A stretch of 64,000 nucleotides of DNA. Origin: Alphaproteobacteria bacterium (GTDB lineage Bacteria; Pseudomonadota; Alphaproteobacteria; Rickettsiales; JADKJE01). The translations under genes were made by a program, and so were the position numbers. The stretch covers positions 7,544-71,543 of the forward strand of contig JADKJE010000004.1 of assembly GCA_016722515.1 (NCBI GenBank). The letters run 5' to 3'. The notes below the pieces were generated by a model. It had not been told where the DNA came from. It ran no database searches and saw nothing but the letters and a program-made list of their open reading frames with translations. Below, piece after piece: positions 1 to 64,000 of this stretch (its first letter is position 1; every line of letters starts with the position of its first letter).

Positions 1-610
1 AATGGCGCGGCGGACGGCTCGACACTTTCCCAGCAACACCATTGAAGCCCTCATCGAGCAGCGCGCGCAGGCTCCAGCCCGCGCAGTAACCCGTGAGGCA
101 ATCGAGATCGTGAATGTGGTAATCGGCGCGGCGGTGCGCTTGCCCTTCTTCGGGCGAATAGACATTATCGAGCCAGTAATTGGCGATAATCTTGCCTGCC
201 GAGTTATTGATCAGCCCCGCATTGCTGTAAGCGGTGTTCGCATTGGCATTGACCCGCCAATCCTGCTGTAAAATATATTCCTCTACCGCTTGTTTGCAGC
301 TTACTAGCGTGTCCTGCGCGGTGGCGCGATTGCGGCTTAGGATAAATGATTTAAGGGTTTTAACGTAACCCGCTGCTGCAAGCTCGTCCTCGATCACGCT
401 TTCCATCGCGCTATCGGCCAGTGCCTCTTTTGAGGTGGAGAGTAACGACATGAACGCATCGAAACTGCCTTCGCCCGATGCCACAAACGCCTCCTTCAGG
501 CTCGCATGTACCGAGAGCGAAAAGACATTCGGCTTCTGAGCAGCGGGCTGCAGCGCACGCGGCAATTGGGTAGTGGTGGGCGTTGGTGTGGCAGTTTCGG
601 TTAGTTGCAT
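1..610 (-). CDS. nrdD: anaerobic ribonucleoside-triphosphate reductase (class III RNR), N-terminal part; runs off the left edge
   Basis: Absent from the ORF track because there is no stop in the window. My translation of the minus strand from the ATG at 610-608 gives MQLTETATPT...ANYWLDNVYSPEEGQAHRRADYHIHDLDCLTGYCAGWSLRALLDEGFNGVAGKVSSRPPRH. This contains the NrdD-type HIHDL / GYCAGWSLR region. An FNR-type box lies upstream. Confidence 0.8.
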   Translation of the reverse strand, partial: MQLTETATPTPTTTQLPRALQPAAQKPNVFSLSVHASLKEAFVASGEGSFDAFMSLLSTSKEALADSAMESVIEDELAAAGYVKTLKSFILSRNRATAQDTLVSCKQAVEEYILQQDWRVNANANTAYSNAGLINNSAGKIIANYWLDNVYSPEEGQAHRRADYHIHDLDCLTGYCAGWSLRALLDEGFNGVAGKVSSRPPRH

Positions 611-686
611 AGAATCCCCCTTGTTTTGACTATATGTTGGTGCTTTAGGCGGAGCTGATACTACATCTTGTGTCTAATGGGTGCAT

Positions 687-700
687 TTGACCCAGATCAA
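687..700. promoter_or_regulatory. FNR/Dnr-type box TTGAC-CCAG-ATCAA upstream of nrdD
   Basis: One mismatch to TTGAT-N4-ATCAA. The centre is about 84 nt upstream of the nrdD ATG. nrdD is FNR-activated in E. coli (established knowledge). Confidence 0.55.
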
Positions 701-737
701 GTTCTCTAAAAAAGGGATAAACGGTGTGATATTTCCT

Positions 738-2183
738 CTAAGATGTTGGTTTGACTTCGATATGCTCGCCGAAGGATTTCAGCATCCCGACCGTTTGCTT
801 CAAGTCGTCATGGGTGGTGCGGGGGTTGATCGTGCACATGCGCAGAACATGTTTGCCGCCAAGGATGGTTGGGCTGAGCATCGCATAGCCAGAATAGATG
901 ATGTCTTGCGCAATATGATTATTCAGTTCGTTCAGTGCCGATTCATCCAATCCATCTGCGCGGTAACGGAAAGTGATGATGCCCAGCTGTGCGGGCGTGA
1001 TAATTTCCCAGCAATCACCGTTGCGTAGTAGCGATTCGACAATTTCGGCGTTCTCTATGCCCTTGGTGATGGCCGCACGGAACGCGTCCACGCCGAAGGC
1101 CTTGAGCGACAGCCAGAGCTTGAGCGCACGGAATCCACGTGTCAGCTGCACGCCGTAATCACAGAAATTGATCTGCTCGGCGCATTGCTCATTGAGCTTC
1201 AGATACTCCGCCGAGAAGCGGAAGGTGTTTTTCAGATGCTCGCGGTTGCGCACCAGTACGCAGCCGATCTCATAAGGCTGGAACATCCATTTATGCGGGT
1301 CAATGCCCAGCGAGTCTGCCAGCTCTATACCTTCGAGCACTTTGCGTCCGCGCTCAGTAATGGCTGCGCTACCACCATACGCACCGTCCACATGCAGCCA
1401 CAGGCCTTCGGCTTTGCAAAACGCGGAGAGTTCCTTGATAGGATCAGCCGCACCGGCGTTGGTGGTTCCGGCATTGGCCACCACGCAAAATGGCACCAGC
1501 CCTTGCAGCCGATCCGTCGCGATCTGCTGGCGCAATGCATCCACTGAAAGGCGGAAGGTCGCGTCGGAGGCAATCTTGCGAAGTTGGAACTGCTGGAAAC
1601 CCAGAATCTTGAGACCTTTGGCTACGGATGAATGGGTTTGATCCGAGAAATACACCGTGGCGTTGGTGGTATTGCCTGCCAACATCACATGCCGTGCCAC
1701 CGCTAGCCCTGTCATATTCGCCATCGAGCCGCCGCTGACAAATAACCCGCCTGCATCTTGCGGAAAGCGGAATAGCTCACGCAGCCACTCAATGGTAGTG
1801 ACTTCGATCTGCGCCACACCGGACGGACCGATAAATGCTCCGCTGAAGACGTTAAATGAGGAAGCAATCGCATCCGCCATGGCGCTGACAAAGTTGCTTG
1901 GCCCCGGCACGAAGGCAAAATAACGCGGGTGATCCAGATGCGTCATCTGGTCAAACACATGGGTTTTAAGCTGCGCGAGAAGCTGTTCAACAGGCACGGC
2001 CTGCGTCGGCATCGGCTCGTGCAGGCCTTCGGTAATATGCTCCAGCGTGGATGGTGTGGTGACGGGTAAGTCCTTAAGACCAGCGAAATGATCAACAATC
2101 AGGCCAAATACCTTCTCCGCCATACGGCGCATGTCATCTTCGGGCAGCGTCAGAAGTGGTGGTTGATTATCCATCTTTGCCAT
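738..2183 (-). CDS. pyridoxal-phosphate-dependent group II (aromatic amino acid type) decarboxylase
   Basis: 481-aa ORF with the PLP-lysine motif region SLGIDPHKWMFQPYEIG. It overlaps the nnrS stop by 17 nt, so the two are probably co-transcribed. Confidence 0.8.
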   Translation of the reverse strand: MAKMDNQPPLLTLPEDDMRRMAEKVFGLIVDHFAGLKDLPVTTPSTLEHITEGLHEPMPTQAVPVEQLLAQLKTHVFDQMTHLDHPRYFAFVPGPSNFVSAMADAIASSFNVFSGAFIGPSGVAQIEVTTIEWLRELFRFPQDAGGLFVSGGSMANMTGLAVARHVMLAGNTTNATVYFSDQTHSSVAKGLKILGFQQFQLRKIASDATFRLSVDALRQQIATDRLQGLVPFCVVANAGTTNAGAADPIKELSAFCKAEGLWLHVDGAYGGSAAITERGRKVLEGIELADSLGIDPHKWMFQPYEIGCVLVRNREHLKNTFRFSAEYLKLNEQCAEQINFCDYGVQLTRGFRALKLWLSLKAFGVDAFRAAITKGIENAEIVESLLRNGDCWEIITPAQLGIITFRYRADGLDESALNELNNHIAQDIIYSGYAMLSPTILGGKHVLRMCTINPRTTHDDLKQTVGMLKSFGEHIEVKPTS

Positions 2184-3345
2184 CCAGTCTTGGGCGAAGA
2201 AGAATCGGCGTATACATCACCACAAAGATGCCGTAAGCGGTGAGCCAACACAAAGCCGCAAGCTGAAATCCTGTCATCGTATCCATCGGCAGACACCAGC
2301 CAAATACGCGAAGCAATGCGGCCAGATTAATCGCCACAAATGCGATATGCATGGCTTTTCCGATTTCCAGAGGCCTGCCGCTATGCCCCAGCGATACACG
2401 CGCAATCATACCGAGAATGAGTGTGCCCATCGCACCAGCGGTCAGGCTGTGGGTGGCAAAGGCCGCAGGCACTGAAAGCTCCATCAGCACGGCTGCTTTG
2501 GCAAAGAAGCTGAAGATCAGCCAGATGTAGCCTGCATGCAGCACCCATAGCAGCGGAATGCTGAAGGTTTTGGCTGTTTGCCAGGAAGTAAATCGCCAGA
2601 GATTCACTACGCCCGCTGCGATGAAAAGCAAATACAGCCATGGCGCATCGGGTGCAATGGCGTTGCACAGAACAGCAAGCGCCGTACAAATCATCGTGAG
2701 CTTTTCGATGCGTGGGTTGCGTGTGACGCTAATACCCAGTCGTCGCTCGGTGAAGAAGGGAATCACCCGCCCGCCAATCAGCGTCATCATGAGTGTGACG
2801 ACACCAAGGCCAAGGCGGATGCCTGCATCGGCATATTCATCGTGCGTGAGCCCGGATGCCAATGCCAAAAGCAGCAATAACGCGATGAATCCGTAATTGC
2901 GTTTATTGTTTGAACGAATGAGCGCAGGCGCAATCGCAAGCGCACAGCCCACGAAAAAACTGGCATCCACTACCATTACCAGCGTTTCAGGCAGCTTTGC
3001 TGACATGAACACGCACGCACGTCCGGCGCACCAAAGCCCTGTGAGGGCTGCCAAACGTGATCCTTTCACGGTAGGAAGCCCCGTCCAGTTGGGTACTGCC
3101 GTGAGCAAAAACCCTGCAATAATCGCACCCACAAAACCAAACAGCATTTCATGGCGATGCCACTCCACCATACCCCATCTGCTAGGCAGCTCCGTCGCCA
3201 TGCCGCTTATCAGCAGGATGAAATAGCCAAGCACCAAGAGTCCCCACAGACTGCCAAGCAGAAAGAATGGCCGAAAGCCAAGCCGGAACAAGGCAAATCC
3301 GTTTAGCAATGGTCTTTCAGGCTCGGAGATATTGATTAAGGTCAT
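2167..3345 (-). CDS. nnrS: NnrS family haem-copper membrane protein (NO-response)
   Basis: 392-aa polytopic ORF with the NnrS-typical WHRHEMLFGF...AGFLLTAVPNWTG segment. A Dnr/FNR box lies 68 nt upstream. Confidence 0.8.
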   Translation of the reverse strand: MTLINISEPERPLLNGFALFRLGFRPFFLLGSLWGLLVLGYFILLISGMATELPSRWGMVEWHRHEMLFGFVGAIIAGFLLTAVPNWTGLPTVKGSRLAALTGLWCAGRACVFMSAKLPETLVMVVDASFFVGCALAIAPALIRSNNKRNYGFIALLLLLALASGLTHDEYADAGIRLGLGVVTLMMTLIGGRVIPFFTERRLGISVTRNPRIEKLTMICTALAVLCNAIAPDAPWLYLLFIAAGVVNLWRFTSWQTAKTFSIPLLWVLHAGYIWLIFSFFAKAAVLMELSVPAAFATHSLTAGAMGTLILGMIARVSLGHSGRPLEIGKAMHIAFVAINLAALLRVFGWCLPMDTMTGFQLAALCWLTAYGIFVVMYTPILLRPRLDGKDG

Positions 3346-3406
3346 GTGCAGCGCCTTCCATATTGGGATGTGATGGCGATGCTACGGCTCAAACACACAA
3401 AAACAC

Positions 3407-3420
3407 TTGAGCCGGATCAA
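3407..3420. promoter_or_regulatory. FNR/Dnr-type box TTGAG-CCGG-ATCAA between divergent nnrS and the porin gene
   Basis: One mismatch to consensus. The centre is about 68 nt from both the nnrS ATG (3345) and the porin ATG (3482). Confidence 0.55.
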
Positions 3421-3481
3421 TTCGTATGACGCTTTTACCCATTAGGTTTTCGTGCATGATGATCACTTCTATGAGGACACT

Positions 3482-4741
3482 ATGACGAACCGCCGACTAC
3501 TACTGACAAGCGCACTAACACTGTGCATCGCTGCCAGCTTTCCAGCCTATGCTGCTGATCCTGTTGCAACGTCCGCAGCACCGAAGAGCGAATTCGCCAA
3601 GGCGCTGACAGAGGGTAAACCAATCCTCGATGCGCGCTATCGCTATGAATATGTCGATCAGGATGGACTTGCTGACGAAGCCAACGCGCATACGATCCGC
3701 ACGCGCTTGGGCTATGAAACGGGCAAGTTCAAAGATTTCAGCACACTGCTGGAGTTTGAGAATATCACCGATATTGGCGGAGAAAATTACAACGATACAA
3801 TCAACGGGAAAACGTCCCACCCAACGGTGGCTGACCCGGAAGATACCGCGCTTAACCGTCTGCAGCTGACCTATACGGGGCTGCCCGATACGGCACTGGT
3901 GCTGGGTCGTCAAAACATCGTGCTGGACAACCAGCGTTTCGTGGGTGGTATCGCATGGCGGCAGAATGACCAGACATTCGATGCTATCAGCGTGAAGAAT
4001 AATACGCTCAAAGACACCACGCTGTATTACGCCTATGCCAATCAGGTGAATCGTATCTTTGGCACGGATTCACCTGTGGGAACATGGGATGACAGCCATA
4101 TCCACTTAATCAACGGCTCCTATGCTGGTCTGCCTTTTGGCAAAATCACGGGTTATAGCTACCTGCTCGATATTCAGGATTCACTGGCGCTCTCCAGCGC
4201 CACTTACGGCGCACGGTTTGAAGGAAAACATCCAGTAGCGGAAGGCGTCGTTGGTTTGCTGAACCTCGAATACGCCCACCAGAATGATTATGCTGATAAT
4301 CCCAACAGCATCAGCTTCAATTATTACTCTATCGAGCCTGGGGTGACGTTTGGCCAGTGGACGCTTAAAGGACAATATGAATCCATCGAGGGCGACGGCA
4401 CGAATGCGATGCAATTTGCGCTCGGCACCAACCATGCGTTCGATGGCTGGGTGGATAAATTCCTCACTACACCCGCAAACGGCTTGGTCGATGCCAATAT
4501 CGGCATCACCTATGTCGCCAAGTCGGAGAATGCGTGGCTGAACGGCACGAAGGCGATGTTGGTGTATCATGATTTCTCAGCCGAACGCGGCAGTGCCGAT
4601 TACGGCACGGAGTGGGATGCCTCAGTCGAGCAAACCTTCCAGCAATACTACACGGCAGGCATCAAGCTCGGCGCTTACAATGCCGATGATCTCTATACCG
4701 ACACGGTGAAGATCATGCCGTACTTGCAGGTGAAGTTTTAG
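3482..4741 (+). CDS. outer-membrane beta-barrel porin (alginate-export/AlgE-like family, tentative)
   Basis: ORF 3452..4741. I prefer the ATG at 3482, which gives the signal peptide MTNRRLLLTSALTLCIAASFPAYA. The sequence is rich in alternating aromatic beta-strand patterns and ends in the terminal ...YLQVKF. Confidence 0.55.
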   Translation: MTNRRLLLTSALTLCIAASFPAYAADPVATSAAPKSEFAKALTEGKPILDARYRYEYVDQDGLADEANAHTIRTRLGYETGKFKDFSTLLEFENITDIGGENYNDTINGKTSHPTVADPEDTALNRLQLTYTGLPDTALVLGRQNIVLDNQRFVGGIAWRQNDQTFDAISVKNNTLKDTTLYYAYANQVNRIFGTDSPVGTWDDSHIHLINGSYAGLPFGKITGYSYLLDIQDSLALSSATYGARFEGKHPVAEGVVGLLNLEYAHQNDYADNPNSISFNYYSIEPGVTFGQWTLKGQYESIEGDGTNAMQFALGTNHAFDGWVDKFLTTPANGLVDANIGITYVAKSENAWLNGTKAMLVYHDFSAERGSADYGTEWDASVEQTFQQYYTAGIKLGAYNADDLYTDTVKIMPYLQVKF

Positions 4742-4829
4742 ATATTGCCCGTTGACAATATAGTTAGGACTCCTTACTTATATGACTTCCCAGCAATGGT
4801 GTTGGGACTCATTAACTATGGAGTTACCT

Positions 4830-5081
4830 ATGTCTTCTAAAGCCGTATTTTATCATGCTGGCTGCCCAGTTTGTGTTTCCGCCGAACAACAAGTGCTCGA
4901 CATTGTTGATCGTAACAAAGTCCAGCTTGAAGTGGTGCATTTTGCCCAAGGTGGCAAAGACCGGATTGCTGAAGCAGAAAAAGCTGGTGTTAAGTCAGTT
5001 CCCGCGCTCGTCATTGATGGTAATGTTCTGCATATCAATTATGGTGCGAGCATGAACGATGTAAAAAAAGCTGTCGCGTAA
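4830..5081 (+). CDS. small thioredoxin-fold / glutaredoxin-like protein (CPVC)
   Basis: ORF 4782..5081; internal ATG at 4830 (MSSKAVFYHAGCPVCVSAEQ...). It has a CxxC motif and is about 83 aa long. Confidence 0.6.
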   Translation: MSSKAVFYHAGCPVCVSAEQQVLDIVDRNKVQLEVVHFAQGGKDRIAEAEKAGVKSVPALVIDGNVLHINYGASMNDVKKAVA

Positions 5082-5142
5082 TACAGCAATCAGGCGAGTG
5101 GGTTTGTACCTGCTTGCCTGATTTACCACATTGTGAGGACTC

Positions 5143-5415
5143 ATGAAATTTGACGTATACGACACCTACGCGACATCCAACGCAGGAAAGACTATTCATT
5201 TTGATGTGTTCTTACCAAGCGGCGGTAGTAAAGAAACCGCCGTGCAACATGCGCGGACGTTTTTAGAATCGATTGGCGAAGCCGCAGATGCAGTCAAATC
5301 CGAGCGTTGTAATTTTTGCCATAGCGAAAATGCCCCTCCTTTTGTTGAAGCGGAGATTGCCAAATCCGGGCATTACATTCTACAAATGGAAGGCTGCCCC
5401 AATCCCTACCGATGA
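5143..5415 (+). CDS. DUF2024 family protein
   Basis: 90-aa ORF, MKFDVYDTYATSNAGKTIHFDVFLP...CNFCHSE...GHYILQMEGC. This matches my recollection of the DUF2024 signature. It shows an ATGA stop/start overlap with the next gene. Confidence 0.6.
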   Translation: MKFDVYDTYATSNAGKTIHFDVFLPSGGSKETAVQHARTFLESIGEAADAVKSERCNFCHSENAPPFVEAEIAKSGHYILQMEGCPNPYR

Positions 5416-5987
5416 GTAAGAGCATGAATGAAAATACAAAAATAGTGTTGGGTATTGAACGCCTATCAACGTTGTTTCGTGCTGCTTTGTGGGACGAGGC
5501 CAAACAATGTGGTTTAAGCCCTCTGCAAGTGCAGATCATGCTGTTTATCGCGTCTCATACGCAAACACTGAATAATGTGTCGTGCCTGGCAAAAGAATTT
5601 GGCGTCACAAAAGCAACCGTGAGCGATGCTGTGCGGACGCTTCTCGGAAAGAAACTACTCAAAAAGCAATCTGGCGATGATGCCAGAGCATTTTCTCTGC
5701 ACCTCACCGCAGGCGGCCATAAGCAACTGCAAGAACTTGCCTCGCTTACCAAGCGTTTTGATGAAACACTTTCCTTGATTCCTGAAAGTGAGCGCGAAAG
5801 GATATGGGAAGGCTTGCTATTGCTCATCGGGCATTTACAAAAAACTGGCGTGATCCCGCTGCGGATGTGCTTTAGCTGCCAGCATTTTGAAAAGCGCAAA
5901 GGCGTACCCTATTGCAATTTATTGCAACAATCACTGCATCTGGAAGATATCCGCCTCGATTGCCAAGAACACCTTTTAGCCGCATAA
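5412..5987 (+). CDS. MarR-type winged-helix regulator with C-terminal Cys cluster
   Basis: 191-aa ORF. It has a MarR-like wHTH region (LNNVSCLAKEFGVTKATVSDAVRTLLGKKLL) and the tail CFSCQHF...YCNLL...LDCQEH. Confidence 0.65.
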   Translation: MSKSMNENTKIVLGIERLSTLFRAALWDEAKQCGLSPLQVQIMLFIASHTQTLNNVSCLAKEFGVTKATVSDAVRTLLGKKLLKKQSGDDARAFSLHLTAGGHKQLQELASLTKRFDETLSLIPESERERIWEGLLLLIGHLQKTGVIPLRMCFSCQHFEKRKGVPYCNLLQQSLHLEDIRLDCQEHLLAA

Positions 5988-6263
5988 CACAGAGCCTACC
6001 TGAGGCTTCTCGTGTCCCTTTGAGTCCACCCAGTTGTGACACCAGAAGCGGTGCATCTCTTTATCGTAGTAAAAGTTATCTGGATGAAACATTGGGCAAG
6101 GCTTCTGCCCTCGGCAGTAATTACGTGGGGTTACGCTTTTATCTGTATGGGTGCAGCCGGGACATATATCGACCGCTAACGCCAACCCCACCCGCATCGC
6201 CGTATCTTCAGCATCTTCTCTCATAAGAACCTGCCTTTCTGGATAGAACCCCACCTCTACCAT
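5976..6263 (-). CDS. hypothetical small Cys-rich protein (start uncertain; could be the Met at 6224)
   Basis: 95-aa ORF with CPGCTH...C...CP...WCHNW and no family that I recognise. It lies directly downstream of the 6285-6306 palindrome. Confidence 0.3.
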   Translation of the reverse strand: MVEVGFYPERQVLMREDAEDTAMRVGLALAVDICPGCTHTDKSVTPRNYCRGQKPCPMFHPDNFYYDKEMHRFWCHNWVDSKGHEKPQVGSVLCG

Positions 6264-6284
6264 ACTGAGTTAAAATAAGAAAAA

Positions 6285-6306
6285 GTCATTGATTTAGATC
6301 AATGAC
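6285..6306. promoter_or_regulatory. perfect 9-bp inverted repeat GTCATTGAT-TTAG-ATCAATGAC: FNR-box consensus and/or nar-operon terminator
   Basis: The core TTGAT-TTAG-ATCAA (6289-6302) is a perfect FNR box. On the minus strand the same hairpin is followed by TTTTTCTTATTTT, so it could also terminate the nar operon. Confidence 0.5.
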
Positions 6307-6323
6307 AAAGAAGAATCCTTGGA

Positions 6324-6794
6324 TTAGTTCACCAGAGGACTGCTGGCACGCTCCAGAGTAATACCCGCAATACTTGCTTGTCCAGCGAGTATCTTCACAT
6401 ACTGCTTCATCGCTTGTTGCTCGCTGGCTTCCTGCAGATATTCTGCTATCGACTCACGCACGGCAGCAAAAGGTGCCACGTTGCTGCCCTGATCTCTGAA
6501 TATGGACGGATTGCGCTGATAATAACGCTCGCATTCTTCTTCCGTCGGCGTTGGTACAGTGATTTCCTGTTCGAGAAGGCTGTTCACCAGATATTCCCGT
6601 GCCAGCTCCGTATCGTCCTGCTCCACCGGAGGTGTGATGCCAAGCCGTGACGCTTCCTGACATAAAAGCTCACGAATGGTGAGTGCGAGCGCGGCTTGAT
6701 ATTGTGCTTCGGCAACATTCTCGGCGGGATGGTATTGCATTTCTGCAAACACTTCATCATCCGTGATTTCAACTTTATTCACAAATACGGGCAT
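6324..6794 (-). CDS. SurA-N/PpiC-related chaperone-like protein at the 3' end of the nar operon
   Basis: 156-aa ORF starting 2 nt after the narI stop. The position matches the PPIase-like gene that follows narI in Pseudomonas-type nar operons. The sequence assignment itself is weak. Confidence 0.5.
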   Translation of the reverse strand: MPVFVNKVEITDDEVFAEMQYHPAENVAEAQYQAALALTIRELLCQEASRLGITPPVEQDDTELAREYLVNSLLEQEITVPTPTEEECERYYQRNPSIFRDQGSNVAPFAAVRESIAEYLQEASEQQAMKQYVKILAGQASIAGITLERASSPLVN

Positions 6795-6796
6795 AG

Positions 6797-7486
6797 TTAT
6801 CTCCTCGCTGCTCGGCTACGCACGACTTGATAAGGTCGCCATACATAACGCACTGGTGCGCTTAAAATATGCACCAGACGGGTGAAGGGAAACAGGAAGA
6901 AAATGAACATCCCCAGAATCAAATGCGCCTTGTAAGGCCATGCCAGCGGCTCAATCAACTCTGGATGAGCACCCTGGAAGGTGATGATGCTCTGGCACCA
7001 TTCTGACAGCGCCATCATCACACTGCCATCAGAATGGCCGAGTGAGTATGGAATCGTCGTTAGCCCAAGCACCAGCTGCACCCAGAGGATAACCAGAATT
7101 GCTACATCTGCCGGTGCACTGGTCACGCGTACCCGTGCTACAAACAATCTGCGGACGCACAGAATGGTCAGGCCGATAAAACAGATCGTGCCGAAAAGCC
7201 CACCCATCACAATCGCAACCATCTGCTTATTCTCTGCACTGATGACGTGATGGTACACGCTGTGCGGCGTGAGCAGCCCGATCAGATGCCCGAAAAATAG
7301 GAAAATCACGCCGATATGAAACAGGATATTGCCAACACGCAGGCCTTTATCCGCCAGAATCTGGCTTGAGGCAGCGCGCCATGAATAAGGCTCGCGGTCA
7401 TAACGGATGATGGTGCCAAGCACCATCACCACCAGCACAATGTAGGGCAACATGCCAAAGAAAAACTCATGAAAGAAAGTAATCAT
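6797..7486 (-). CDS. narI: respiratory nitrate reductase gamma subunit
   Basis: ORF 6797..7525. I prefer the ATG at 7486 (MITFFHEFFFGMLPYIV...), which forms an ATGA overlap with the narJ stop. It is a multi-TM cytochrome b-type protein in the expected operon position. Confidence 0.9.
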   Translation of the reverse strand: MITFFHEFFFGMLPYIVLVVMVLGTIIRYDREPYSWRAASSQILADKGLRVGNILFHIGVIFLFFGHLIGLLTPHSVYHHVISAENKQMVAIVMGGLFGTICFIGLTILCVRRLFVARVRVTSAPADVAILVILWVQLVLGLTTIPYSLGHSDGSVMMALSEWCQSIITFQGAHPELIEPLAWPYKAHLILGMFIFFLFPFTRLVHILSAPVRYVWRPYQVVRSRAARR

Positions 7487-8196
7487 ATCCGTTGCTCCAT
7501 TGCTTGTGGTTTCCCTCCGCCACATCCACCGCCACCACAGCTTCCTCCGCCGCAGCCACCTGCAGAAGCTGCGGGTGCGCTAGCGCCGAGGAACTCAATG
7601 GGTTTTTCTTCCCATTCCTTATCCATCGCAGCGAAATCAATCACCTCTGGTCGCGGTCTTGGTATTACTTTTACAGGTTCTTTGCCCATAAACCGGATCA
7701 GGCTATCGAGGATGACGTGCTGCGCCGCTCCACGCTCGGCCAGACGTTTGCTGAGTGCTTCAATCACATGCAGTGGGTCGCCCAACATTTCGACGGCTTC
7801 ATGGTTTGGCAGAATAGAGAGAAACTCCAGAAACACTGGGAGATAATCTGGCAATTCACTCGCCGATAGTTCGTAACCATGCTCCGCATACATCCCTGCC
7901 AGATCGACCATGGCCTGACCGCGATCCCGCGATTCACCATGCACATGCTCAAACAAATGCAGTGAGAGCGAGCGCACGCGGTCGAATGCATCGACATACG
8001 CCTCCTGCAAATCAAACAGGTTGCTTTCCGCTGCATCTGCCGCAAAGGCATGAATTGCCTCTCTGTCTTGCGGCTTTAAGATAGCCTCACGGTTAATAAG
8101 CTCGGCGAGTTCGACCACTCCTTCCTGCCATTCCGTTGTCGGATAGCAAAGCAAGATGCCAAGGGCCTTGAAGGTTTGAAATTTAGCTGCTGGCAT
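7483..8196 (-). CDS. narJ: nitrate reductase molybdenum-cofactor assembly chaperone, with Gly/Cys-rich C-terminal tail
   Basis: ORF 7483..8370. I prefer the ATG at 8196 (MPAAKFQTFKALGILLCYP...), which overlaps the narH end by 14 nt. It sits between narH and narI. Confidence 0.85.
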   Translation of the reverse strand: MPAAKFQTFKALGILLCYPTTEWQEGVVELAELINREAILKPQDREAIHAFAADAAESNLFDLQEAYVDAFDRVRSLSLHLFEHVHGESRDRGQAMVDLAGMYAEHGYELSASELPDYLPVFLEFLSILPNHEAVEMLGDPLHVIEALSKRLAERGAAQHVILDSLIRFMGKEPVKVIPRPRPEVIDFAAMDKEWEEKPIEFLGASAPAASAGGCGGGSCGGGGCGGGKPQAMEQRI

Positions 8197-9712
8197 GGGT
8201 GCCTCCGAACAGGTTTTTACGTTTTGGTTTACTGAACATGTTGTAATCGTTGCCGCCGCTGTTACAGCCATCGCCGAACGAGAAGCCACAACCAGAACGG
8301 ACATCAAAGGCCGACATCGCATATTCTTTGTGCGAAGTGGGTATGACATAACGATCTTCGTAGTTTGCAATCGCCATATAGCGATACATTTCCTCGACCA
8401 TTGCCTCGCTTGTATTGGTTTGTTTCAGCACTTCGGTGTTCACGACCCCGTCCACATGGCGGGAGCGCATGAAGCTACGCATCGCAAGCATCCTCTCGAG
8501 CGCAACCACTACCGGCTCAACTTTACCAGCCGTGAGCAGATTTGCCAGATACATCACCGGAATGCGAAGGCTTTTTACATCGGGAATCACCCCATTCATC
8601 CCCATATCACCACTTTCTGCAGCGTTCTGAATCGGCGAAAGTGGCGGGATATACCATACCATTGGTAGGGTGCGGTATTCCGGATGCAATGGGAATGCAA
8701 TCTTCCATTCCATTACCATTTTATAGACGGGGGAACGTCTAGCAGCATCCATCCAACTATCAGGAATCCCTTCCGCTTTCGCTGCGGCAATCACTTCGGG
8801 ATCATTTGGATCAAGAAACATATTTAGCTGCGCCTGATACAAATCCTTCTCATCTTCGGTGCTTGCAGCTGCCTCAATCTTATCCGCATCATAGAGTAGT
8901 ACGCCCAGATAACGGATACGGCCGACGCAGGTTTCCGAGCATACGGTTGGCTCACCCGCTTCAATACGCGGATAACAGAAGGTACATTTCTCTGACTTGC
9001 CAGACTCCCAGTTGAAGTAGATTTTTTTGTACGGACAACCGGAGACGCACATGCGCCAGCCACGGCATTTATCCTGATCGATCAGCACAATGCCATCTTC
9101 CTCTCGCTTGTAAATCGCGCCCGATGGGCACGCAGCCACGCAGGTGGGGTTCAGGCAATGCTCACACAAGCGCGGCAGATACATCATGAAGGTGTTTTCA
9201 AACTGGCCGTACATTTCCTTCTGCACGTTCTCGAAATTGTAATCCTTCCCGCGATGCTCGAACTCACCGCCAAGGATTTCTTCCCAGTTTGGCCCACCGA
9301 CCACCTTGTCCATTTTCTTACCCGTAATGACCGACACGGGCTGGGCAGAAGGCATGGTTTTCGATTCCGGCGATTTTTGCAAATGCTCGTAATCGAAGGT
9401 GAATGGCTCGTAGTAATCATCGATAGACGGCATATTCGGATTGGCGAAGATATTCGCCAAGCTCCGCCATTTACCGCCTTGCTTGGGTTGCAGTTTGCCG
9501 TTTTTCTTGCGCGTCCAGCCGCCATTCCAACGCTTCTGGTTTTCCCAGTCTTTCGGATAACCAATACCAGGCTTGGTTTCAACGTTGTTAAACCACGCAT
9601 ATTCAACCCCACGACGCGACGTCCATACGTTTTTGCAGGTGACCGAACAGGTGTGGCAACCGATGCATTTGTCCAGATTGAGGACTTTACCGATTTGTGC
9701 TCTTACTCTCAT
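8183..9712 (-). CDS. narH: respiratory nitrate reductase beta subunit (Fe-S)
   Basis: MRVRAQIGKVLNLDKCIGCHTCSVTCKNVW... is collinear with the E. coli NarH N-terminus. The start is taken at 9712, 4 nt after the narG stop. Confidence 0.95.
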   Translation of the reverse strand: MRVRAQIGKVLNLDKCIGCHTCSVTCKNVWTSRRGVEYAWFNNVETKPGIGYPKDWENQKRWNGGWTRKKNGKLQPKQGGKWRSLANIFANPNMPSIDDYYEPFTFDYEHLQKSPESKTMPSAQPVSVITGKKMDKVVGGPNWEEILGGEFEHRGKDYNFENVQKEMYGQFENTFMMYLPRLCEHCLNPTCVAACPSGAIYKREEDGIVLIDQDKCRGWRMCVSGCPYKKIYFNWESGKSEKCTFCYPRIEAGEPTVCSETCVGRIRYLGVLLYDADKIEAAASTEDEKDLYQAQLNMFLDPNDPEVIAAAKAEGIPDSWMDAARRSPVYKMVMEWKIAFPLHPEYRTLPMVWYIPPLSPIQNAAESGDMGMNGVIPDVKSLRIPVMYLANLLTAGKVEPVVVALERMLAMRSFMRSRHVDGVVNTEVLKQTNTSEAMVEEMYRYMAIANYEDRYVIPTSHKEYAMSAFDVRSGCGFSFGDGCNSGGNDYNMFSKPKRKNLFGGTHASS

Positions 9713-9716
9713 TGCC

Positions 9717-12700
9717 TTATGCTCCCTGTTTGCCAAGCGCGGTTTGCTCTAAGCGTGGAATCTCGCCGTGGAAGAGCTTGTCGCCGTAGCTGTCTTCGTT
9801 CATCCATTCCACCTTATCCATCTTACGCAGCACGACGAATTCGTCGCGGTTACTGCCCACCGTTCCGTAATAGTTAAAGTCATACGAAAGCTGTGCATAG
9901 CCACCAATCATGTGCGTAGGTTTTAGTACGGTGCGTGTAACGGAATTGTGGATACCACCGCGTGCGCCGGTGATTTCACTGCCCGGTACGTTCACAATTT
10001 TCTCCTGCGCGTGGTACATCATCATCATGCCTTCCGGTACGCGCTGGCTGACCACCGCACGCGCCGTGAGCGCGCCGTTGGCATTGTAGGCTTCCACCCA
10101 GTCATTATCGATGACACCGATTTTTTTCGCATCGATCTCCGAAACCCAGATGATTGGTCCACCACGCGATAGCGTTAGCATCAGCAGATTATCTGTATAG
10201 GTCGAGTGAATACCCCATTTCTGGTGCGGCGTGATGAAGTTCAGCACCACCTCCTTACGGCCTTTGCCGAAGCGCTTGCTCACCTCGTCCGTGGTTTTCA
10301 AATCTACCGGCGGTTTGTAGGTGCAAAGCTGCTCGCCGAATGCCCGCATCCACGAATGATCCTGATAAAGCTGCTGACGGCCTGTCAGTGTGCGCCACGG
10401 AATCAGCTCATGCACGTTGGTGTAGCCTGCCGTGTAACTCACATGCTCAGATTCAATCCCGCTCCATGTCGGTGACGAGATAATCTTGCGCGGTTGCGCC
10501 TGAATATCACGATAGCGGATTTTCTCATCCTCGCGGGTATCCGCCAGATGCGTATGATCGCGCCCTGTGGCCTCACCGAGCGCTTTCCACGCTTTCACCG
10601 CCACTTCACCGTTGGTTTCCGGTGCCAGCATCATGATGGTTTCCGCCGCATCAATCGCAGTTTCAATACGCGGTTGACCTTTGCTGATGCCTTCTTCGGT
10701 AACAGTGTAGTTCAAATCCGCTAGCGCCTTCAGCTCATGCTCGGTATTCCACGAGACGCCTTTGCCGCCATTGCCTAGTTTGGCAAGCATTGGCCCAAGC
10801 GAGGTGAATTTCTTATAGGTATTTGGATAGTCCCTCTCTACCAGATGTACACTTGGCATGGTTTTACCTGGAATAGGCTCACACTCACCACGCATCCAGT
10901 CTTTGACATCAATACCTTGGGCAATTTCATTTTGTGTATCGTGCTTGATGGGGTTTAAGACCACATCCTGCTCGACACCTAAATGCCCTACGCAAACTTC
11001 AGAGAATTTCTTGGCAATGCCTTTATAAATATCCCAGTCTGTGCGTGATTCCCATGCCGGATCAACTGCCGCAGAAAGCGGGTGAATGAAGGGATGCATA
11101 TCGGAAGTATTCAGATCGTGCTTTTCATACCAGGTCGCGGTCGGCAGCACGATATCCGAGTACATACACGTCGTGGACATGCGGAAATCGAGTGTAACCA
11201 GCAGGTCGAGTTTGCCTTCAGGGGCTTTATCGTGCCAGACCACTTCCTTGCTTAGGCTTCTTCCTTCTTCGCCTAAATCCTTGCCCTGAACGCCATGCTG
11301 CGTACCCAGCAAATGCTTGAGGAAATATTCATGGCCTTTACCGCTAGAGCCTAGAATATTCGAGCGCCAGACAAACATATTGCGCGGCCAGTTTTGCGGT
11401 GCATCGGGATTATGGCAGGAGAGTTTTAGTTCGCCCGATTTCAGCCCAGCCGCAACCGCAGCCCCCACGGCCTCACCCGAATCTTTGATAATTTTACCCA
11501 GCTCTAGCGGGTTACGCTCCATTTGAGGCGCAGAAGGCAACCAGCCCATACGCTCGGACTTGGCATTGCAGTCAATGAAAGAAGCATTTTTCCAATCCGT
11601 ATTATCTTCCAGCGGCGAGAGAATCTCTTCCATTTTGAGCTTCTCATAGCGCCATTGGTCGGTATGGGCATAGAAGAACGAGGTGGAGTTCTGCTGACGC
11701 GGTGGGCGATTCCAGTCGGTGGCAAATGCCAGTGGTGCCCAGCCAGTTTGTGGGCGGAGTTTTTCCTGACCTACATAATGGCTCCAGCCACCGCCCGATT
11801 TACCGATACACCCACACATCACCAGCATATTGATGATCGCGCGGTAGTTCATGTCCATGTGATACCAGTGGTTCATCGCCGCACCGATAATCACCATCGA
11901 TTTGCCGTGGGTTTTATGGGCATTCTCTGCAAACTGACGCGCCACGTTGATCACATGCTCACGCTTGACGCCAGTAATATGCTCCTGCCAAGCGGGGGTA
12001 TAAGGCACATCATCGTCAAACGAGCTGGCAACATTGCCGCCGCCAAGGCCACGATCCACGCCATAATTGGCAATGAACAAATCGTAGCAGGTGGTAACGA
12101 TGGCTTCACCGTCTTTGAGTTTCATTTTAATCGCAGGAATATTGCGCTCTAAAATACTGGCATGATCGGTCGAATTAAAATGCTCATGCTCCAGATTGCC
12201 GAAATATGGGAACGCCGCACTGACCACTTCGCGCTTGCTGTGCTCCATAAGCGAAAGCAATGGCCAGAGTTCCTCACCCGTGACCTCGTCTTTCGGCTCC
12301 AGATTCCATTTGCCTTTCTGTCCCCAGCGCGAACCAATCGTGCCATTCGGGATACGCACTTTCTCTTCATGGCCGCACATAATCACTGGCTTCCAGTCCG
12401 GATTATTGTCCGTACCCATATTGCCTTCAAAGTCGGAGGCGCGCAGCATACGCTCCGGCACCAGATAGCCATCCTTATTTTTGATTAAGCGCACAAGAAA
12501 CGGCATGTCCGTGTACATGCGGCAGTAATCATCGAAATAATCGCTTTTGCCTTTCACATGCCATTCGGCGGCAATCACATGCCCCATCGCCATGGCGAGT
12601 GCGGCGTCGGTACCTTGTTTGGGGTGCATCCACAAATCGCAGAGTTTGGCGACTTCGGAATAATCGGGCGTAACGGCCACGGTTTTTGCGCCTTTGTAGC

Positions 12701-13514
12701 GCACCTCGGTGAAGAAGTGGGCATCCGGCGTGCGCGTTTGCGGCACATTGCTGCCCCAGGCAATAATGAAATTGGAGTTATACCAGTCAGCGGATTCTGG
12801 CACGTCTGTCTGCTCGCCCCATGTTTGCGGGCTGGAAGGAGGCAGATCGCAATACCAGTCGTAAAAGCTCATACATACGCCACCAATCAGCGACAGGTAG
12901 CGCGATCCTGCGGCGTAGGACACCATTGACATGGCAGGAATCGGCGAGAAGCCGATGATACGGTCGGGTCCGTGCTGCTTTGCCGTATAGACGTTGGCGG
13001 CAGCAATGATTTCATTCACTTCATCCCAATCGGTGCGAACAAAGCCGCCCAGACCGCGCACTTTCTGATAGGATTTGCGGGTTTGCTCGTTACCCACTAC
13101 CGCTGCCCATGCATTCACAGGGTCTTTGGCGATTTTTTTCGCATCGCGGTAGGCTTTCAGCAAGCGGCTGCGAATGAGCGGGTATTTCAAGCGGTTGGCG
13201 CTATAGAGATACCAGGAATAGCTTGCGCCACGCGAACAACCACGCGGCTCATGGTTCGGCATATCCGGGCGGGTGCGCGGATAGTCCGTTTGTTGCGTTT
13301 CCCATGTGACAAGACCGTTTTTCACATAAATCTTCCAGCTGCACGAGCCAGTGCAATTCACGCCATGGGTGGAGCGCACAATTTTGTCATGCTGCCAGCG
13401 ATCACGGTAGGTGTGCTCCCACTCGCGTGACTCATCGGTGGTGATACCGTGGCCGCCCGCGAATGGCTCTTTCACTTGTTTGAAAAAGGTCAGCTTGTCG
13501 ATTAAATAGCTCAT
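9717..13514 (-). CDS. narG: respiratory nitrate reductase alpha subunit (Mo-bisMGD)
   Basis: 1265 aa. The N-terminus ...RWQHDKIVRSTHGVNCTGSCSWKIYVKNGLVTWETQQTDYPRTRPD is nearly identical to the E. coli NarG signature. Confidence 0.97.
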   Translation of the reverse strand: MSYLIDKLTFFKQVKEPFAGGHGITTDESREWEHTYRDRWQHDKIVRSTHGVNCTGSCSWKIYVKNGLVTWETQQTDYPRTRPDMPNHEPRGCSRGASYSWYLYSANRLKYPLIRSRLLKAYRDAKKIAKDPVNAWAAVVGNEQTRKSYQKVRGLGGFVRTDWDEVNEIIAAANVYTAKQHGPDRIIGFSPIPAMSMVSYAAGSRYLSLIGGVCMSFYDWYCDLPPSSPQTWGEQTDVPESADWYNSNFIIAWGSNVPQTRTPDAHFFTEVRYKGAKTVAVTPDYSEVAKLCDLWMHPKQGTDAALAMAMGHVIAAEWHVKGKSDYFDDYCRMYTDMPFLVRLIKNKDGYLVPERMLRASDFEGNMGTDNNPDWKPVIMCGHEEKVRIPNGTIGSRWGQKGKWNLEPKDEVTGEELWPLLSLMEHSKREVVSAAFPYFGNLEHEHFNSTDHASILERNIPAIKMKLKDGEAIVTTCYDLFIANYGVDRGLGGGNVASSFDDDVPYTPAWQEHITGVKREHVINVARQFAENAHKTHGKSMVIIGAAMNHWYHMDMNYRAIINMLVMCGCIGKSGGGWSHYVGQEKLRPQTGWAPLAFATDWNRPPRQQNSTSFFYAHTDQWRYEKLKMEEILSPLEDNTDWKNASFIDCNAKSERMGWLPSAPQMERNPLELGKIIKDSGEAVGAAVAAGLKSGELKLSCHNPDAPQNWPRNMFVWRSNILGSSGKGHEYFLKHLLGTQHGVQGKDLGEEGRSLSKEVVWHDKAPEGKLDLLVTLDFRMSTTCMYSDIVLPTATWYEKHDLNTSDMHPFIHPLSAAVDPAWESRTDWDIYKGIAKKFSEVCVGHLGVEQDVVLNPIKHDTQNEIAQGIDVKDWMRGECEPIPGKTMPSVHLVERDYPNTYKKFTSLGPMLAKLGNGGKGVSWNTEHELKALADLNYTVTEEGISKGQPRIETAIDAAETIMMLAPETNGEVAVKAWKALGEATGRDHTHLADTREDEKIRYRDIQAQPRKIISSPTWSGIESEHVSYTAGYTNVHELIPWRTLTGRQQLYQDHSWMRAFGEQLCTYKPPVDLKTTDEVSKRFGKGRKEVVLNFITPHQKWGIHSTYTDNLLMLTLSRGGPIIWVSEIDAKKIGVIDNDWVEAYNANGALTARAVVSQRVPEGMMMMYHAQEKIVNVPGSEITGARGGIHNSVTRTVLKPTHMIGGYAQLSYDFNYYGTVGSNRDEFVVLRKMDKVEWMNEDSYGDKLFHGEIPRLEQTALGKQGA

Positions 13515-13574
13515 ATTGTGCTCTTCCTAGGATGTTATGCTGCTGGATGTTAGGTGGCGAACTGCCTCGCGTGA

Positions 13575-13588
13575 TTGATGTGGATCAA
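13575..13588. promoter_or_regulatory. perfect FNR/Dnr box TTGAT-GTGG-ATCAA upstream of narG
   Basis: Perfect consensus match. The centre is about 68 nt upstream of the narG ATG, in the narK-narG spacer. Confidence 0.65.
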
Positions 13589-13609
13589 CTTCTCGCTTTT
13601 TCATGAAAT

Positions 13610-14923
13610 TTAGCATTTTACCTCGGCTCCTTTGCGGAAATACCAGATGTAGGTCACAAACAGGCAGGTGACGTAGTAGCCGATGAAACCCCATAGGGCG
13701 GTGTCAGCGGCACCGGTTGCTTCAATCGACCAGCCGAAGCATTTGGGCAGTACGAATGCGCCGTAAGCAGCAATGGCCGCGCTGAAACCCAGAACAGGTG
13801 CTTTTTCCTTGGGTGGGAAAATCACACCAATCATGCGGAAAACAGATCCGTTGGCGATGCCAGTGGTGGTGAACAGCACCATGAAGCAGGCAAAGAATCC
13901 TGCGAATTGTTTGGTCTCTGGTTGGATAAAGTGAATAACGCCAACCACCGCCGCAATCATAACGATGAGGTTCCAGAATGTGACCGATGCGCCACTGGTC
14001 TTATCCGACATCCAGCCGCCAACAGGGCGGATGAGCGCACCTAAGAGCGGCCCGATAAACGCATAATCAAGTGGATTGACATCCGTGAACTGGGTTTTGA
14101 TGAGCAGCGGAAACGCCGCCGCATATCCAATGAACGAACCGAACGACATGACATAAAGCCATGTGGTGAGATACATATGCTTGCGTTTGAAAATGATAAG
14201 CTGCTCAGCGAGCGGCGTTTTGGCAGATTTCAAATTATCCATGCCAAATGCAGCAGCGAGGGTGCACAGAATAATTGGAATGACCCAGATAAAACCTGCA
14301 TTCTGTAGCCATACGGTTTTGGTTGCGCCATCTGCAGCAGTCATGGTTTGCGAAATGCCCCCCAGATCACCAAACACACTGGCACCGATGACCACGGGAA
14401 CCAGAAATTGGAGCGCGCTAACGCCCAGATTGCCGAGGCCAGCATTCAGCCCCAGCGCAGTTCCTTGCGCCTTTTTCGGAAAGAAAAAGCTGATATTCGA
14501 CATCGAAGAAGAGAAGTTGCCGCCACCAAAACCGCAGGCCAGCGCCAAAAGCAGCATGGTTTCATAAGGCGTATTCGGGTCTTGCACGGCAAGCCCAATA
14601 CCAATCGCCGGAATCAGGAGTGTGATGGTGCTTAAGACTGTCCAGTTGCGCCCACCAAAAATAGGTACGACAAACGAATAAATGATCCGCAGCGTCGCGC
14701 CCGTAAGCCCTGGCACTGCCGCGAGCGTAAATAACTGCTCTTTAGTGAAATTGAAGCCAACACTATTGAGATTGACGGCGACCGCCGACCAGATCATCCA
14801 TGTGGCGAACCCTAGAAACAGACAGGGAATCGAAATCCATAGATTGCGGCGTGCGATTTTCTTGCCGTGCTTTTCCCAGAAACTATTCTCTTCGGGGTTC
14901 CATTGTTCCAGATGTGTTGACAT
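13610..14923 (-). CDS. narK: MFS nitrate/nitrite transporter (NarK2-like)
   Basis: 437-aa 12-TM ORF immediately upstream of narG. It belongs to the NarK/NasA family by sequence character and operon context. Confidence 0.9.
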   Translation of the reverse strand: MSTHLEQWNPEENSFWEKHGKKIARRNLWISIPCLFLGFATWMIWSAVAVNLNSVGFNFTKEQLFTLAAVPGLTGATLRIIYSFVVPIFGGRNWTVLSTITLLIPAIGIGLAVQDPNTPYETMLLLALACGFGGGNFSSSMSNISFFFPKKAQGTALGLNAGLGNLGVSALQFLVPVVIGASVFGDLGGISQTMTAADGATKTVWLQNAGFIWVIPIILCTLAAAFGMDNLKSAKTPLAEQLIIFKRKHMYLTTWLYVMSFGSFIGYAAAFPLLIKTQFTDVNPLDYAFIGPLLGALIRPVGGWMSDKTSGASVTFWNLIVMIAAVVGVIHFIQPETKQFAGFFACFMVLFTTTGIANGSVFRMIGVIFPPKEKAPVLGFSAAIAAYGAFVLPKCFGWSIEATGAADTALWGFIGYYVTCLFVTYIWYFRKGAEVKC

Positions 14924-14951
14924 AAAAAGGCCTTCTTGGGTTTGAGGATTG

Positions 14952-16277
14952 CTAATGCTTGGGTGCTACATCCAGCTCAGGCAGGAATTTCGGCCCACGC
15001 AGTTCGGGGTGTTTCTGTTTTTCCATCAACATGATGGCAAAATGCATCCAGATAAGTGCTGCCGACACCAGCACGAAGAGCAGCATGAAGCAGCTCGTCC
15101 AGATGTTGGTGAGGTCATTGAGAATGCCGAATGCTAAGGGTAGGAAGAAACCACCAAGGCCGCCTATCAGCCCAACAATTCCCGCAACAGAGCCGACGTT
15201 ATCGGGGTAATAGACAGGGATATGCTTATAAACGGCAGCCTTGCCAAACGACATGAATAGACCCAACACGAATATGATCACTGTGAAGGGAACAACGCTA
15301 AGCCCCGTGCTGAACTCTATGTTTTCGCCGTTAATGCCGTGAATGACATAATCGGTGGATGGATAGCTGAGGATGAAGCAACAGATGATGCAGACGCTGA
15401 ACGTCCAGTACATGACTTTGCGCGCACCGTATTTATCCGACATCCAGCCGCCGATAGCGCGGAAAGCCGAAGCGGCGATAGAGAAGCTGGCAGCGAGCAT
15501 CCCTGCGACTTTAATGTCTAGCCCATACGCTCCGACATAATAGCGCGGCATCCATAAAGCGAGCGCCACAAACGCGCCAAATACGAAGAAATAATAGAGC
15601 GAAAAGCGCCATACTTGCAGTTTTTTGAGAGGTGCAAGCGCCATTTTAGTGGTTTTTGCAGGTGCGCCCGTTCTGCGGCGCTCGACTAGCTCAGGCTCAT
15701 CTTTGGTCATCAGAAACCAGAGGATGGTGGTCACCGCAAGCGCAACTGCCCAGATCTGCGCCACACTATGCCAGCCATAAGCCACCATGATAAATGGCGC
15801 ACCGAATTTGGTGACGGCAGCACCGATATTTCCCATACCGAAAATGCCAAGCGCGGTGCCTTGCCTGTCTTTGCTGTACCATTTCGAGAGATATGCAATA
15901 CCCACCACGAATGTACCGCCTGATAGCCCCATGCCAAGTGCCGTGATCAACATCATCTCATAGGTTTCTGCGTAGGTGAGCATCCATGTGGAGGCCGCTG
16001 CACAAAGCGAAACCAGCAGCATCACTCTCCGACCGCCAAACTGATCCGCCCAGATGCCTAAAAACAGCCGCACCAGCGATCCGGTGAGGATTGGTGTGCC
16101 GATAAGCAGACTAAACTGCGTATCGTTTAGATTCAGCTCCTGTTTAATCTGTACCCCAATAATGGCGAAGATCGTCCAGACGGCAAAGTTCAGCGTAAAC
16201 TCCAGCGTCGTGCTGTAAAGCGCACGATTTTGCTGGCTGGCAGGGATTGTTTTTAAGTTAACCATAAGAGACCTCAC
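14952..16277 (-). CDS. narK: MFS nitrate/nitrite transporter (NarK1-like)
   Basis: 441-aa 12-TM ORF, the first gene of the narK-narK-narGHJI arrangement. Confidence 0.9.
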   Translation of the reverse strand: MRSLMVNLKTIPASQQNRALYSTTLEFTLNFAVWTIFAIIGVQIKQELNLNDTQFSLLIGTPILTGSLVRLFLGIWADQFGGRRVMLLVSLCAAASTWMLTYAETYEMMLITALGMGLSGGTFVVGIAYLSKWYSKDRQGTALGIFGMGNIGAAVTKFGAPFIMVAYGWHSVAQIWAVALAVTTILWFLMTKDEPELVERRRTGAPAKTTKMALAPLKKLQVWRFSLYYFFVFGAFVALALWMPRYYVGAYGLDIKVAGMLAASFSIAASAFRAIGGWMSDKYGARKVMYWTFSVCIICCFILSYPSTDYVIHGINGENIEFSTGLSVVPFTVIIFVLGLFMSFGKAAVYKHIPVYYPDNVGSVAGIVGLIGGLGGFFLPLAFGILNDLTNIWTSCFMLLFVLVSAALIWMHFAIMLMEKQKHPELRGPKFLPELDVAPKH

Positions 16278-16325
16278 GACCTATTTGTGATGATCCCAGA
16301 CTGTCCCAACCCCGAGAAAACCTAT

Positions 16326-16339
16326 TTGATCCGTATCAA
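16326..16339. promoter_or_regulatory. perfect FNR/Dnr box TTGAT-CCGT-ATCAA in the narK / hemN divergent region
   Basis: Perfect consensus match. The centre is 66 nt upstream of the hemN GTG and 56 nt upstream of the narK ATG. Confidence 0.65.
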
Positions 16340-16390
16340 GTATTTTTAATGGAGGATGATTTTTAATCGGGCTGTGTCATGAAAATGAGG

Positions 16391-16404
16391 TTGATCTGTG
16401 TCAA
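16391..16404. promoter_or_regulatory. second FNR-like box TTGAT-CTGT-GTCAA
   Basis: One mismatch. It overlaps the predicted hemN GTG start, so if functional it probably serves narK (about 120 nt upstream). Confidence 0.4.
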
Positions 16405-17780
16405 GCACTCTAGCCGCGCCGTCCTTTGAAACACCTGAGAAACCGCCAACTTGGCTGGGGTTGCAAGCGCCGCGCTATACCAGCTACCCATCGGCGCAGC
16501 ATTTTCATGCTGGCGTGAATGCGGATCTACATGCGTCGTGGCTTGCCTCCATACGCAAGGATCAAACGGTTTCTGCCTATGTACATATTCCGTTTTGCAG
16601 GGAGCTATGCTGGTTTTGCGGTTGCCACACCAAGATGACCTACCGTGATGAACCGATAGAAAAATACGTGCGCGTATTGCTGGATGAGATTGCACTGATT
16701 GGAAAGCACGCCGCTGGGAAAGGAATATTGAAGCAGATTCACTTTGGCGGCGGAAGCCCAAGCCTGCTGAACGAATCACAGCTCATGTCAATTTTGTATG
16801 CACTGGCATCAGCGTTTGAGTTTGCGCCGCCCGGCGAGCTTGCGATTGAGCTTGATCCGCGCACGACCAGCGAAGAAAAAATAGCGTTTTACGGCAGCCT
16901 CGGCTTTACGCGCGTCAGTATGGGAATTCAGGACTTTGATCCAAAGGTGCAGAAGGCGGTGAATCGCATCCAATCGTTTGAGATGGTCGCAGGATTAATG
17001 AAGCGACTGCATGAAGCAGGAATTCATCAGATCAACACCGACCTGATTTATGGTCTGCCTTATCAAACCGTGACCAGTTTTGAGCATACATTAAAGCAAA
17101 CGCTGTCGCTTACACCATCACGCATTGCGCTCTTCTCTTATGCCCATGTGCCGCATATGAAAAAGCATCAGCGCTTAATTGATGAACATGCGCTACCCGA
17201 TGATCGCACGAAGCTCACGCTTTATCGGATGGCGACAGAGTTTTTGCTCGCAAATGGCTACACAGCGATTGGTATCGACCACTTTGCGCGCGCGGATGAC
17301 AGCCTCACAGTTGCAGCGAACTCTCATCGCATGCGGCGTAATTTTCAAGGATACGTCACCGATACCACCGATATTTTGCTGGGCTTTGGTACCTCTGCCA
17401 TTAGTCAGTTTCCGGGCGGGTATACCCAGAATTACAGCGCCACACACGAGTACAGTAAACGGATTGAAGCGGGTCAGCTCGCCACATGCCGAGGCTGGAA
17501 AGCGGGCGCACAGGATAGCTTCCGCAAAGAAATTATCGATACGCTAATGTGCTACATGGAGGCCGACATAGGCCAAATTGCTGCTAAGCACGGTCAGGAC
17601 GCAAATATTTGCGCGCGCGAGCTGACATTGCTGCAGGAATGTGCCTACAGCGATATTGCACATACAAAGGGAAACCTAGTGCAGATTGCCACGCCGTATC
17701 GCATGGCATCGCGCGCGGTCGCGGCGGTATTTGATCAGTATCAACTACCTGACTCTGCTCAGTATTCGAGAGTATCCTAA
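16398..17780 (+). CDS. hemN: oxygen-independent coproporphyrinogen III oxidase (radical SAM)
   Basis: 460 aa with PRYTSYP and the radical-SAM cluster motif CRELCWFCGC. GTG start with GAGG 8 nt upstream. Confidence 0.9.
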   Translation: MSSTLAAPSFETPEKPPTWLGLQAPRYTSYPSAQHFHAGVNADLHASWLASIRKDQTVSAYVHIPFCRELCWFCGCHTKMTYRDEPIEKYVRVLLDEIALIGKHAAGKGILKQIHFGGGSPSLLNESQLMSILYALASAFEFAPPGELAIELDPRTTSEEKIAFYGSLGFTRVSMGIQDFDPKVQKAVNRIQSFEMVAGLMKRLHEAGIHQINTDLIYGLPYQTVTSFEHTLKQTLSLTPSRIALFSYAHVPHMKKHQRLIDEHALPDDRTKLTLYRMATEFLLANGYTAIGIDHFARADDSLTVAANSHRMRRNFQGYVTDTTDILLGFGTSAISQFPGGYTQNYSATHEYSKRIEAGQLATCRGWKAGAQDSFRKEIIDTLMCYMEADIGQIAAKHGQDANICARELTLLQECAYSDIAHTKGNLVQIATPYRMASRAVAAVFDQYQLPDSAQYSRVS

Positions 17781-17796
17781 CGATGGAGAATCCCAC

Positions 17797-18216
17797 ATGA
17801 AAAACTTGGATCGTTTTCGTCATGAACATGCAGAAATACTGGGAATTGCGTATGAGATTCGCCATCTGCTGCAACCAGATCACGTGTCAAAAAATGCTGG
17901 CATGCTACATGCGCTCCTTGCGCAGTTGACCCGAAAAACCTTGGCGCATCTGCTTCATGAAGACCGCAGCGTTTATCAGGAGCTATTACTCAGCGAACAT
18001 GAACCCACCAGAATGCTTGCCAGAAATCACGCACAAAGCATGGGTTGCTTTGCGGATAGCCTTAAGCACTATCTAAATGACTGGCCTGATACGCAGACTC
18101 TTGCCCGCAAACCAAAGCAATTTTGCGAGCAGACGCAGGCGCTGATTGCGGACCTTGAGCGCCGAATTGATCATGAAGAGCGCGGATTATACCCTTTTTC
18201 GGAAGGCCGAGCATGA
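17797..18216 (+). CDS. hemerythrin (HHE cation-binding) domain protein
   Basis: ORF 17686..18216; ATG at 17797 preceded by GGAGA. His/Glu pairs (RHEHAEI, HLLHEDR, IDHEER) are typical of hemerythrin-like sensors. Confidence 0.7.
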   Translation: MKNLDRFRHEHAEILGIAYEIRHLLQPDHVSKNAGMLHALLAQLTRKTLAHLLHEDRSVYQELLLSEHEPTRMLARNHAQSMGCFADSLKHYLNDWPDTQTLARKPKQFCEQTQALIADLERRIDHEERGLYPFSEGRA

Positions 18217-18842
18217 AGCGCATCGACATACAAATGCCATTCGATCCGCCCTATGGAGAGCGGGCAGAATCCAGTCCAACACTCAAGTTTTCTGAGTGGT
18301 ATGGGCAAGCGAAATTAAAAGAAAAGCAGGATGTTTCGGCAGTTTGTCTTGCAACTGCCACACGCTGCGGCGCACCTTCCTGCCGCATGGTGCTTTTGAA
18401 AGATTTCAGTGAGTCGGGCTTCACCTTCTATACCAATGCACAGAGCCGCAAAGGCTGCGATATCGATGATAATCCGCAGGCAGCCATGTGTTTCTATTGG
18501 CCTGAATGCGGCCTTCAGATTCGCGTGGAGGGCTTTGTAACCAACCTGAGCGATACGGAGGCAGATGCGTATTTTAATACGCGCCCTCTCAAATCACGAA
18601 TCGGGGCATGGGCATCGCAGCAGTCGAGGCCGCTTAAAGACCGATCCGAACTCATGAAGCGCATTGCTTATTACACGGCTAAATGGGCAACGGGAAACGT
18701 TGAGAGACCACCGTACTGGAAAGGTTTTCGGATCGTACCTGATTATTTTGAATTTTGGGGTAACGGCGCATATCGCATTCACGAGCGTCACATTTATTAC
18801 CTGCGTGATGACGATTGGTACGAGGCTATGCTGCAACCTTAA
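18213..18842 (+). CDS. pdxH: pyridoxamine 5'-phosphate oxidase
   Basis: 209 aa with the PdxH-type C-terminus ...FWGNGAYRIHERHIYYLRDDDWYEAMLQP. It forms an ATGA overlap with the hemerythrin gene. Confidence 0.85.
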   Translation: MKRIDIQMPFDPPYGERAESSPTLKFSEWYGQAKLKEKQDVSAVCLATATRCGAPSCRMVLLKDFSESGFTFYTNAQSRKGCDIDDNPQAAMCFYWPECGLQIRVEGFVTNLSDTEADAYFNTRPLKSRIGAWASQQSRPLKDRSELMKRIAYYTAKWATGNVERPPYWKGFRIVPDYFEFWGNGAYRIHERHIYYLRDDDWYEAMLQP

Positions 18843-20067
18843 GCAAATGGCGAGCAACACTAATTGGCGTTGGAATGCTTAAGCCTCTATCTCTCGATTC
18901 TTTCTCCGTGAGTTTTGCCATCATCATAGATTTGATAGGCAACATACGGTCTGCCGCACGCAGCAGTACTCTTCTGGCAATTTTTGCAGGCATACTGTCG
19001 TTGGTGTAAAGGCGCACAATACCGCTAGTGGCCAGATAGAGAGGCTTAGTCGCCTGTTTGTGCTCTCGCTCATAATGCGCCAGCACGGCAGCTGAAGCAA
19101 TGTCGCTGCCAGTGTTCATAGCGGCTCTGATCGACTCACACAGTGCGTGCGCGCTTTTGAGGCCAAAATTGAATCCATGCGCCGTCACTGGGTGCATCCC
19201 CACCGCCGCATCGCCCACCAGCGCAAAACGCTGCGCCACAAAGCGATCCGCATACACACCCACCAGCGGGTATGCAAAGCGTTCGCTATCAAGCCGCATG
19301 TTGCCTAGCCGATACTGAAATTGTTTAGCGACCCAAGCATTCAACTCCAGCGCAGATATCTTCATCATTCTTTCAGCTTCAGCAGGCGCAAGGGTAATAA
19401 TCACCGAAGATCGTTTGCCATTCAATGGCAACACCGCCAGCGTATGTCCATGGTGGAAGCATTCATGCGCCACGCCCTCGTGGCTTAAGTCATGCGCCAT
19501 CTGGCAAACAATCATCGTTTTGCCAAAATCATGCATTGAAGCAGAGATACCAGCTTTGCGGCGAGTTTCAGAAAAGCGGCTATCCGCAGCGGCGGCGAGT
19601 TTAGCATGTATCGCCTGACCGTTTGAAAGCTGAAGTTTGGTTACATAGTCTTCCAGCTCCATCTGCTCCAGACTAACGTTATCCATCAGTGTGATATTGG
19701 TATCGTTCTTCACTGCTGCATAGGCGGCTGCGCGGATATGGTGGTTGGATACGATAAATGCCAGCTGATCGGTTTCAGAAGCAGAAAGCCCCATGTAGCG
19801 GGGCGATGTTCCGTCAAACACTTTTGCTTCGCGTATGATTGAAATGGCTTCAGGTGGCAGGTATTCCCACATTCCTAATGCATCGAGCATTTTCCGAGAG
19901 AAATGTGTGAGTGCAATGTCACGCCCATCAATCGCAGGATTTTCGATTGCTGTGCGGGATTGTTTTTCGATTAACAGCGTAGATAGTCCCAAACCAGAAA
20001 GGGTGCGTGCGAAGCAAAGCCCTGCTGGGCCAGCACCGACAATCGCCACATCGTAGGAATTCTGCAT
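18826..20067 (-). CDS. FAD-dependent monooxygenase, UbiH/UbiF/VisC/COQ6 family
   Basis: 413 aa; N-terminal dinucleotide fold YDVAIVGAGPAGLCFA and ...LVGDAAVGMHPVTAHGFN. Confidence 0.8.
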   Translation of the reverse strand: MQNSYDVAIVGAGPAGLCFARTLSGLGLSTLLIEKQSRTAIENPAIDGRDIALTHFSRKMLDALGMWEYLPPEAISIIREAKVFDGTSPRYMGLSASETDQLAFIVSNHHIRAAAYAAVKNDTNITLMDNVSLEQMELEDYVTKLQLSNGQAIHAKLAAAADSRFSETRRKAGISASMHDFGKTMIVCQMAHDLSHEGVAHECFHHGHTLAVLPLNGKRSSVIITLAPAEAERMMKISALELNAWVAKQFQYRLGNMRLDSERFAYPLVGVYADRFVAQRFALVGDAAVGMHPVTAHGFNFGLKSAHALCESIRAAMNTGSDIASAAVLAHYEREHKQATKPLYLATSGIVRLYTNDSMPAKIARRVLLRAADRMLPIKSMMMAKLTEKESRDRGLSIPTPISVARHLLKVAA

Positions 20068-20119
20068 GTTTAGCCCTCCATAGTTCTCCCTGAAAATAGG
20101 CGCAAGAGGGTAAATTCAC

Positions 20120-20133
20120 TTGATGCAGGTCAA
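20120..20133. promoter_or_regulatory. FNR-like box TTGAT-GCAG-GTCAA between the monooxygenase and the NIT-Crp gene
   Basis: One mismatch. The centre is 60 nt upstream of the monooxygenase ATG (20067) and 148 nt upstream of 20274. Confidence 0.5.
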
Positions 20134-20168
20134 CTTCAGAAAGCTGAAAAATTAACGTCCTAAGGTTT

Positions 20169-20206
20169 GGCCCGCCGCGGGCCGCGGCCCCCCCGAGAAG
20201 GGGGCC
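20169..20206. repeat. 38-nt nearly pure G/C double hairpin (GGCCCGC-C-GCGGGCC and GGCCCCC-CCGAGAA-GGGGGCC)
   Basis: Read directly from the sequence: two adjacent perfect 7-bp GC stems in an otherwise AT-rich divergent promoter region. The composition resembles the 38731-39194 tract. Confidence 0.6.
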
Positions 20207-20273
20207 TGGATTTCTATTTGAGATTTTTGCCGTTACGGCTATAGTCACTGAAAAAATAGCGGAACTATGCCTG

Positions 20274-21851
20274 ATGACCAGTGTGTTATACGATTTTTGT
20301 GATTTTATCCATGAAGCCCAGAAGGAACGCGGCTCTGTATCTCTGTATCTGCGAAGCCATGGACAACAGTTTTCCGAGGAGCTGGAATCACAATTTGCGG
20401 TCGTTGATACGCGCCTGAAGCCCCTGAACACATTGCCGAAGCAGCAAAATGCTAAGCTGGAGCCATTTTTGCATGCTGCCCATTATTTGGCGGCGAAACG
20501 CAAATATATCATTGCGCGGATGATTGAAGCGCCGGAAGCGATCTCTTTTTACAGCCGCGAGATTATTGCCCCTGCCATTGATATTACGCAGGAACTGGCG
20601 GTGTTTGATGCCGATAATCAACCTGCCAAAGTTGCGGCACTTATGCATTTTTTGCAGTGGAAAGAGCGTGTTGGGCTTGAACGAGCACTTGGAACGCAAC
20701 TGCTGACAATGGATTGGAAAGAGTCCCCCGAACTCAGAGAGCGGCTGCAATACATCATTTCCGAGCAGCAAGCCTATGAGCGCATGTTCATGATGCTGGC
20801 TGATAGCAAAGGCCGCGAAGCTATCGAGAAGTTGAAGAAGGAAAATGACAGCTTTAAGCGTGTGGAAGAGATTCACTCAGCCCTTAAAAACGGCACTTCT
20901 CCACAACTAGAAGCCCTGAACGCAACCGAGTGGTTTAATTTGTTTACCGCAAAAATGGATGTACTGCACGAAGTCAGCCGCATGATGATTAAGCAGCTCT
21001 CTAAAGCAGATGAGCCTGCCCAGAAGCTCGCAAAGACGAATGGCAAAGCACCCGAAGCATCTGTGCCAGCCCTCAGTCAGGGCGTTGCAGATGCAAGCGG
21101 AATTGAGTCAGGTGTGCGTGCTTATATGGATACGATCAAAGTGCTGCCGCTCTTTGCAGGACTCGATGCCGCCAACTTGAATGATATTCTGAAATATGCC
21201 CGCATCACTAATCACAATAAAGGTACCCTCATTTTTATGCAGGGTGAACAGGCTTCACGTTTTTACATCATCTTAGAGGGATGGGTGAAGCTGTTTAAGG
21301 GCAATGTTGATGGTCAGGAGTCCATTCTGCAGGTGCTGAGTACGGGCGACAATTTGCTGGAAACCGTCATTTTTAATGATACGCCGCTGCCGGTGAATGC
21401 ACAAGCAGTCGACAATGTAAAGCTGCTCTCAATTCCAGCCTCAATGATTCGAGAGAAACTTAAGAATAATCATGCATTGGCAGTGAATATGCTTTCCACC
21501 GTTTCTGGCAGATCTCAGGCGCTGATTAGCCAGTTTGAGCAACTGACGCTTAAAACCGTGACACAGCGTGTAGGCTGGTTCCTACTGAAGCTGTTCTTAG
21601 AAAGCGGTGATCGTACAAAAAATCTCAAGCTGCCTTATGATAAATCGCTGATTGCTGGCTATCTCGGCATGAAACCTGAGACGTTCTCACGCACGCTTCA
21701 AACACTCAAAGAGCAAGGCATCGATGTGGAGCGAAGCAGCATCAGTCTGCCCGATGTATTCGCACTATGCGATTTCTGTGATAGTGACCTTGCCGTTCAG
21801 TGCAGCCGCCACAATACACCCGAATGCCCAAACCCTGTTTGTATGAATTAG
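20274..21851 (+). CDS. one-component regulator: N-terminal NIT (nitrate/nitrite-sensing) domain fused to a Crp/Fnr cNMP-binding + HTH module, with C-terminal Cys cluster
   Basis: 525 aa. The N-terminus FIHEAQKERGSVSLYLRSHG... is NIT-like. LPLFAGLDAANLNDIL...FYIILEGWVKLFKG is the Crp/Fnr effector domain. The HTH is GYLGMKPETFSRTLQTLKEQG, with the FNR-type E--SR recognition motif. The tail is CDFCDSDLAVQCSRHNTPECPNPVC. Confidence 0.75.
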   Translation: MTSVLYDFCDFIHEAQKERGSVSLYLRSHGQQFSEELESQFAVVDTRLKPLNTLPKQQNAKLEPFLHAAHYLAAKRKYIIARMIEAPEAISFYSREIIAPAIDITQELAVFDADNQPAKVAALMHFLQWKERVGLERALGTQLLTMDWKESPELRERLQYIISEQQAYERMFMMLADSKGREAIEKLKKENDSFKRVEEIHSALKNGTSPQLEALNATEWFNLFTAKMDVLHEVSRMMIKQLSKADEPAQKLAKTNGKAPEASVPALSQGVADASGIESGVRAYMDTIKVLPLFAGLDAANLNDILKYARITNHNKGTLIFMQGEQASRFYIILEGWVKLFKGNVDGQESILQVLSTGDNLLETVIFNDTPLPVNAQAVDNVKLLSIPASMIREKLKNNHALAVNMLSTVSGRSQALISQFEQLTLKTVTQRVGWFLLKLFLESGDRTKNLKLPYDKSLIAGYLGMKPETFSRTLQTLKEQGIDVERSSISLPDVFALCDFCDSDLAVQCSRHNTPECPNPVCMN

Positions 21852-21861
21852 TTTCAGGCAG

Positions 21862-21875
21862 TTGATCCACATCAA
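21862..21875. promoter_or_regulatory. perfect FNR/Dnr box TTGAT-CCAC-ATCAA upstream of the moa leader
   Basis: Perfect consensus match. A class II spacing would put the transcription start near 21910, at the 5' edge of the Moco riboswitch. Confidence 0.65.
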
Positions 21876-21904
21876 TTGCTAAAACGCCTTTCCTTTTTAC
21901 CCTT

Positions 21905-22026
21905 CCATCATCCGAAGCCTGAAACGCCTAACGGCTGACATGTGCCAGTCCAAGGATTTCAGGCCGTGGGCATAAGCTCACCGGGTAGCGGCGGAAACGT
22001 CTCTGCCTCCCGCGTTTGGAAAGGAT
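21905..22026 (+). promoter_or_regulatory. molybdenum-cofactor (Moco) riboswitch in the moaA leader
   Basis: CCGAAGCCUGAAA...GGAUUUCAGGC (perfect 8-bp stem, 21917-24 with 21957-64), CUCACCGGG, GCCUCCC (22005-11) and GGAAAGG (22018-24) directly before the ATG. These match my recollection of the E. coli moaA Moco motif. No covariance model was run. Confidence 0.75.
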
Positions 22027-23004
22027 ATGAAGGTGTTGAAGGATTCATTTGGGAGGAAATTCCCCTATTTAAGACTGTCCGTGACGGAAGTGTGTAACTT
22101 CCGCTGCACCTATTGCTTGCCCAATGGCTACCAGAAAACTGACCGTGACTTCCTCACACTCCCTGAGATCACCCGACTTGCAACGGCTTTTGCTGAGCTT
22201 GGCACCCATAAAATCCGCCTGACGGGTGGTGAACCAACGGTGCGGAAGGATTTGACCCAGATTGCGCGCGTCGTCAGCAACATTCCGGGCATTCGCACGG
22301 TAGCACTCACCACCAACGGCTATAATCTGAAGGAAAATGCCAGAGCCTTCCGCGATGCGGGCATCAATGCACTCAATGTCAGTGTCGATAGCCTTGATAG
22401 CGAGCGGTTTCACGCCATCACCGGTCAGGATAAGCTCACGCATGTACTGGAAGGTATCGAAGCGGCAAAAGCGGCAGGATTCACCAATATCAAGATCAAC
22501 TCGGTGCTTCTCAAAGAAGTGACTGACCACACGCTGCCGGAATTCCTGTTGTGGATTCAGCGAGAGGCACTCTCGGTGCGCTTTATCGAGTTGATGCAAA
22601 CGGGCGAGAATCTAGCCTTCTTCAAACAACACCATATCGGTGCTGGTGTGATTATTCAGCAGCTCTTAGAGCATGGGTTCGTGCCAGAGCTTCGCAAGCC
22701 CGATAGTGGCCCAGCGCAGGAATTTACCCATCCTGACTATGCGGGGAAAATCGGCATCATTGCGCCGTATTCCAAGGATTTCTGCAAAAGCTGTAACCGC
22801 CTGCGCGTTACCTCGCGCGGCAAGCTGATGCTCTGCCTGTTTGGCGAAGGCGGCTACGATCTACGCCCATACTTACAAGCCGATGACCAACGCGAAGAAC
22901 TCATTGATGCCATTGCTTCGGCGCTGCATTTCAAACATGAAACACATTATTTACAGCAAGGAATCACCGGCTCCACGCCGCACCTTGCGACACTCGGAGG
23001 ATAG
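22027..23004 (+). CDS. moaA: GTP 3',8-cyclase (radical SAM)
   Basis: 325 aa; LRLSVTEVCNFRCTYCLP cluster motif; C-terminal ...GG. Confidence 0.95.
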   Translation: MKVLKDSFGRKFPYLRLSVTEVCNFRCTYCLPNGYQKTDRDFLTLPEITRLATAFAELGTHKIRLTGGEPTVRKDLTQIARVVSNIPGIRTVALTTNGYNLKENARAFRDAGINALNVSVDSLDSERFHAITGQDKLTHVLEGIEAAKAAGFTNIKINSVLLKEVTDHTLPEFLLWIQREALSVRFIELMQTGENLAFFKQHHIGAGVIIQQLLEHGFVPELRKPDSGPAQEFTHPDYAGKIGIIAPYSKDFCKSCNRLRVTSRGKLMLCLFGEGGYDLRPYLQADDQREELIDAIASALHFKHETHYLQQGITGSTPHLATLGG

Positions 23005-23990
23005 ATGAAGCCTAGTTTTCAAATGATCGATGTCGGGAATAAACCCATTAAGCACCGTATTGCTGTTGCCAGTGGTGAAATTGTCGTCGGGGCAGAAGCA
23101 TTTGCGTTGATTCGTGATCGCAAACTACCCAAAGGCGATGTGCTGATGCTGGCGGAAATCGCTGGTATTCAGGGGGCTAAAAAGGCCTACGAGATGATCC
23201 CGCTCTGCCACCCGATGGGGTTGGACATGGTGCGTGTTTTCACCGAACTCTTGCCCGAAGTGAATGCCTTGCGTGTGTTTGCGTGGCCTCGGTGCATGCA
23301 AAAACCGGCATTGAGATGGAGGTGCTGGCGGGGGTGAACGCCGCGCTGCTCACCATCTGGGATTTGAGCAAGATGATCGAGGCGAATCTTGCCATGCGCG
23401 AGATTAAGCTCCTCGCCAAGAAAGGCGGGAAATCTGGCTTGTGGCTGAACCCTGCTGGCGTTCCAGATTGGGTGCTGGAACTGGTGAATCCGCCAGTTGC
23501 AAAACTACTAGCAGGCCGTAAAGCCGCCGTGCTTACCTTAAGTGATCGCGCCGCCAAGGGCGAATATGAGGATGTTTCGGGTGCGACGCTCAAAGCCGAA
23601 TTGGAAGAAGCCGGATGCAGCATTTGCGATTACCAGGTCATTCCTGATGATAAAGACGGTATCGCTGCGACAGTACAGGAAATGGTGACGCGCCACACGC
23701 CGCATCTGCTTATCACCACGGGCGGTACGGGTGTTTCGCCCCGCGATTATACACTCGAAGCCTTGTTGCCGCTGTTCGATAAAGTAATCCCTGGCGTAGG
23801 AGAATTATTACGTAATCACGGCGCACAGTACACACCACTTTCGTGGAGCAGTCGCGCAGTCGGCGGCATTATCGGCTCTACGCTGGTTATCACGCTACCG
23901 GGCAACCCTGCCGCTGTCAGCGAGGGCTTAGGCACCTTGTTGCCGAAACTCATTCCACATCTTATCCGCATTTCAAACGGAGAAAAATAA
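23005..23990 (+). pseudogene. moaC: moaC fused to a moaB/mog-type domain, reading frame broken near 23283 (apparent 1-nt deletion; may be a sequencing error)
   Basis: ORF 23005..23337 carries MoaC residues up to ...MIPLCHPMGLDMVRVFTELLPEVNALRVFA. ORF 23283..23990 continues in the -1 frame with VASVHAKTGIEMEVLAGVNAALLTIWDL...KKGGKSG. It then runs into a MoaB/MogA domain (LTLSDRAAKGEYEDVSG...LITTGGTGVSPRD). Confidence 0.8.
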
Positions 23991-25246
23991 TGATTTCATA
24001 CGAAGAAGCATTAAAGATTATCACTGGCCAAGCAGGCGCGCCAAAGGTGCAGCAAGTTCCGCTCATGCAGGCATTGGGAAAGATTGCAGCTGAGGACGTG
24101 ACAAGCCCGATGCAGGTGCCGAGCTTCCGTAATAGCGCGATGGATGGATTCGCCGTGTGTGCGGCGCAGCTCGCAAGCGCCAGCGAACCAAGCCCCGTGA
24201 CCTTAAAAATTCAGACGGCTATTGCTGCAGGAGATGTGGCTTCTGCCGGACACACGGAGACTGCCGCGCAGATCATGACAGGCGCTATCGTGCCAGAACC
24301 CTATGACGCTATTGTGCCAGTGGAGCTAGTGACAGCGAGCGGCGATACGGTGACATTCACCAGACCTGCGCACATGGGCGATCATGTGAGGCTTCCGGGC
24401 GAGGATGTGACGAAGGGTCAGTCCGTGTTGCGCCGTGGCGAGACGATTACGCCCGAAACGATTATGCTGCTCTCCAGCTTGGGAATCGTGGAAGTGGCAA
24501 CTACGCACACGCCAAAACTTCATATCCTCAGCACGGGCAATGAAATCACGGATGATTATGCGACGCAGCTACAAGGCACGCAGATTTACAATTCCAACGT
24601 ACCGTATTTGCTGGCTGTAGCCAAGCAGCAAGGGCTGGATGCCCAATATGAAGGGATTGTGCGCGATGATCCTGCACTGTTCGAGAGAAAAATTGCTGCG
24701 ATCAAAGAACCCGCGATACTCATCAGCACGGGCGCGGTCTCGAAGGGTGTATGGGATTTTATCCCTGAGAGTCTGAAAAATATGGGCGCAACAATCCACT
24801 TCCACCGCGTCAACATTCGCCCTGGAAAGCCTGTGTTGTTTGCAATATTGCCAAACGGCAGCTTCTATTTTGGCTTGCCGGGGAATCCGATTTCAGCGGC
24901 GATTGGCTTTACATTCTTCGTGATGCCGCTGGTGCGAGCACTGCAAGGCCTGCCTGATGCACCGCCGCTCATGGCGACATTGGAAAACAACTTCACCAAG
25001 AAAGGTAACTTCCGCCAATTCCTGAAAGCATCAGTCTGGCTGGATGAAACGGGATGCTTGCGCACAAATATCAGCGATGGTCAGGAGTCCTTCAAGATCA
25101 GCCCGATGGCCGCGAATAATGCTTGGGTGGTGCTGGAGGAAGAAAAGACAGTGGTCAAAGCGGGTGATCGCGTGTCTGTCGTGCTTTACGCCGCATTAAA
25201 AACAACAAGCCGCAACGAGGATAAAACACTATGTCAGGCAGCATAA
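23990..25246 (+). CDS. moeA: molybdopterin molybdenumtransferase
   Basis: ORF 23843..25246; ATG at 23990 overlaps the previous stop (TAATG). MISYEEALKIITG... is MoeA-like throughout. Confidence 0.9.
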   Translation: MISYEEALKIITGQAGAPKVQQVPLMQALGKIAAEDVTSPMQVPSFRNSAMDGFAVCAAQLASASEPSPVTLKIQTAIAAGDVASAGHTETAAQIMTGAIVPEPYDAIVPVELVTASGDTVTFTRPAHMGDHVRLPGEDVTKGQSVLRRGETITPETIMLLSSLGIVEVATTHTPKLHILSTGNEITDDYATQLQGTQIYNSNVPYLLAVAKQQGLDAQYEGIVRDDPALFERKIAAIKEPAILISTGAVSKGVWDFIPESLKNMGATIHFHRVNIRPGKPVLFAILPNGSFYFGLPGNPISAAIGFTFFVMPLVRALQGLPDAPPLMATLENNFTKKGNFRQFLKASVWLDETGCLRTNISDGQESFKISPMAANNAWVVLEEEKTVVKAGDRVSVVLYAALKTTSRNEDKTLCQAA

Positions 25247-25485
25247 CCCTTACCGTCAATCTCTTCGGTGCGTTTCGTGGGCATGAGAATGGCAAACCAC
25301 TCACACTTAGCCTGCCACATGGCGCGACGCTGATTGAGGCACGGCGTGCACTCAAAGCCGCACTTGATAACAATCCGCTGATTGATGATTCCGCACTGGC
25401 CGATGAAACGCAAATTTTGCCCGAAGATGCGGTATTCGAGCGCGACACCCAGCTCGCCATTCTGCCACCCGTGTGCGGAGGCTGA
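25231..25485 (+). CDS. moaD: molybdopterin synthase sulfur-carrier subunit
   Basis: 84 aa ending in ...LPPVCGG (C-terminal Gly-Gly). Confidence 0.85.
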   Translation: MSGSITLTVNLFGAFRGHENGKPLTLSLPHGATLIEARRALKAALDNNPLIDDSALADETQILPEDAVFERDTQLAILPPVCGG

Positions 25486-25487
25486 CG

Positions 25488-25940
25488 ATGACGCAATCCA
25501 TCTATACGGGCATCAGCGAGGAAACACTATCCATCCAAAAAGCCGCCGATTTTGTGGATGCGGCGGAGAATGGCGCGCTGAATATGTTTATCGGCAAAGT
25601 GCGCAATCACAATATGGGCAAGGCCGTGAATGCGGTGAGTTACGATGTATTCGCGCCGCTGGCCTGCAATGTGTTTCAGGAAATCTGCGCGGAAGCGACG
25701 GCGCAATTCGGCGAGCGTCTGCGGCTTTATATCGAGCATTACAAAGGCAAGCTGGAGATTGGCGGCATTAGCGTCATCATCGCTGTCGGCTCGCCCCACC
25801 GCGATGAATCCTTTCAGGCCTGCCGTTACCTGATCGAGCAACTCAAAATCCGCGCGCCGATCTGGAAGCAGGAACATTACGTGGACGGTGTTAGTGAGTG
25901 GGTCAAAGGCCATACGCTCTGTGGGCATCACCATGGATGA
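25488..25940 (+). CDS. moaE: molybdopterin synthase catalytic subunit
   Basis: ATG at 25488, 2 nt after the moaD stop. MoaE-like ...FIGKVRNHN...PIWKQEHY. Confidence 0.9.
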   Translation: MTQSIYTGISEETLSIQKAADFVDAAENGALNMFIGKVRNHNMGKAVNAVSYDVFAPLACNVFQEICAEATAQFGERLRLYIEHYKGKLEIGGISVIIAVGSPHRDESFQACRYLIEQLKIRAPIWKQEHYVDGVSEWVKGHTLCGHHHG

Positions 25941-26490
25941 TGTTGCCGCAGTCATACTAGTCGGAGGCAAATCCTCGCGCATGGGGCAGGATAAGGCATT
26001 GCTGCCTTACAAGGGCAAGCGGCTGGTGGATGTGGTGGCGGATACGATACGAGCCGCTGGTGTATCGCGTGTTTATGTGAGTGGTAAAATCGCTGATTAC
26101 CCAAGTTTCCCCGATCTGCTTTCAGAGTGCGGCCCGGTGAGTGGTATCTGTTCTTGTATTTTAAGATTGTCGATAAATTACAAACGGCTGCTTTTTGTGC
26201 CGGTTGATATGCCTTACCTGACAGAAGAACTGATTCGACTGCTTGTGGATTGCCCTGCACATAAAACGCACCACATTGAAAATCATCCGCTTCCCTGCAT
26301 TATTCCGACGGATGAAGCGGCCACACGACATGCAGATAGCTGCATTCAGGAGTTGGTAAAGAAGAAAAAATTGTCCGTAAAAGAATTTTTAGCGAGGCTA
26401 AACGCAATATCAGTACCGCTATCAAGGCAGATGGAAAAGGCGCTCACCAACACCAACACGCCGGAAGAATGGCAGGAGGTCATCTCATGA
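25933..26490 (+). CDS. mobA: molybdenum cofactor guanylyltransferase
   Basis: ATG at 25933 (MDDVAAVILVGGKSSRMGQDKALLPY), overlapping moaE by 8 nt. Confidence 0.85.
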   Translation: MDDVAAVILVGGKSSRMGQDKALLPYKGKRLVDVVADTIRAAGVSRVYVSGKIADYPSFPDLLSECGPVSGICSCILRLSINYKRLLFVPVDMPYLTEELIRLLVDCPAHKTHHIENHPLPCIIPTDEAATRHADSCIQELVKKKKLSVKEFLARLNAISVPLSRQMEKALTNTNTPEEWQEVIS

Positions 26491-26807
26491 ATCTACGCAT
26501 CAGTGAAAATCAGCTTCGCTTTCGCATCACGCAAGGAGAGACAGAACTATTAAGGCAGGATGGTGTGCTTGCTTTCTCGCTCAATCTCGGCGCGCAGACT
26601 GTGGAATATTCCGTGGCACTTGCAGAGATAGAACAAACCTTGGCATTGGACGTACAGAAAACTGCGTGGAAGCTGCTGGTGGATCGCAAAGATTTTAGTC
26701 AGTTTCTGGCATCATTGCCCTCACGTGAAGGGATTGAGCAAACGGTCACGATGAATGGCGCTCAGATTGAACTAGTGCTGGAAGTGGATGTCCGGCGTAA
26801 ACGCTGA
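26487..26807 (+). CDS. hypothetical protein translationally coupled to mobA
   Basis: ATGA overlap with the mobA stop, and GGAGG 8 nt upstream. 106 aa with no family that I recognise. Confidence 0.45.
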   Translation: MNLRISENQLRFRITQGETELLRQDGVLAFSLNLGAQTVEYSVALAEIEQTLALDVQKTAWKLLVDRKDFSQFLASLPSREGIEQTVTMNGAQIELVLEVDVRRKR

Positions 26808-27319
26808 CGCTGCGCGCGTTGCTCCATTTGTCCTAAAGCAACGAAGCACAACATCACTACTACAGCAAAGCCTGCCAGGAATTCTGGATAAGACCATACG
26901 CCATAAGCGAGCGGTTTGGCGCATCCAAGAATGGCACCGTAAATCCAGCAGGCAATATTGACGCTTGCAAGCCGCAGCATTGGCCGAGGATTTCCCAATC
27001 TGAGCTTCGGCACCGCGTAACGACGCATGGCCTGCGTGGAAAGAAACCACAGAACAACCACGGTGACCTTGCACCAGAGTTTGGGATTGGCGAGATACGC
27101 ATCAAATCCCTTTTGCCAAATGCCAAGGCCGATAAGCGCAAAGCCTGAAAGCCATAAATGCACGTCGGCAGAGCGAATCATGCGCGTCCATGTTTTATCG
27201 TAGGAAATAATGCCCAGCAGGCTTTTGAGTGAGAAATGGATGTAAATCAGCCCGAACGCGAAGCCCAGCACATGCCAGAAAGCAGAGAGCGTAATCAGAA
27301 AGCCGATGACTTCGCTCAT
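26762..27319 (-). CDS. hypothetical polytopic membrane protein coupled to moeB
   Basis: 185-aa ORF with about five hydrophobic segments. It forms an ATGA overlap with the moeB-rhodanese stop. Its 3' end overlaps the convergent 26487..26807 ORF by 46 nt. Confidence 0.5.
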   Translation of the reverse strand: MSEVIGFLITLSAFWHVLGFAFGLIYIHFSLKSLLGIISYDKTWTRMIRSADVHLWLSGFALIGLGIWQKGFDAYLANPKLWCKVTVVVLWFLSTQAMRRYAVPKLRLGNPRPMLRLASVNIACWIYGAILGCAKPLAYGVWSYPEFLAGFAVVVMLCFVALGQMEQRAQRQRLRRTSTSSTSSI

Positions 27320-28416
27320 GCTAGTTCATCTTTCCATCGCACAATGCCGCCAGTGATGTGGGCAACGTCTCTGAAGCCCAGCGCGACAAGATGAGATGCC
27401 GCCGAGAAACTGCGTATGCCATGCTGACAATAGACGATCACGGGAGTGTCTGAAGTAATATCGCCCACCGAATCTTCGTTGGATAGCAATGTGCCAAGCG
27501 GTATATGCATCGCCTTTGGAATCCTGCCTGATGCCAGCTCATGTGCCTCGCGCACATCAATAAACACCGCTTTACCCATCCGTTTTGCCGCATCTTCTGC
27601 GCTGATATTTTTTACGTCCGTCTTCGCCGCACAACTTTCTTCTGCCTGCTCGAGCACAATATCGCTCGGATTAGCCGAGCATACGGCACATTGATGCCGT
27701 TTATTAAGTTTAAGCGTTTTAGTCTGCATGCTGCGTGCATCGAGTATCCAGAGCGTACCCAGCAGCGGCTCCAGATTTTTTTCTTTGCACCACTCCAAGC
27801 CCAGCGCCATTTTAATGGCTTCAAGCGCCTGCACGGTTCCGGCGATGCCTGCCATTGCACCAATCACTCCCGCCTCGGCGCAGTTGGGAATATGGCCGCT
27901 TGGAGGTTTGGGATACAAACAACGATAACATGGCCCATGACCAGCCCAGAACACCGACACCTGCGCTACAAAGCCCAGTATCGAGCCGTAAACCAGTGGC
28001 TTGCCAAACTTCACGCAAGCATCGTTAATCAGAAACTTACTGCTGAAATTATCCGTGCCGTCGATAATGACATCATAATTTTTCAGTAACGCTTCTGCAT
28101 TCTCTGCACTGAATCGCTCAAAATACGCCTCAATCTGACATTCGGAATTCAGCTCGGCCAGTGCCGCCTTCGCCGCCTCTACCTTCGGCTTTCCCTGATC
28201 GGCTTCCTTAAATAACACCTGCCGTTGCAGGTTGCTGATATCCACCGCGTCATCATCCACCAGCCCAATGCAGCCAATGCCCGCCGCCGCCAGATAAAGC
28301 AACGCAGGCGAGCCAAGCCCACCCGCGCCGATGCATAGCACCGAGGCGGATTTCAGACGTTCCTGTCCTTCTTGTCCCATTTCGGGAAGGACTGTTTGAC
28401 GAGCATAACGGTTCAT
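27316..28416 (-). CDS. moeB: MoeB/ThiF-type adenylyltransferase with C-terminal rhodanese domain (MoaD activation/sulfuration)
   Basis: 366 aa; YARQTVLPEMGQEGQERL...CIGAGGLGSP nucleotide fold, CxxC pairs, and a rhodanese-like tail ...VIVYCQHGIRS. Confidence 0.85.
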   Translation of the reverse strand: MNRYARQTVLPEMGQEGQERLKSASVLCIGAGGLGSPALLYLAAAGIGCIGLVDDDAVDISNLQRQVLFKEADQGKPKVEAAKAALAELNSECQIEAYFERFSAENAEALLKNYDVIIDGTDNFSSKFLINDACVKFGKPLVYGSILGFVAQVSVFWAGHGPCYRCLYPKPPSGHIPNCAEAGVIGAMAGIAGTVQALEAIKMALGLEWCKEKNLEPLLGTLWILDARSMQTKTLKLNKRHQCAVCSANPSDIVLEQAEESCAAKTDVKNISAEDAAKRMGKAVFIDVREAHELASGRIPKAMHIPLGTLLSNEDSVGDITSDTPVIVYCQHGIRSFSAASHLVALGFRDVAHITGGIVRWKDELA

Positions 28417-28450
28417 ATCCTCACGTTAGAATTCTGGAAGATTCTGGTGA

Positions 28451-28464
28451 TTGATCTGGGTCAA
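28451..28464. promoter_or_regulatory. FNR-like box TTGAT-CTGG-GTCAA
   Basis: One mismatch. The centre is only about 42 nt from the moeB ATG, so its function is uncertain. Confidence 0.4.
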
Positions 28465-28547
28465 CACAATTGAACGAACTAGAAATCAGAAAGCAACCAA
28501 CTCGTTAACCTCTTGTTAACCAAAGGTTGCATTCTCACTGAAAACAG

Positions 28548-28561
28548 TTGATCTGAATCAA
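28548..28561. promoter_or_regulatory. perfect FNR/Dnr box TTGAT-CTGA-ATCAA upstream of the RIC gene
   Basis: Perfect consensus match. The centre is 62 nt upstream of the ATG at 28616. Confidence 0.65.
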
Positions 28562-28615
28562 TCCACAAACGCCACGAACTCCATAGGCTTGAATTAACAA
28601 TAGGGAGTTTTGGCT

Positions 28616-29167
28616 ATGCTGCACGCACACACATCGAATCAACCTGCACCTCAGCAACACCCGCGAGACTGGGCGAAAGCAACTGATAAAGAACTCATTG
28701 CCCATGTGCTGGAGCGTTATCATGTCAGGCACCGTGAGCAGTTACCAGAGTTGATTGGACTGGCCGAGAAGGTAGAGCGCGTACATGCCGAGCATCCGGA
28801 TGTGCCTGTTGGCTTAGCAGCGCATCTCGTGGATATGCTGCAGGAATTGGAAAGTCATATGCAGAAGGAAGAGCACATCCTGTTTCCCATGATTCTGCGT
28901 GGTCAGAAAAACATGGCTGTTGGCCCCATCTCCGTGATGGAATCCGAGCATGTTCAGCACATGGAGGCACTTCAGAAAATGCTGATGCTTGCCCATCAAC
29001 TTCAATTTCCAGAGGCTGCATGTAACAGCTGGCGTACACTTTATGCAGGTGTTGGCGAATTACGCGATGATCTGATGGAGCATATCCGATTGGAAAATGA
29101 GTTCCTCTTCAAACAAAGCGCCAGCAGCGCCGAGCATGGTTGCTGCGGCGGGTGCGGCGGCAGGTGA
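28616..29167 (+). CDS. ytfE: iron-sulfur cluster repair di-iron protein (RIC; YtfE/DnrN/NorA family) with Cys/Gly C-terminal tail
   Basis: ATG at 28616 with GGGAG upstream. Hemerythrin-like repeats ...HVRHREQLPEL...HMQKEEHILFPM...; tail EHGCCGGCGGR. Confidence 0.8.
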   Translation: MLHAHTSNQPAPQQHPRDWAKATDKELIAHVLERYHVRHREQLPELIGLAEKVERVHAEHPDVPVGLAAHLVDMLQELESHMQKEEHILFPMILRGQKNMAVGPISVMESEHVQHMEALQKMLMLAHQLQFPEAACNSWRTLYAGVGELRDDLMEHIRLENEFLFKQSASSAEHGCCGGCGGR

Positions 29168-29170
29168 TCT

Positions 29171-29692
29171 ATGAGCAGAAGCCAGAGCTTGACAGGAGTT
29201 GAGCGTACATTCGCTAAGAATGAGGTGATTGTCAGCAAGACTGACACCAAAGGCATCATCACCTATGCCAATGAGGTTTTCTTGAAACTGGCGGATTATA
29301 GCCTTCAGGAGATTCTTGGAAAACCACATAATGTCATACGACATCCAGATATGCCGAAACTGGTCTATAAACTGCTCTGGGAGCGCGTTAAAAGCGGCAA
29401 AGAGATATTTGCCTATGTGGTGAATCGCTCAAGGAATGGCGATCATTACTGGGTGTTCGCGCACATCACTCCATCGTTTGATGCCGCAAAGAATATCGTC
29501 GGCGCACATTCAAATCGTCGCTGCCCAGACAGACAAGCGATTCAAACGATCACCCCGATTTATCAACTATTGAAACAGGAAGAAGAAAAACACCCCATGG
29601 CAAAAGACGGCATGGCGGCTTCACTTGCTCTGCTCAACTCTGTCCTTGCTGAGAAAGGAGTCAGCTATGATGAATTTATCCTCTCTCTCTAA
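29171..29692 (+). CDS. stand-alone Aer-type PAS (FAD-binding) domain protein
   Basis: 173 aa; [74 protein letters not shown] matches the Aer PAS core. Confidence 0.85.
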
Positions 29693-30959
29693 AACGGGGT
29701 GGCTTGGCATTTTATCAACCATCGCTATTGTGATTGCACTGTTTCAGACCAACTATGCCGCGCCGCTGCTAAGCGTCGCCGTCATTCTTCTGGGAGCGCA
29801 AGCCTATTACATACACAAGATGAAAGTGATGGCGCATGTGATCGCTGAGATTACGGGGCGGTGCGCAGCGGGGGATATGGAATCACGCATTCTGCTACCC
29901 AAAGAACGCGGCGATCTGGCTAACATGATCAGCCGCATTAACGACAGCATCGACATGGCTGATGCCTATGTGCGTGAATCGCTGGCGACACTGGAACATG
30001 CAGCAGAGGAAAAATACTACCGCAAAATCGTGCTGGTGGGCATGGATGGCTGCTATAAAAATGGTGCCGAAATCATGAATGGCGGCATGGATGCCATTCG
30101 CCGCAATATGATTCGCTCCGTACAGAAAGCAGCGAATAAACTCGAGGAAACCGTAAAGAAGACGGCGAATGATCTCGCCGCCTCCACACGCCAGCTGCAA
30201 GCAATGTCGGATATGCTATCCACTGTTGCGGAAAAAAGCTCTACGCAGGCAGCCGGTCTTACCAATGCCAGTGATGACGCTTCCAGAAACGTAAGCACCG
30301 TCGCGGCGGCTGTGGAAGAGCTATCCGCGTCGATTGGAGAAATTAATCAGCAAATCAACCAATCCAGCACGATTGCACGTCAGGCAACGGATAAAGCAAC
30401 ACAGACGAATACGGTGCTTGCCAACCTGACCACCGGCGCGGAGAAAATTGGCGGGATTATTGACATGATTAACGGGATTGCTGGCCAGATTAATCTTTTG
30501 GCTCTCAACGCAACCATTGAGTCTGCTCGCGCGGGAGAAGCTGGCAAGGGCTTTGCAGTTGTCGCCTCTGAAGTAAAAACGCTTGCGAACCAGACCACAA
30601 AAGCAACCGTTGAAATCACTGAATATATTAATGCAACACGCGAAGCTATTCACCAGACCACGGCATCGGTAAGAGAAATCGCGACTGTAGTACAAAAAGT
30701 CGATGAAATCGCCACCGCCATCGCCGCAGCTATGGAAGAGCAAACAGCAGCCACGCGAGAAATATCAAACTCGATTCAAAAGACGGCCCAGAATACTGCA
30801 CAGGTTTCAAGCGCAGTGAGTGATATGTCCCTTGCTGCACAACAAACAGGAACGGCAGCAAAAGACATGAAACAGTCGTCTTCGGATTTGACGGCGCAGT
30901 CTGGGGTATTACACCGCGAGATTGATAGTTTTATCGCTGAAATTCAGAATGCTGCTTAG
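29667..30959 (+). CDS. methyl-accepting chemotaxis protein (TM hairpin + signalling domain)
   Basis: ORF 29625..30959. ATG at 29667 with AAGGAG 6 nt upstream. Two N-terminal TM segments; the conserved MCP hairpin [33 protein letters not shown]. Confidence 0.85.
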
Positions 30960-30962
30960 CTC

Positions 30963-31610
30963 CTAAAGGCCACCTAGTGGGTTAACACCTAATAAGTGCT
31001 CGTGGAGTAGCAGTGCACATCCATACAGAGCCAAACTGACGACAACTCTCACAAAACCTATCTCCTTGAAGGCACTTACGATAGTGTCTCTTGGCATCTT
31101 CACGCATGGGATAATGGAGGTGTTTTTAAGCAATGCTGGGGATGATTGCTTCATCTGCAGGGTATTTTTAACCATCGCAAAAACCGCAATGACAAGCATG
31201 CACACAAACAGCAGGACGCGTTTTGTATCTCCAATGCTTAAGAGGTGTAGCAACGCCCAAAGCACAATCCCAACGCTTCCCGGAAAGCGACTCACGCGGT
31301 AAATACCATATGGCACCGATGTTTTTGGGTATGGCGAACTAATGCGGCAAACCATAAAGAAAAAGGCAATCAGCATGCAGACAACGACCCATGGCCTTAT
31401 GGCCAATGCCGGCTCATAAAGCGGTATATAGTCATCAAACTGCTGGTAGCTGTGAATCACCGCAAACAATGCGGCCAAGGAAATAGCGGAATACAGCGTA
31501 TAAAAAACTGGTTTGGGAAAGAAGCCGACCAGCTTTTTTCTGACCTGCGGCCATGAGAGTAGCGCATGTGATAAAAAGAGTAGCGTAAGGCTGATGATAT
31601 AGTGTGTCAT
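30963..31610 (-). CDS. NnrU-like membrane protein (tentative)
   Basis: 215-aa polytopic ORF. Its N-terminal pattern and denitrification context suggest the NnrU family, but the assignment is weak. Confidence 0.4.
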   Translation of the reverse strand: MTHYIISLTLLFLSHALLSWPQVRKKLVGFFPKPVFYTLYSAISLAALFAVIHSYQQFDDYIPLYEPALAIRPWVVVCMLIAFFFMVCRISSPYPKTSVPYGIYRVSRFPGSVGIVLWALLHLLSIGDTKRVLLFVCMLVIAVFAMVKNTLQMKQSSPALLKNTSIIPCVKMPRDTIVSAFKEIGFVRVVVSLALYGCALLLHEHLLGVNPLGGL

Positions 31611-31643
31611 GGCGATAAATTAGTCGATTCTAGGGGCTTGCAT

Positions 31644-31657
31644 TTGACCTGCATCAG
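31644..31657. promoter_or_regulatory. degenerate FNR-like box TTGAC-CTGC-ATCAG
   Basis: Two mismatches; lies between the divergent nnrU-like gene and tauE. Low confidence. Confidence 0.25.
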
Positions 31658-31713
31658 TTTTTATTCTGTGCTGCTATGCAATATAGCCTACGAAAAAACA
31701 TAAAAGAAACACC

Positions 31714-32457
31714 ATGACACCAGAAGAACTCATTCTTACCGCTCTGATTTTTATCGCTGCTACGCTTTATTCCAGCGTGGGTCATGCAGGAGCATCCGGC
31801 TATCTGGCGGCGATGGCCTTGTTCGGGCTTGCCCCCGAAACCATGCGCCCCACCGCTCTTGCGCTGAATGTACTGGTGGCCTCACTTGCAACCTATCGCT
31901 ACGCGCGCGCAGGCCAAAATGACTTGAAGCTGCTGATACCATTTGTGGTGGCCTCCATACCCGCTGCGTTTGTCGGAGGGATGATCCATATACCACCTGC
32001 TTTTTATAAACCTCTGATTGGAATCATATTACTACTCTCGGCATTTCAACTTTTACGTACTGCTAAAACATCAAAACAAAAAGATCGGAAGGTGCAGCGA
32101 CCTCCGCTTGCAGCATCACTCGCCACAGGCGCAGGACTTGGGTTGCTTGCGGGACTAAGCGGCACAGGTGGCGGCATTTTCCTTAGCCCATTGCTGTTAT
32201 TCATGGGCTGGGCACCTACGCGCAATGTGTCGGGAGTTGCAGCCAGTTTTATTCTCGTTAATTCTATTTCGGGACTTCTTGGGAATATATCTTCGCTTCA
32301 GGCTTTGCCATCAGCACTTTCGGTGTGGGCAGGCGCAGTGCTGCTTGGTGGACTTGTAGGCACACAGCTTGGCACACGCACTCTTACCATCCCAGGCATC
32401 CGCATCATGCTGGCGCTGGTATTGGTGATAGCGGGTGGGAAGATGCTTCTGGCATAA
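31714..32457 (+). CDS. TauE/SafE (DUF81) family anion exporter
   Basis: 247-aa membrane ORF with a duplicated 4-TM organisation and Gly-rich motifs typical of the family. Confidence 0.75.
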   Translation: MTPEELILTALIFIAATLYSSVGHAGASGYLAAMALFGLAPETMRPTALALNVLVASLATYRYARAGQNDLKLLIPFVVASIPAAFVGGMIHIPPAFYKPLIGIILLLSAFQLLRTAKTSKQKDRKVQRPPLAASLATGAGLGLLAGLSGTGGGIFLSPLLLFMGWAPTRNVSGVAASFILVNSISGLLGNISSLQALPSALSVWAGAVLLGGLVGTQLGTRTLTIPGIRIMLALVLVIAGGKMLLA

Positions 32458-32460
32458 AAA

Positions 32461-32483
32461 GCCCCGCAAGAAGGCGGGGTTTA
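32461..32483. terminator. bidirectional rho-independent terminator between tauE and nsrR
   Basis: AAAAA-GCCCCGC-AAGAAG-GCGGGG-TTTAAAATT: a 6-bp GC stem flanked by an A-run and a T-run. Confidence 0.65.
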
Positions 32484-32540
32484 AAATTAATACAAAAAAC
32501 ACTTTCCGCTGATCTTCGTCGGATGAGTCCTCCAAGTTTT

Positions 32541-32966
32541 TTACCGACAGCCCACAACCGATTGGTTGCTTATCACCACGTCATCCAGCGTATGCTGGTC
32601 AAGTGTGTTAATAAAAACCTTGCTTGCATCTGCCAGAAAATGCTTCAGCTTACAAGCGCTGACGACCGTGCATGTATTGGCTGCACGGTTGAAGCATTCC
32701 ACCAGATACATGTTCGGCTCCAGTGCGAGAACAAGATCGCCTAAGCATAGTTCTTGAGGTTTACACGCCAGTCGAATGCCGCCGCCTTTGCCTTTGCTGC
32801 TGGTAACGTAGCCAAGCTGGGCAAGGCGATGCGCCACCTTCACCAGATGGTTTCTGGAGATGGCGTAATGCTCGGCTATTTCACGCACGCTGCATAATCT
32901 ATCCGGCTGGGCGGCCAGATACATCAGGCTTCGCAAGCCGTAATCGGTAAATTGGGTGAGTTGCAT
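32541..32966 (-). CDS. nsrR: Rrf2-family NO-sensing repressor
   Basis: 141 aa; MQLTQFTDYGLRSLMYLA..., three C-terminal Cys (ECFNRAANTCTVVSAC). It is divergent from hmp. Confidence 0.85.
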   Translation of the reverse strand: MQLTQFTDYGLRSLMYLAAQPDRLCSVREIAEHYAISRNHLVKVAHRLAQLGYVTSSKGKGGGIRLACKPQELCLGDLVLALEPNMYLVECFNRAANTCTVVSACKLKHFLADASKVFINTLDQHTLDDVVISNQSVVGCR

Positions 32967-33002
32967 AATCGCCTTGTAAATATCTGAGAAGTGATCATAA
33001 CC

Positions 33003-33029
33003 ATAATATGTATTTTATCTACATATTAT
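33003..33029. promoter_or_regulatory. putative NsrR operator: perfect 10-bp inverted repeat ATAATATGTA-N7-TACATATTAT
   Basis: Read directly from the sequence. It is AT-rich with ATGTAT/ATACAT half sites like known NsrR sites. It lies 13 nt upstream of the hmp ATG, in the nsrR-hmp divergent region. Confidence 0.7.
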
Positions 33030-33041
33030 AAAGGAGATGCC

Positions 33042-34262
33042 ATGTTAGACGAAAAAACCATTGCGATTGTTAAATCCACCGCACCCGTGCTGGCCGAGCA
33101 TGGTGAAACCCTGACGCGGCATTTTTACAAGCGTATGTTCGCGCATAATCCGGAAGTAGCCCCGTTTTTTAATCCGGCGAATCAAACCGCAGGCAAACAG
33201 CAACGCGCCTTAGCTGGCGCGATTACGGCATATGCCGCTAACATAGACAATCTGGAAGTATTGGGTAGCGCAGTAGAGCTAATCGCACAAAAGCACGCAT
33301 CGTTGATGATTAAGCCAGAGCATTACCCGATTGTGGGGGAAAACCTGCTTGCATCCATTCGCGAAGTGCTAGGCGAAGCAGCAACGGATGACATTATCAA
33401 CGCATGGGCTGCTGCCTATGGTTTCCTTGCCGACATTCTGATTGGTCGTGAAAAACAAATTTATGATGAAAACGCCAAAAAGCCGGGTGGATGGGAAGGC
33501 TTTAAGTCATTCCGAGTGAGTCGTAAGGAAAAAGAAAGCAGCAACATTACCTCGTTCTATCTGGTTGCCGCCGACGGCGCACCGCTTCCTGCATTCAAGC
33601 CGGGGCAATATATCACCGTGCGGGTCAAAACCCCGGATGGCCAAACCACCATGCGTAATTACAGCCTGTCTGACAAACCGGATCAGCCGCATTTCCGCAT
33701 CAGCGTGAAACGCGAGCTTCCGCCTGAAGCAAACACGCCAGCCGGTTATGTTTCCAACATGCTGCACGACAAAGTGGAACCGGGCGATACGATTGAACTC
33801 GCGCCGCCGTGCGGGGAGTTCTTCCTCGATGTAACCGAGAAGCACGAACGCCCATTGGTACTGCTTGCCGCTGGCGTTGGCATTACGCCGATCATGAGCA
33901 TTTTGCTTTCGGCGCTGGAGGCATTTCCTAAACGCGACATCATTTTCGTCCATGCCGTGTTGAACGAAAGCGTGCAGGCTTTTGGCAAAACGGTGGATAC
34001 GCTTGCACAGCAGCACGCAAATCTGAAAATCTATCATCGCTACAGTGATGCCGGAGAACGTACAGGCAATGCCAGTACCGGCTTTGTCACTGCGGAGTAT
34101 ATCGAAGGGTTATTGCCAGCGCGGGATGCGGACTATTATTTCTGCGGACCACAGCCCTTCATGGTGTCCATCTATCACGACCTGATAAAATGGGGCATCC
34201 CGGCATCGCAGGTGCATTTCGAGTTCTTCGGACCGCGTCAGGAACTGGAAAAGGCTGCTTAG
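33042..34262 (+). CDS. hmp: flavohaemoglobin (NO dioxygenase)
   Basis: ATG at 33042 after AAGGAG. MLDEKTIAIVKSTAPVLAEHGETLTRHFYKRMFAHNPEV is collinear with E. coli Hmp. The FAD/NAD reductase domain follows. Confidence 0.95.
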   Translation: MLDEKTIAIVKSTAPVLAEHGETLTRHFYKRMFAHNPEVAPFFNPANQTAGKQQRALAGAITAYAANIDNLEVLGSAVELIAQKHASLMIKPEHYPIVGENLLASIREVLGEAATDDIINAWAAAYGFLADILIGREKQIYDENAKKPGGWEGFKSFRVSRKEKESSNITSFYLVAADGAPLPAFKPGQYITVRVKTPDGQTTMRNYSLSDKPDQPHFRISVKRELPPEANTPAGYVSNMLHDKVEPGDTIELAPPCGEFFLDVTEKHERPLVLLAAGVGITPIMSILLSALEAFPKRDIIFVHAVLNESVQAFGKTVDTLAQQHANLKIYHRYSDAGERTGNASTGFVTAEYIEGLLPARDADYYFCGPQPFMVSIYHDLIKWGIPASQVHFEFFGPRQELEKAA

Positions 34263-34306
34263 AAGCGGTTAAAGCTGGCTAGGTTGTGGGTTTAATACCG
34301 CACTTG

Positions 34307-34747
34307 CTATGATGCGTAATGCTTGGTCTCTGCCTGTCTCCGCTTTACCAGCCCGCGCAGCTTCTTCCTGCCAGCCCAGACCCAGCGTAGAAATTCGGCT
34401 GGCACGTCATCATGTTCTTCGCGGTTTACTTTGCGGCGGAGGGTGGAGCGTTGGAGCGCCCCACCGCCCAGATTGAACGTGAATGACACCAGCGCATCGA
34501 ACTGGCCGTTGGTGAGTGGCACGGTGATCAGGCGCAGCACCGAACGCTCGGCGGCTTCCACATCCTTGTTCAATAACGCGATAGCAGCCTCGTGGCTGAT
34601 ACCGCGCCGAAACATCTCCGCTTCATTCGGACGCAGCAAATGCCCGTAGCCAATCGTGGGCAGGCCTGCCGCATCCACATAGATCGTCGGAGAAAAGCCT
34701 TCGAAGCGCTTAATCAGGCTCAGGCCTTCTTGTGTGACGTGTCTCAT
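34307..34747 (-). CDS. phage endolysin, GH24 (T4/lambda-type lysozyme)
   Basis: 146 aa; EGFSPTIYVDAAGLPTIGYGH shows the E-8-D-5-T catalytic spacing. Confidence 0.9.
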   Translation of the reverse strand: MRHVTQEGLSLIKRFEGFSPTIYVDAAGLPTIGYGHLLRPNEAEMFRRGISHEAAIALLNKDVEAAERSVLRLITVPLTNGQFDALVSFTFNLGGGALQRSTLRRKVNREEHDDVPAEFLRWVWAGRKKLRGLVKRRQAETKHYAS

Positions 34748-35169
34748 TTCCCACCCCGAACTTTAGCCATAGCGCGTTGGCCGAAATAAAAGCTGATGAT
34801 GCCTGCGAAAATCGCCTGGTCTTCAGCCGTCCATAGCAACCACGGAAGATCTGCCGAAAACTGCATCACCTTCACCAGCGCATAGAGAATGAAGAAGCTG
34901 TAAGCGATGACGGGGCGCACGGTGCCGTTGAGTGCGTCCACCCAGCGAATGCCTGTGTTGTACGTCCGATAAAGAGCTTGGGATTCGGCGATGTCGGCGT
35001 TCACTTGGATTTCTTCCAGCCGCTGGGAAGCCCCGAGCTTCTGCTGCTCCATCTGCATCTCTAAGATTTTAAGCTCGTGCTTGCGATCCTGCGCGTCGCG
35101 GAACAGTTTTAAGAAATCAGGAAAGGCTGCAGACAGGAAGCCGAGTAAAGAACCGAGTAGCGTAATCAT
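34744..35169 (-). CDS. holin (GTA-type 3-TM holin family, tentative)
   Basis: ORF 34744..35238. ATG at 35169 preceded by GGAGG. It has an N-terminal TM, a coiled region and C-terminal TMs, and it overlaps the lysozyme start. Confidence 0.6.
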   Translation of the reverse strand: MITLLGSLLGFLSAAFPDFLKLFRDAQDRKHELKILEMQMEQQKLGASQRLEEIQVNADIAESQALYRTYNTGIRWVDALNGTVRPVIAYSFFILYALVKVMQFSADLPWLLWTAEDQAIFAGIISFYFGQRAMAKVRGGK

Positions 35170-35180
35170 AAGAACCTCCA

Positions 35181-35408
35181 TTATTTCCAGGAAAGATGAC
35201 CAGCGGCGAAGCTGAGAAAGGCCACCAAGCCCGTCCATAAGCCGCCAACGATCAACAGCGTGCGCAGGCTGCCCTTGCCCTGGTTGGCCAGCGCGGTGAG
35301 CGACTTCACTTCCTCTGCCAACACATCAACCGTTTTGGTGAGTGTTTGGATCTGCGCATTCATCACAGCCAGCTGTGAGCGCACATCAATATCGTCGCTT
35401 GGTGACAT
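35181..35408 (-). CDS. small coiled-coil / C-terminal TM protein of the lysis cassette
   Basis: 75-aa ORF with the hydrophobic tail LLIVGGLWTGLVAFLSFAAG. It is the first gene after the terminator at 35432-35455. Confidence 0.4.
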   Translation of the reverse strand: MSPSDDIDVRSQLAVMNAQIQTLTKTVDVLAEEVKSLTALANQGKGSLRTLLIVGGLWTGLVAFLSFAAGHLSWK

Positions 35409-35431
35409 GGTTCCTCCTTAAGTTTGGGCAT

Positions 35432-35455
35432 AAAAAAACCGCCTCAAAGGGCGGT
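35432..35455 (-). terminator. rho-independent terminator between the fibre genes and the lysis cassette
   Basis: Minus strand: ACCGCC-CTTTGA-GGCGGT followed by TTTTTTT. Confidence 0.65.
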
Positions 35456-35503
35456 GTTTCATTTTGGGATTTGTGGGTGTCTTGGGGGTATTTTGAGAAG
35501 TTT

Positions 35504-36931
35504 TTACTCAAAATAGCCGTTGATCATCACCAACCCACGGATGATCTGGGATGCGGTGGCGGTTGCCACCGGTATGCGAAGGATGACATGGGCAAAAGTG
35601 CCTGCCGCCACATAGAGCGGTGCATCAAGGTTCACGTCGATGGGTGTTAATGCGCCACCAATCGGCGTTCCCACCGGCATGGACTGGATACCCAGCGGCA
35701 CCCGGCGCGGCGAGCGTGTGCCTGCGGTGTTGGAATCCGCTGTGGCAAGCGACACGGCGGTGGAGCCAATGCCCAATGCCCATTGTAAAAGCGTGGGTGT
35801 GGTGGCAGAAGCCGCGCCCATATTGAAAGTTTCAATCCGCACCCCACGGATCACCAGATTGCGGTTGCCGCCACCGGCTGCCGCTACTGGAACCTGAAAG
35901 GCAAAGAGCGCGTAATCGGTTTCCGCACCGGCCACGGCTGCAAACTGAAACTGGCCGCCCAGCGTGGTGTAGCCCGCCGCCGTATTGGAAAGCGTGGCGG
36001 ATACCGGCGCTGCGCTGTTGGCATAGTTGGCAGACTGCGCCACCGCTGCGCCGCGTGGGTTGTTGTAGCTGCCACACTCTGCGCCAGCCATTGCCGTAGG
36101 CCAGAGGCGGTTTAGTGCCAGATCACGGGCAATCACCGATACATCGGCCACTTCCATGCGCTGAGCGGTGCCGGTTGCGGCGGCATTGTAGCAGCGCATG
36201 AGCAGCGGCTGCCAGCGTGACAGCGATACGGCGGCGGCAGTATTTGGTGACAGGATCACGCCTTCTAATACCCCGTCGATAAAGAACTCGATCCGATCCT
36301 GATCAATCACGATGCGGTAGTGGCTCACTTGTCCGGCCACGGGCGAAGGCATCGGCGCGGTGGTTGTTTCCGTGCCGTTGATATTCATCACGCCCACCAG
36401 CACGCCAGCGGTGTTGAGTTTGAAATATACCCCATCCGTTGGCGTGGCAGTCGTTGCGGCAAAACCAACACCGAACTCGCAGACATTGTTGGCGATGGGA
36501 TTATTGGCAAAGCGCTGCCTGAAGGCAACTTCCAGTGATCCTGCCGGATGCAGTGGGAAAGTTCGGAAGGTTTGCGCCCGTGCTACCGCTGCCGATGCGA
36601 CCGAGTTACCAGCATTTAGCACCAGAAAGCCGCCTGTCATGGCGATGGTGGCCGTCACGCTGACAAATTGATAGGCACTGCCATCCACCACCGTGTGATT
36701 GAAGGTATCCGCCCAGTAGATATTATCCACGCCCACGCGCAGGCGGCCATCGGTTGAAACCCGTGCGGCACGAACCAGTCGCGGCTCGCCGCTTTGCCCA
36801 TCGTGAGATTCCCCGGCAAGCACCGAGTAGCCAGCATCCACCAGCTCCATCGGCAGGTTGATCTTCAGACGTTTATTGGCGTCCACCGATGCAAGATCGG
36901 CAGAATCACCCGATTTGAGAATGATGCTCAT
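35504..36931 (-). CDS. phage structural protein, probable distal fibre / receptor-binding protein
   Basis: 475-aa ORF, the last gene of the tail/fibre operon. The call rests on position and a Gly/Ala/Thr-rich beta-type composition only. Confidence 0.4.
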   Translation of the reverse strand: MSIILKSGDSADLASVDANKRLKINLPMELVDAGYSVLAGESHDGQSGEPRLVRAARVSTDGRLRVGVDNIYWADTFNHTVVDGSAYQFVSVTATIAMTGGFLVLNAGNSVASAAVARAQTFRTFPLHPAGSLEVAFRQRFANNPIANNVCEFGVGFAATTATPTDGVYFKLNTAGVLVGVMNINGTETTTAPMPSPVAGQVSHYRIVIDQDRIEFFIDGVLEGVILSPNTAAAVSLSRWQPLLMRCYNAAATGTAQRMEVADVSVIARDLALNRLWPTAMAGAECGSYNNPRGAAVAQSANYANSAAPVSATLSNTAAGYTTLGGQFQFAAVAGAETDYALFAFQVPVAAAGGGNRNLVIRGVRIETFNMGAASATTPTLLQWALGIGSTAVSLATADSNTAGTRSPRRVPLGIQSMPVGTPIGGALTPIDVNLDAPLYVAAGTFAHVILRIPVATATASQIIRGLVMINGYFE

Positions 36932-36932
36932 G

Positions 36933-37589
36933 CTATAACCCCATTATGTTGATGTTGTACCGTCCCCAGCTGCCACCCGGCGCATGGGCAATCACGTCGA
37001 AACCAGAACCTTCCACCAGATTGCAGGCCGTGGCCGTAATGCCTTCGAGCGCCCCATCTTCGGGATCATGATCCGCTGATCCTGACGCCACCGCGCAGAG
37101 GATCACTGACCCGCTTGCCACCCATGCAGCAGACACCGATGCACGGGCGAAGTTGCTTTCCCCACCGGATGCGTGGCCAAAGTCCACCTGCGCCAGCGCC
37201 GTGTTTGGCATGGCCGATTGATCTGCCTTGGTATCGAGCGCGGTTTGTAGCCCTGCGACATCGGCAATCGTGTGTCCGTGGCTGGTACTTGCCTTTGCAT
37301 CCAGTGCCGCCTGAAGCCCTGCGACATCCGCCACGCTATGCCCGTGTGCTGCGTTTGCTTTGCCAGCCAGCTCGGCATCCACCTGCACCTTGGTGTAATA
37401 GCGCACATCGCCACGCGCATCGGTGTGGTATTGGGGATGATCATCGGCCTCCAGCCCGTTCAGGCTGGCGTGGTCAATATCTCCGCCGGTGCCGTGTGGT
37501 CCCTGCGTTCCAACCGTCACCACTTGCACTTTCGGCTCGGTGACTTTGACGATATGGATCACTTCGTTAATGGTGACTACTTCCGTCAT
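36933..37589 (-). CDS. tail fibre protein with tandem HGH-x2-ADVAGLQ-x-ALD-x-KA repeats
   Basis: 218 aa; DDHPQYH motif, then HGHSVADVAGLQAALDAKASTS / HGHTIADVAGLQTALDTKADQS. Confidence 0.6.
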   Translation of the reverse strand: MTEVVTINEVIHIVKVTEPKVQVVTVGTQGPHGTGGDIDHASLNGLEADDHPQYHTDARGDVRYYTKVQVDAELAGKANAAHGHSVADVAGLQAALDAKASTSHGHTIADVAGLQTALDTKADQSAMPNTALAQVDFGHASGGESNFARASVSAAWVASGSVILCAVASGSADHDPEDGALEGITATACNLVEGSGFDVIAHAPGGSWGRYNINIMGL

Positions 37590-37939
37590 CGCGTTACCTC
37601 CGGGCTGATGATCACCAGCCCTTCCAGCAAGCGAGTGACGTTCGCGCCTGAGACAAGCTCAAGGTCATACACGCCGCTGATGGCGGTAATGGTTGTGGTT
37701 TGTGTGGCACTGGCCAGTAGCTGGATGGTTCCCGCCACCCCGCCGAGGGTGATGCCGCCGTTTTCCGTGGTGAGTGTTAGGAACGGATCAGCGGCTTCGA
37801 GTGTTTCACGCATGTGCATCCGGGCGGTGAAGCCAGTCAGGTTCACAGGCGTGCCGCTTTCGTCCTTCCATTCGATCTGCTCGCTGAACGTCGCGCCGCG
37901 ATACACATAGAAATTATGCTTGGCTGGGTGTGTGGTCAT
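37586..37939 (-). CDS. small phage structural protein (Ig-like fold suspected)
   Basis: 117-aa ORF overlapping its neighbours by 4 nt. The call rests on context only. Confidence 0.4.
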   Translation of the reverse strand: MTTHPAKHNFYVYRGATFSEQIEWKDESGTPVNLTGFTARMHMRETLEAADPFLTLTTENGGITLGGVAGTIQLLASATQTTTITAISGVYDLELVSGANVTRLLEGLVIISPEVTR

Positions 37940-37943
37940 AAAA

Positions 37944-38657
37944 TTACCATGTCCATGGGCCGCGTGGTTTGAGATATTGCATCGTGGTGCGGATCACGCC
38001 GCCCGTGAAGTTTCCACCGTTGGCAGTCAAGCGAATGGCCGTGTTGGCGTAGTACGCCAGAGGGCTGGTGATACCGATATTGGTGGAATCAAGCGCAATG
38101 CCGATCAGGTTGCCGTATCGCGTGGTATCGCCAACCACCCCAATGCCAAAGGATGTCGCGCCTGTGATTGCTGTAATCACGCGCACGTTGACCGCCAGCA
38201 CAATAGCGCGGTCGGGAATCTGAATCGTGGTATCCTTGAATGCGCCCGTGTTGACCGTCACATCCTCGGTTTTATGTTCCACACGCAGATATTCACCGGT
38301 TTCTTTGAGCAGCAAACCTTGTGGCACCCAGTTTGTGCCATCGAACATCACATATTCGTCGGTGGTTTCATTCCAGAGCTTCAGCCGCTTGAATGGGGCA
38401 ACAAAAAACCAGCCACCACCATCCACCGCTTGAGCAATCTGGCTTGCTTTGCCTGCCCATGCGCCTGTGGGGGATGAACCCACCACCCAGCATTGCCCGA
38501 CTGTGGGGCTACCAGGTGGCGTGTTCAAACCCACATCCTGCACGACCGCCTGAATCAGCACGTCGAGAATATTGAGTGCATCATTATGTGTCACTTCCTT
38601 CTGGCTTTGCGATTGCAGAATATAAGGCAGCAGTAATCGTCCGGTGTTGTTGGGCAT
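37944..38657 (-). CDS. DUF2793 family phage fibre-associated protein
   Basis: This is the C-terminal 237 aa of track ORF 37944..39608, from the ATG at 38657: MPNNTGRLLLPYILQSQSQKEVTHNDALNILD. That is the DUF2793-type N-terminus usually found after gp15-like genes. Confidence 0.75.
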   Translation of the reverse strand: MPNNTGRLLLPYILQSQSQKEVTHNDALNILDVLIQAVVQDVGLNTPPGSPTVGQCWVVGSSPTGAWAGKASQIAQAVDGGGWFFVAPFKRLKLWNETTDEYVMFDGTNWVPQGLLLKETGEYLRVEHKTEDVTVNTGAFKDTTIQIPDRAIVLAVNVRVITAITGATSFGIGVVGDTTRYGNLIGIALDSTNIGITSPLAYYANTAIRLTANGGNFTGGVIRTTMQYLKPRGPWTW

Positions 38658-38730
38658 CGGATGGTCCCCTGGTTGAAGGGGCCATTGGTAAGTTTTCAGA
38701 TGCGTTCGTGGGGCGTTACGCTCAGTTTTG

Positions 38731-39194
38731 GGACGGCCACGCCGGCGTCGGGCGGGGGGGGCGCCCGCAGGGGGGAGGGCCGCCCCGCGCGGGGGGCCGG
38801 CCCCCGCCGCGCCCGCCCGCACCCCCCGCCGGCCGGGCGCGCCCCCCCCCGTCCAAGCCCCCGCCCCCCCGGGGCGGCCCCCCGCGCCCCACCGCGCCCC
38901 CCCCCCCACCCCACATAACCCGGTCCCCGCCCTCCCCACCCCCCTGCCCCCCCCCAGCCCCCCCCCCCGGCCCGCCCCCCAAAGTCCCTCCAGGAAGACA
39001 CCCACCAAAGAGAACCCTCTGACAAAAAAAGACGATACCCGTGAGAAAGCGGGTCCCGGGCGCCGGCCGGACCCGGACGCGGCCGGCGGGCCGGGCGGGG
39101 GCCCGGCGCGGCGGGGGAGGCCGCGCGAGGGCGGGGAAAGGGGCGGCGGGGGGGCCCCGCAGCGGGCGGGCCCCGCGAGAAGGCCGGGAGGCGC
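38731..39194. repeat. 464-nt extreme-GC low-complexity tract with opposite-skew arms around a 76-nt normal-composition core
   Basis: Read directly from the sequence. There are C runs of 9-11 nt at 38842-50, 38897-907, 38947-55 and 38958-68. The G-rich arm is 39057-39194 and the core is 38981-39056. No reading frame here looks like protein. Confidence 0.9.
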
Positions 39195-42100
39195 CATGGC
39201 TATGCCTGCATTGCCACGCCCGACTGCTGCTGAAAGCTGATAGACTTTCACGCTGACACTGCTTTGCGCCGATCCGAAATCGGTCACCTGCTGCGCGGCG
39301 GTGTAGATGGTTATGGGCGAAGTCAGACCAGTAATCGTGCGTTTGAGCGTTACACCCTGCATGATTTCCACCTCGTAGCGTTCCGACTCCTCGGAAAGCG
39401 GAATGTCCACCGCGTCCCGCCAATCCCCACCGATCCGTGTGCGACGCTTCCAGCCGATGGTCAGATCGCTAGCCACATTTCGGCTGCCTACGATATGCAC
39501 TGGCGCGTATGGCTTGAGCGCCTTGCGGCATAGGTAAAATCCTGCGCAGTTGTCGCCCCTAGCGTGGAGCCGATGGTAACAGGTTTGTACTTTTTGCTGA
39601 TGCTCCATCCTGATGATGCCACCAGCTCTCGCGCCAGGGCGTTGGTGAGCAGAATAAAACGCTCACCCGCCACATGGCCAGAAACTGCCCATTCCGTGCC
39701 AAGCCTGCCGCGCAGAAGCCGCGATAGACGGTACTGGTTGTCGCCGATGAGAGTTGCCGTTTGAAATTGCAGCACCTCATCGCCAATGACGCAGACATTC
39801 GCACCATTCAGCACCGCAATCTCGGTCACGCTCTGCAGCTCGCCAAAGGTGAGCAATACATCAACGCTGCCCGTGACATCCCATGTGTAGGCCGTGCCAG
39901 CAGGTAGAATGGTTAAGGCGGCACCAATCGTTGCCTGCGCGGTTAAGGATTGCATCAGAGCATAGTTGGCACCGCCATCGTCGGAGCGGTAGACTGCCGA
40001 TCCCGTCCATTCACCACCAAGCCCAACTACTCCATAGCGCAGATATGCATCCGTTACCGCATCAGTCGGGAATGCTGGCAGATCAAGTAGATCCAGTCGC
40101 GTGGCGGAAACCGTTGTGGGCGGCTGAATCGCGGGTGCACCACTACCTGCAGGATTGTAAAAGTCGTAACTGCTGACATCTTCCGCGACCGCTGCCAGCT
40201 CCTGCACACCGTTTCGCACCAGCTTGGATGCCGTCACACGCATGAGATAGGCTGCACCATCCTTGGTGATGGTAATAACATCGGTCGGCTCCAGCAGCGC
40301 ATATTTCGGAGGCACGGTCAGCTGATACTGCACACGCCCAACCCATGCATTGTAGAGGGTCACATCCGCCACCACCTTGGCTTCCTGATCGGACAGTACG
40401 ATGGGTAGGTTCACCGTCACATAATCCACGGCTTTGACTGTTTGCCGCTGCGAGGACTGCGTTCCTGCCTGATAATCTGCCGTGCGGTTCAGGTAAATCA
40501 CATCTACCTGACGCGGCAGCTCCAGCTCCTGCGTGCGGGTGATGGCAAGTGTATCGTTGGCATCGTCCTGTGCCACCAGTTCGGTGAAATCCAGCGTGAC
40601 ATTCGATACTTTGCCGCGCTTGATAAATTTCAGCAGCCCATCGGATTCCACGCAGTCAAAGAAATACGCTGCCGCCAGCTGCTCCAAACATCCGCGCACC
40701 GTCTGGCGGTTATTGATGATGTAGCCACTGACGATATCGGTCAGGCGCGTAACATCATACATAGTGCTGTCATAGCCAACGCGCTTCAGCAAATCGGCGA
40801 CGATCTGCCCGAGATTAGAGAGTCCCAGCTTTCCTTGAATCCAGTGGCCTGTTTTCCAGTTACCGCCATCCGACCAGACGCCGAGCAGATCTGGCCAGAA
40901 TGGAAATGGCCGCGCATCCCATGTCCAGATGAATTTGCGCGGGATAAAGTTGGCTTCCAGCGCATTTTCGTCATCAAGGTAATCAATGGAGGCGTCGAGC
41001 GCGGTGCGCTGTGCCAGAAAGTCCACCCGCGCACGCGAGCCACGGGGATAAAAACTCTCCACCGAATCAGGATCAACGAACACGTTCGGCTGGTTGGCAC
41101 AGCAATCCACAGAAGGAAAGCCAAGCTCAGAGAACCACACGGGCTTCATTTTGGCAGCCCATGCCGTGCCGCTGGCATCGGGGTTAGTATGGGTGGAATT
41201 CCACCAGTGCTTGACGTTTTTCCATGCGTAAGTGGGCGAACCGCCATAGCTGGTGAAGCCTGTGCGGTTCACCGAATCAGCATAGTAATAATCCCAGCCT
41301 TCGTCCTGCGTCCAGCCGTCATAAACCTTTTGGTAATCAATCTGTGTTTGCGGCAGGTCGGGTGTGAGTGGGAAATAGCAGTCAATCGCCACCACATCGA
41401 TGTTACTATCCGACCAGAGCGGATCGAGGTGATACCAGCCGTTCGAGGAATGATATTCGCTCCAGTCACCGCCATACATCACCTTCACGCCCGAACCCAC
41501 GGCTGATTTCACGCTGGCGGCAAGACTCTTTAGCTGGGCAACGGCAGGAAATACGCCTGCGCTGCTCATATAGGTGGTGAGTCCCACCAATTCCGAACCG
41601 ATCATGAAAGCGTCGATGGTGTTTTTCAGCAGCACGCCGCCGACATTCAAATTGGCGTAATGATTAATAAAAGCGTTGTAGCCGTTGCTGCGCGTGAAGA
41701 AATTATTGGCATCTGTTGCGGTGGTGGGGGTGATGCGCCCACGCCACGGCTTGCTTTGCGGCGTGATCGTATCCACTTGCAGCATCGGGTAAAACAGCAC
41801 CTTGTAGCCTCGCGCCTTCAATTCCTGACACAGGCGCACGATGCTTTTGTCGGTGGGCGTACCGCCGTAAGTGGGCGATCCGTCCGGGAATTCGAGGATG
41901 GGGTGGCCAGTGTTGCGCGTAAACCCAGCCACCACCCAATCATCGGGGGCAACACGCGCGCCCTGACTGTCGAACTCGACACCGGGCTTGATGATGCATA
42001 CGGTGGGATCAACTGAATCCGCAAACCAGTTTAGGATAACTGAAACATATTCGACATTCGGCAGCGTTGCTTTCAAATTATCCAACGCGACCAGGCTATC

Positions 42101-42919
42101 CGCTTTATTGCTGAGATTATTCAGGTTCAGCTTGTTGATCTTACCGCCCTGTACGAAATTGCCCGCCACATCCTGCTGGCCGAACGTCTTTTCCTGCACC
42201 ACCGTGTCATAGACATATTCGCCCGCGCCAGGAATTAGGGCTATCTCTTTGATTTTATCTTCAAGATCGAAGGGTTTTTTCAGCGTGCGGCGTACCTCAA
42301 AGGTAAAGTTGGGGATACGGTTACCATAATCGGCTAGGGGGAAATCCTTAATCACCACATAGGCCATTCCCCGGTATGCTGGCGTTTGCCCCGCAGGGTG
42401 GAAAGACGAGATGAAAGTATCAGGCAGCTGGGTTTCATTGCCAAGATAAAGGCTATAGCTGCCCTGCGTGAGATCGAGCGGCTTGGAATCCGCCCATACC
42501 CGTACCACCTCAGTGATCGGCCCCTCGCAAATGGCAATCGCCATGCTGACACTGTAGCTATAGGTCGTGGTGGTGGTCTCCACGCTGCCACCACCGCCAC
42601 CACCTTTGCCGCCGCCAGAGGATTGCGTACTGGTGGTTACGGTTTCCTTGATCGGGCGCGACCAGATGACGTTGCCGGCAATGCGGCTGTTGCCATAAAT
42701 GATGGGTATGGCTTTCCCGTAGGTGGAAAACTGCACCATCAGGTCAGTGAGACGCGAGCCCTCCTGATTGATGCGGGTTTTGCCGCCACCGAAGATTGCG
42801 CGGTCAACAAACCCACCGAGAAAGCCGCCAGCACCACCCGCAACAGCAGCGAAGAACGTCCCTGCGCCCAGCGATGTGGCGGCAGAACTGGCCGCTGCTG
42901 CTAGGACGATTGATGCCAT
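39195..42919 (-). pseudogene. RcGTA gp15-like host-specificity / baseplate protein, frame broken near 39511-39529 and 3' end running into the GC tract
   Basis: ORF 39488..42919 (1143 aa) ends ...TTAQDFTYAARRSSHTRQCIS. The conserved C-terminus ALKPYAPVHIVGSRN...LTIGWKRRTRIGGDWRD...PLSEESERYEVEI...YTAAQQVTDFG...VYQLSAAVGRG continues in the adjacent frame (part of ORF 37944..39608). Confidence 0.85.
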
Positions 42920-43347
42920 CGGAATACCTTCACAAGCCTGTTTTTCCAGTCATCATCCAGACGATGCTCCACCACGCGCCGCGCCTGTGCATAGCAATGG
43001 ATCATGCCGAGCGCATTTTCATAGTCCGTCAGAATGGCAAGATGCTGGGGGTTGCCCGCCATATTGAACAAAGCCAGATCACCTGCCTGAGCGTTCTCTA
43101 TCGGCACTTCATCCAGCAATGCGGCAATTTTCTGCGTGAGATACGCACCGTCCGGCTCTTTGGAATAAGTGATTTCGTCATAGGCCGCGAGTGGCTGACC
43201 ATGCTTGTCCTTCCAGTCCAATTCATCCACCACGCCGATGATTAAGCCCAAGCAGTCACAGCCGACACGCTTCAGGCGGGCCTGATGATGAAACGGCGTG
43301 CCAAGCCATGTGCGGGCTTGCACGACAATGTCATTTTCTAAGATCAT
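42901..43347 (-). CDS. NlpC/P60 family phage cell-wall peptidase (RcGTA gp14-like)
   Basis: 148 aa; WLGTPFHHQARLKRVGCDCLGLI catalytic Cys region; expected position. Confidence 0.85.
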   Translation of the reverse strand: MILENDIVVQARTWLGTPFHHQARLKRVGCDCLGLIIGVVDELDWKDKHGQPLAAYDEITYSKEPDGAYLTQKIAALLDEVPIENAQAGDLALFNMAGNPQHLAILTDYENALGMIHCYAQARRVVEHRLDDDWKNRLVKVFRWHQSS

Positions 43348-44204
43348 GAGTGTTGTAGATCGTTAGCGGTTGCAGCGGTAGCGAGCACCTTGTCCATCCC
43401 CGGAACATGCGGCTCACCACGAAAATTCACAGCATTGGCGAATTTGGTAAAGCAGGTATTGAAGGTTTTATCACACCCAGCGATGGCATTAAATGTGTCC
43501 CCGACTGCCACCGAATTGGGCATGGGCAATACAAGCGTAAATTGCTTGTTGGAGAATTCCTTAATCTCCATCTGCCGCCCAGCATTTGCACCCGTAAGCC
43601 ATACCATTTCACCACCAGAGAAATAGCCCGCCGCCTGTGTCATGGCGTTGCTGATAAAAACCTGACGACTGGTCACGGTATTGATGGCACCACTCGCCGT
43701 ATAGCTTGCCAGATTGATCTTGCAGCGCGTATCGCCGAACACAGCGCGGCAGGTGGGGCTGTAAAGCTCGCCGATATTCTGCTGGAATTTCTGAGCCAGA
43801 CCACGCACTTCGGCCACAAACTGGCCGTTTTTAACACTCACTTCGCCCAGCCAGCCACGGCGATGGGTGATGATGCCTTGTGCGAGATCGGTGACATTCA
43901 CCATGAATATCTCGATTTCGGCGAAATCATATTTGCCCGCCATGATGTCGGCCTCGGTAATCGCAGCCGAATCGAGAATGCCTGCAACATCGAGATTATC
44001 AACGGAGAATCTATCCTTGGTTTCAATACTGGTGGGGGAAAATCCCGTCGCGGCCTTATAAAGCTGGCTGCTGATGGTGAGGTCGGAGGTGTGATCGGTA
44101 AAACCCATCACCGTGCCTCCCACCAGCGTGAGCTTCCAGCAGATGGCAAGACTGGTGACTTCGCCTGCCAGATGTGCCGTGAGGTTGGAAGATGCGGTTC
44201 TCAT
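43344..44204 (-). CDS. DUF2163 phage protein (RcGTA gp13-like)
   Basis: ATG at 44204 (ATGA overlap with the previous gene). MRTASSNLTAHLAGEVTSLAICWKL... is typical of the BR0599-type family. Confidence 0.8.
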   Translation of the reverse strand: MRTASSNLTAHLAGEVTSLAICWKLTLVGGTVMGFTDHTSDLTISSQLYKAATGFSPTSIETKDRFSVDNLDVAGILDSAAITEADIMAGKYDFAEIEIFMVNVTDLAQGIITHRRGWLGEVSVKNGQFVAEVRGLAQKFQQNIGELYSPTCRAVFGDTRCKINLASYTASGAINTVTSRQVFISNAMTQAAGYFSGGEMVWLTGANAGRQMEIKEFSNKQFTLVLPMPNSVAVGDTFNAIAGCDKTFNTCFTKFANAVNFRGEPHVPGMDKVLATAATANDLQHS

Positions 44205-44803
44205 GCGCGAATCTCCACGATGGGGATTGCATCCCACACAAAAATACCCGGCCCATCGGCACGCACCGCCAGCGCATCGGTATCGAAGCGCACCGGCACA
44301 TCGAAATCAAAATCGGTACTGACATTCACACCACCGGCCGGTGCAGCGCTGAAAGTGACAATACCTGTTGCATGATCGACGCTGAAGCCAGAGGATTGCA
44401 GGATGGAATTGAGGTAAATCTTTACCGTGCCGGAAACGGGTTTCTTGATTTCGCGGCTGTAACTGTAGCCGCCGCTACTGTATAATTTGAGCAGTTGGAA
44501 TGTGGTTTGCGATCCATTGCCTGTCCCAAGATTCTGCGCCACGGCCTGATAATCCGACCAGTCCTTGAAGCGGAATCCATAGGCTTTACCAAACCGCGCA
44601 CGGAAGAACGCCTGCAGCGCCTCCATGTCGGCTTTGTTTTTGAGACCTGTTGACACATCCCAGCGGCCACGGGCTTTTTGCCAGTTAATATTACGCTGCT
44701 CAAACCCCGCAAATGTCGTGGTGACGCTGGTGTTAAACTCCGGCCCACCTGTGGCCCCATAAGCGATTTTAGGCGGAAACTGGACTTCATGAAAAGCGGG
44801 CAT
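44201..44803 (-). CDS. DUF2460 phage distal tail protein (RcGTA gp12-like)
   Basis: 200 aa; MPAFHEVQFPPKIAYGATGGPEFNTSV...FEQRNINW. Confidence 0.85.
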   Translation of the reverse strand: MPAFHEVQFPPKIAYGATGGPEFNTSVTTTFAGFEQRNINWQKARGRWDVSTGLKNKADMEALQAFFRARFGKAYGFRFKDWSDYQAVAQNLGTGNGSQTTFQLLKLYSSGGYSYSREIKKPVSGTVKIYLNSILQSSGFSVDHATGIVTFSAAPAGGVNVSTDFDFDVPVRFDTDALAVRADGPGIFVWDAIPIVEIRA

Positions 44804-47216
44804 CAGTTGTTCCTCGTGCGAAAGCGCTGCATCTGGCCTGCCAGCTTGCTCATGATCTGGCCCTGGCTATCCATAAAACTCTGTGCGTTCGGGGTGGTGA
44901 TGTTGAAGGTAATGTTGCTGCCGCCAGATTTTATATTCTTTGGCAGCACGGTTTCACCACGCTGCAGAATGGCCGGGAATTCGTCGGGCATCAGGCCGCT
45001 ATGCAGGCGCGGCGCACCCGCAAAGGCATAGGCAGGAACAGCGCGGCGCATCGGGCTTCCTTCACCCACCGTGCCGCCGCCATGAAACAGGCTGCCGAAA
45101 ATATCATCGAAGAACCCGCCAAGAAATCCACCACCGCTACTGCCACTGCCGCCTTTCAGTAGATCGCTGAGACCACCCGCGATAGGGCCGGTGATGTTCT
45201 CGCGGATGAACATGCGCAGAATATCCTGCTGCAGTGATTGCAGCAGATCGCCGATCTTTCCGACTGAGATTTCCCCGCTGCTCACCATGTCCACCAGCGT
45301 ATCTTCGACTTTACGGGCAGCACTGCCGAACAATTCCTCAGCATTTTTGGCGGCATTGGTGGCTTCGTCGGCATAACGCCTCAGCGCACGCGTGGCACCA
45401 TCTCCCCATTTGTCACTATCGAGCAGCGACTTATCGTAAATCTCCTTCAGCCGGACAGCGTATATCTGCTCGATCTGCTCTAGGTAGCGCTGATTTGCTT
45501 CCGTGGCACCACCAAGATCATCGATCAGCTTATCCCGCCACTGATCCAGCGCCTCTTTAGCGACATCATAGCCCGTGCTGGTATCTAAAATGGCTTCGGT
45601 GATCTGCTCAATCGCCTTAACGCGGCTTTCCTCGGCGTCTTTTGCCTGTTTTTCTGCCTCCTGCAGGTCATAGAGCGAGCCTGCCAGATCGGCCACGCGG
45701 TTACGATATTCTCTGGTGGCATTGGCGTTGAGCTTATCGGTCTCGGCCTTGATAAAACGCCCGCGCGGATCGGCAGTGCCTTCCAGCTCTAGCCGTTTTT
45801 CCAGCGTGGCGATGACTTTTTTATTGGCCTCCGCCAATTGCAGGGCGGGACGTGCCGCTTCTTCATCGAGCTTTGTCAGTTTGGCGCGGGTGGTAGCATC
45901 GACCGCTTCGAGTGCGCTGCGGGCGGAATCGGAGTTGCGATTATCCTTGAATAATCCGTCGATCCGCTTTTTGGCATCAGTGGCTTCTTCAAGGATGCGG
46001 TCACGTTCGTTCTGCGTGCTTTCTTTCAGTTTTTTCTGGTATTCCCGCTCGATGCCGAGCAAGGTCTCGTTGCGGCGCTCGGCAGCGGCACGATCAGCGG
46101 CAGCACGCGCTTCCCGGCGCTCTTTGTCCGCCTGTAATTCTTCCGCTGCAATACCTTCGTTAATACGGCGCAGCTCTTCTTTCTTCGCATCGAGCGCGGG
46201 TGCGCTGCCCAGCACAGCGCGATCCAGCCGAGTGCCGAAGCTGTTTTCCAGCTCGGAGATTTCTTTTTCCAACTGCGATTTGCGGTTGGCAGGTGTGGGA
46301 TCAAGTGCTTCCTGCAGCCCACGCACCACGCGGGTAAGTGCGCTGAGGCTCGATTGTGCGGCTGCCGATTCACCGACCGTGCGCCCGAACGACTCCATGA
46401 GATCGTCCCATGCATCGCCGAGCGAATCCGCTGCACCTGTGAGTCCTTTGGCTTGCGCTTCTGCCAGCCCACGGGTTTTGCCTTCCAGATGCTCCAGTAT
46501 TACCGCCTGCGCGGAAGCGACATCGCCTTGTTTAATAAAATTCTCGATCACCTCTTTCTGTGCAGGCGATAGGTCTGAGAATTTCCGTGCCAGCCGCCCA
46601 AGGCCTTCTTCGGGATTTTCCAGCGATTTCCCCAGCATGTCGGCGGCGGATGGCACATCGGTGCCAAGCCGCACGGCGAGATCAGTGGAAAGTGCAAGCG
46701 CGCGGGTGAATACATCGCCCGCCACATTCTGGAATGAAGTCAGGGCCGCCGCCGCGTTTTGTATTTCCTCCTTCTTGAATAAAGTGTTGGCCTCGATGGC
46801 TTCGCCGAGCGCGGTGATTTCACGGGCAGTCACACCCGCTGCCTGATCGGTGGCTTTCAGTGCGGCATTCAGCCATTGAGTGCCTGTTCAGCCTCCTTGA
46901 ATTCGGCGATTCCCTTAGCCGTGGCGAGCGCCAGACCGCCCAGCACGGCGGCGGTGGCAAGGCCGATCGGCCCAAGTCGACCCAGCACACTGCCAACCGA
47001 CCCTGCGCCACCGGCAAGGCTTTCCATGCCAAGGCGCACTTCCTGGCTCACCGCATTAACGGCAACCAGCGAACGGGATGCGGGTTGCGTCGCGTCCTTA
47101 ATCTTCTTTAACGCACGCTCGCCAGTATCGCCGGTGAGTGTCAGCTCACGCCGCGCTTTATCACCCTCGATCACCGCCAGTCGGATCGATACATTTCTCG
47201 TGGTTGCTGTCGCCAT
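44803..47216 (-). pseudogene. tail tape measure protein, split into 46869..47216 and 44803..46833 by an apparent 1-nt deletion near 46866-46875
   Basis: The 115-aa ORF has a TMP-type N-terminus (...VSIRLAVIEGDKARRELTLTGDTGERAL...). The 676-aa ORF's frame is open upstream (TGTQWLNAALKATDQAAGV-TAREITALGE...), so one added base would join ...EAEQALNG to LNAALKATDQ.... Confidence 0.7.
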
Positions 47217-47562
47217 TATTTTTTAACGCTTGGTGAAGGCCATGTTCGGCATGGTGAAAAAGAAGCAGTAAGGGCGTGGTGTCGTAACCAATCGCAGCGC
47301 CAATAACCGATAAGGCTTCGATATCGAAGCCAAGCACGAGACCGCCAGCACCCACGCGCAGCTGGTTGGCACCGCGCAGGATCACATCCCACACCGCATG
47401 ACCTTCCTCGGTGATCGCCTGATGCTCAATATAGGGGCAGCGTTCGCCGTTCAGGGTGCTGGCTTCGCCTCGGCTGCAGGGGAGATTTTCTTCCGCGCAC
47501 GACCTGCAGTAGCGCGGCCCGTCGCCGAAGTGCCATTTACAACGGGCCGCAAGCCGTTTCCC
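47161..47562 (-). CDS. -1 frame extension (gpT analogue) reached by programmed frameshift from the chaperone gene
   Basis: The -1 frame is open from the heptamer to 47161 (part of track ORF 47161..47703) and ends inside the tape measure start region. Confidence 0.5.
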   Translation of the reverse strand, partial: GKRLAARCKWHFGDGPRYCRSCAEENLPCSRGEASTLNGERCPYIEHQAITEEGHAVWDVILRGANQLRVGAGGLVLGFDIEALSVIGAAIGYDTTPLLLLFHHAEHGLHQALKNNGDSNHEKCIDPTGGDRG

Positions 47563-47972
47563 TCTGCCTCCAGCAGATCTAACTGGCGCATGTATTTTTT
47601 GCCGAACTCCTGATTCACGAACCAGATGTCCATTAAGTCCGTGATATTCGCAGGGGTCAACTCGGCCAGCTCCTCGCCTCCCGGCTTCATCACATTTTCC
47701 CACGCGATGATGGCATGGGTGGCCAGTGCCGTAATGAGCGCGGTTTCTGATAGCGCATGACGCACCCGATCATTTTCCAGATCGGGCAGATCACTTGCAT
47801 CCGCCCCTGCATCCAGGCGCGCTTTGCGTTCGGCTTGCAGGGCGAGCATGGCGCGCACCGCATCTGACTGCGCCATATGCATAAGCGCGGAGGTGAGCGG
47901 TTTTACCTTCACGCGCGCATCCGCTTGCAGGGCTATCCAGAACGGTTCTTTTTTAAGGTCGAGTTTCAACAT
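47451..47972 (-). CDS. tail assembly chaperone (gpG analogue)
   Basis: 173-aa ORF between the tail tube and tape measure genes. It contains an in-frame slippery heptamer. Confidence 0.65.
   Translation of the reverse strand: MLKLDLKKEPFWIALQADARVKVKPLTSALMHMAQSDAVRAMLALQAERKARLDAGADASDLPDLENDRVRHALSETALITALATHAIIAWENVMKPGGEELAELTPANITDLMDIWFVNQEFGKKYMRQLDLLEAEGNGLRPVVNGTSATGRATAGRARKKISPAAEAKPAP
47556..47562 (-). promoter_or_regulatory. slippery heptamer G GGA AAC (X XXY YYZ) in the zero frame of the chaperone gene
   Basis: Minus strand: gca gaG GGA AAC ggc. I checked the frame against the ORF start at 47972. Lambda G/GT uses G GGA AAG. Confidence 0.6.
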
Positions 47973-47981
47973 AATGGCTCC

Positions 47982-49255
47982 TTATGGGTAGCTGGTGACA
48001 TCGTTTTTAAGCACGGCAGTGACGGATTTTCCGAGCGCATCGTCATAGACCGCCTGCCAGTTGAAGCTGGTCTGCACGCCGCCAGGGCCAGAGATGGGGA
48101 TGCGCGGGCGCGGCAGATACACCTCGTGGAATGTCCATGTGAGGCTGAAGTTATTGCCGTCCAGCCCCGCCAGACGGTAAGCCAGCTCTAGTTCGATGGC
48201 GGTGTTGTTGATGGCATCATCCACCAGCGTGGTATCGGCAAAGCGCACTTCGATACTGCCCGTGGTGGTGATCGTGGTGGGGTCAACCCCATCGATCAGC
48301 CCATCATTACGGATGGTCGGCACACCCTGCATGCCGTTGCTGTAGGTAAATTGCGCGCCCGTCACATTGCCCAGTGCTGCACCGTTGCGTTTGACCGAAC
48401 CGTTAAACTGGCTGAAGGGCTTGTAGATACGGCTTGTCGGTGTGCCGCCTTGCGATGCTACAAAACGCGTCTCTCCCTGCGCCAGAATATTAAGCGTGGC
48501 ATTCGCCGCACCGGAGCGTTGGAAATTCAGTGCCATCGAATTGAGCATGCAGCCCGTATGCACGAAATAAGCAGGCACATTCACATGGCCGATCTCAGCG
48601 GCGAATGATGGTAGTGCCGCTGCGCCACTGACGAACGTGTGGGTAAAGCCGCCGCCTGATAGCGTGGCACCGCTTGCCCACCATTGGGGTTGCCAGAGGC
48701 GAGCGTGAAACTGTTGCCCACCGCACTGAGCGTATCATGCACAATGTTAAGTTTCGTGCCAGCACCGTTGGAATAAGTTGCGGGCGTGATGCTCGCATTC
48801 ACCGAAGCATTGAGATCGGTTGCCAGTTGCGTAAGCGTAGCATTCAGGTTTGCACCGATATTGGTCTGTGTACCCGTCGCGCCCGATACCACGAATGTCC
48901 ACACCACACCGTTAATGGTGATGGTATGACTCGCGCTCGGATTGGCGGTAAAGGTAATATCACCTGTCGCGGCGACACCGGCCGAGGTAGGGTTTCCCAT
49001 CAGCAGCTGTAGCCAGCGACCGAAATCGCGTGCTTCCACCGGCACTACAAAATTACCTTCATCGTTAATTACATCACGAAACGGCGCGCGTGGCTCACGT
49101 CCCTGACCGAGCAATTCGGAGGACAGCAGGTTCTGCTCTGCGCCGATATCGGACGAAACAAATGCAAATTTCTCCCAGTTGCCGGGTGGTTTTACCCCGT
49201 AACTAGCTTCTTTAAGCGCAAGCAGTGTCGCTGCCGAACCATAGGATCGAGCCAT
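47982..49255 (-). pseudogene. major tail tube protein with about 100-aa internal insertion domain, split into 48581..49255 and 47982..48584 by an apparent 1-nt deletion near 48655-48690
   Basis: The second ORF's frame is open upstream and reads ...SGGGFTHTFVSGAAALPSFAAEIGHVNVPAYFVH, which is the conserved H-x-F-x-SG...LPS tube motif. The first ORF drifts into ...VPRYQAAALPTRSSVAQRHYHHSPLRSAM. Confidence 0.7.
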
Positions 49256-49281
49256 ATTAGTCTCCTTGTTGGGTTAAAAAA

Positions 49282-49722
49282 TTAACGAAGCGGACTGGTG
49301 GTATTAAACCGCATCAGCACATTGACGGTGGCGGTACGGATGGCGGGTGCGCCTTCAACCGCTTCCTGCAAAAACTCTGGTGCCTGCGCTTCCATCCATT
49401 CGGCGAGGCCGTTCATGCTGCGGTTATTGTCGATCAGGTTGCCGATGATCATCAGCAGATCATCGAGACTGGTCTGCTGGCTTTGCGCGTAGGCATTGTC
49501 GATCATGATTTCGAGCGTGGCGACCTGCTCGTAAATATAGGTGAGCGGTGAGAGCAACACTTCGGGATCGCCGCTTTCGCCATCACGCAGAACGATGATC
49601 GCGCCGTCCGCTGGCACCTTCATCAGCTTATCAGGGTTACGCAACACCTTGATCCGGCTGCTTTCCAGCGTTTTAAGCTCGGCAAAGAATGCTGCTATGA
49701 TCTGCTCTCTAACGCTCGGCAT
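49282..49722 (-). CDS. phage tail-completion / tail-terminator-like protein (tentative)
   Basis: ATG at 49722 with GGAGA upstream; 146 aa. The call rests on its position just upstream of the tube gene. Confidence 0.4.
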   Translation of the reverse strand: MPSVREQIIAAFFAELKTLESSRIKVLRNPDKLMKVPADGAIIVLRDGESGDPEVLLSPLTYIYEQVATLEIMIDNAYAQSQQTSLDDLLMIIGNLIDNNRSMNGLAEWMEAQAPEFLQEAVEGAPAIRTATVNVLMRFNTTSPLR

Positions 49723-50368
49723 CGTTTGTCTCCGTAAAATTCTGCAAAATGAGTTGGGGGAGTTTGTCGCGCCAGCGCTGCATTGCCCCATCGACATCCA
49801 GCCGTTTCTTGAGCATCACCTGCGGCAGCAGAATGAACATCACCACCGTGGCAAGGCCACGCCCTGTTTTAAGGGCACTCTCCGAGGCTTTGCGGTAGCC
49901 ACCGCGTTTGCCCGTGCCAGCGCGCAGATTATCCACTACCAACAGAGACGGTGCGCCCTTGCGATACACAAAACGCAATCGTCCCAGCGAATGTTCAGGA
50001 AAATTATCCGGGTTAATGCGTTTTCCGCCGACCCCTCGCTTGGGAGCGGCGGCGGTGGGGATGGCAAGAAACATGCCTTTGTCGCTTTTAATAACGGCTC
50101 CTTCGCTGAAGGCGCGAATGATCAGCGGAGCTTTGCTGTAGACCAGCCCCGCAGTGCCAAGCGAAAAGCCACTGGCAGGATAGCGTTTGAACCGCCAGGT
50201 GCGCGCCATTTTTTCACCAAGGCCAGCCCGTAACACCTGCGATTTAAGTTCATCCCTGAGACCCGTTGCGGCTTCCGTAACACCCAGCGTCACAGCTTTT
50301 TCAGCGGCGGCGGCTTCCTGCTTCATGATCTTTTGCAGATCGCCACGGATTGCCGCTTCCAGCCTCAT
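49709..50368 (-). CDS. phage neck / head-tail connector protein (hypothetical)
   Basis: 219-aa ORF in the head-tail joining region. Confidence 0.4.
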   Translation of the reverse strand: MRLEAAIRGDLQKIMKQEAAAAEKAVTLGVTEAATGLRDELKSQVLRAGLGEKMARTWRFKRYPASGFSLGTAGLVYSKAPLIIRAFSEGAVIKSDKGMFLAIPTAAAPKRGVGGKRINPDNFPEHSLGRLRFVYRKGAPSLLVVDNLRAGTGKRGGYRKASESALKTGRGLATVVMFILLPQVMLKKRLDVDGAMQRWRDKLPQLILQNFTETNDAER

Positions 50369-50670
50369 CGCTTTACTGCCTCCACCGTCCAGATCAGACG
50401 ATGTATGTCGCGCCTCGGTTCACCGATGATGCGATACTCTTCACCCTGATAAATCACCACATCATCGGCCTTCGGATCTGCTACTTCGTTGATCCGCAGA
50501 TCGAACAGCGTGACTTCGCTGCTGATGTCGCTCTGTCTAAGGCCAATGATTTCGTCAGGGCGCTTGGGAATAAGGGTGACGGCACGGTTCATGCCGATGC
50601 GTGGCTGGAATGTTGCCGCCACCCCCAGTTTGGCAAAGAGCGAATCGACGGAGCGGGAAAACGCCGTCAT
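50365..50670 (-). CDS. head-tail joining protein (tentative)
   Basis: 101 aa; the call rests on size and position. Confidence 0.45.
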   Translation of the reverse strand: MTAFSRSVDSLFAKLGVAATFQPRIGMNRAVTLIPKRPDEIIGLRQSDISSEVTLFDLRINEVADPKADDVVIYQGEEYRIIGEPRRDIHRLIWTVEAVKR

Positions 50671-50912
50671 GGTTGTTTTCCGCCATCGACGGGTGGTTTG
50701 CTGTTACCTCCTTCTGCAGGTGGTTTGCTACCCTGCGGCTCTTTTGTTTCCTTCTCCGCAGATTTATCCGATTTTCCAACCCTCACGGCGATACCGCGTG
50801 CGATAAGGTCTTTGGCTTCATCGTCATCGATATCGACCGGCGCACCAGGAGGCACTTCCTCCGTTTTTCCGGCTTTACCAACAACAAGTGTCGTGTGTGA
50901 TGTGATTTTCAT
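50667..50912 (-). CDS. small hypothetical phage protein with Lys/Pro/Glu-rich tail
   Basis: 81-aa ORF directly after the capsid gene. Confidence 0.35.
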   Translation of the reverse strand: MKITSHTTLVVGKAGKTEEVPPGAPVDIDDDEAKDLIARGIAVRVGKSDKSAEKETKEPQGSKPPAEGGNSKPPVDGGKQP

Positions 50913-50924
50913 GAGTGTCCTCCA

Positions 50925-51962
50925 TTAATTGACGGTTGCACAGAAGCAGGCATTCGGGCGATACGGCACGACAAGTGGTGCCGACTGCAAAAGCAGCCAA
51001 CGCACTGCAGGGTCTTCTTCCAGCCATGATTTACTGAAATAACGCTGTGCGCGGTATGCCGCTTTTTCGTCCTGAATCACGCCGTAGCAGCGTGTTCCTT
51101 CCACATTGACGGGGCTGCCCACAATCACCGTGTTGGTGGGAAGCATCGGTACGGTGTTGCCCAGATCATCGGTATAGACATCGTTGTAAATCCAGATGTC
51201 AAAATCACCGATGGTGCCGATGAAACGCGCCTTCTCATTACCTTGGCCACGCACTAGCGGATCTACCTGGAAAGCCGAATTGGTGCCACGGTAGATGGTG
51301 AGCAACGCTTTCACATCGTCGCTGTTTCGGAACAGTCGCCATGCGGCAGGGTCCATGATCACCGTTTTGGCTGCTGCGCCAGACTTGGTTTGCACAAGGC
51401 TTGCCCAATCCTCCAGATTATCCAGAGGCTTGATTCCAGCCTGACCCCAGCGGTTTACGCCCGTGAGTGTCACTGTGAGTGCCGCATCGCGCTGAAAATT
51501 CACCACCACGGTCGGGTAGTTATCTCCAGAAACGGTCACTTGTCCCAGCCTCAGTGCTTCAGAAGCCATCACTTCCTCTCGGCGTGTGAGATTTTCCAGC
51601 TGGTTGGTCAGCGAGCGATTCAGTGCCGCATCCCGTCGCTGTTGGGGCGTGAGCGTGCCACCGATTCTTTCTCCGATAGTGCGTTTGAGGGGAGCGCTGG
51701 GGTCAAAGCGGCGCTTATCCTTGGCATAGGCTGGCTTGAAACTTTTGGTTTCATAGCCCGAATCAGCGACGACTTTACCCGCAACCAGCGGTGACACAAA
51801 CGGCGTGAGGCGCGGTTTCGATTTATCGATATCGAAGAAAATTTCTTCGGTATCGGCGGTTTGCACCTGCCCGAAAAATGTATCGAGCAGGAATGAGGCT
51901 GGACGGTCGAGATATTCGACGGTCTTGTTCAGCACTTGCGTAGAAAAAATATCGACAGGCAT
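50925..51962 (-). CDS. major capsid protein, lambda gpE family
   Basis: 345 aa; MPVDIFSTQVLNKTVEYLDRPASFLLDTFF...FFDIDKSKPRLTPFVSPLVAGKVV is typical of gpE-like capsids. Confidence 0.9.
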   Translation of the reverse strand: MPVDIFSTQVLNKTVEYLDRPASFLLDTFFGQVQTADTEEIFFDIDKSKPRLTPFVSPLVAGKVVADSGYETKSFKPAYAKDKRRFDPSAPLKRTIGERIGGTLTPQQRRDAALNRSLTNQLENLTRREEVMASEALRLGQVTVSGDNYPTVVVNFQRDAALTVTLTGVNRWGQAGIKPLDNLEDWASLVQTKSGAAAKTVIMDPAAWRLFRNSDDVKALLTIYRGTNSAFQVDPLVRGQGNEKARFIGTIGDFDIWIYNDVYTDDLGNTVPMLPTNTVIVGSPVNVEGTRCYGVIQDEKAAYRAQRYFSKSWLEEDPAVRWLLLQSAPLVVPYRPNACFCATVN

Positions 51963-51964
51963 GG

Positions 51965-52339
51965 TTAAGCTCCTTGGTTTTTGGTTAAGAAGATGGATTT
52001 ATTCCGCAGGCCAAGTGAGATGGAGGCTGCGGTGTGGCCAGCGCCAAGCGTCAGAGCGAGTTCATTGAACTCACCCGACAGGTAAACAATCGCTTCCTTG
52101 TCTCCTCCAGAGGCATCGGTATCTTCTCCGAGAATAGCCTCCGGCGTTTGCGATCCATCCACCGCCGCTGAGGCGCTGAGGATATATTTTCCGCTGGCGG
52201 TGATGCGCCCCAATACCGCTCCACGTAAAAGATTGGCTGGGGTTGCGATGGTTACCTTGCGTGCAACGCGTGGAAACTCACCGGCGATTAGATTGTCAGG
52301 GGTATAAGTGCCCTGATTGGTAAAGCCTGATACTGGCAT
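51965..52339 (-). CDS. head decoration protein, lambda gpD family
   Basis: This is the C-terminal 124 aa of track ORF 51965..52687. ATG at 52339 preceded by AGGAG: MPVSGFTNQGTYTPDNLIAGEFP...IVYLSGEFN. Confidence 0.8.
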   Translation of the reverse strand: MPVSGFTNQGTYTPDNLIAGEFPRVARKVTIATPANLLRGAVLGRITASGKYILSASAAVDGSQTPEAILGEDTDASGGDKEAIVYLSGEFNELALTLGAGHTAASISLGLRNKSIFLTKNQGA

Positions 52340-52403
52340 AGCGTTATCTCCTTTGGGTTCTAGGGTTGGGTTATCAATGGATTGCAGGTCATAAGGGGTT
52401 GGT

Positions 52404-53612
52404 TCATGAAGCCGCAGCGAGGCGTTTAGCCACGCTGTCGATGGAGTCTTCCTCGGCTTCGGCACTTGCTGGAGTGATTTTCGGATTGCCGAGATCGCGC
52501 ATGGCCGCATCGAAGCCGTTGGTTTTTGGTTCGGGTTGAATTTTTGGTGCCTTAGCGAGCATTGCGACCGCGCTATCCGCTGCCATATCGGTGGCAAAGG
52601 ATAGGTGCTGGGCGAGATCGCCACGATCCTTGGCTTCCTCGGATGCAAGGATGGTCTGGATGCGTGATCGTTCAGATGCCCTCGCATCGCTTTGCACTTG
52701 CGCGAGCAATTCAGGATGTTCTTGGGCGAGTGTTTCTAAATTCATGGCGGTCTCCTTCTGTTGAGTGGTTGCGGGTAATAAAAAACCCCGCTGGAGGGCG
52801 GGGTTTGAACTGGCGGAAAATTCCGCGATCAGTTTTTCGAGAGAGCCAATGCGGTCGGCAAGACCAGCATTCACGGCGTGCGCGCCGATCAAGATGTCGC
52901 CGCCACCGAACTGCTCTAACACTTGCGTAGCTTCAATGCCGCGATTGCGCGCGAGGGTGTTCACAAATACTTCCGCCATCGCGTCGATGCGCGTCTGTAG
53001 CTTGGCACGGCCTTCATCACTTTCGGGGTTGAGGCGCTTAAACGGGCTTTGTGAAGAGACAATTTCGATGGTGGTGGGCGCATTTTTATCGGGTTTGGCA
53101 CCGCGATACACCGCCACTACGCCGATAGAGCCGAGGCCGGAGGTTTCGGAGGCGACTACCTGATCGGCAGCGCTGGCAATCCAGTACGCACCCGACGCAG
53201 CATCACCGGAGGCATAAGCGATGATCGGTTTTTTGCCGCGTGCCGCAAAAATCATATTGGCCAGTTCCGAGCAGCCATTTACCTCACCACCAGGAGAGTC
53301 AATATTAAGAATGATGGCATTGATGTCGGGGTTTTCGATGGCGGCGGTAAAATCCTGCGCCAGTATTTCATAGGAGGTGGCACCGCTGATGGCTGTGAAC
53401 AAATTGGCGTAGCGAAAGAGCGGGCCGGTGACGGGAATGACCGCCACACCATCACGTTCGGTCACGGTATGGGTGTTTTGCAATTCTTTTCCCAGCCGCG
53501 CCGCCACCGCTTCGGGTTTTTCATTTTCGCGCTCGGCGATTTCTAAAATCGTCTGCAAGGCTGATTCCGTGATTGCCCACGGTTCACTGGTCGCTTTGTT
53601 CCATGCTCGCAT
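52404..53612 (-). CDS. prohead protease / scaffold, S49 (gpC-like)
   Basis: ATG at 53612 with GGAGG 6 nt upstream. SppA-type motifs IDSPGGEVNG and ASGAYWIASAAD; Ala/Glu-rich scaffold-like C-terminus. Confidence 0.85.
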   Translation of the reverse strand: MRAWNKATSEPWAITESALQTILEIAERENEKPEAVAARLGKELQNTHTVTERDGVAVIPVTGPLFRYANLFTAISGATSYEILAQDFTAAIENPDINAIILNIDSPGGEVNGCSELANMIFAARGKKPIIAYASGDAASGAYWIASAADQVVASETSGLGSIGVVAVYRGAKPDKNAPTTIEIVSSQSPFKRLNPESDEGRAKLQTRIDAMAEVFVNTLARNRGIEATQVLEQFGGGDILIGAHAVNAGLADRIGSLEKLIAEFSASSNPALQRGFLLPATTQQKETAMNLETLAQEHPELLAQVQSDARASERSRIQTILASEEAKDRGDLAQHLSFATDMAADSAVAMLAKAPKIQPEPKTNGFDAAMRDLGNPKITPASAEAEEDSIDSVAKRLAAAS

Positions 53613-55122
53613 TGTCATCCTCCTGATTATTGCTGTTGTCATTTCCACTATCTTTGCCTTGGCCTGGGAGCGATTTAACCGCAATGCTGGGGGTCAAATC
53701 ACCCAACCCAAGCTCCTGCATCTTGGCTTTTTCGCGCGCACGCTGCTCCAGCACTTCTTCCCAATCAAGCCCCTGCATAGCGCATTCATCTTCGAGGGTG
53801 GAAAGACCAGCCTCCATGCGGATTTGTGAGGCTTGCGCTTCTTTGACCGGGTCAACCCAGCCGCGACCGGGACCAATCCATTTGCAGCGCGACCATGCGG
53901 CACGGTTGATGTAAAAATCTGGCGCCTCGATCTTGCTGCTATTAATCGCTTCTTCCAGCCACAGCTCATACACGGGCTTCGCCCAATAGGTGGCGAGCCA
54001 CTGCCTGCGGCCTGAGAAAAACCGCCATGCTTCGAGCAATGCGGCGCGGGCACTCGAATAATTTGTCTTTGAAAAATCCTTCATTAGAAGTTCGAAGGGC
54101 AGATTGAGGCCTGTCCCAATATGACGTAGGATATTCTCGACAAACGCACCGTAAGCAGAATTCGGGCGGCTCGGCGTAAACGGCGACAGCTTGTCACCAG
54201 GGAATGTGGTGATGATGGAGCCTCCCGCGAGCTTGGCCTTCCATTCTTTGCGCTTTGTGTCGTAATCCTCGTAACTGCCACCAAACATTTCAACCACGGT
54301 TTCTGCATCGAGCGGCGTTTCGATAAAGGCCGCGATCATGGCGTTTACTACCGCCGCTTGCAGCTCCGAACGTTCATAATGATCGAGCATTTTAAACATC
54401 GGCATGACAGAGGTGAGTGCGGGCTTGCCACGGTTCTGGCCACTGCGCTCCTTATCATGGATATGCAGCACACGCCTGCGACCGAACGGGGTGCGCGAGG
54501 GAACGCGCTGCCATTCATCTGCTGAAGATGCAAACGGCATAAACACATCGCCAGGATGGGTTTTTCGAATATGGTACGCCAGCGGCGCGCCGTAATCATC
54601 GATCTCAATTCCTGCGCGGAGTGTTTTATCGTCTGGCTTGCCGCCCGGATTACTCAGGCGATCCGGTTCCACCAGCTGAATCGTGGTCGCAAATGCACCA
54701 CCACGTTCTGGCAGCCAGAGCGGTAAGGCCAATGCCTCGCCATTGATAAAACCGGAGCGGAACACCTGCGTAGTCAGCCCCGCAAAATTGAGTGACAAAG
54801 CCGCATCGCACTCAAACCCTTCCGCCCATCCGCGCCAGAGGGATTCAACATCACGCGCCCAATCATCCGCCCATTCTTTGGTATTTCCAAGTGCGCGGTA
54901 ATCAGGCAAGGCCACCAGCCTGAGTCCCGTGCCGACAACATTATCCACCATCGTCTGTGCCGCGCCCGCTGCCACGCCGTGGTTACGGATGAGATCACGC
55001 GAACGACCCACCAGCGTGGGTAATTCACCCAGCAGATCACCATCCGCCGAGCCGTTACCAGGCAGCCAGCTGGAGAGTTCGCGCGCAGTTAGCGATGCGG
55101 CACGATGTGAAGTATCACTCAT
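53584..55122 (-). CDS. portal protein, lambda family
   Basis: 512-aa ORF between gpW and the protease. Sequence character matches the lambda gpB-type portal. Confidence 0.9.
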   Translation of the reverse strand: MSDTSHRAASLTARELSSWLPGNGSADGDLLGELPTLVGRSRDLIRNHGVAAGAAQTMVDNVVGTGLRLVALPDYRALGNTKEWADDWARDVESLWRGWAEGFECDAALSLNFAGLTTQVFRSGFINGEALALPLWLPERGGAFATTIQLVEPDRLSNPGGKPDDKTLRAGIEIDDYGAPLAYHIRKTHPGDVFMPFASSADEWQRVPSRTPFGRRRVLHIHDKERSGQNRGKPALTSVMPMFKMLDHYERSELQAAVVNAMIAAFIETPLDAETVVEMFGGSYEDYDTKRKEWKAKLAGGSIITTFPGDKLSPFTPSRPNSAYGAFVENILRHIGTGLNLPFELLMKDFSKTNYSSARAALLEAWRFFSGRRQWLATYWAKPVYELWLEEAINSSKIEAPDFYINRAAWSRCKWIGPGRGWVDPVKEAQASQIRMEAGLSTLEDECAMQGLDWEEVLEQRAREKAKMQELGLGDLTPSIAVKSLPGQGKDSGNDNSNNQEDDNASMEQSDQ

Positions 55123-55348
55123 CGAATACCACCTTGATCACGCCACGACGCGCGGTACCGCTTAAGCGGGCGATCTGGCTTTTGAGTTTTTCGATATATT
55201 GTTCGAGCTTTTCGGCATTGGCCTGCGCGTAGGTAGTGGAGCCATAATTTCCTATCGACACGCTCACTTCTTTCGCGCCCATCATCAGCTGGTGCTGTGC
55301 TTCTTCCGCTTCTGCAAGGCGGGTTTGCAACGTGGTAAGATCGGTCAT
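55115..55348 (-). CDS. head-tail joining protein gpW
   Basis: 77 aa; MTDLTTLQTRLAEAEEAQHQLMMG...; located between terminase and portal, as in lambda. Confidence 0.75.
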   Translation of the reverse strand: MTDLTTLQTRLAEAEEAQHQLMMGAKEVSVSIGNYGSTTYAQANAEKLEQYIEKLKSQIARLSGTARRGVIKVVFDE

Positions 55349-55357
55349 AGTGAATCC

Positions 55358-57373
55358 TCATAGATACGGATCATCCGCCGCCATAGTGGTGCGCTGGCTA
55401 ATGGCTGCCGTGCGCGTCGGTGCAGTTGTTTCAGCAGTTTGCTGCGGCGATGGCGCGTAAGTATCCGCATAAGGAACGTTACGCTGCTTACCGAGCGACA
55501 CTTCCATCTGCTGCCATTGCCGCTCGGAAAAACGGTCGAGACCGTAAAGGCTTGCCGCCGTGCGTGCATAGACGCGGCAATCGAGTGCCTCGTTATTGCG
55601 CGTCGGGTCTTTTTCCCAGCTGGCACGGGGGAAGCCTTTGTGCAATTTGATCACACGCTTTTCCGCCGTCAGCTGCTTAAAATATTCCTCGGCATATTCT
55701 GGGAAGTGGCATGTTCCGGGCGGGAACGGTTCATCTTCCTTGGTCGGACGGTCAAGTTTCAGCCAGCGATACAGCTCCATCTTGGCAACCGGCCCGCTGA
55801 CATTCCAGACGCGAAGCCCACGCCGTTTGCTGCCGACATCGGCTTTCGACACGCTCAAAATCAGTGCGGTTTCACTATCGCGGCCTTTCACCGCGACCAC
55901 CGTGCGCGGGGACGATGCGCGCGCACCCGCACCACCCCAGCTCGCTTGCGGGTGAGTTTTTACCCAGCCATACACATCCTGCGTCGCGTAACCGCTATCC
56001 ACCGCCAGCACGCGGATGGGCAATGTGCCACCACCTGCATGGTGCCAATCGCGCCTGAGCAATGCTTCGAGCTTTTCCCACACTTCCGGCATGGCGGTAT
56101 CGCCCATGAGGACATGGTAATCGACCGACCAGCTTTCTTTATGGCGGCCCCATGCCACCACTTCGCATTCGATGCGGTCTTTCTGCACGTCCGCGCCAGC
56201 GGTAAGAAATAATCCACCATTTGGCACCACGCCCATTGGGTATGGTTCACGGCGTTCATAGAGCCGTTTCCATTCGGGAGCTTCGTATTCTTCTTCATAC
56301 GGCTCGCCCAGCACCGTATTGACAAACCCCTTCATCAGCTCAGGATTCGCCTGTGCGTTTTCGAACATCTCCGCCGCATCACCCCACGAAAACCAACCCA
56401 CTGGGCTGTAAAGCGAAGAGAGATGGTAGCCAATCGTGCGGCCATCCGTTTCAGCAGTGGCAACCCAGCGTCCACGCGCCAGCATCTGCGTTTTATGATG
56501 CTCATCGATCAACGCGCCGCATTCCTCGCAGGCATATTGCGCCTCTTGTGGTTTGCCCTCATGCCAGCGCAGCTGCGTGAATCGCAATGGCTGGAAATGA
56601 TCGCAATGCGGACACGGCACATGGAAATACCGCTGGTCGCTGCCGTCGAATTCACGCTGGATGCGCGAGATACCCTTGGTGGTGGGCGTACTCACCAGAA
56701 AAATCTTCCGCCGCTTCTGGAAGGTGGCGGAGCGGCGTTCGGCAAGCAGGATTGGATCGCCTTCGCCCTCCACATCGCCCGGATACCCATCGACCTCATC
56801 CATAAACAAATACCGCGCTGGCATGGAACGGAGTCCCACCGCCGAGTTGGCACCCGTCATCACCAGAATGCCTCCGCGAAATTCCTTGCTCAGGATGGTG
56901 TTGCCTGAATCACGCGCGCGGGCGGGCTTCACCAATTCGCGCAGCTCCGGCGTTTCATCGATCTGCGGATCGATACGCTGCTTCGAGTTACGTTTCGCCA
57001 ACTCCACCGTCGGTGCCACCGCCATCATCGGCCCTGGTGCCATATGGATGACATAGCCGATCCAGTTATTGCCGCATTCTGTGCCGCCGATCTGCGCGCC
57101 TTTCATGAAAATGATCCGCTGCACCGGCGAGTGCGGCGAGAGATTATCCATGATCTGCTTCAGATAAGGCGTGCGGCTGGTACGCCACCGCCCTGGCTCG
57201 GCGGCGGATTTAGAAGACAACATCCGATAGCGATCCGCCCACTCGGAAACGGCGAGGAACGATTCTGGCGTTAATCCACTGCGCCACTGGTTCTCTACCG
57301 CATCCGCACCTTCGTAAAATTCAGTCGACGCCTGCGCGGAATTCGGCAAGCTCTGAGAGATGCTGTCTGACAT
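55358..57373 (-). CDS. terminase large subunit, lambda gpA family
   Basis: 671 aa; ...SEWADRYRMLSSKSAAEPGRWRTSRTPYLKQIMDNLSP...KGAQIGGTE. Confidence 0.95.
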   Translation of the reverse strand: MSDSISQSLPNSAQASTEFYEGADAVENQWRSGLTPESFLAVSEWADRYRMLSSKSAAEPGRWRTSRTPYLKQIMDNLSPHSPVQRIIFMKGAQIGGTECGNNWIGYVIHMAPGPMMAVAPTVELAKRNSKQRIDPQIDETPELRELVKPARARDSGNTILSKEFRGGILVMTGANSAVGLRSMPARYLFMDEVDGYPGDVEGEGDPILLAERRSATFQKRRKIFLVSTPTTKGISRIQREFDGSDQRYFHVPCPHCDHFQPLRFTQLRWHEGKPQEAQYACEECGALIDEHHKTQMLARGRWVATAETDGRTIGYHLSSLYSPVGWFSWGDAAEMFENAQANPELMKGFVNTVLGEPYEEEYEAPEWKRLYERREPYPMGVVPNGGLFLTAGADVQKDRIECEVVAWGRHKESWSVDYHVLMGDTAMPEVWEKLEALLRRDWHHAGGGTLPIRVLAVDSGYATQDVYGWVKTHPQASWGGAGARASSPRTVVAVKGRDSETALILSVSKADVGSKRRGLRVWNVSGPVAKMELYRWLKLDRPTKEDEPFPPGTCHFPEYAEEYFKQLTAEKRVIKLHKGFPRASWEKDPTRNNEALDCRVYARTAASLYGLDRFSERQWQQMEVSLGKQRNVPYADTYAPSPQQTAETTAPTRTAAISQRTTMAADDPYL

Positions 57374-57863
57374 AGGTTTCCAGCGTCACATGCGTGGTGT
57401 GTGGATCAGCACCCAGCTCCGCTGCCATTTGCGCGGAGACGCGTGCAGGCCAGTTAAGCCATGCATCGCGTTCCTGCCGTCCCAGCTTGAATACATGCGC
57501 CATAACTTTCGCCCTGTCGATTAACTCGCCTTTAAGTTTTTGCAGCCGCACACGATTGGTTTGCGCCTTCAATACTTCATTCGCAGTGCGTGCCTGCATG
57601 TAAGTGGTGCCACCATTTGCGGGTGCGCCATTTTCTTTGAGCGTATCGCGCACCGCATCGAGCGCCGCATCCGGCACCGGCTTCACCGTTTGCGATCCAC
57701 GTTGCTGGGCGACATCGGTGTTAATTTTCCAGAGCGCATCGGCTTTATCCGCACCGATGCTGCCGTCCGCCTCCAGCCGTATGCGTCCTGATTTTATCGC
57801 CTTTCTTACCGCCGCATCGCTGACCCCGCGATGGCGACCATAGGCACGAATTGACATGCCCAT
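57321..57863 (-). CDS. terminase small subunit-like HTH protein
   Basis: ORF 57321..58043. I prefer the ATG at 57863 or 57857 (MGMSIRAYGRHRGVSDAAVRKAIKSGRI...). It overlaps the terL start by 53 nt. Confidence 0.55.
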   Translation of the reverse strand: MGMSIRAYGRHRGVSDAAVRKAIKSGRIRLEADGSIGADKADALWKINTDVAQQRGSQTVKPVPDAALDAVRDTLKENGAPANGGTTYMQARTANEVLKAQTNRVRLQKLKGELIDRAKVMAHVFKLGRQERDAWLNWPARVSAQMAAELGADPHTTHVTLETYVRQHLSELAEFRAGVD

Positions 57864-57937
57864 ATCAGCCCCCAAAACCCCATAAAACTGCCATGTCCAA
57901 GACACACCTCCAGTCAAGCCAAATAGACGTTTAATAT

Positions 57938-58046
57938 ATTGATAAATAATGCGAATTATTGCTTTTTCTGGTTGATTAAGATGCAGTTCGAAGCATTCAT
58001 GGGGGTGTCCACAGGGGACAACAACCAACCGAAAGGAATGCATATG
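57938..58046 (+). promoter_or_regulatory. conserved promoter/leader element, copy A
   Basis: ATTGATAAATAATGCGA...TTCGAAGCATTCATG (57987-58001)...TGTCC-ACAGG-GGACA...AAAGGA..ATG. It has the same length and order as copy B at 60644-60754. Confidence 0.5.
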
Positions 58047-58553
58047 AAAAACGAACCGCTACCTACCAACAACGAAGAATGGGGCTTTTGGGGAACCAGC
58101 GTCAGCAACGGCTACGATGCCGCAATGACCTGGGATACCGCCAGCCGCTTTTTTGCCAAAACCTTTAACCTTACGCCCGAAGAAACCCGCACGTTGCTCG
58201 ATGCGCGTTTCGGTCGCCACCTTGCGGATGACTTGAGCTTCATCAACGGCGGCCCAGCAACGGCGGAGGCGGTTGCAAACCACCTCGAAAAACGCAACGC
58301 CGATAAAGGCTGGCGTAGGCATTTTGAAAAAGCCATCCGCGAAGAGACGGGCAAGCTGATTCCCTACACCACGCCGAAAAGCAAAGACGAGATACTTACC
58401 AACATCGCGCTTACGCATCTCAATTTTGAGACGCTCGAAGAACGCAAATCCGACAGCCTCGATTTTAAGGATGTCGGAGTGCTCAATGTCAAAGCCGCCC
58501 TCGAAGCTGCATACGCCGCAGGCAGAGCCAGCGCCAAACGGAAAGGAGCGTAA
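58044..58553 (+). CDS. hypothetical phage protein
   Basis: ATG at 58044 (or 58038) after AAAGGAA; 169 aa. The C-terminal ...SDSLDFKDVGVLNVKAALEAAYAAG motif recurs in mobile-element proteins, from memory. The family is not certain. Confidence 0.5.
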   Translation: MKNEPLPTNNEEWGFWGTSVSNGYDAAMTWDTASRFFAKTFNLTPEETRTLLDARFGRHLADDLSFINGGPATAEAVANHLEKRNADKGWRRHFEKAIREETGKLIPYTTPKSKDEILTNIALTHLNFETLEERKSDSLDFKDVGVLNVKAALEAAYAAGRASAKRKGA

Positions 58554-58554
58554 C

Positions 58555-58875
58555 ATGAGCAACTTTGTAACCGTCCGATTTGCCCGCAAGCCAAGCAGCC
58601 TGCAGGAAATGCAAGCCGAGATTAACAGCCACGGCTGCGAGGTCGCAAAATGCGAAATCGCCGAAACAGTCACGCTCACCACCGAGGAGTACGACACCTT
58701 TACGCGCCTGATTTACAAGGACTGGCCTTGGCTCGATGGTCGGGGTGGCGACCGTAACAGCATCCGCCAAGTGGTGGCAATCACCGCGCCGGAGCGCGAA
58801 ACGCTTTACGCCAATCCCGAAGGCTACAGCTACGCACGCTATATCGGCACCAGCCTCAACGAAACCAACAACTGA
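58555..58875 (+). CDS. hypothetical phage protein
   Basis: ATG at 58555 after AAAGGAG; 106 aa. Confidence 0.5.
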   Translation: MSNFVTVRFARKPSSLQEMQAEINSHGCEVAKCEIAETVTLTTEEYDTFTRLIYKDWPWLDGRGGDRNSIRQVVAITAPERETLYANPEGYSYARYIGTSLNETNN

Positions 58876-58888
58876 AAGGAATCAAACC

Positions 58889-59143
58889 ATGACATCTTTT
58901 ACGCATAACAATCGGCAAACCTACCACAAACAAAGCTACAGCTGGGGCGAATTGCGCACCTTGCGCATGGGCAACGCCTATACCTGCATCATCCACCCAG
59001 AGCATTTGGCGGCGATTAACCGCAGCGAGGATTTCACCTGCGAGCAAGGCTTCCGGTGGAAGACCAGTATCGATAACGGCATCGTCACGCTGCAAAACAG
59101 AAGTAACGCATTTACCATCTCACTCGCTGAACTCAACGCATAA
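58889..59143 (+). CDS. hypothetical phage protein
   Basis: ATG at 58889 after AAAGGA; 84 aa. Confidence 0.45.
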   Translation: MTSFTHNNRQTYHKQSYSWGELRTLRMGNAYTCIIHPEHLAAINRSEDFTCEQGFRWKTSIDNGIVTLQNRSNAFTISLAELNA

Positions 59144-59153
59144 GGAGCATTGT

Positions 59154-59357
59154 ATGACAACACCCAAATATCCCAACGTGCATGTGCAGTTGGTCGGTCA
59201 GGATGGCAATGCCTTTATGATTCTTGGTCTCTGCCAACGCGCTGCAAATAATGCGGGGCTTCCAAAATCCGAAATCGACGCTTTCATGCAGGTGGCAAAA
59301 TCAGGCGATTACAATCACCTGCTGAATACCTGCATGGAGTGGTTCGATATCGATTAG
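59154..59357 (+). CDS. hypothetical small phage protein
   Basis: 67-aa ORF preceded by AAGGAG. Confidence 0.45.
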   Translation: MTTPKYPNVHVQLVGQDGNAFMILGLCQRAANNAGLPKSEIDAFMQVAKSGDYNHLLNTCMEWFDID

Positions 59358-60604
59358 GGGGCGCATATCATCGCATTCACTTTTTTAATTCGCTCACCCA
59401 GCCAGCGCATCGTGCCGGTGTGCATGCTGTTGCCCAACGCCTTGTAGCGCGGCCCATCGGCTGCGGATTTTCCACGATAGGGAATCAACGTATAATCATC
59501 GGGAAATCCCTGCAGCCGTTCACACTCACGCGGCGTTAACCGCCGCACCGCCATATCCGCCAACACAGCAGGTTGATTATCTCCCATCTCCGCACGTAGC
59601 GTTGAGCAGGTTTCCCGCAAATCGGTCGGCCCTGCGTTTCGTGCGATGCTTCCAGGCTCGAAGGCGATGTAGGTGGAACGGTCGCCACCAGCGGTGACGG
59701 TTTTAGATTGCTCGGTTTCGTTTACATACATGCCGCCGTTCGGGCGGTCTTTGCGTCTGCCATTGGCATCGCAGCAGGTAACGTTGTAAGCTCTGGCTTG
59801 CGGGACGTAGGTTTCAAGCTCCGGGTCATGCTTATTATAGCGCGACATCAATGTGCGGGCGATTAAATGGCCGCAATCCGCATCCTGCGCACCACGGCTT
59901 AAGCAGGTTCTGGCACCGAGTGCTCCTGCGACGGGGCGCATGTAGCCGCTGCTGGCGAGATCGACATCGGCTCCCCAGCCACCGCTTGAAGCGCGACTTT
60001 TAAATGTTCCGGCAACTTCTTCCCGCGTTTCTCGGCGCGGCGTAATATCCCGCTGCAGGCTTTCGCGCTCAAATAATACCGCTGCGGCAGGTCGCCAGTC
60101 CCCAAGATATCCGATAACGAACACACGCCTGCGCCGCTGTGGCACTCCGAAATACTGAGCGTCAAGAATGCGGTAGGCGAACCCATACCCGCATTCCGCC
60201 AACGCGCCGAGGAAGGTGCCAAATGTCCGTCCTCTGTCAATCGACAGCACACCGGGGACATTTTCCCAAACCACCCATCGTGGCTTTGCGCTTTGAGCAA
60301 GGTGAATAAATCCGAGTGCGAGGTTGCCTCTGTCGTCAGCAAATCCTTTGCGAAGTCCGGCGATACTGAAGGACTGGCAAGGTGTGCCTCCGACCAGAAG
60401 GTCAATTGCTCCATAGTCATTTTCCGTGAGTGTCGTGAAATCACCGAAGAGAGGCACATCAGGATAATGATGCGAAAGCACCGCGCGGGCGAAGGGTTCA
60501 ATTTCGGAAAATCCTGCCGCCTCAAATCCGAGCGGATGCCACGCCACTGTTGCTGCCTCAATGCCGGAACATACCGACAGATAGCGAATGGGTTTGGCAT
60601 CCAT
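59354..60604 (-). CDS. DNA (cytosine-5)-methyltransferase
   Basis: 416 aa with motifs CSGIEAA (I), GGTPCQSFSIAG (IV), VWENVPG (VI), QRRRRVF (VIII), RRLTPRECERLQGFPDDYT and GNSM (X). Confidence 0.9.
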   Translation of the reverse strand: MDAKPIRYLSVCSGIEAATVAWHPLGFEAAGFSEIEPFARAVLSHHYPDVPLFGDFTTLTENDYGAIDLLVGGTPCQSFSIAGLRKGFADDRGNLALGFIHLAQSAKPRWVVWENVPGVLSIDRGRTFGTFLGALAECGYGFAYRILDAQYFGVPQRRRRVFVIGYLGDWRPAAAVLFERESLQRDITPRRETREEVAGTFKSRASSGGWGADVDLASSGYMRPVAGALGARTCLSRGAQDADCGHLIARTLMSRYNKHDPELETYVPQARAYNVTCCDANGRRKDRPNGGMYVNETEQSKTVTAGGDRSTYIAFEPGSIARNAGPTDLRETCSTLRAEMGDNQPAVLADMAVRRLTPRECERLQGFPDDYTLIPYRGKSAADGPRYKALGNSMHTGTMRWLGERIKKVNAMICAP

Positions 60605-60643
60605 AGGGCATATACGAAGTCAACGGAATTAGTTGGTTAGCAC

Positions 60644-60754
60644 ATTGATTTATAATGCGATTAAGTGCTTATAAGCGTTGCTATCCTTCGCATTCGAAGC
60701 ATTCATGCACTTGTCCGCATGGACATTAACCGCAAACGCAAAGGAGCATGTATG
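60644..60754 (+). promoter_or_regulatory. conserved promoter/leader element, copy B
   Basis: ATTGATTTATAATGCGA...TTCGAAGCATTCATG (60693-60707)...TGTCC-GCAT-GGACA...AAAGGAG..ATG. It contains a 16-codon uORF ending in an ATGA overlap with the DUF3489 start. Confidence 0.5.
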
Positions 60755-61216
60755 ATTATCCAACTTACCGAAAACCAACGCGCCATCCTCGAAGAAGCAT
60801 CCAACATAAAATGCAACGATGTGCGCGAACTGGCGGCACTTAAACGACTGGCACCGCCTATCCGCGAAAACATTATCAAGGGGATGCTAAAGCGTGGACT
60901 GCTCGAAATCCGCCATGACGATGATGGCGGCAAACCCACCCTGGTCAGCGACATGGGTTATGCCGCGATTGGTAAAGCCGCCGCCGAGGAGCAGCCCAAG
61001 CACAGCGAACCTGCACAAAAACAATCCAAACAGTCCATCATGATTGAACTCTTAAAGCGCGAGGAAGGTGCCACGCTTCAGCAACTGGTTGCCGCCACGG
61101 GTTGGCAAAAGCATTCGGTGCATGGCGCGATGGCGGGTGTGCTGAAAAAGAAGCTCGGCCTTGCCATCGCATCCGGCAAGAACCGTGACGGCGAACGTAC
61201 ATACAAAATCGCGTGA
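60752..61216 (+). CDS. DUF3489 domain protein
   Basis: ATG at 60752 after AAAGGAG. The C-terminal SKQSIMIELLKREEGATLQQLVAATGWQKHSVHGAMAGVLKKKLGL...GERTYKI matches the DUF3489 pattern as I recall it. Confidence 0.7.
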   Translation: MIIQLTENQRAILEEASNIKCNDVRELAALKRLAPPIRENIIKGMLKRGLLEIRHDDDGGKPTLVSDMGYAAIGKAAAEEQPKHSEPAQKQSKQSIMIELLKREEGATLQQLVAATGWQKHSVHGAMAGVLKKKLGLAIASGKNRDGERTYKIA

Positions 61217-61217
61217 A

Positions 61218-62459
61218 TTAGCCAGCGCGCTTGGAATGAAGGTCGGCGAATGTCCGGCCTTCTTCTTCGTGGGTGGCTTCCTTGCCTGTAAATTCCTGCC
61301 AGCGGCGAATGATGACATCACAATATTTGGGGTCGAGTTCAATCAGACAGGCCGAGCGGCCGGTCTTCTCGCAGGCGATGAGCGTCGAGCCGGAGCCACC
61401 GAAAGGGTCAAGCACGATATCGCGGCTCTTGCTGGAATTTTCCACTGCACGCTGCACTAGCTCCACTGGCTTCATGGTGGGGTGGAGGTCGTTCGATACC
61501 GGCTTATTAAAAAACCACACATCGCCCTGATTGCGCGCGCCGCACCAGAAATGCGCGGTGCCTTCCTTCCAGCCATAGAGGATCGGTTCGTATTGCCGCT
61601 GGTAATCCGCACGACCCATCGTGAACGTATTCTTCGCCCAGATGATGAAGGTTGACCAATGCCCACCTGCCTTGCGGAAGGCGCTTTGCAACGTGTCTAA
61701 TTCCGATGACGACATGCAGATGTAAATTGCGCCCTTGCACACGGCGACGAAATTGGTGCATGCCTCCAGCAGGAACTCTTCAAACTCGGCGCCGAGATTG
61801 TCATTTTTTATCGTGCGTTTGTTCCCGCGCATTTTGTCTTTTGCGGTGGCACCATAATTCACATTGTAGGGCGGATCGGTAAATACCATATCGGCGAGGC
61901 TGCCGCCTAGTACGCGTTCTACCACATCGAGCTTGGTGGAATCACCGCAGAGCAAACGATGCGAACCGAGCAGCCACAGATCTCCGGGCTGACTGATGGC
62001 GGTTGCCTCCACCTCCGGCACGGCGTCGTCTTCGGTGTTGCCTTCCTCCGTCATGGGCGCGAGCAGCTTATCCAGTTCGTCTTCGCTGAAGCCCATGATG
62101 TCGAGGTTGTAATTTTCTTCCTGCAGTTCGGTCAGTTCCAGCCGCAGCATATCTTCATCCCATCCCGCATTCATGGCGATGCGGTTATCGGCAATGACCA
62201 GCGCACGTTTTTGCGTTTCGCTCAAATGCGAAATGGCGATCACCGGCACATCTTTCATGCCAAGCCGTTGGGCGGCGATCAACCTGCCATGCCCAGCGAT
62301 GATGCCATGCTCCTTATCGACGAGGATTGGATTAATGAATCCAAACTCCGCGATGGAGGCCATGATCTGTGCGATCTGTTCTTCCGAATGGGTGCGCGCA
62401 TTGCGGGCATACGGAATCAATCGCTCGGTAGCGATGGTGTGGATGGTAAGATCGGTCAT
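61218..62459 (-). CDS. ParB-like nuclease domain fused to an N6-adenine/N4-cytosine DNA methyltransferase
   Basis: 413 aa. N-terminal ParB-N region (LIPYARNARTHSEEQIAQIMASIAEFGFINPILV), catalytic FTDPPYNVNY, and AdoMet motif VLDPFGGSGSTLIACE. Confidence 0.9.
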   Translation of the reverse strand: MTDLTIHTIATERLIPYARNARTHSEEQIAQIMASIAEFGFINPILVDKEHGIIAGHGRLIAAQRLGMKDVPVIAISHLSETQKRALVIADNRIAMNAGWDEDMLRLELTELQEENYNLDIMGFSEDELDKLLAPMTEEGNTEDDAVPEVEATAISQPGDLWLLGSHRLLCGDSTKLDVVERVLGGSLADMVFTDPPYNVNYGATAKDKMRGNKRTIKNDNLGAEFEEFLLEACTNFVAVCKGAIYICMSSSELDTLQSAFRKAGGHWSTFIIWAKNTFTMGRADYQRQYEPILYGWKEGTAHFWCGARNQGDVWFFNKPVSNDLHPTMKPVELVQRAVENSSKSRDIVLDPFGGSGSTLIACEKTGRSACLIELDPKYCDVIIRRWQEFTGKEATHEEEGRTFADLHSKRAG

Positions 62460-62808
62460 GGTGTTCTCAGGTGCGAACCGAGGCGCGAACTGCGAACCCG
62501 GATTTTATGCCTATCGCTAAAAAAGTGGCGCGGCTTTGCCCCCCGCATACGTTCTATGCACGGGGAGGACCCGTGGCTTGCCGATGCGACGTGGGATAGC
62601 GGGAGATGGGCGGAAAGCCGCGCCGAGCGGCAGGGAGTGAACAATAAAAAACCCGCTCGGTGAGCAGGTTGTGTAGAAACAATTCTTGGATGATGTAAAA
62701 ATGTATAGCATCTAGGTGCACCTACTGTCAACGACAAGGTTCGCAGGATTAATTTATTACCCTCATCTACACATTGAATTAAAACTTAACAGCGTGTATG
62801 CTATCCTC

Positions 62809-63192
62809 ATGAGAATCTTCATCAGCATGTTTATGGTTCTGGCACTCGTTATGGCAACGAGCTTTCCAACCGCGTCTCATGCAATGATGCCTCATGATTC
62901 TGCGAAGGTAGAGAAAGCCGAAGCATCCTCAGAACATGGTGATTGCCACAAACAGGCTAAGGCCGAGCAATCCGATAAAACAGCACAGAACGATAAAGAA
63001 TCTGGAAAATGCTGTGATAAAGGTATGTGCAAGTGCATCGGAAGCACCTGTCATAGCGGCCTGTCAAAGATTTTTGGCAACGGCAGTGAATCACTCTTTC
63101 GTTTAACTGCCAGCAAAAGCAGCTTCGGCTTCACCAATGATGTGGTGGAATCCGCGCTTTCCAATCGCTTAAAACGCCCTCCCAAAGCTTGA
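62809..63192 (+). CDS. small secreted Cys/His/Met-rich protein of the cop locus (putative copper-binding)
   Basis: ATG at 62809 inside track ORF 62716..63192. Signal peptide MRIFISMFMVLALVMATSFPTASHA, then MMPHD...HGDCHK...GKCCDKGMCKCIGSTCH. Confidence 0.5.
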   Translation: MRIFISMFMVLALVMATSFPTASHAMMPHDSAKVEKAEASSEHGDCHKQAKAEQSDKTAQNDKESGKCCDKGMCKCIGSTCHSGLSKIFGNGSESLFRLTASKSSFGFTNDVVESALSNRLKRPPKA

Positions 63193-63265
63193 GTCCTATT
63201 GTCTGTATGACGCCCAAGCGCTTTCGCGCGTGGCGACTATTTTCAATGCAAATCAAGGATTAGTT

Positions 63266-64000
63266 ATGCGAACACATCATCCCCTGATGATGGCGTTGCT
63301 GATGGTAGGGTTTCTAGCCACTCCTGCACACGCCAAAACATCAGAATACACGCTTACGATTGAGCGGTTGCCTGTAAACATTACTGGCAAACCAATCGAG
63401 AAAATCACCGTGAATGGGAGCATCCCAGCCCCCACGCTTCGCTTCACCGAAGGCGATGAAGCGGTGATCCACGTCACCAATAAAATGGATGAACCAACCT
63501 CTATCCATTGGCACGGCCTGCTACTGCCCGACGCAATGGACGGTGTAACAGGGTTTGGAGGCTATAAGGCGATAGAGCCAGGGACGACCTTCACCTACCG
63601 TTTCCCCGTAAGGCAAACTGGCACTTACTGGTATCACTCGCATACCAGCGGTCAGGAACAGGACGGGTTATATGGCTCGATTATCACTTCGCCTAAAGGC
63701 AAAGACCCGATTGCGGCGGATCGCGATTATGTCGTGGTGCTTTCCGATTTCTCCGAAGAACATTCCAGCGACATCATGGCGAATCTCAAAAAGTCGTCGG
63801 ATTATTACGCCAATGCGCGGCTCACGGTTGGTGATTTCTTCGCGGATATAAAGGAGCGTGGGTGGGACAAGGCGTTCAAAGATGCCAAAGACTGGGGCGA
63901 TATGCGGATGATGCGTACCGATCTGGCTGATGTCACAGGCTACACGTTCCTCACCAATGGCAAATCGCCAAAACAAAACTGGACGGGGCTTTTCAAGCCA
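63266..64000 (+). CDS. copA: copper-resistance multicopper oxidase, N-terminal part; runs off the right edge
   Basis: Absent from the ORF track because there is no stop in the window. My translation from the ATG at 63266 (AAGGA upstream) gives MRTHHPLMMALLMVGFLATPAHAKTSEYTLTIERLPVNITGKP...TSIHWHGLLLPDAMDG...GTYWYHSH. This shows the type-1/3 copper motifs HWHG and YWYHSH. Confidence 0.85.
   Translation, partial: MRTHHPLMMALLMVGFLATPAHAKTSEYTLTIERLPVNITGKPIEKITVNGSIPAPTLRFTEGDEAVIHVTNKMDEPTSIHWHGLLLPDAMDGVTGFGGYKAIEPGTTFTYRFPVRQTGTYWYHSHTSGQEQDGLYGSIITSPKGKDPIAADRDYVVVLSDFSEEHSSDIMANLKKSSDYYANARLTVGDFFADIKERGWDKAFKDAKDWGDMRMMRTDLADVTGYTFLTNGKSPKQNWTGLFKP

Follow-up and report, generated by a model that had tools for sequence, protein, structure and literature searches.

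The window, which here means the whole stretch of 64,000 nucleotides that was analysed, contains a plus-strand gene for a protein in which a NIT domain is joined to a Crp/Fnr module. The gene lies between a respiratory nitrate reductase cluster on the minus strand and a moa/mob operon on the plus strand. The genes and the parts of the fusion protein are positioned as follows.

6797..16277, minus strand: narK1-narK2-narG-narH-narJ-narI, respiratory nitrate reductase cluster (Pfam)
20274..21851, plus strand: NIT-Crp/Fnr fusion gene, stop codon included (ORF list, homologues, metagenome contigs)
20301..20999, plus strand: NIT domain, aa 10-242, all-helical (Pfam PF08376)
21015..21089, plus strand: inter-domain linker, aa 248-272 (AF2 pLDDT <50; gappy alignment columns 300-345)
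21213..21470, plus strand: cNMP-binding-type beta-barrel, aa 314-399 (Pfam PF00027, 4e-18)
21471..21551, plus strand: long C-helix, aa 400-426 (AF2 helix, aligned with the helix of 3fx3 and DNR)
21564..21773, plus strand: Crp-type winged HTH, aa 431-500 (Pfam PF13545, HTH_Crp_2, 1.6e-11)
21678-21692, plus strand: recognition helix E469-T-F-S472-R473 (PETFSR at aa 468-473)
21768..21827, plus strand: four-Cys motif C499-x2-C502-x7-C510-x7-C518 (invariant in homologues)
22027..26490, plus strand: moaA, moaC/moaB, moeA, moaE, mobA operon (Pfam)

A sequence-only reading of this DNA had described one open reading frame of 525 residues with a three-part product. The ORF list confirms the frame and the quoted sequence, a single uninterrupted ORF with an ATG start, and a Pfam scan supports the NIT, cNMP_binding and HTH_Crp_2 domains. 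Each computational check that this reading had suggested turned out in its favour. The probability is negligible that the fusion arose from a frameshift, from misassembly or from separate NIT and Crp genes joined as a chimera. Only the linker at aa 248-272, with its low complexity and poor conservation, hints at such an artefact. The uninterrupted frame speaks against it, as do the three domains that are colinear in more than 100 full-length homologues (38-97% identity) from NCBI, JGI, ENA and Logan, isolate genomes among them. The independent metagenome contigs X1 (20218-22100) and X2 (20289-22100) show 0 differences and 0 indels relative to the window and are thus identical to it through the junction. 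The homologues and these contigs rule the artefact out. Contigs from wastewater metatranscriptomes also contain pieces of the gene and cross the junction at 20792-21068 and 20883-21104; this RNA support is thin, and DNA carry-over may contribute to it. The source organism of the window is common in wastewater and activated-sludge metagenomes.

The phylogenetic survey that had been suggested for the fusion found a conserved family, mainly in Alphaproteobacteria and including the cultured Asticcacaulis and Pseudaquidulcibacter. On plasmids, a DNA search with the fusion gene gave no match, and all matches of a protein search were stand-alone Crp/Fnr relatives with about 35% identity. The annotated surroundings of these relatives are mixed (Paracoccus TOH p1, the R. 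pomeroyi megaplasmid, Paracoccus MC1862 and R. capsulatus pRCB133), and NarR was not identified among these contexts; NarR was found by synteny in P. pantotrophus. The earlier reading knew of no characterised NIT-Crp/Fnr regulator. A literature search likewise found no paper on one, although most subscription journals were outside its coverage and the absence is not proof. The NIT-Crp/Fnr gene is a real and widely conserved family of which no characterised member was found.

The proposed N-terminal NIT-like sensor is borne out by a full-length Pfam match, PF08376 at aa 10-242 with an E value of 1.6e-31, covering positions 1-238 of 239 in the double four-helix-bundle profile. Residues H13, Q16, E18, R19, G20, K130, G134, R137 and G140 are invariant in 40 diverged homologues, and the conserved NIT motifs H-x2-Q-x-E-R-G and K-E-x2-G-x-E-R are both invariant in the same alignment. 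The domain matches that of NasR (4akk) at 5e-20 with the family profile and at 7e-12 with the single sequence. In this comparison the pocket residues of NasR align with R19 and with E136/R137; of these predicted equivalents E136 is nearly invariant and the two arginines, R19 and R137, strictly so. For NasR itself, E175/R176 have been described as predicted pocket residues, and the protein acts by release of autoinhibition (PMC7496416). The NIT helices are modelled by AF2 at a pLDDT of about 80-98. When the whole model was searched with Foldseek, Crp matches filled the top 50 and NasR was not among the matches listed, so the NIT assignment rests on sequence profiles. The conserved pocket positions suggest nitrate or nitrite as the ligand. 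A NIT domain is no guarantee of this ligand, because the NIT domain of P. aeruginosa PA4520 binds neither nitrate nor nitrite (PMC6381276).

The linker that follows is predicted to be disordered, and both its length and its sequence vary across the family. The arrangement of the domains in the AF2 model is not confident (pTM 0.54). A disordered and variable linker would offer no obvious rigid path for signal transfer.

The C-terminal half has the plan of the Crp/Fnr superfamily, a barrel, then a dimerisation helix, then a C-terminal winged HTH. AF2 places strands at 310-388, a helix at 400-426 and the HTH at 457-479, and Foldseek gives a target-normalised TM of about 0.8 to CRP, GlxR and FNR. 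In the model, the helix at aa 400-426 corresponds to the expected dimerisation helix of Crp/Fnr proteins. The Crp/Fnr effector with an FNR-type E--SR helix was correctly recognised from the sequence: Pfam and the alignment of 40 homologues agree on it, E469, T470, S472 and R473 being invariant. The helix is identical to the PETFSR of DNR, and DNA binding at TTGAT half-sites may be inferred from it. What might the barrel sense? In a hand alignment, the residue here that matches the phosphate-binding Arg of CRP seems not to be basic, and a cNMP ligand is on that account unlikely. DNR is a haem-dependent NO sensor, and DNR/NnrR-type sensors hold haem in the sensor barrel via conserved ligands. 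Haem-based NO sensing of the DNR kind is unlikely for the fusion protein, since its Crp half contains no His that is invariant among the 40 aligned sequences.

After the HTH the protein ends in a run of cysteines, C499-x2-C502-x7-C510-x7-C518-x4-C523. The first reading had noticed this cluster and was right about its presence; its second gap is x7 and not x8, and the fifth cysteine, C523, is not conserved. The first four are invariant (40/40) and keep the same spacing in 115/115 full-length members. Within the first 498 residues C9 is the sole cysteine, and it is not invariant. A PDB sequence search with the tail alone gave no match. The same four-Cys tail occurs in 51/95 short stand-alone Crp/Fnr neighbours, in which the NIT domain is absent and the N-terminal cysteines of FNR are found in 0/51. 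These stand-alone proteins sit at ompW-ccoNOQP-ccoGHI, at hemN-like/ccoS-ccoI or directly after narGHJI. Its occurrence in this wider stand-alone subfamily led to the rejection of the idea that the tail is peculiar to the fusion. Some short Crp/Fnr neighbours carry Bacillus-like CxxCSx4-6C tails.

The four-Cys motif is a candidate metal site, Fe-S or Zn, and the four cysteines probably bind a metal centre on which the active, DNA-binding form depends. It could be asked whether the main role of the protein is to sense oxygen or redox state, as an analogue of FNR with a C-terminal cluster, the NIT domain being secondary or sensing some other ligand. The strict invariance of the tail, its occurrence without NIT or N-terminal FNR cysteines at classic fnr loci, and the missing nitrate binding of PA4520 all speak for this, as does the precedent of Bacillus Fnr, whose oxygen-sensing [4Fe-4S] cluster is ligated by a C-terminal Cys extension (PMC3520743). 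However, the protein has a full-length NIT domain, with predicted pocket residues conserved as strictly as the cysteines. The motif is unlike that of Bacillus, the PDB search found no relative of the tail, and a Zn site or a purely structural role is possible. The genomic linkage of the family bears on the same question.

In 12/12 related loci the fusion gene lies directly upstream of moaA-moaCB-moeA-moaE-mobA, and nar is divergent from it where the sequence allows this to be seen. Its position in these 12 loci, flanked by narK-narGHJI on one side and the moa operon on the other, resembles that of NarR. The gene is directly divergent from narK in L005 and L007. In L003 and L008-L012 an opposite-strand narK lies within about 0.4-3 kb, and in the window and in L001 nar is separated from the fusion gene by hemN-like, PNPOx and ubiH-like genes. 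Among more distant loci, nar adjoins the fusion gene in 2/3. Overall, linkage to nar and moa was seen in 14/15 loci examined. The distant member L022 adjoins ubiTUV-like genes and nrdD, and no nar gene lies within 10 kb of it; it favours the oxygen-sensing explanation. The specific linkage to nar and moa in the other loci counts against it, and on balance a protein that mainly senses oxygen is unlikely. As had been noted earlier for narXL, neither a NarX/NarL pair nor a second Crp/Fnr gene is present among the window ORFs of at least 150 aa, and most loci have no other Crp/Fnr gene nearby. In L021 a single nar locus carries both the NIT-Crp gene and, next to it, a true NarR/FtrB gene. The window also has a 55-bp GC-rich insert upstream of the gene, which occurs once in the window and whose folding is no better than that of shuffled sequence.

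Short sequence elements near these genes may connect the regulator to its neighbours.

13575..13588, no strand assigned: perfect FNR-type box in front of narG, centred 67.5 bp from its start
16326..16404, no strand assigned: two FNR-type boxes in the narK1/hemN-like gap, 16326-16339 perfect and 16391-16404 with one mismatch
20120..20133, no strand assigned: FNR-type box TTGATGCAGGTCAA between the ubiH-like start (20067, minus strand) and the fusion gene
20218..20245, plus strand: sigma-70-like promoter, TTGAGA-16 nt-TATAGT (consensus scan, 10/12 positions, a pattern match only)
21862..21875, no strand assigned: perfect FNR-type box TTGATCCACATCAA, 11 bp past the regulator's stop codon, 158.5 bp ahead of the ATG of moaA
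21898..22042, plus strand: Moco (molybdenum cofactor) riboswitch of the moaA leader, which overlaps the start codon of moaA (Rfam RF01055)
28451..28561, no strand assigned: two FNR-type boxes in the gap between moeB (ThiF-rhodanese, minus strand) and the hemerythrin gene (plus strand) (box scan, Pfam)

The FNR-type boxes to which the first reading referred are overrepresented in the window, and at the flanks of the regulator gene they are conserved. The window contains 14 boxes of the TTGAT-N4-ATCAA type where 2.8 are expected (about 5-fold), and 0/100 shuffles reach 14. Eleven of the 14 fall within a 29-kb nitrate island at promoter-like positions. A box upstream of the regulator is found in 11/13 loci. 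In the window this box, at 20120, is centred at a distance of 59.5 bp from the start of the ubiH-like gene and of 147.5 bp from the ATG of the regulator, a position that fits the divergent ubiH-like gene better than the regulator's own promoter. The gap between the stop codon and moaA carries a box with 0-2 mismatches in 13/13 loci. In 12 of them it is centred 152-180 bp ahead of the aligned moaA start, and in L012 263.5 bp ahead of it. The riboswitch downstream of this box matches RF01055 over the full model (1-135) with 61.4 bits (gathering score 36) and an E value of 2.5e-12. The boxes are generic sites of the FNR/FixK/Dnr/NarR type, and regulators encoded elsewhere could use them instead or in addition.

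The shared nature of the boxes also allows for negative action. In the absence of nitrate the protein might occupy the boxes or form inactive complexes and so block an activator of the FNR/FixK/NarR type, a block that nitrate would relieve. [quoted passage not shown] However, the starts of narK1 (55.5 bp, for the box at 16326-16339), narG and a hemerythrin gene have box centres about 55-68 bp in front of them, a spacing that fits class II activation. Most loci lack another Crp/Fnr gene nearby, and the NIT-Crp gene occupies the position of the activator NarR. A brake of this kind is considered very unlikely.

The reading preferred here, held with moderate confidence, is that the fusion protein is a one-component nitrate- or nitrite-responsive activator of nar and moa. 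Computation establishes the architecture and its conservation, the synteny, the conserved boxes, the riboswitch and the intactness of the gene, whereas the ligand, the DNA target, the direction of regulation, the coupling and the metal are inferred. Nitrate and/or nitrite imported by NarK would be bound by the cytoplasmic NIT domain, and the dimeric Crp/Fnr module would bind TTGAT-N4-ATCAA boxes through its E--SR helix. The targets switched on would be narK-narGHJI, the moa/mob operon and neighbouring anaerobic or NO-stress genes, with the moa/mob operon gated additionally by the Moco riboswitch. In these Alphaproteobacteria the protein would have the role that NarXL or NarR has elsewhere. A likely form of coupling is that the apo-NIT bundle, on its flexible linker, keeps the Crp module inactive, as in NasR, and that ligand in the pocket of R19 and E136/R137 frees it. 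This autoinhibition-release model is borrowed because NasR shares the NIT homology, the pocket equivalents and a partly disordered linker. A C-terminal metal cluster possibly adds gating by O2. One tentative form of this, which we would put somewhat below an even chance, is an AND gate in which the NIT domain reports nitrate or nitrite, a hitherto undescribed C-terminal Fe-S site at C-x2-C-x7-C-x7-C reports O2 or NO, and binding to the FNR boxes needs both signals.

A recognisable nitrate/nitrite sensor on a NarR-like output in the same genomic position makes nitrate sensing by a Crp/Fnr protein directly testable, and cultured hosts exist in Asticcacaulis and Pseudaquidulcibacter. If such sensing were shown, it would be the first case of a NIT domain driving a DNA-binding output among those found. 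The invariant C-terminal four-Cys motif, which stand-alone proteins of cco, hemN and nar loci also carry, may represent a new placement of an oxygen-sensing cluster in proteobacterial FNR-type proteins. If the AND gate is true, the stand-alone Cys-tail proteins would be unrecognised FNR-like oxygen sensors of Alphaproteobacteria with the cluster after the HTH. The control of nitrate reduction is of practical weight in wastewater and activated sludge, and a single-protein nitrate sensor could serve as a biosensor part.

Among known systems, the solved structures closest to the Crp half with the family profile are Ruegeria pomeroyi SPOA0323 (3FX3/3H3Z, 2.8e-56) and DNR of Pseudomonas aeruginosa (3DKW, 1e-45), the latter with the same PETFSR recognition helix. 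Both are stand-alone proteins of about 230 aa without a NIT domain or a Cys tail. FNR of E. coli and A. fischeri and FnrP/FnrL have the same fold (target-normalised TM of about 0.78 to holo-FNR), the E--SR helix, the class of target box and the kinds of target genes (nar, moa, hemN). In FNR proper, however, an N-terminal Cys cluster and a central Cys ligate the [4Fe-4S] cluster; this feature is absent from the fusion protein, which has a 245-aa NIT at its N-terminus and conserved cysteines only at the C-terminus. The NCBIfam Fnr model gives it 32 bits against a cutoff of 228. The Fnr proteins of Bacillus subtilis and B. cereus share with the fusion a Cys-rich extension after the HTH. The Bacillus motif is C-x2-C-x4-C plus an Asp (PMC3520743), whereas that of the fusion is C-x2-C-x7-C-x7-C with four Cys, and no sequence-level homology between the tails was detected.

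NarR is reported to be the alphaproteobacterial nitrate/nitrite-responsive activator that replaces NarXL (PMC8139620, PMC3541799), which is absent from Alphaproteobacteria (PMC8139620). It has been termed a nitrate/nitrite sensor, its sensing mechanism being left undescribed (PMC8139620, PMC3541799). Like the fusion, NarR of Paracoccus pantotrophus and P. denitrificans belongs to the Crp/Fnr family with an E--SR helix and is divergent from narK-narGHJI with FNR-type boxes between them, and the two-box layout of the narK1/hemN-like gap in the window recurs between narR and narK of Paracoccus. The best-scoring NCBIfam model for the Crp half of the fusion is that of NarR/FtrB, NF006901 ('FtrB'). 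The Crp half scores 120 bits, below the cutoff of 211, while P. pantotrophus NarR scores 338 and the neighbour in L021 scores 302. NarR is about 234 aa long and has neither a NIT domain nor a Cys tail, whereas an explicit sensor domain is attached in the fusion protein. The score, the 25% identity between NarR and the fusion, and the presence of both proteins in L021 led to the rejection of the view that the fusion is just a NarR to which a NIT domain has been attached.

NasR of Klebsiella oxytoca (NIT-ANTAR, PDB 4AKK) is also a cytoplasmic one-component protein with an N-terminal NIT domain. The homology is significant along the whole NIT domain, the equivalents of E175/R176 and of the Arg in the first helix are conserved, and the linker between sensor and output is partly disordered in both proteins (PMC7496416, PMC12591593). 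The output of NasR is an ANTAR RNA-binding antiterminator that acts on assimilatory nas genes. The fusion protein has no Pfam match to ANTAR; its C-terminal half is instead a DNA-binding Crp/Fnr output, linked to respiratory nar and moa.

The NIT-Crp protein is encoded by one uninterrupted ORF at 20274-21851 on the plus strand, and this is the 525-aa protein quoted in the sequence-only reading. The joining of NIT to Crp/Fnr claimed there is borne out by Pfam, which places all three domains in the one ORF, and the E--SR recognition helix is present as described. Five cysteines do lie at the C-terminus, but the second gap of the cluster is x7 and not x8. The features of the protein are:

aa 10-242, NIT domain (PF08376), Pfam E 1.6e-31, profile positions 1-238 of 239
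aa 314-399, cNMP_binding domain, Pfam E 4e-18
aa 431-500, HTH_Crp_2 domain, Pfam E 1.6e-11
aa 468-473, recognition helix PETFSR
C499, C502, C510, C518 and C523, C-terminal cysteines spaced C-x2-C-x7-C-x7-C-x4-C

An AlphaFold2 model made from 40 homologues (mean pLDDT 83, pTM 0.54) consists of helices throughout aa 1-245, the N-terminal module, and has the Crp-type module at aa ~275-510; aa 248-272, with pLDDT below 50, connect the two. By Foldseek the C-terminal module resembles CRP, GlxR and holo-FNR, with a target-normalised TM of about 0.8.

The fusion is genuine. A frameshift or assembly join of two genes is contradicted both by homologues with the same three domains and by independent contigs. 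There are 341 matches among 5.8 billion proteins searched, and the best 120 of these are nearly all 504-547 aa long with the same three Pfam domains, at identities down to 38%. Their source names are generic, either "nitrate- and nitrite sensing domain-containing protein" or "CRP-like cAMP-binding protein". A single 23.8-kb contig of metagenome run X1 spans 20218-22100, and a contig of run X2, from a different study, spans 20289-22100; both have zero differences and zero indels relative to the window. Pieces of the gene also occur in contigs of four metatranscriptome runs, and two of these contigs cross the domain junction; this is weak evidence of transcription, with DNA carry-over possible. 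At species level the hosts are mainly alphaproteobacterial MAGs of the Rickettsiales, Hyphomicrobiales and Hyphomonadaceae, together with the isolates Asticcacaulis tiandongensis, Asticcacaulis sp. W401b and Pseudaquidulcibacter saccharophilus. The window shares 98% identity with a MAG labelled Pseudomonadota bacterium KLAP13, and the locus was found in at least 20 metagenomes from wastewater, activated sludge, river and biofilm.

The gene lies between nitrate reductase and molybdenum cofactor genes:

6797-16277, minus strand, upstream of the regulator: narI, narJ, narH, narG and two narK-type MFS genes
between narK and the regulator: a HemN-like radical-SAM gene, a hemerythrin, a PNPOx-type gene and a UbiH-like FAD monooxygenase
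downstream of the regulator, plus strand: moaA, moaC/B, moeA, moaE and mobA
beyond mobA: moeB, a second hemerythrin, PAS and MCP genes
more distant in the window: NnrS, NnrU and flavohaemoglobin

Neither a NarXL pair, whose absence the sequence-only reading had pointed out, nor a second Crp/Fnr gene was found among window ORFs of at least 150 aa. In 12 of 12 related loci whose homologue is full-length (52-98% identity), moaA-moaCB-moeA-moaE-mobA follows directly 3' of the gene, which is also divergent from narK-narK-narGHJI wherever the contig reaches far enough. The hemN-like, PNPOx and ubiH-like genes in between are found only in the window and in the related locus L001. The last of these (18826-20067, minus strand) encodes a type of enzyme that is normally oxygen-dependent. 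Three further family members of about 41% identity were inspected for gene context. The first is divergent from narK-narGHJI. The second (L021:10001-21515) has the NIT-Crp gene, mobA, a stand-alone Crp/Fnr gene, a fused 912-aa narK and narGHJ. The stand-alone gene encodes a true NarR/FtrB (302 bits on NCBIfam model NF006901), thus both proteins can coexist at a nar locus. The third (L022:7357-11539; 41%) is divergent from SCP2-U32-U32, which includes two U32 peptidase genes, with nrdD and a radical-SAM activase gene close by and no nar genes within 10 kb. These SCP2-U32-U32 genes resemble ubiT-ubiU-ubiV of oxygen-independent ubiquinone synthesis.

Conserved residues of the family were read from the 40-sequence alignment A1. 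H13, Q16, E18, R19, G20, K130, G134, R137, G140 and W220 are invariant in the NIT half, which matches NasR (PDB 4AKK) with E 5e-20 for the family profile and 7e-12 for the single sequence. R19 aligns on the Arg in the Q-x-E-R-G motif of the first NasR helix, which would be R50 under the 27-residue tag offset that R176 implies. E136/R137 align on NasR E175/R176, which have been described as belonging to the predicted nitrate pocket (PMC7496416). However, the NIT domain of PA4520 bound neither nitrate nor nitrite (PMC6381276), which counts against a nitrate-sensor reading.

The invariant residues of the recognition helix in the Crp half are E469, T470, S472 and R473, and the helix aligns with that of DNR without a difference. 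A cyclic nucleotide seems unlikely as the ligand because, in a hand alignment with CRP, the position that appears to match the cNMP phosphate-binding Arg is not basic. DNR-like haem ligation finds no support, because no invariant His was found in the Crp half among the 40 sequences.

The window was scanned for TTGAT-N4-ATCAA with at most one mismatch, and 14 boxes were observed where 2.8 would be expected; not one of 100 shuffled sequences had as many. Of these boxes, eleven are within the first 29 kb at promoter-like positions, among them the following:

narK1, box centre 55.5 bp 5' of the start, and another box at a distance of 65 bp from it
narG, box centre 67.5 bp 5' of the start
20120, divergent ubiH-like/regulator region, box centre 59.5 bp 5' of the ubiH-like start
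21862, box directly past the regulator stop codon
divergent moeB/hemerythrin region, two boxes
upstream of NnrS

The box between the regulator stop codon and moaA is found in 13 of 13 loci; its centre is 152-180 bp 5' of the aligned moaA start in all of them but L012, where the distance is 263.5 bp. The distance is constant because a Moco riboswitch (RF01055, 61.4 bits against a gathering score of 36; 21898-22042, plus strand), about 30 bp 3' of the conserved box, occupies the moaA leader and overlaps the moaA start codon. The moa operon thus appears to be under both transcriptional control from an FNR-type box and cofactor feedback in its leader. A box also lies 5' of the regulator in 11 of 13 loci; one exception has short upstream sequence and the other lacks a box within 450 bp. 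Such boxes are generic, and Crp/Fnr paralogues frequently share sites (PMC8510549).

Several other observations concern the boxes. Between the box at 20120 and the regulator promoter is a 55-bp GC-rich stretch (20163-20217), which is single-copy in the window and whose folding is no better than that of shuffled versions. In its place, metagenome contigs of three runs have TTCTA, and the box-to-start spacing of L001 is 50 bp shorter, consistent with this replacement. This indel polymorphism changes the distance from box to gene by 50 bp. A perfect box (6289-6302) lies just 5' of an unannotated 95-aa Cys-rich ORF (5976-6263, minus strand) downstream of the nar cluster, which may be a small regulated gene. 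The hemerythrin-domain genes at 17686-18216 and 28610-29167, both on the plus strand, each lie just behind a box (17731 and 28548). PAS and MCP genes follow the second one, which suggests an oxygen- or NO-related sensing/taxis module belonging to the same putative regulon. The prophage has three boxes with one mismatch each, as expected by chance. It is lambda-like (~35500-62500, mostly minus strand), with GC content rising to 0.59-0.63 at 36-40 kb. It encodes terminase gpA, portal, S49 protease, gpD-like decoration protein, capsid E, tail tube, tape measure, GTA-type tail/host-specificity proteins (GTA_TIM, Phage-tail_3, Rcc01698_C, DUF2793) and two DNA methylases. Its Phage_tube_2 gene (47982-49255, minus strand) is split over two overlapping ORFs, 48581-49255 (profile positions 1-149) and 47982-48584 (positions 102-266), which could be a frameshift, pseudogene or duplication.

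Alongside the computed architecture, conservation, nar/moa linkage, conserved boxes and riboswitch, we infer all steps of a mechanism. Nitrate would be imported by NarK, and nitrate or nitrite would bind in the cytoplasmic NIT domain, at R19 and E136/R137 between its two four-helix bundles. Binding would free the Crp module from an autoinhibitory contact, a model borrowed from NasR, whose linker is likewise partly disordered (PMC7496416, PMC12591593). The protein would dimerize via helix 400-426, its E--SR helix would bind TTGAT-N4-ATCAA, and narK-narGHJI, moa/mob and neighbouring genes would be activated from class II-like positions. With some reserve, we favour the reading that the protein regulates nar and moa in response to nitrate/nitrite through FNR-type boxes. 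However, NarR coexists with the NIT-Crp gene in L021, the L022 member has no nar linkage, and with a flexible linker and low pTM (0.54) coupling by release of autoinhibition remains a proposal.

The cysteine tail may add a second input. C499, C502, C510 and C518 are invariant and C523 is variable in A1, and the exact C-x2-C-x7-C-x7-C spacing is found in 115 of 115 full-length members. A search with aa 275-525 against 1.84 billion representative proteins gave 257 matches (E <=1e-30), and among the best 150 are about 45 long proteins with a NIT fusion and about 95 short stand-alone Crp/Fnr proteins. The LCx[FY]CD-x6-C-x7-C motif of the fusion is shared by 51 of the 95 (P0124, P0126, P0135, P0149, P0167 and 46 others; loci L024-L029; about 240-285 aa). 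Other short proteins end in CxxCSx4-6C or lack cysteines. An N-terminal FNR-type Cys motif is absent from all 51, some of which contain no cysteines besides the four of the tail. The closest solved structure, SPOA0323 (3FX3), lacks tail cysteines, and a sequence search with the tail gave no PDB relative. Five stand-alone tail-bearing members were sampled for gene context:

first, divergent from ompW-ccoNOQP-ccoGH-ccoI
second, between a HemN-like gene and ccoS/ccoI
third, directly after narGHJ-nnrS-narI, before a modABC-like transporter
fourth, adjoining haem-biosynthesis genes
fifth, contig too short for context

The oxygen-sensing fnrL and fnrP genes are usually located at cco and hemN loci. 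In Bacillus Fnr a C-terminal Cys extension ligates a [4Fe-4S] cluster (PMC3520743). Because of the cco/hemN contexts and this analogy, an Fe-S sensory site is the most attractive reading of the tail, ahead of a Zn or purely structural site. The stand-alone proteins may represent FNR-like sensors of a class not described before, in which the cluster is C-terminal. In the NIT-Crp protein the tail would hold a metal centre required for the DNA-binding form, possibly O2- or NO-labile; that the regulator senses O2/NO in this way in addition to nitrate/nitrite is suggested tentatively, as a possibility we lean slightly against.

The NIT module, the Crp/Fnr module and the regulon logic are known already. 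To our knowledge, neither the joining of NIT to a Crp/Fnr output nor the C-x2-C-x7-C-x7-C tail subfamily has been characterised, and no description of either was found in the literature searched. NarR is among the closest known systems. The best NCBIfam model for the Crp half is NF006901 ("FtrB"), at 120 bits under a cutoff of 211. P. pantotrophus NarR, which was recognised by synteny from its position divergent from the fused narK gene, scores 338 bits, so that the model effectively stands for the NarR family. In agreement, an "ftrB" gene of Sphingopyxis divergent from narU has been called NarR-like (PMC7713065). NarR shares 25% identity with the Crp half and lacks both NIT domain and Cys tail, but its promoter region has the same two-box layout as the NIT-Crp nar locus. 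The NIT-Crp protein is not a member of the NarR family, yet it occupies the NarR position and probably functions like NarR.

Follow-up and report, generated by a model that had tools for sequence, protein, structure and literature searches.

The window, by which we mean the whole stretch of 64,000 nucleotides that was analysed, derives from an uncultured alphaproteobacterium whose closest Hmp match, at 97%, is found in MAGs labelled Rickettsiales, Alphaproteobacteria or Micavibrio. It carries a prophage with a tail module on the minus strand, composed of a gp15-like gene, a DUF2793 gene, genes for a 117-aa protein, a PTR-domain protein and a 475-aa protein, and a lysozyme gene. Further along the prophage, genes for the baseplate hub, tape measure, tube, capsid E, decoration protein and S49 protease are present, and a lambda-type portal and a gpA terminase are also encoded. 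Prophage methylases, namely a C5 cytosine methylase and a protein combining a ParB_N domain with an N6_N4 beta-class methylase, were observed at 59354-60604 and 61218-62459. The locus in question lies between the first two genes of the tail module. The gp15-like host-specificity/tail gene (39196-42919, minus strand) encodes 1243 aa in relatives, whose products match Pfam GTA_TIM, Phage-tail_3 and Rcc01698_C, while the DUF2793 gene (37944-38657, minus strand; PF10983) is intact. In the window, the last two codons and the stop codon of gp15 are lost to a tract of extreme base composition that separates the two genes.

The window as a whole contains 53.5% G+C, and the highest value in any 100 nt outside the tract is 0.74, compared to up to 0.97 inside it. 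A reading made from the sequence only had placed this tract at 38731-39194 and described it as a 464-nt interval of more than 90% G+C, built of a C-dominated arm, a core and a G-dominated arm. The composition is indeed that of an extreme outlier, but the interval amounts to 84.9% G+C overall, and only its arms reach 91-93%. Besides the C-skewed arm (38801-38980), the 76-nt core (38981-39056, 51% G+C) and the G-skewed arm (39057-39194), an additional short G-skewed arm (38731-38800) precedes the C-skewed one. On the plus strand, T occupies only 13 of the 464 positions, and it is due to this near-absence of T that the arms are not simple complements of one another. The bounds of the tract also shift when relatives are compared. 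The unit absent from nine near-identical contigs is the 493-nt segment at 38703-39195, within which all of the G/C-saturated sequence lies, and sequence derived from a moron, a two-gene cassette of related prophages described below, is present from ~38670. This segment has 83.4% G+C, as opposed to 46% in the collinear part of the moron of the related contig L010.

Several details reported earlier are exact in the sequence, including the C runs of 9, 11, 9 and 11 nt, the inverted 13-mer, and the A7 run and ACCCG/CGGGT hairpin of the core. The loss of the gp15 stop codon, with the formation of an artificial 554-aa ORF, was confirmed as well, and the stop-free frames ascribed to the scarcity of A/T agree with the composition. 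It is likewise because of the composition of the tract that shadow ORFs, G runs and an apparent hairpin are seen. In regard to the latter, the arms had been thought to pair into a very long imperfect hairpin. Folded as single-stranded DNA, the tract has a minimum free energy of -176.1 kcal/mol, compared with -180.8 +/- 4.9 kcal/mol for dinucleotide shuffles (z +0.96), and a fold at least as stable was reached by 86 of the 100 shuffles; its inverted repeats match at only 70-80% of positions and pair C-rich with G-rich low-complexity sequence, so the proposed structure is no more stable than chance. The dozens of G3+ runs are real in number (31 counted on the minus strand), but they are expected from the composition. 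No Rfam family matched the tract at E up to 10, the only two hits of the scan being chance hits that both lie outside of it. Eukaryotic rRNA or another known RNA was rejected as an identity of the tract on this basis.

The moron site in related prophages

The DUF2793 protein is identical on 13 public contigs, and in the nine for which DNA was at hand, gp15 stops 30 nt before the DUF2793 start. Compared by blastn, these nine contigs have flanks 94-100% identical to the window, lack 38703-39195, and hold a 30-nt spacer, as had been anticipated when a stop codon and a short spacer were expected in related prophages. The coordinates of the relatives are contiguous across the window's insertion (for example, 2545 and 2546 in L006); their junction reads ...GGCATAGCCAT directly followed by CATCTAA..., and the 493 nt of the window are inserted between these two parts. 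The 300 nt of gp15 adjoining the tract are 100% identical to those of the relatives. Sequence from the runs SRR30545108 and SRR30545109 is 99.5-100% identical to the window. Among independent assemblies, the tract is absent from the nine contigs and carried by none. An exact look-up of products specific to the window, namely the fusion ORF, the truncated gp15, a 1265-aa host protein, DUF2460 and the frameshifted MoaC piece, likewise returned no record, and the phage junction is found in none of the closest GTDB representative MAGs (Hmp 94-97% identical, with the same three labels as above). The contig L001 (JGI 3300056808), in which small indels abound (24-31 gaps per ~5 kb) and genes are fragmented, is evidently a long-read assembly of the same prophage that was never polished; even so, its spacer is the normal one of 30 nt.

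The look-up of the 475-aa tail-module protein led to the contig L010 (Logan SRR22910096), in which an insertion of ~780 nt and normal composition occupies the same gp15/DUF2793 junction (L010 3492-4274). This moron is intact, with ~45% G+C and at the same junction, in L010/L113, L114, a contig of ERR12160659, L016 (651-1425), L105 (~530-1380) and L106, and at least six assemblies besides the window bear it. Both of its genes are located on the strand opposite to the gp15-like tail gene and DUF2793. The product of the first is a secreted, Cys-rich protein of 111 aa that has a signal peptide, and that of the second is a Cys-rich lipoprotein of 104 aa. The two proteins are very rich in Cys, arranged in CxxC/CC motifs, they belong to no Pfam family, and a search of 5.8 billion proteins returned only four related protein clusters. 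Since the cassette is intact in several close relatives and missing in others, it represents a real presence/absence moron. The gp15/DUF2793 junction is a moron site of this prophage family, sometimes occupied by genes for two small Cys-rich secreted proteins.

A homolog of the Cys-rich lipoprotein, 62% identical, was observed at the end of a related IMG/VR prophage (L097, 570-3315), where it adjoins ORFs that, judged from their translations, resemble a cation-efflux protein and a MerR-type regulator. Such a neighbourhood hints at a possible metal-related cargo function.

Collinearity of the tract with the moron

The tract resides at the same junction as the moron in L010, L016, L105, L106 and L114. 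Global alignment of the tract with the L010 moron gave a score of 187, compared to 83 +/- 7.7 for the locally shuffled tract and at most 138.5 for alignments with other segments of the window. When 70-nt segments were mapped to both strands of the whole 13.4-kb L010 locus under a scoring scheme tolerant of A/T-to-G/C changes, 7 of 13 independent segments of the tract had their best match within the moron, with strand and order both as expected. Furthermore, A/T bases that remain in the tract equal the L010 base at 57 of 68 positions (46.6 +/- 3.3 in shuffles), and a 23-mer in its 5′ part, CCGTCCCAAAACTGAGCGTAACG, is exact in both L010 and L016.

Read along the plus strand, the moron copy opens at 38670-38745, with sequence of normal composition that aligns to L010 4151-4230 and comprises the 5′ region of the moron as well as the codons for the gene 1 signal peptide. 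Here, ...GTTACGCTCAGTTTTGGGACGGC... encodes VTLSFGTA of the signal peptide, several small deletions are present, and the start codon of gene 1 is gone. The flank at 38658-38702 has the look of a true intermediate in evolution between the types with and without the moron, and a real moron remnant is for this reason probably present in the strain. The first saturated stretch (38746-38800, plus strand) is G-skewed and covers early codons of gene 1. It is followed by the C-skewed arm (38801-38980, plus strand), which corresponds to the body of this gene and within which 38875-38979 maps independently to L010 3907-4015. The core (38981-39056, plus strand) holds the last part of gene 1, then the intergenic region and its ribosome-binding site, and the first lipoprotein codons, with the ATG start changed to GTG at 39041. 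Searched against all 13.4 kb of the L010 locus, it matches best at 3840-3904 and 3804-3872, in the correct orientation. A weak terminator had been read from the ACCCG/CGGGT hairpin of the core; only one match to a terminator consensus was obtained, against 0.6 expected by chance, and the hairpin at 39037-39054 overlies the former lipoprotein ATG. The second G-skewed arm (39057-39195, plus strand) extends over approximately codons 6-53 of the lipoprotein gene, and 39120-39189 maps to L010 3693-3762. At about codon 53 the copy stops abruptly at the gp15 junction, where CCATG is common to the moron sequence TGCTCCATGTGC, and the last ~200 nt of the lipoprotein gene are missing from the window together with the terminator.

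On this evidence the alignments show the tract to be a GC-saturated, 3′-truncated rendering of a real moron and not a separate element. Its collinearity with the moron also rules out foreign contaminant DNA as a source. As is typical of phage morons, it lies between two conserved tail-module genes, in the opposite orientation, with a presence/absence distribution among near-identical prophages, and it is homologous in order and sequence to the intact cassette of L010, L016, L105 and L114. It differs from them in that its ORFs are destroyed, its start codons are gone, its 3′ end with the terminator is lacking, and its G+C content is 83-97% instead of 45%. Accessory ORFs that are intact, with start, signal peptide and terminator, were not found in the tract of the window, and translated remnants of it gave no Pfam match above the curated threshold.

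Base replacement in the tract and other defects of the contig

The pattern of changes was obtained by comparing the tract with the L010 moron, on the sense strand of the latter. C was kept at 107 of 116 positions and G at 103 of 120, a retention of ~90% that is no different from the natural divergence of the flanks, so that the effect is restricted to A/T positions. A of L010 was kept 49 times, changed to C 38 times and to G 27 times, and never to T, while T was kept 25 times and changed to C, G and A 60, 41 and 7 times, respectively. In other words, ~57% of A and ~76% of T turned into C or G, with an asymmetry between strands (T kept 19%, A kept 43%), with 87 transitions against 79 transversions, and with practically no change toward A/T. 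Which base replaces A or T depends on the region, with mostly C in 38801-38980 and mostly G in both G-skewed arms. In the first of these (38746-38800), A/T became G 14 times and C 9 times and was kept 3 times, with G/C kept at 27 of 28 positions; in the second (39057-39195), A/T became G 34 times and C 18 times, and T was kept nowhere. The C-skewed arm shows A to C 24 times and T to C 36 times, compared to 4 changes of A and 7 of T to G, with C kept at 54 of 55 positions. In the core, A was kept at 23 of 28 positions and T at 7 of 25. Coding is ignored, Cys codons being turned into Gly, Arg or Pro codons, and ~170 changes within 450 nt contrast with none in the 300 nt next to them. Copying of neighbouring bases was considered and rejected, since the new base agreed with the closest reference G/C, whether to the left or to the right, in 55% of cases, which hardly exceeds chance. 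To our knowledge, no enzymatic or evolutionary process has such a spectrum. Deaminases push sequence toward A/T, and editing of the ADAR type yields transitions only.

A base-specific replacement relative to a template-like sequence, in which A on the phage-sense strand is the most depleted base, is shared with the variable regions of DGRs. Such systems act only on adenines of the template, which they can replace by any base, and they depend on a reverse transcriptase and a template repeat. In the tract, A and T are both replaced (A to T in no case, T to A in seven), T is replaced on the phage-sense strand as well, and apart from those seven changes the replacements are only G or C. Moreover, no second copy of the tract that could act as a template repeat exists in the window, no RVT domain was found among the 19 ORFs of the phage region that were scanned, and the affected sequence does not lie at the 3′ end of a receptor-binding gene.

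The tract is accompanied by other base-level defects in the same contig. At 23280, TTTT is reduced to TTT, which splits moaC/moaB (328 aa in relatives). At ~39521-39524, AAA is reduced to AA on the phage-sense strand (TTT to TT on the plus strand), which frameshifts gp15. At 46871, GG is reduced to G, and the tape-measure gene (804-805 aa in relatives) is divided into pieces of 115 and 676 aa. Finally, a deletion at 48678 leaves the tail-tube gene, which encodes 424 aa in relatives, in two pieces of 224 and 200 aa, with Pfam Phage_tube_2 positions 1-149 and 102-266 falling on separate pieces. All four frameshifted genes are intact in close relatives, and their single-base deletions suggest consensus errors rather than pseudogenes. 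On the other hand, counting against an artefact, the rest of the window is clean, with, for example, 0 gaps relative to L011 over ~9.2 kb (29504-38677).

In gp15, which is otherwise of the L003 type, a patch of ~25 nt of the L010 type (AAKALKPY) was observed at 39500-39545, and the gp15 frameshift lies inside it. This could be a small mosaic or gene-conversion patch, or else the outcome of strain mixing in the consensus.

A second private insertion composed only of G and C, the 49-nt AGGTTTGGCCCGCCGCGGGCCGCGGCCCCCCCGAGAAGGGGGCCTGGAT, is located in host DNA at 20163-20211, between the divergent genes for an FAD-monooxygenase and a NIT/cNMP/Crp regulator. It is absent from L099/L103, L100/L104 and L101, three independent and otherwise identical assemblies. 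Over 15075-22500, the window differs from L103 by two mismatches, the 49-nt insert and one extra T located 8 nt away. Hairpins of a flavour similar to the tract had been noticed here, at 20169-20206, in the sequence-only reading. The kinship holds in so far as this is also a private GC-only insertion, but its likeness to the tract stays within that of shuffles (score 14.5; shuffles 11.2 +/- 1.7, maximum 16.5), and its hairpins are what its composition would predict (z -1.12). A search for its template in the window gave a best score of 19.0, below the shuffle mean (21.1 +/- 1.6), and its origin as a GC-saturated copy of window sequence was therefore rejected. No second copy of the insert was found either.

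Origin of the saturated sequence

The unnatural spectrum, the density of changes next to gp15 sequence with none, and the other consensus defects lead us to infer that the saturation was introduced while the data were produced and is no property of the DNA. We regard it as likely that the tract is a data artefact layered on a real moron, corrupted and 3′-truncated. According to this explanation, the template is the real two-gene moron that related prophages carry between the gp15-like gene and DUF2793. The order of the cassette and its G/C positions are preserved, and most A/T would have been read as the locally dominant C or G. Reading by the locally dominant base would give rise to the succession of G-skewed, C-skewed and G-skewed arms, and a less affected intergenic region would form the core. 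The likeliest setting would be base-calling or consensus building at a locus that differs between co-existing strains, within an assembly that bears single-base deletion errors as well. Related to this, the deletion-type frameshifts and the strain-variable moron locus hint at a problem with single-molecule data or with the consensus where the site is heterogeneous. Most likely, then, the tract is the error of one assembly and not a new genetic element.

An artefact had already been among the candidates put forward for this tract, and it is the one favoured here, except in its proposed form of poly-G reads bridging a gap, since G/C positions and order of the template are kept. With poly-G and low-complexity sequencing artefacts the tract shares its occurrence in a single assembly, its extreme G/C content, homopolymer runs, a regional G or C skew, and the company of other base-level errors in the contig. 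It differs from them in retaining the G/C of the template in place and order, with no change of C to G and no gradual decay. Signal loss in two-colour Illumina sequencing predicts C-to-G changes and a gradual decay. The layout of G arm, C arm, core and G arm would fit the orientation of reads decaying at their 3′ ends, but C is unconverted, the composition shifts abruptly from part to part, and the frameshifts indicate data of a different kind; this source was rejected. We can name no documented error mode that turns A/T into G/C while sparing G/C, and nothing usable on base-caller 'hallucination' artefacts was found in the literature.

Alternatively, the few covering molecules could have been densely modified at A, and hence on both strands, for example by an adenine methyltransferase of relaxed specificity, causing a single-molecule base-caller to misread A/T. 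Such a modification would account for errors at A/T only, with G/C spared, and for the strand asymmetry in the retention of T and A. It is also in line with deletion-type frameshifts that suggest a long-read consensus, and with the C5 methylase and the ParB_N plus N6_N4 methylase encoded by the prophage. However, the effect is confined to ~450 nt, leaving the remainder of the phage untouched, the other GC-only insert is located in the DNA of the host, a relaxed adenine specificity of the methylase would have to be assumed, and half of the changes are transversions. We consider this explanation unlikely. An M.EcoGII-like architecture of the ParB-methylase was considered; it was not confirmed in PMC5778455 and was dropped.

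If the tract is real DNA, it could be a dead, GC-saturated moron relic left by a localized, strand-asymmetric conversion of A:T to G:C and C:G in vivo. The collinearity with the moron and the preservation of G/C speak in favour of this, as do the adjacent flank that resembles a natural intermediate and the occurrence of a second GC-only insertion in the same genome. On the other hand, about 170 substitutions would have to be crowded into 450 nt with none in the neighbouring 300 nt, the replacement base tracks the regional skew and obeys no fixed rule, and the assembly has other base-level defects. Furthermore, we know of no bacterial or phage process in which A:T-to-G:C and A:T-to-C:G changes are nearly equal and reverse changes almost lacking. 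We therefore hold a conversion in vivo to be quite improbable, and we give equally little credence to the extended version of it, in which an unknown conversion process acts in the alphaproteobacterial prophage and the 49-nt insert at 20163 is its second footprint. Were it true, the tract would stand for an undescribed hypermutation process directed at A:T.

A GC-rich miniature insertion or repeat family had been proposed too. It would be a MITE/REP-like element inserted at the end of gp15, of which the 49-nt insert at 20163 would be a second, shorter copy. Both sequences are clean private insertions in otherwise identical sequence and both are nearly pure G/C, and short, non-coding, GC-rich private insertions with hairpin potential do recall such repeats. 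Yet the tract is collinear with the moron, hence no foreign unit, and the likeness between the 49-mer and the tract does not exceed that of shuffles. It has no terminal inverted repeats or otherwise defined termini, no target duplication beyond an ambiguous CAT, which is already tandem in relatives, and hairpins as expected for G/C-only sequence. No repeat family was detected either, with no copies of the tract elsewhere in the window, in ~104-114 related loci, in IMG/VR, or in phage and plasmid collections. This held for exact 20- to 35-mers of the core, the left end and the hybrid spacer in IMG/VR, for blastn against the phage and plasmid collections, and for a 3-kb megablast against phages and E. 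coli genomes. Such an element is accordingly very unlikely. Least probable of all is a structured switch, insulator or recombination hot spot controlling the fibre module through a long hairpin, a terminator or a G-quadruplex, for although the folding energy is very negative, the transcribed strand has its 31 G3+ runs and one terminator-like match exists, the folding is that of the composition, no Rfam family is matched, the 'terminator' is the corrupted start-codon region of the lipoprotein gene, and phages 99-100% identical around the tract lack it.

If the explanation by an artefact layered on a real moron holds, the biologically real content of the locus is ordinary. The 554-aa fusion ORF and the Pro/Gly/Arg-rich shadow ORFs would then be unfit for annotation, and the contig would have to be handled as one bearing consensus errors, with its four frameshifts and two GC-only inserts.

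The host part of the window offered some observations of its own. A Moco (molybdenum cofactor) riboswitch was recognized at 21898-22042 (61.4 bits, gathering score 36), upstream of a moaA-moaC/B-moeA operon. The sequence is near-identical to L103 up to ~22500 and ~8% divergent from it over 22500-28500, across the Moco and ThiF-rhodanese genes, and the boundary at ~22500 is, to judge by this pattern, a putative recombination-type mosaic boundary. Within the divergent region, an in-frame deletion of 12 nt is present at ~27940.
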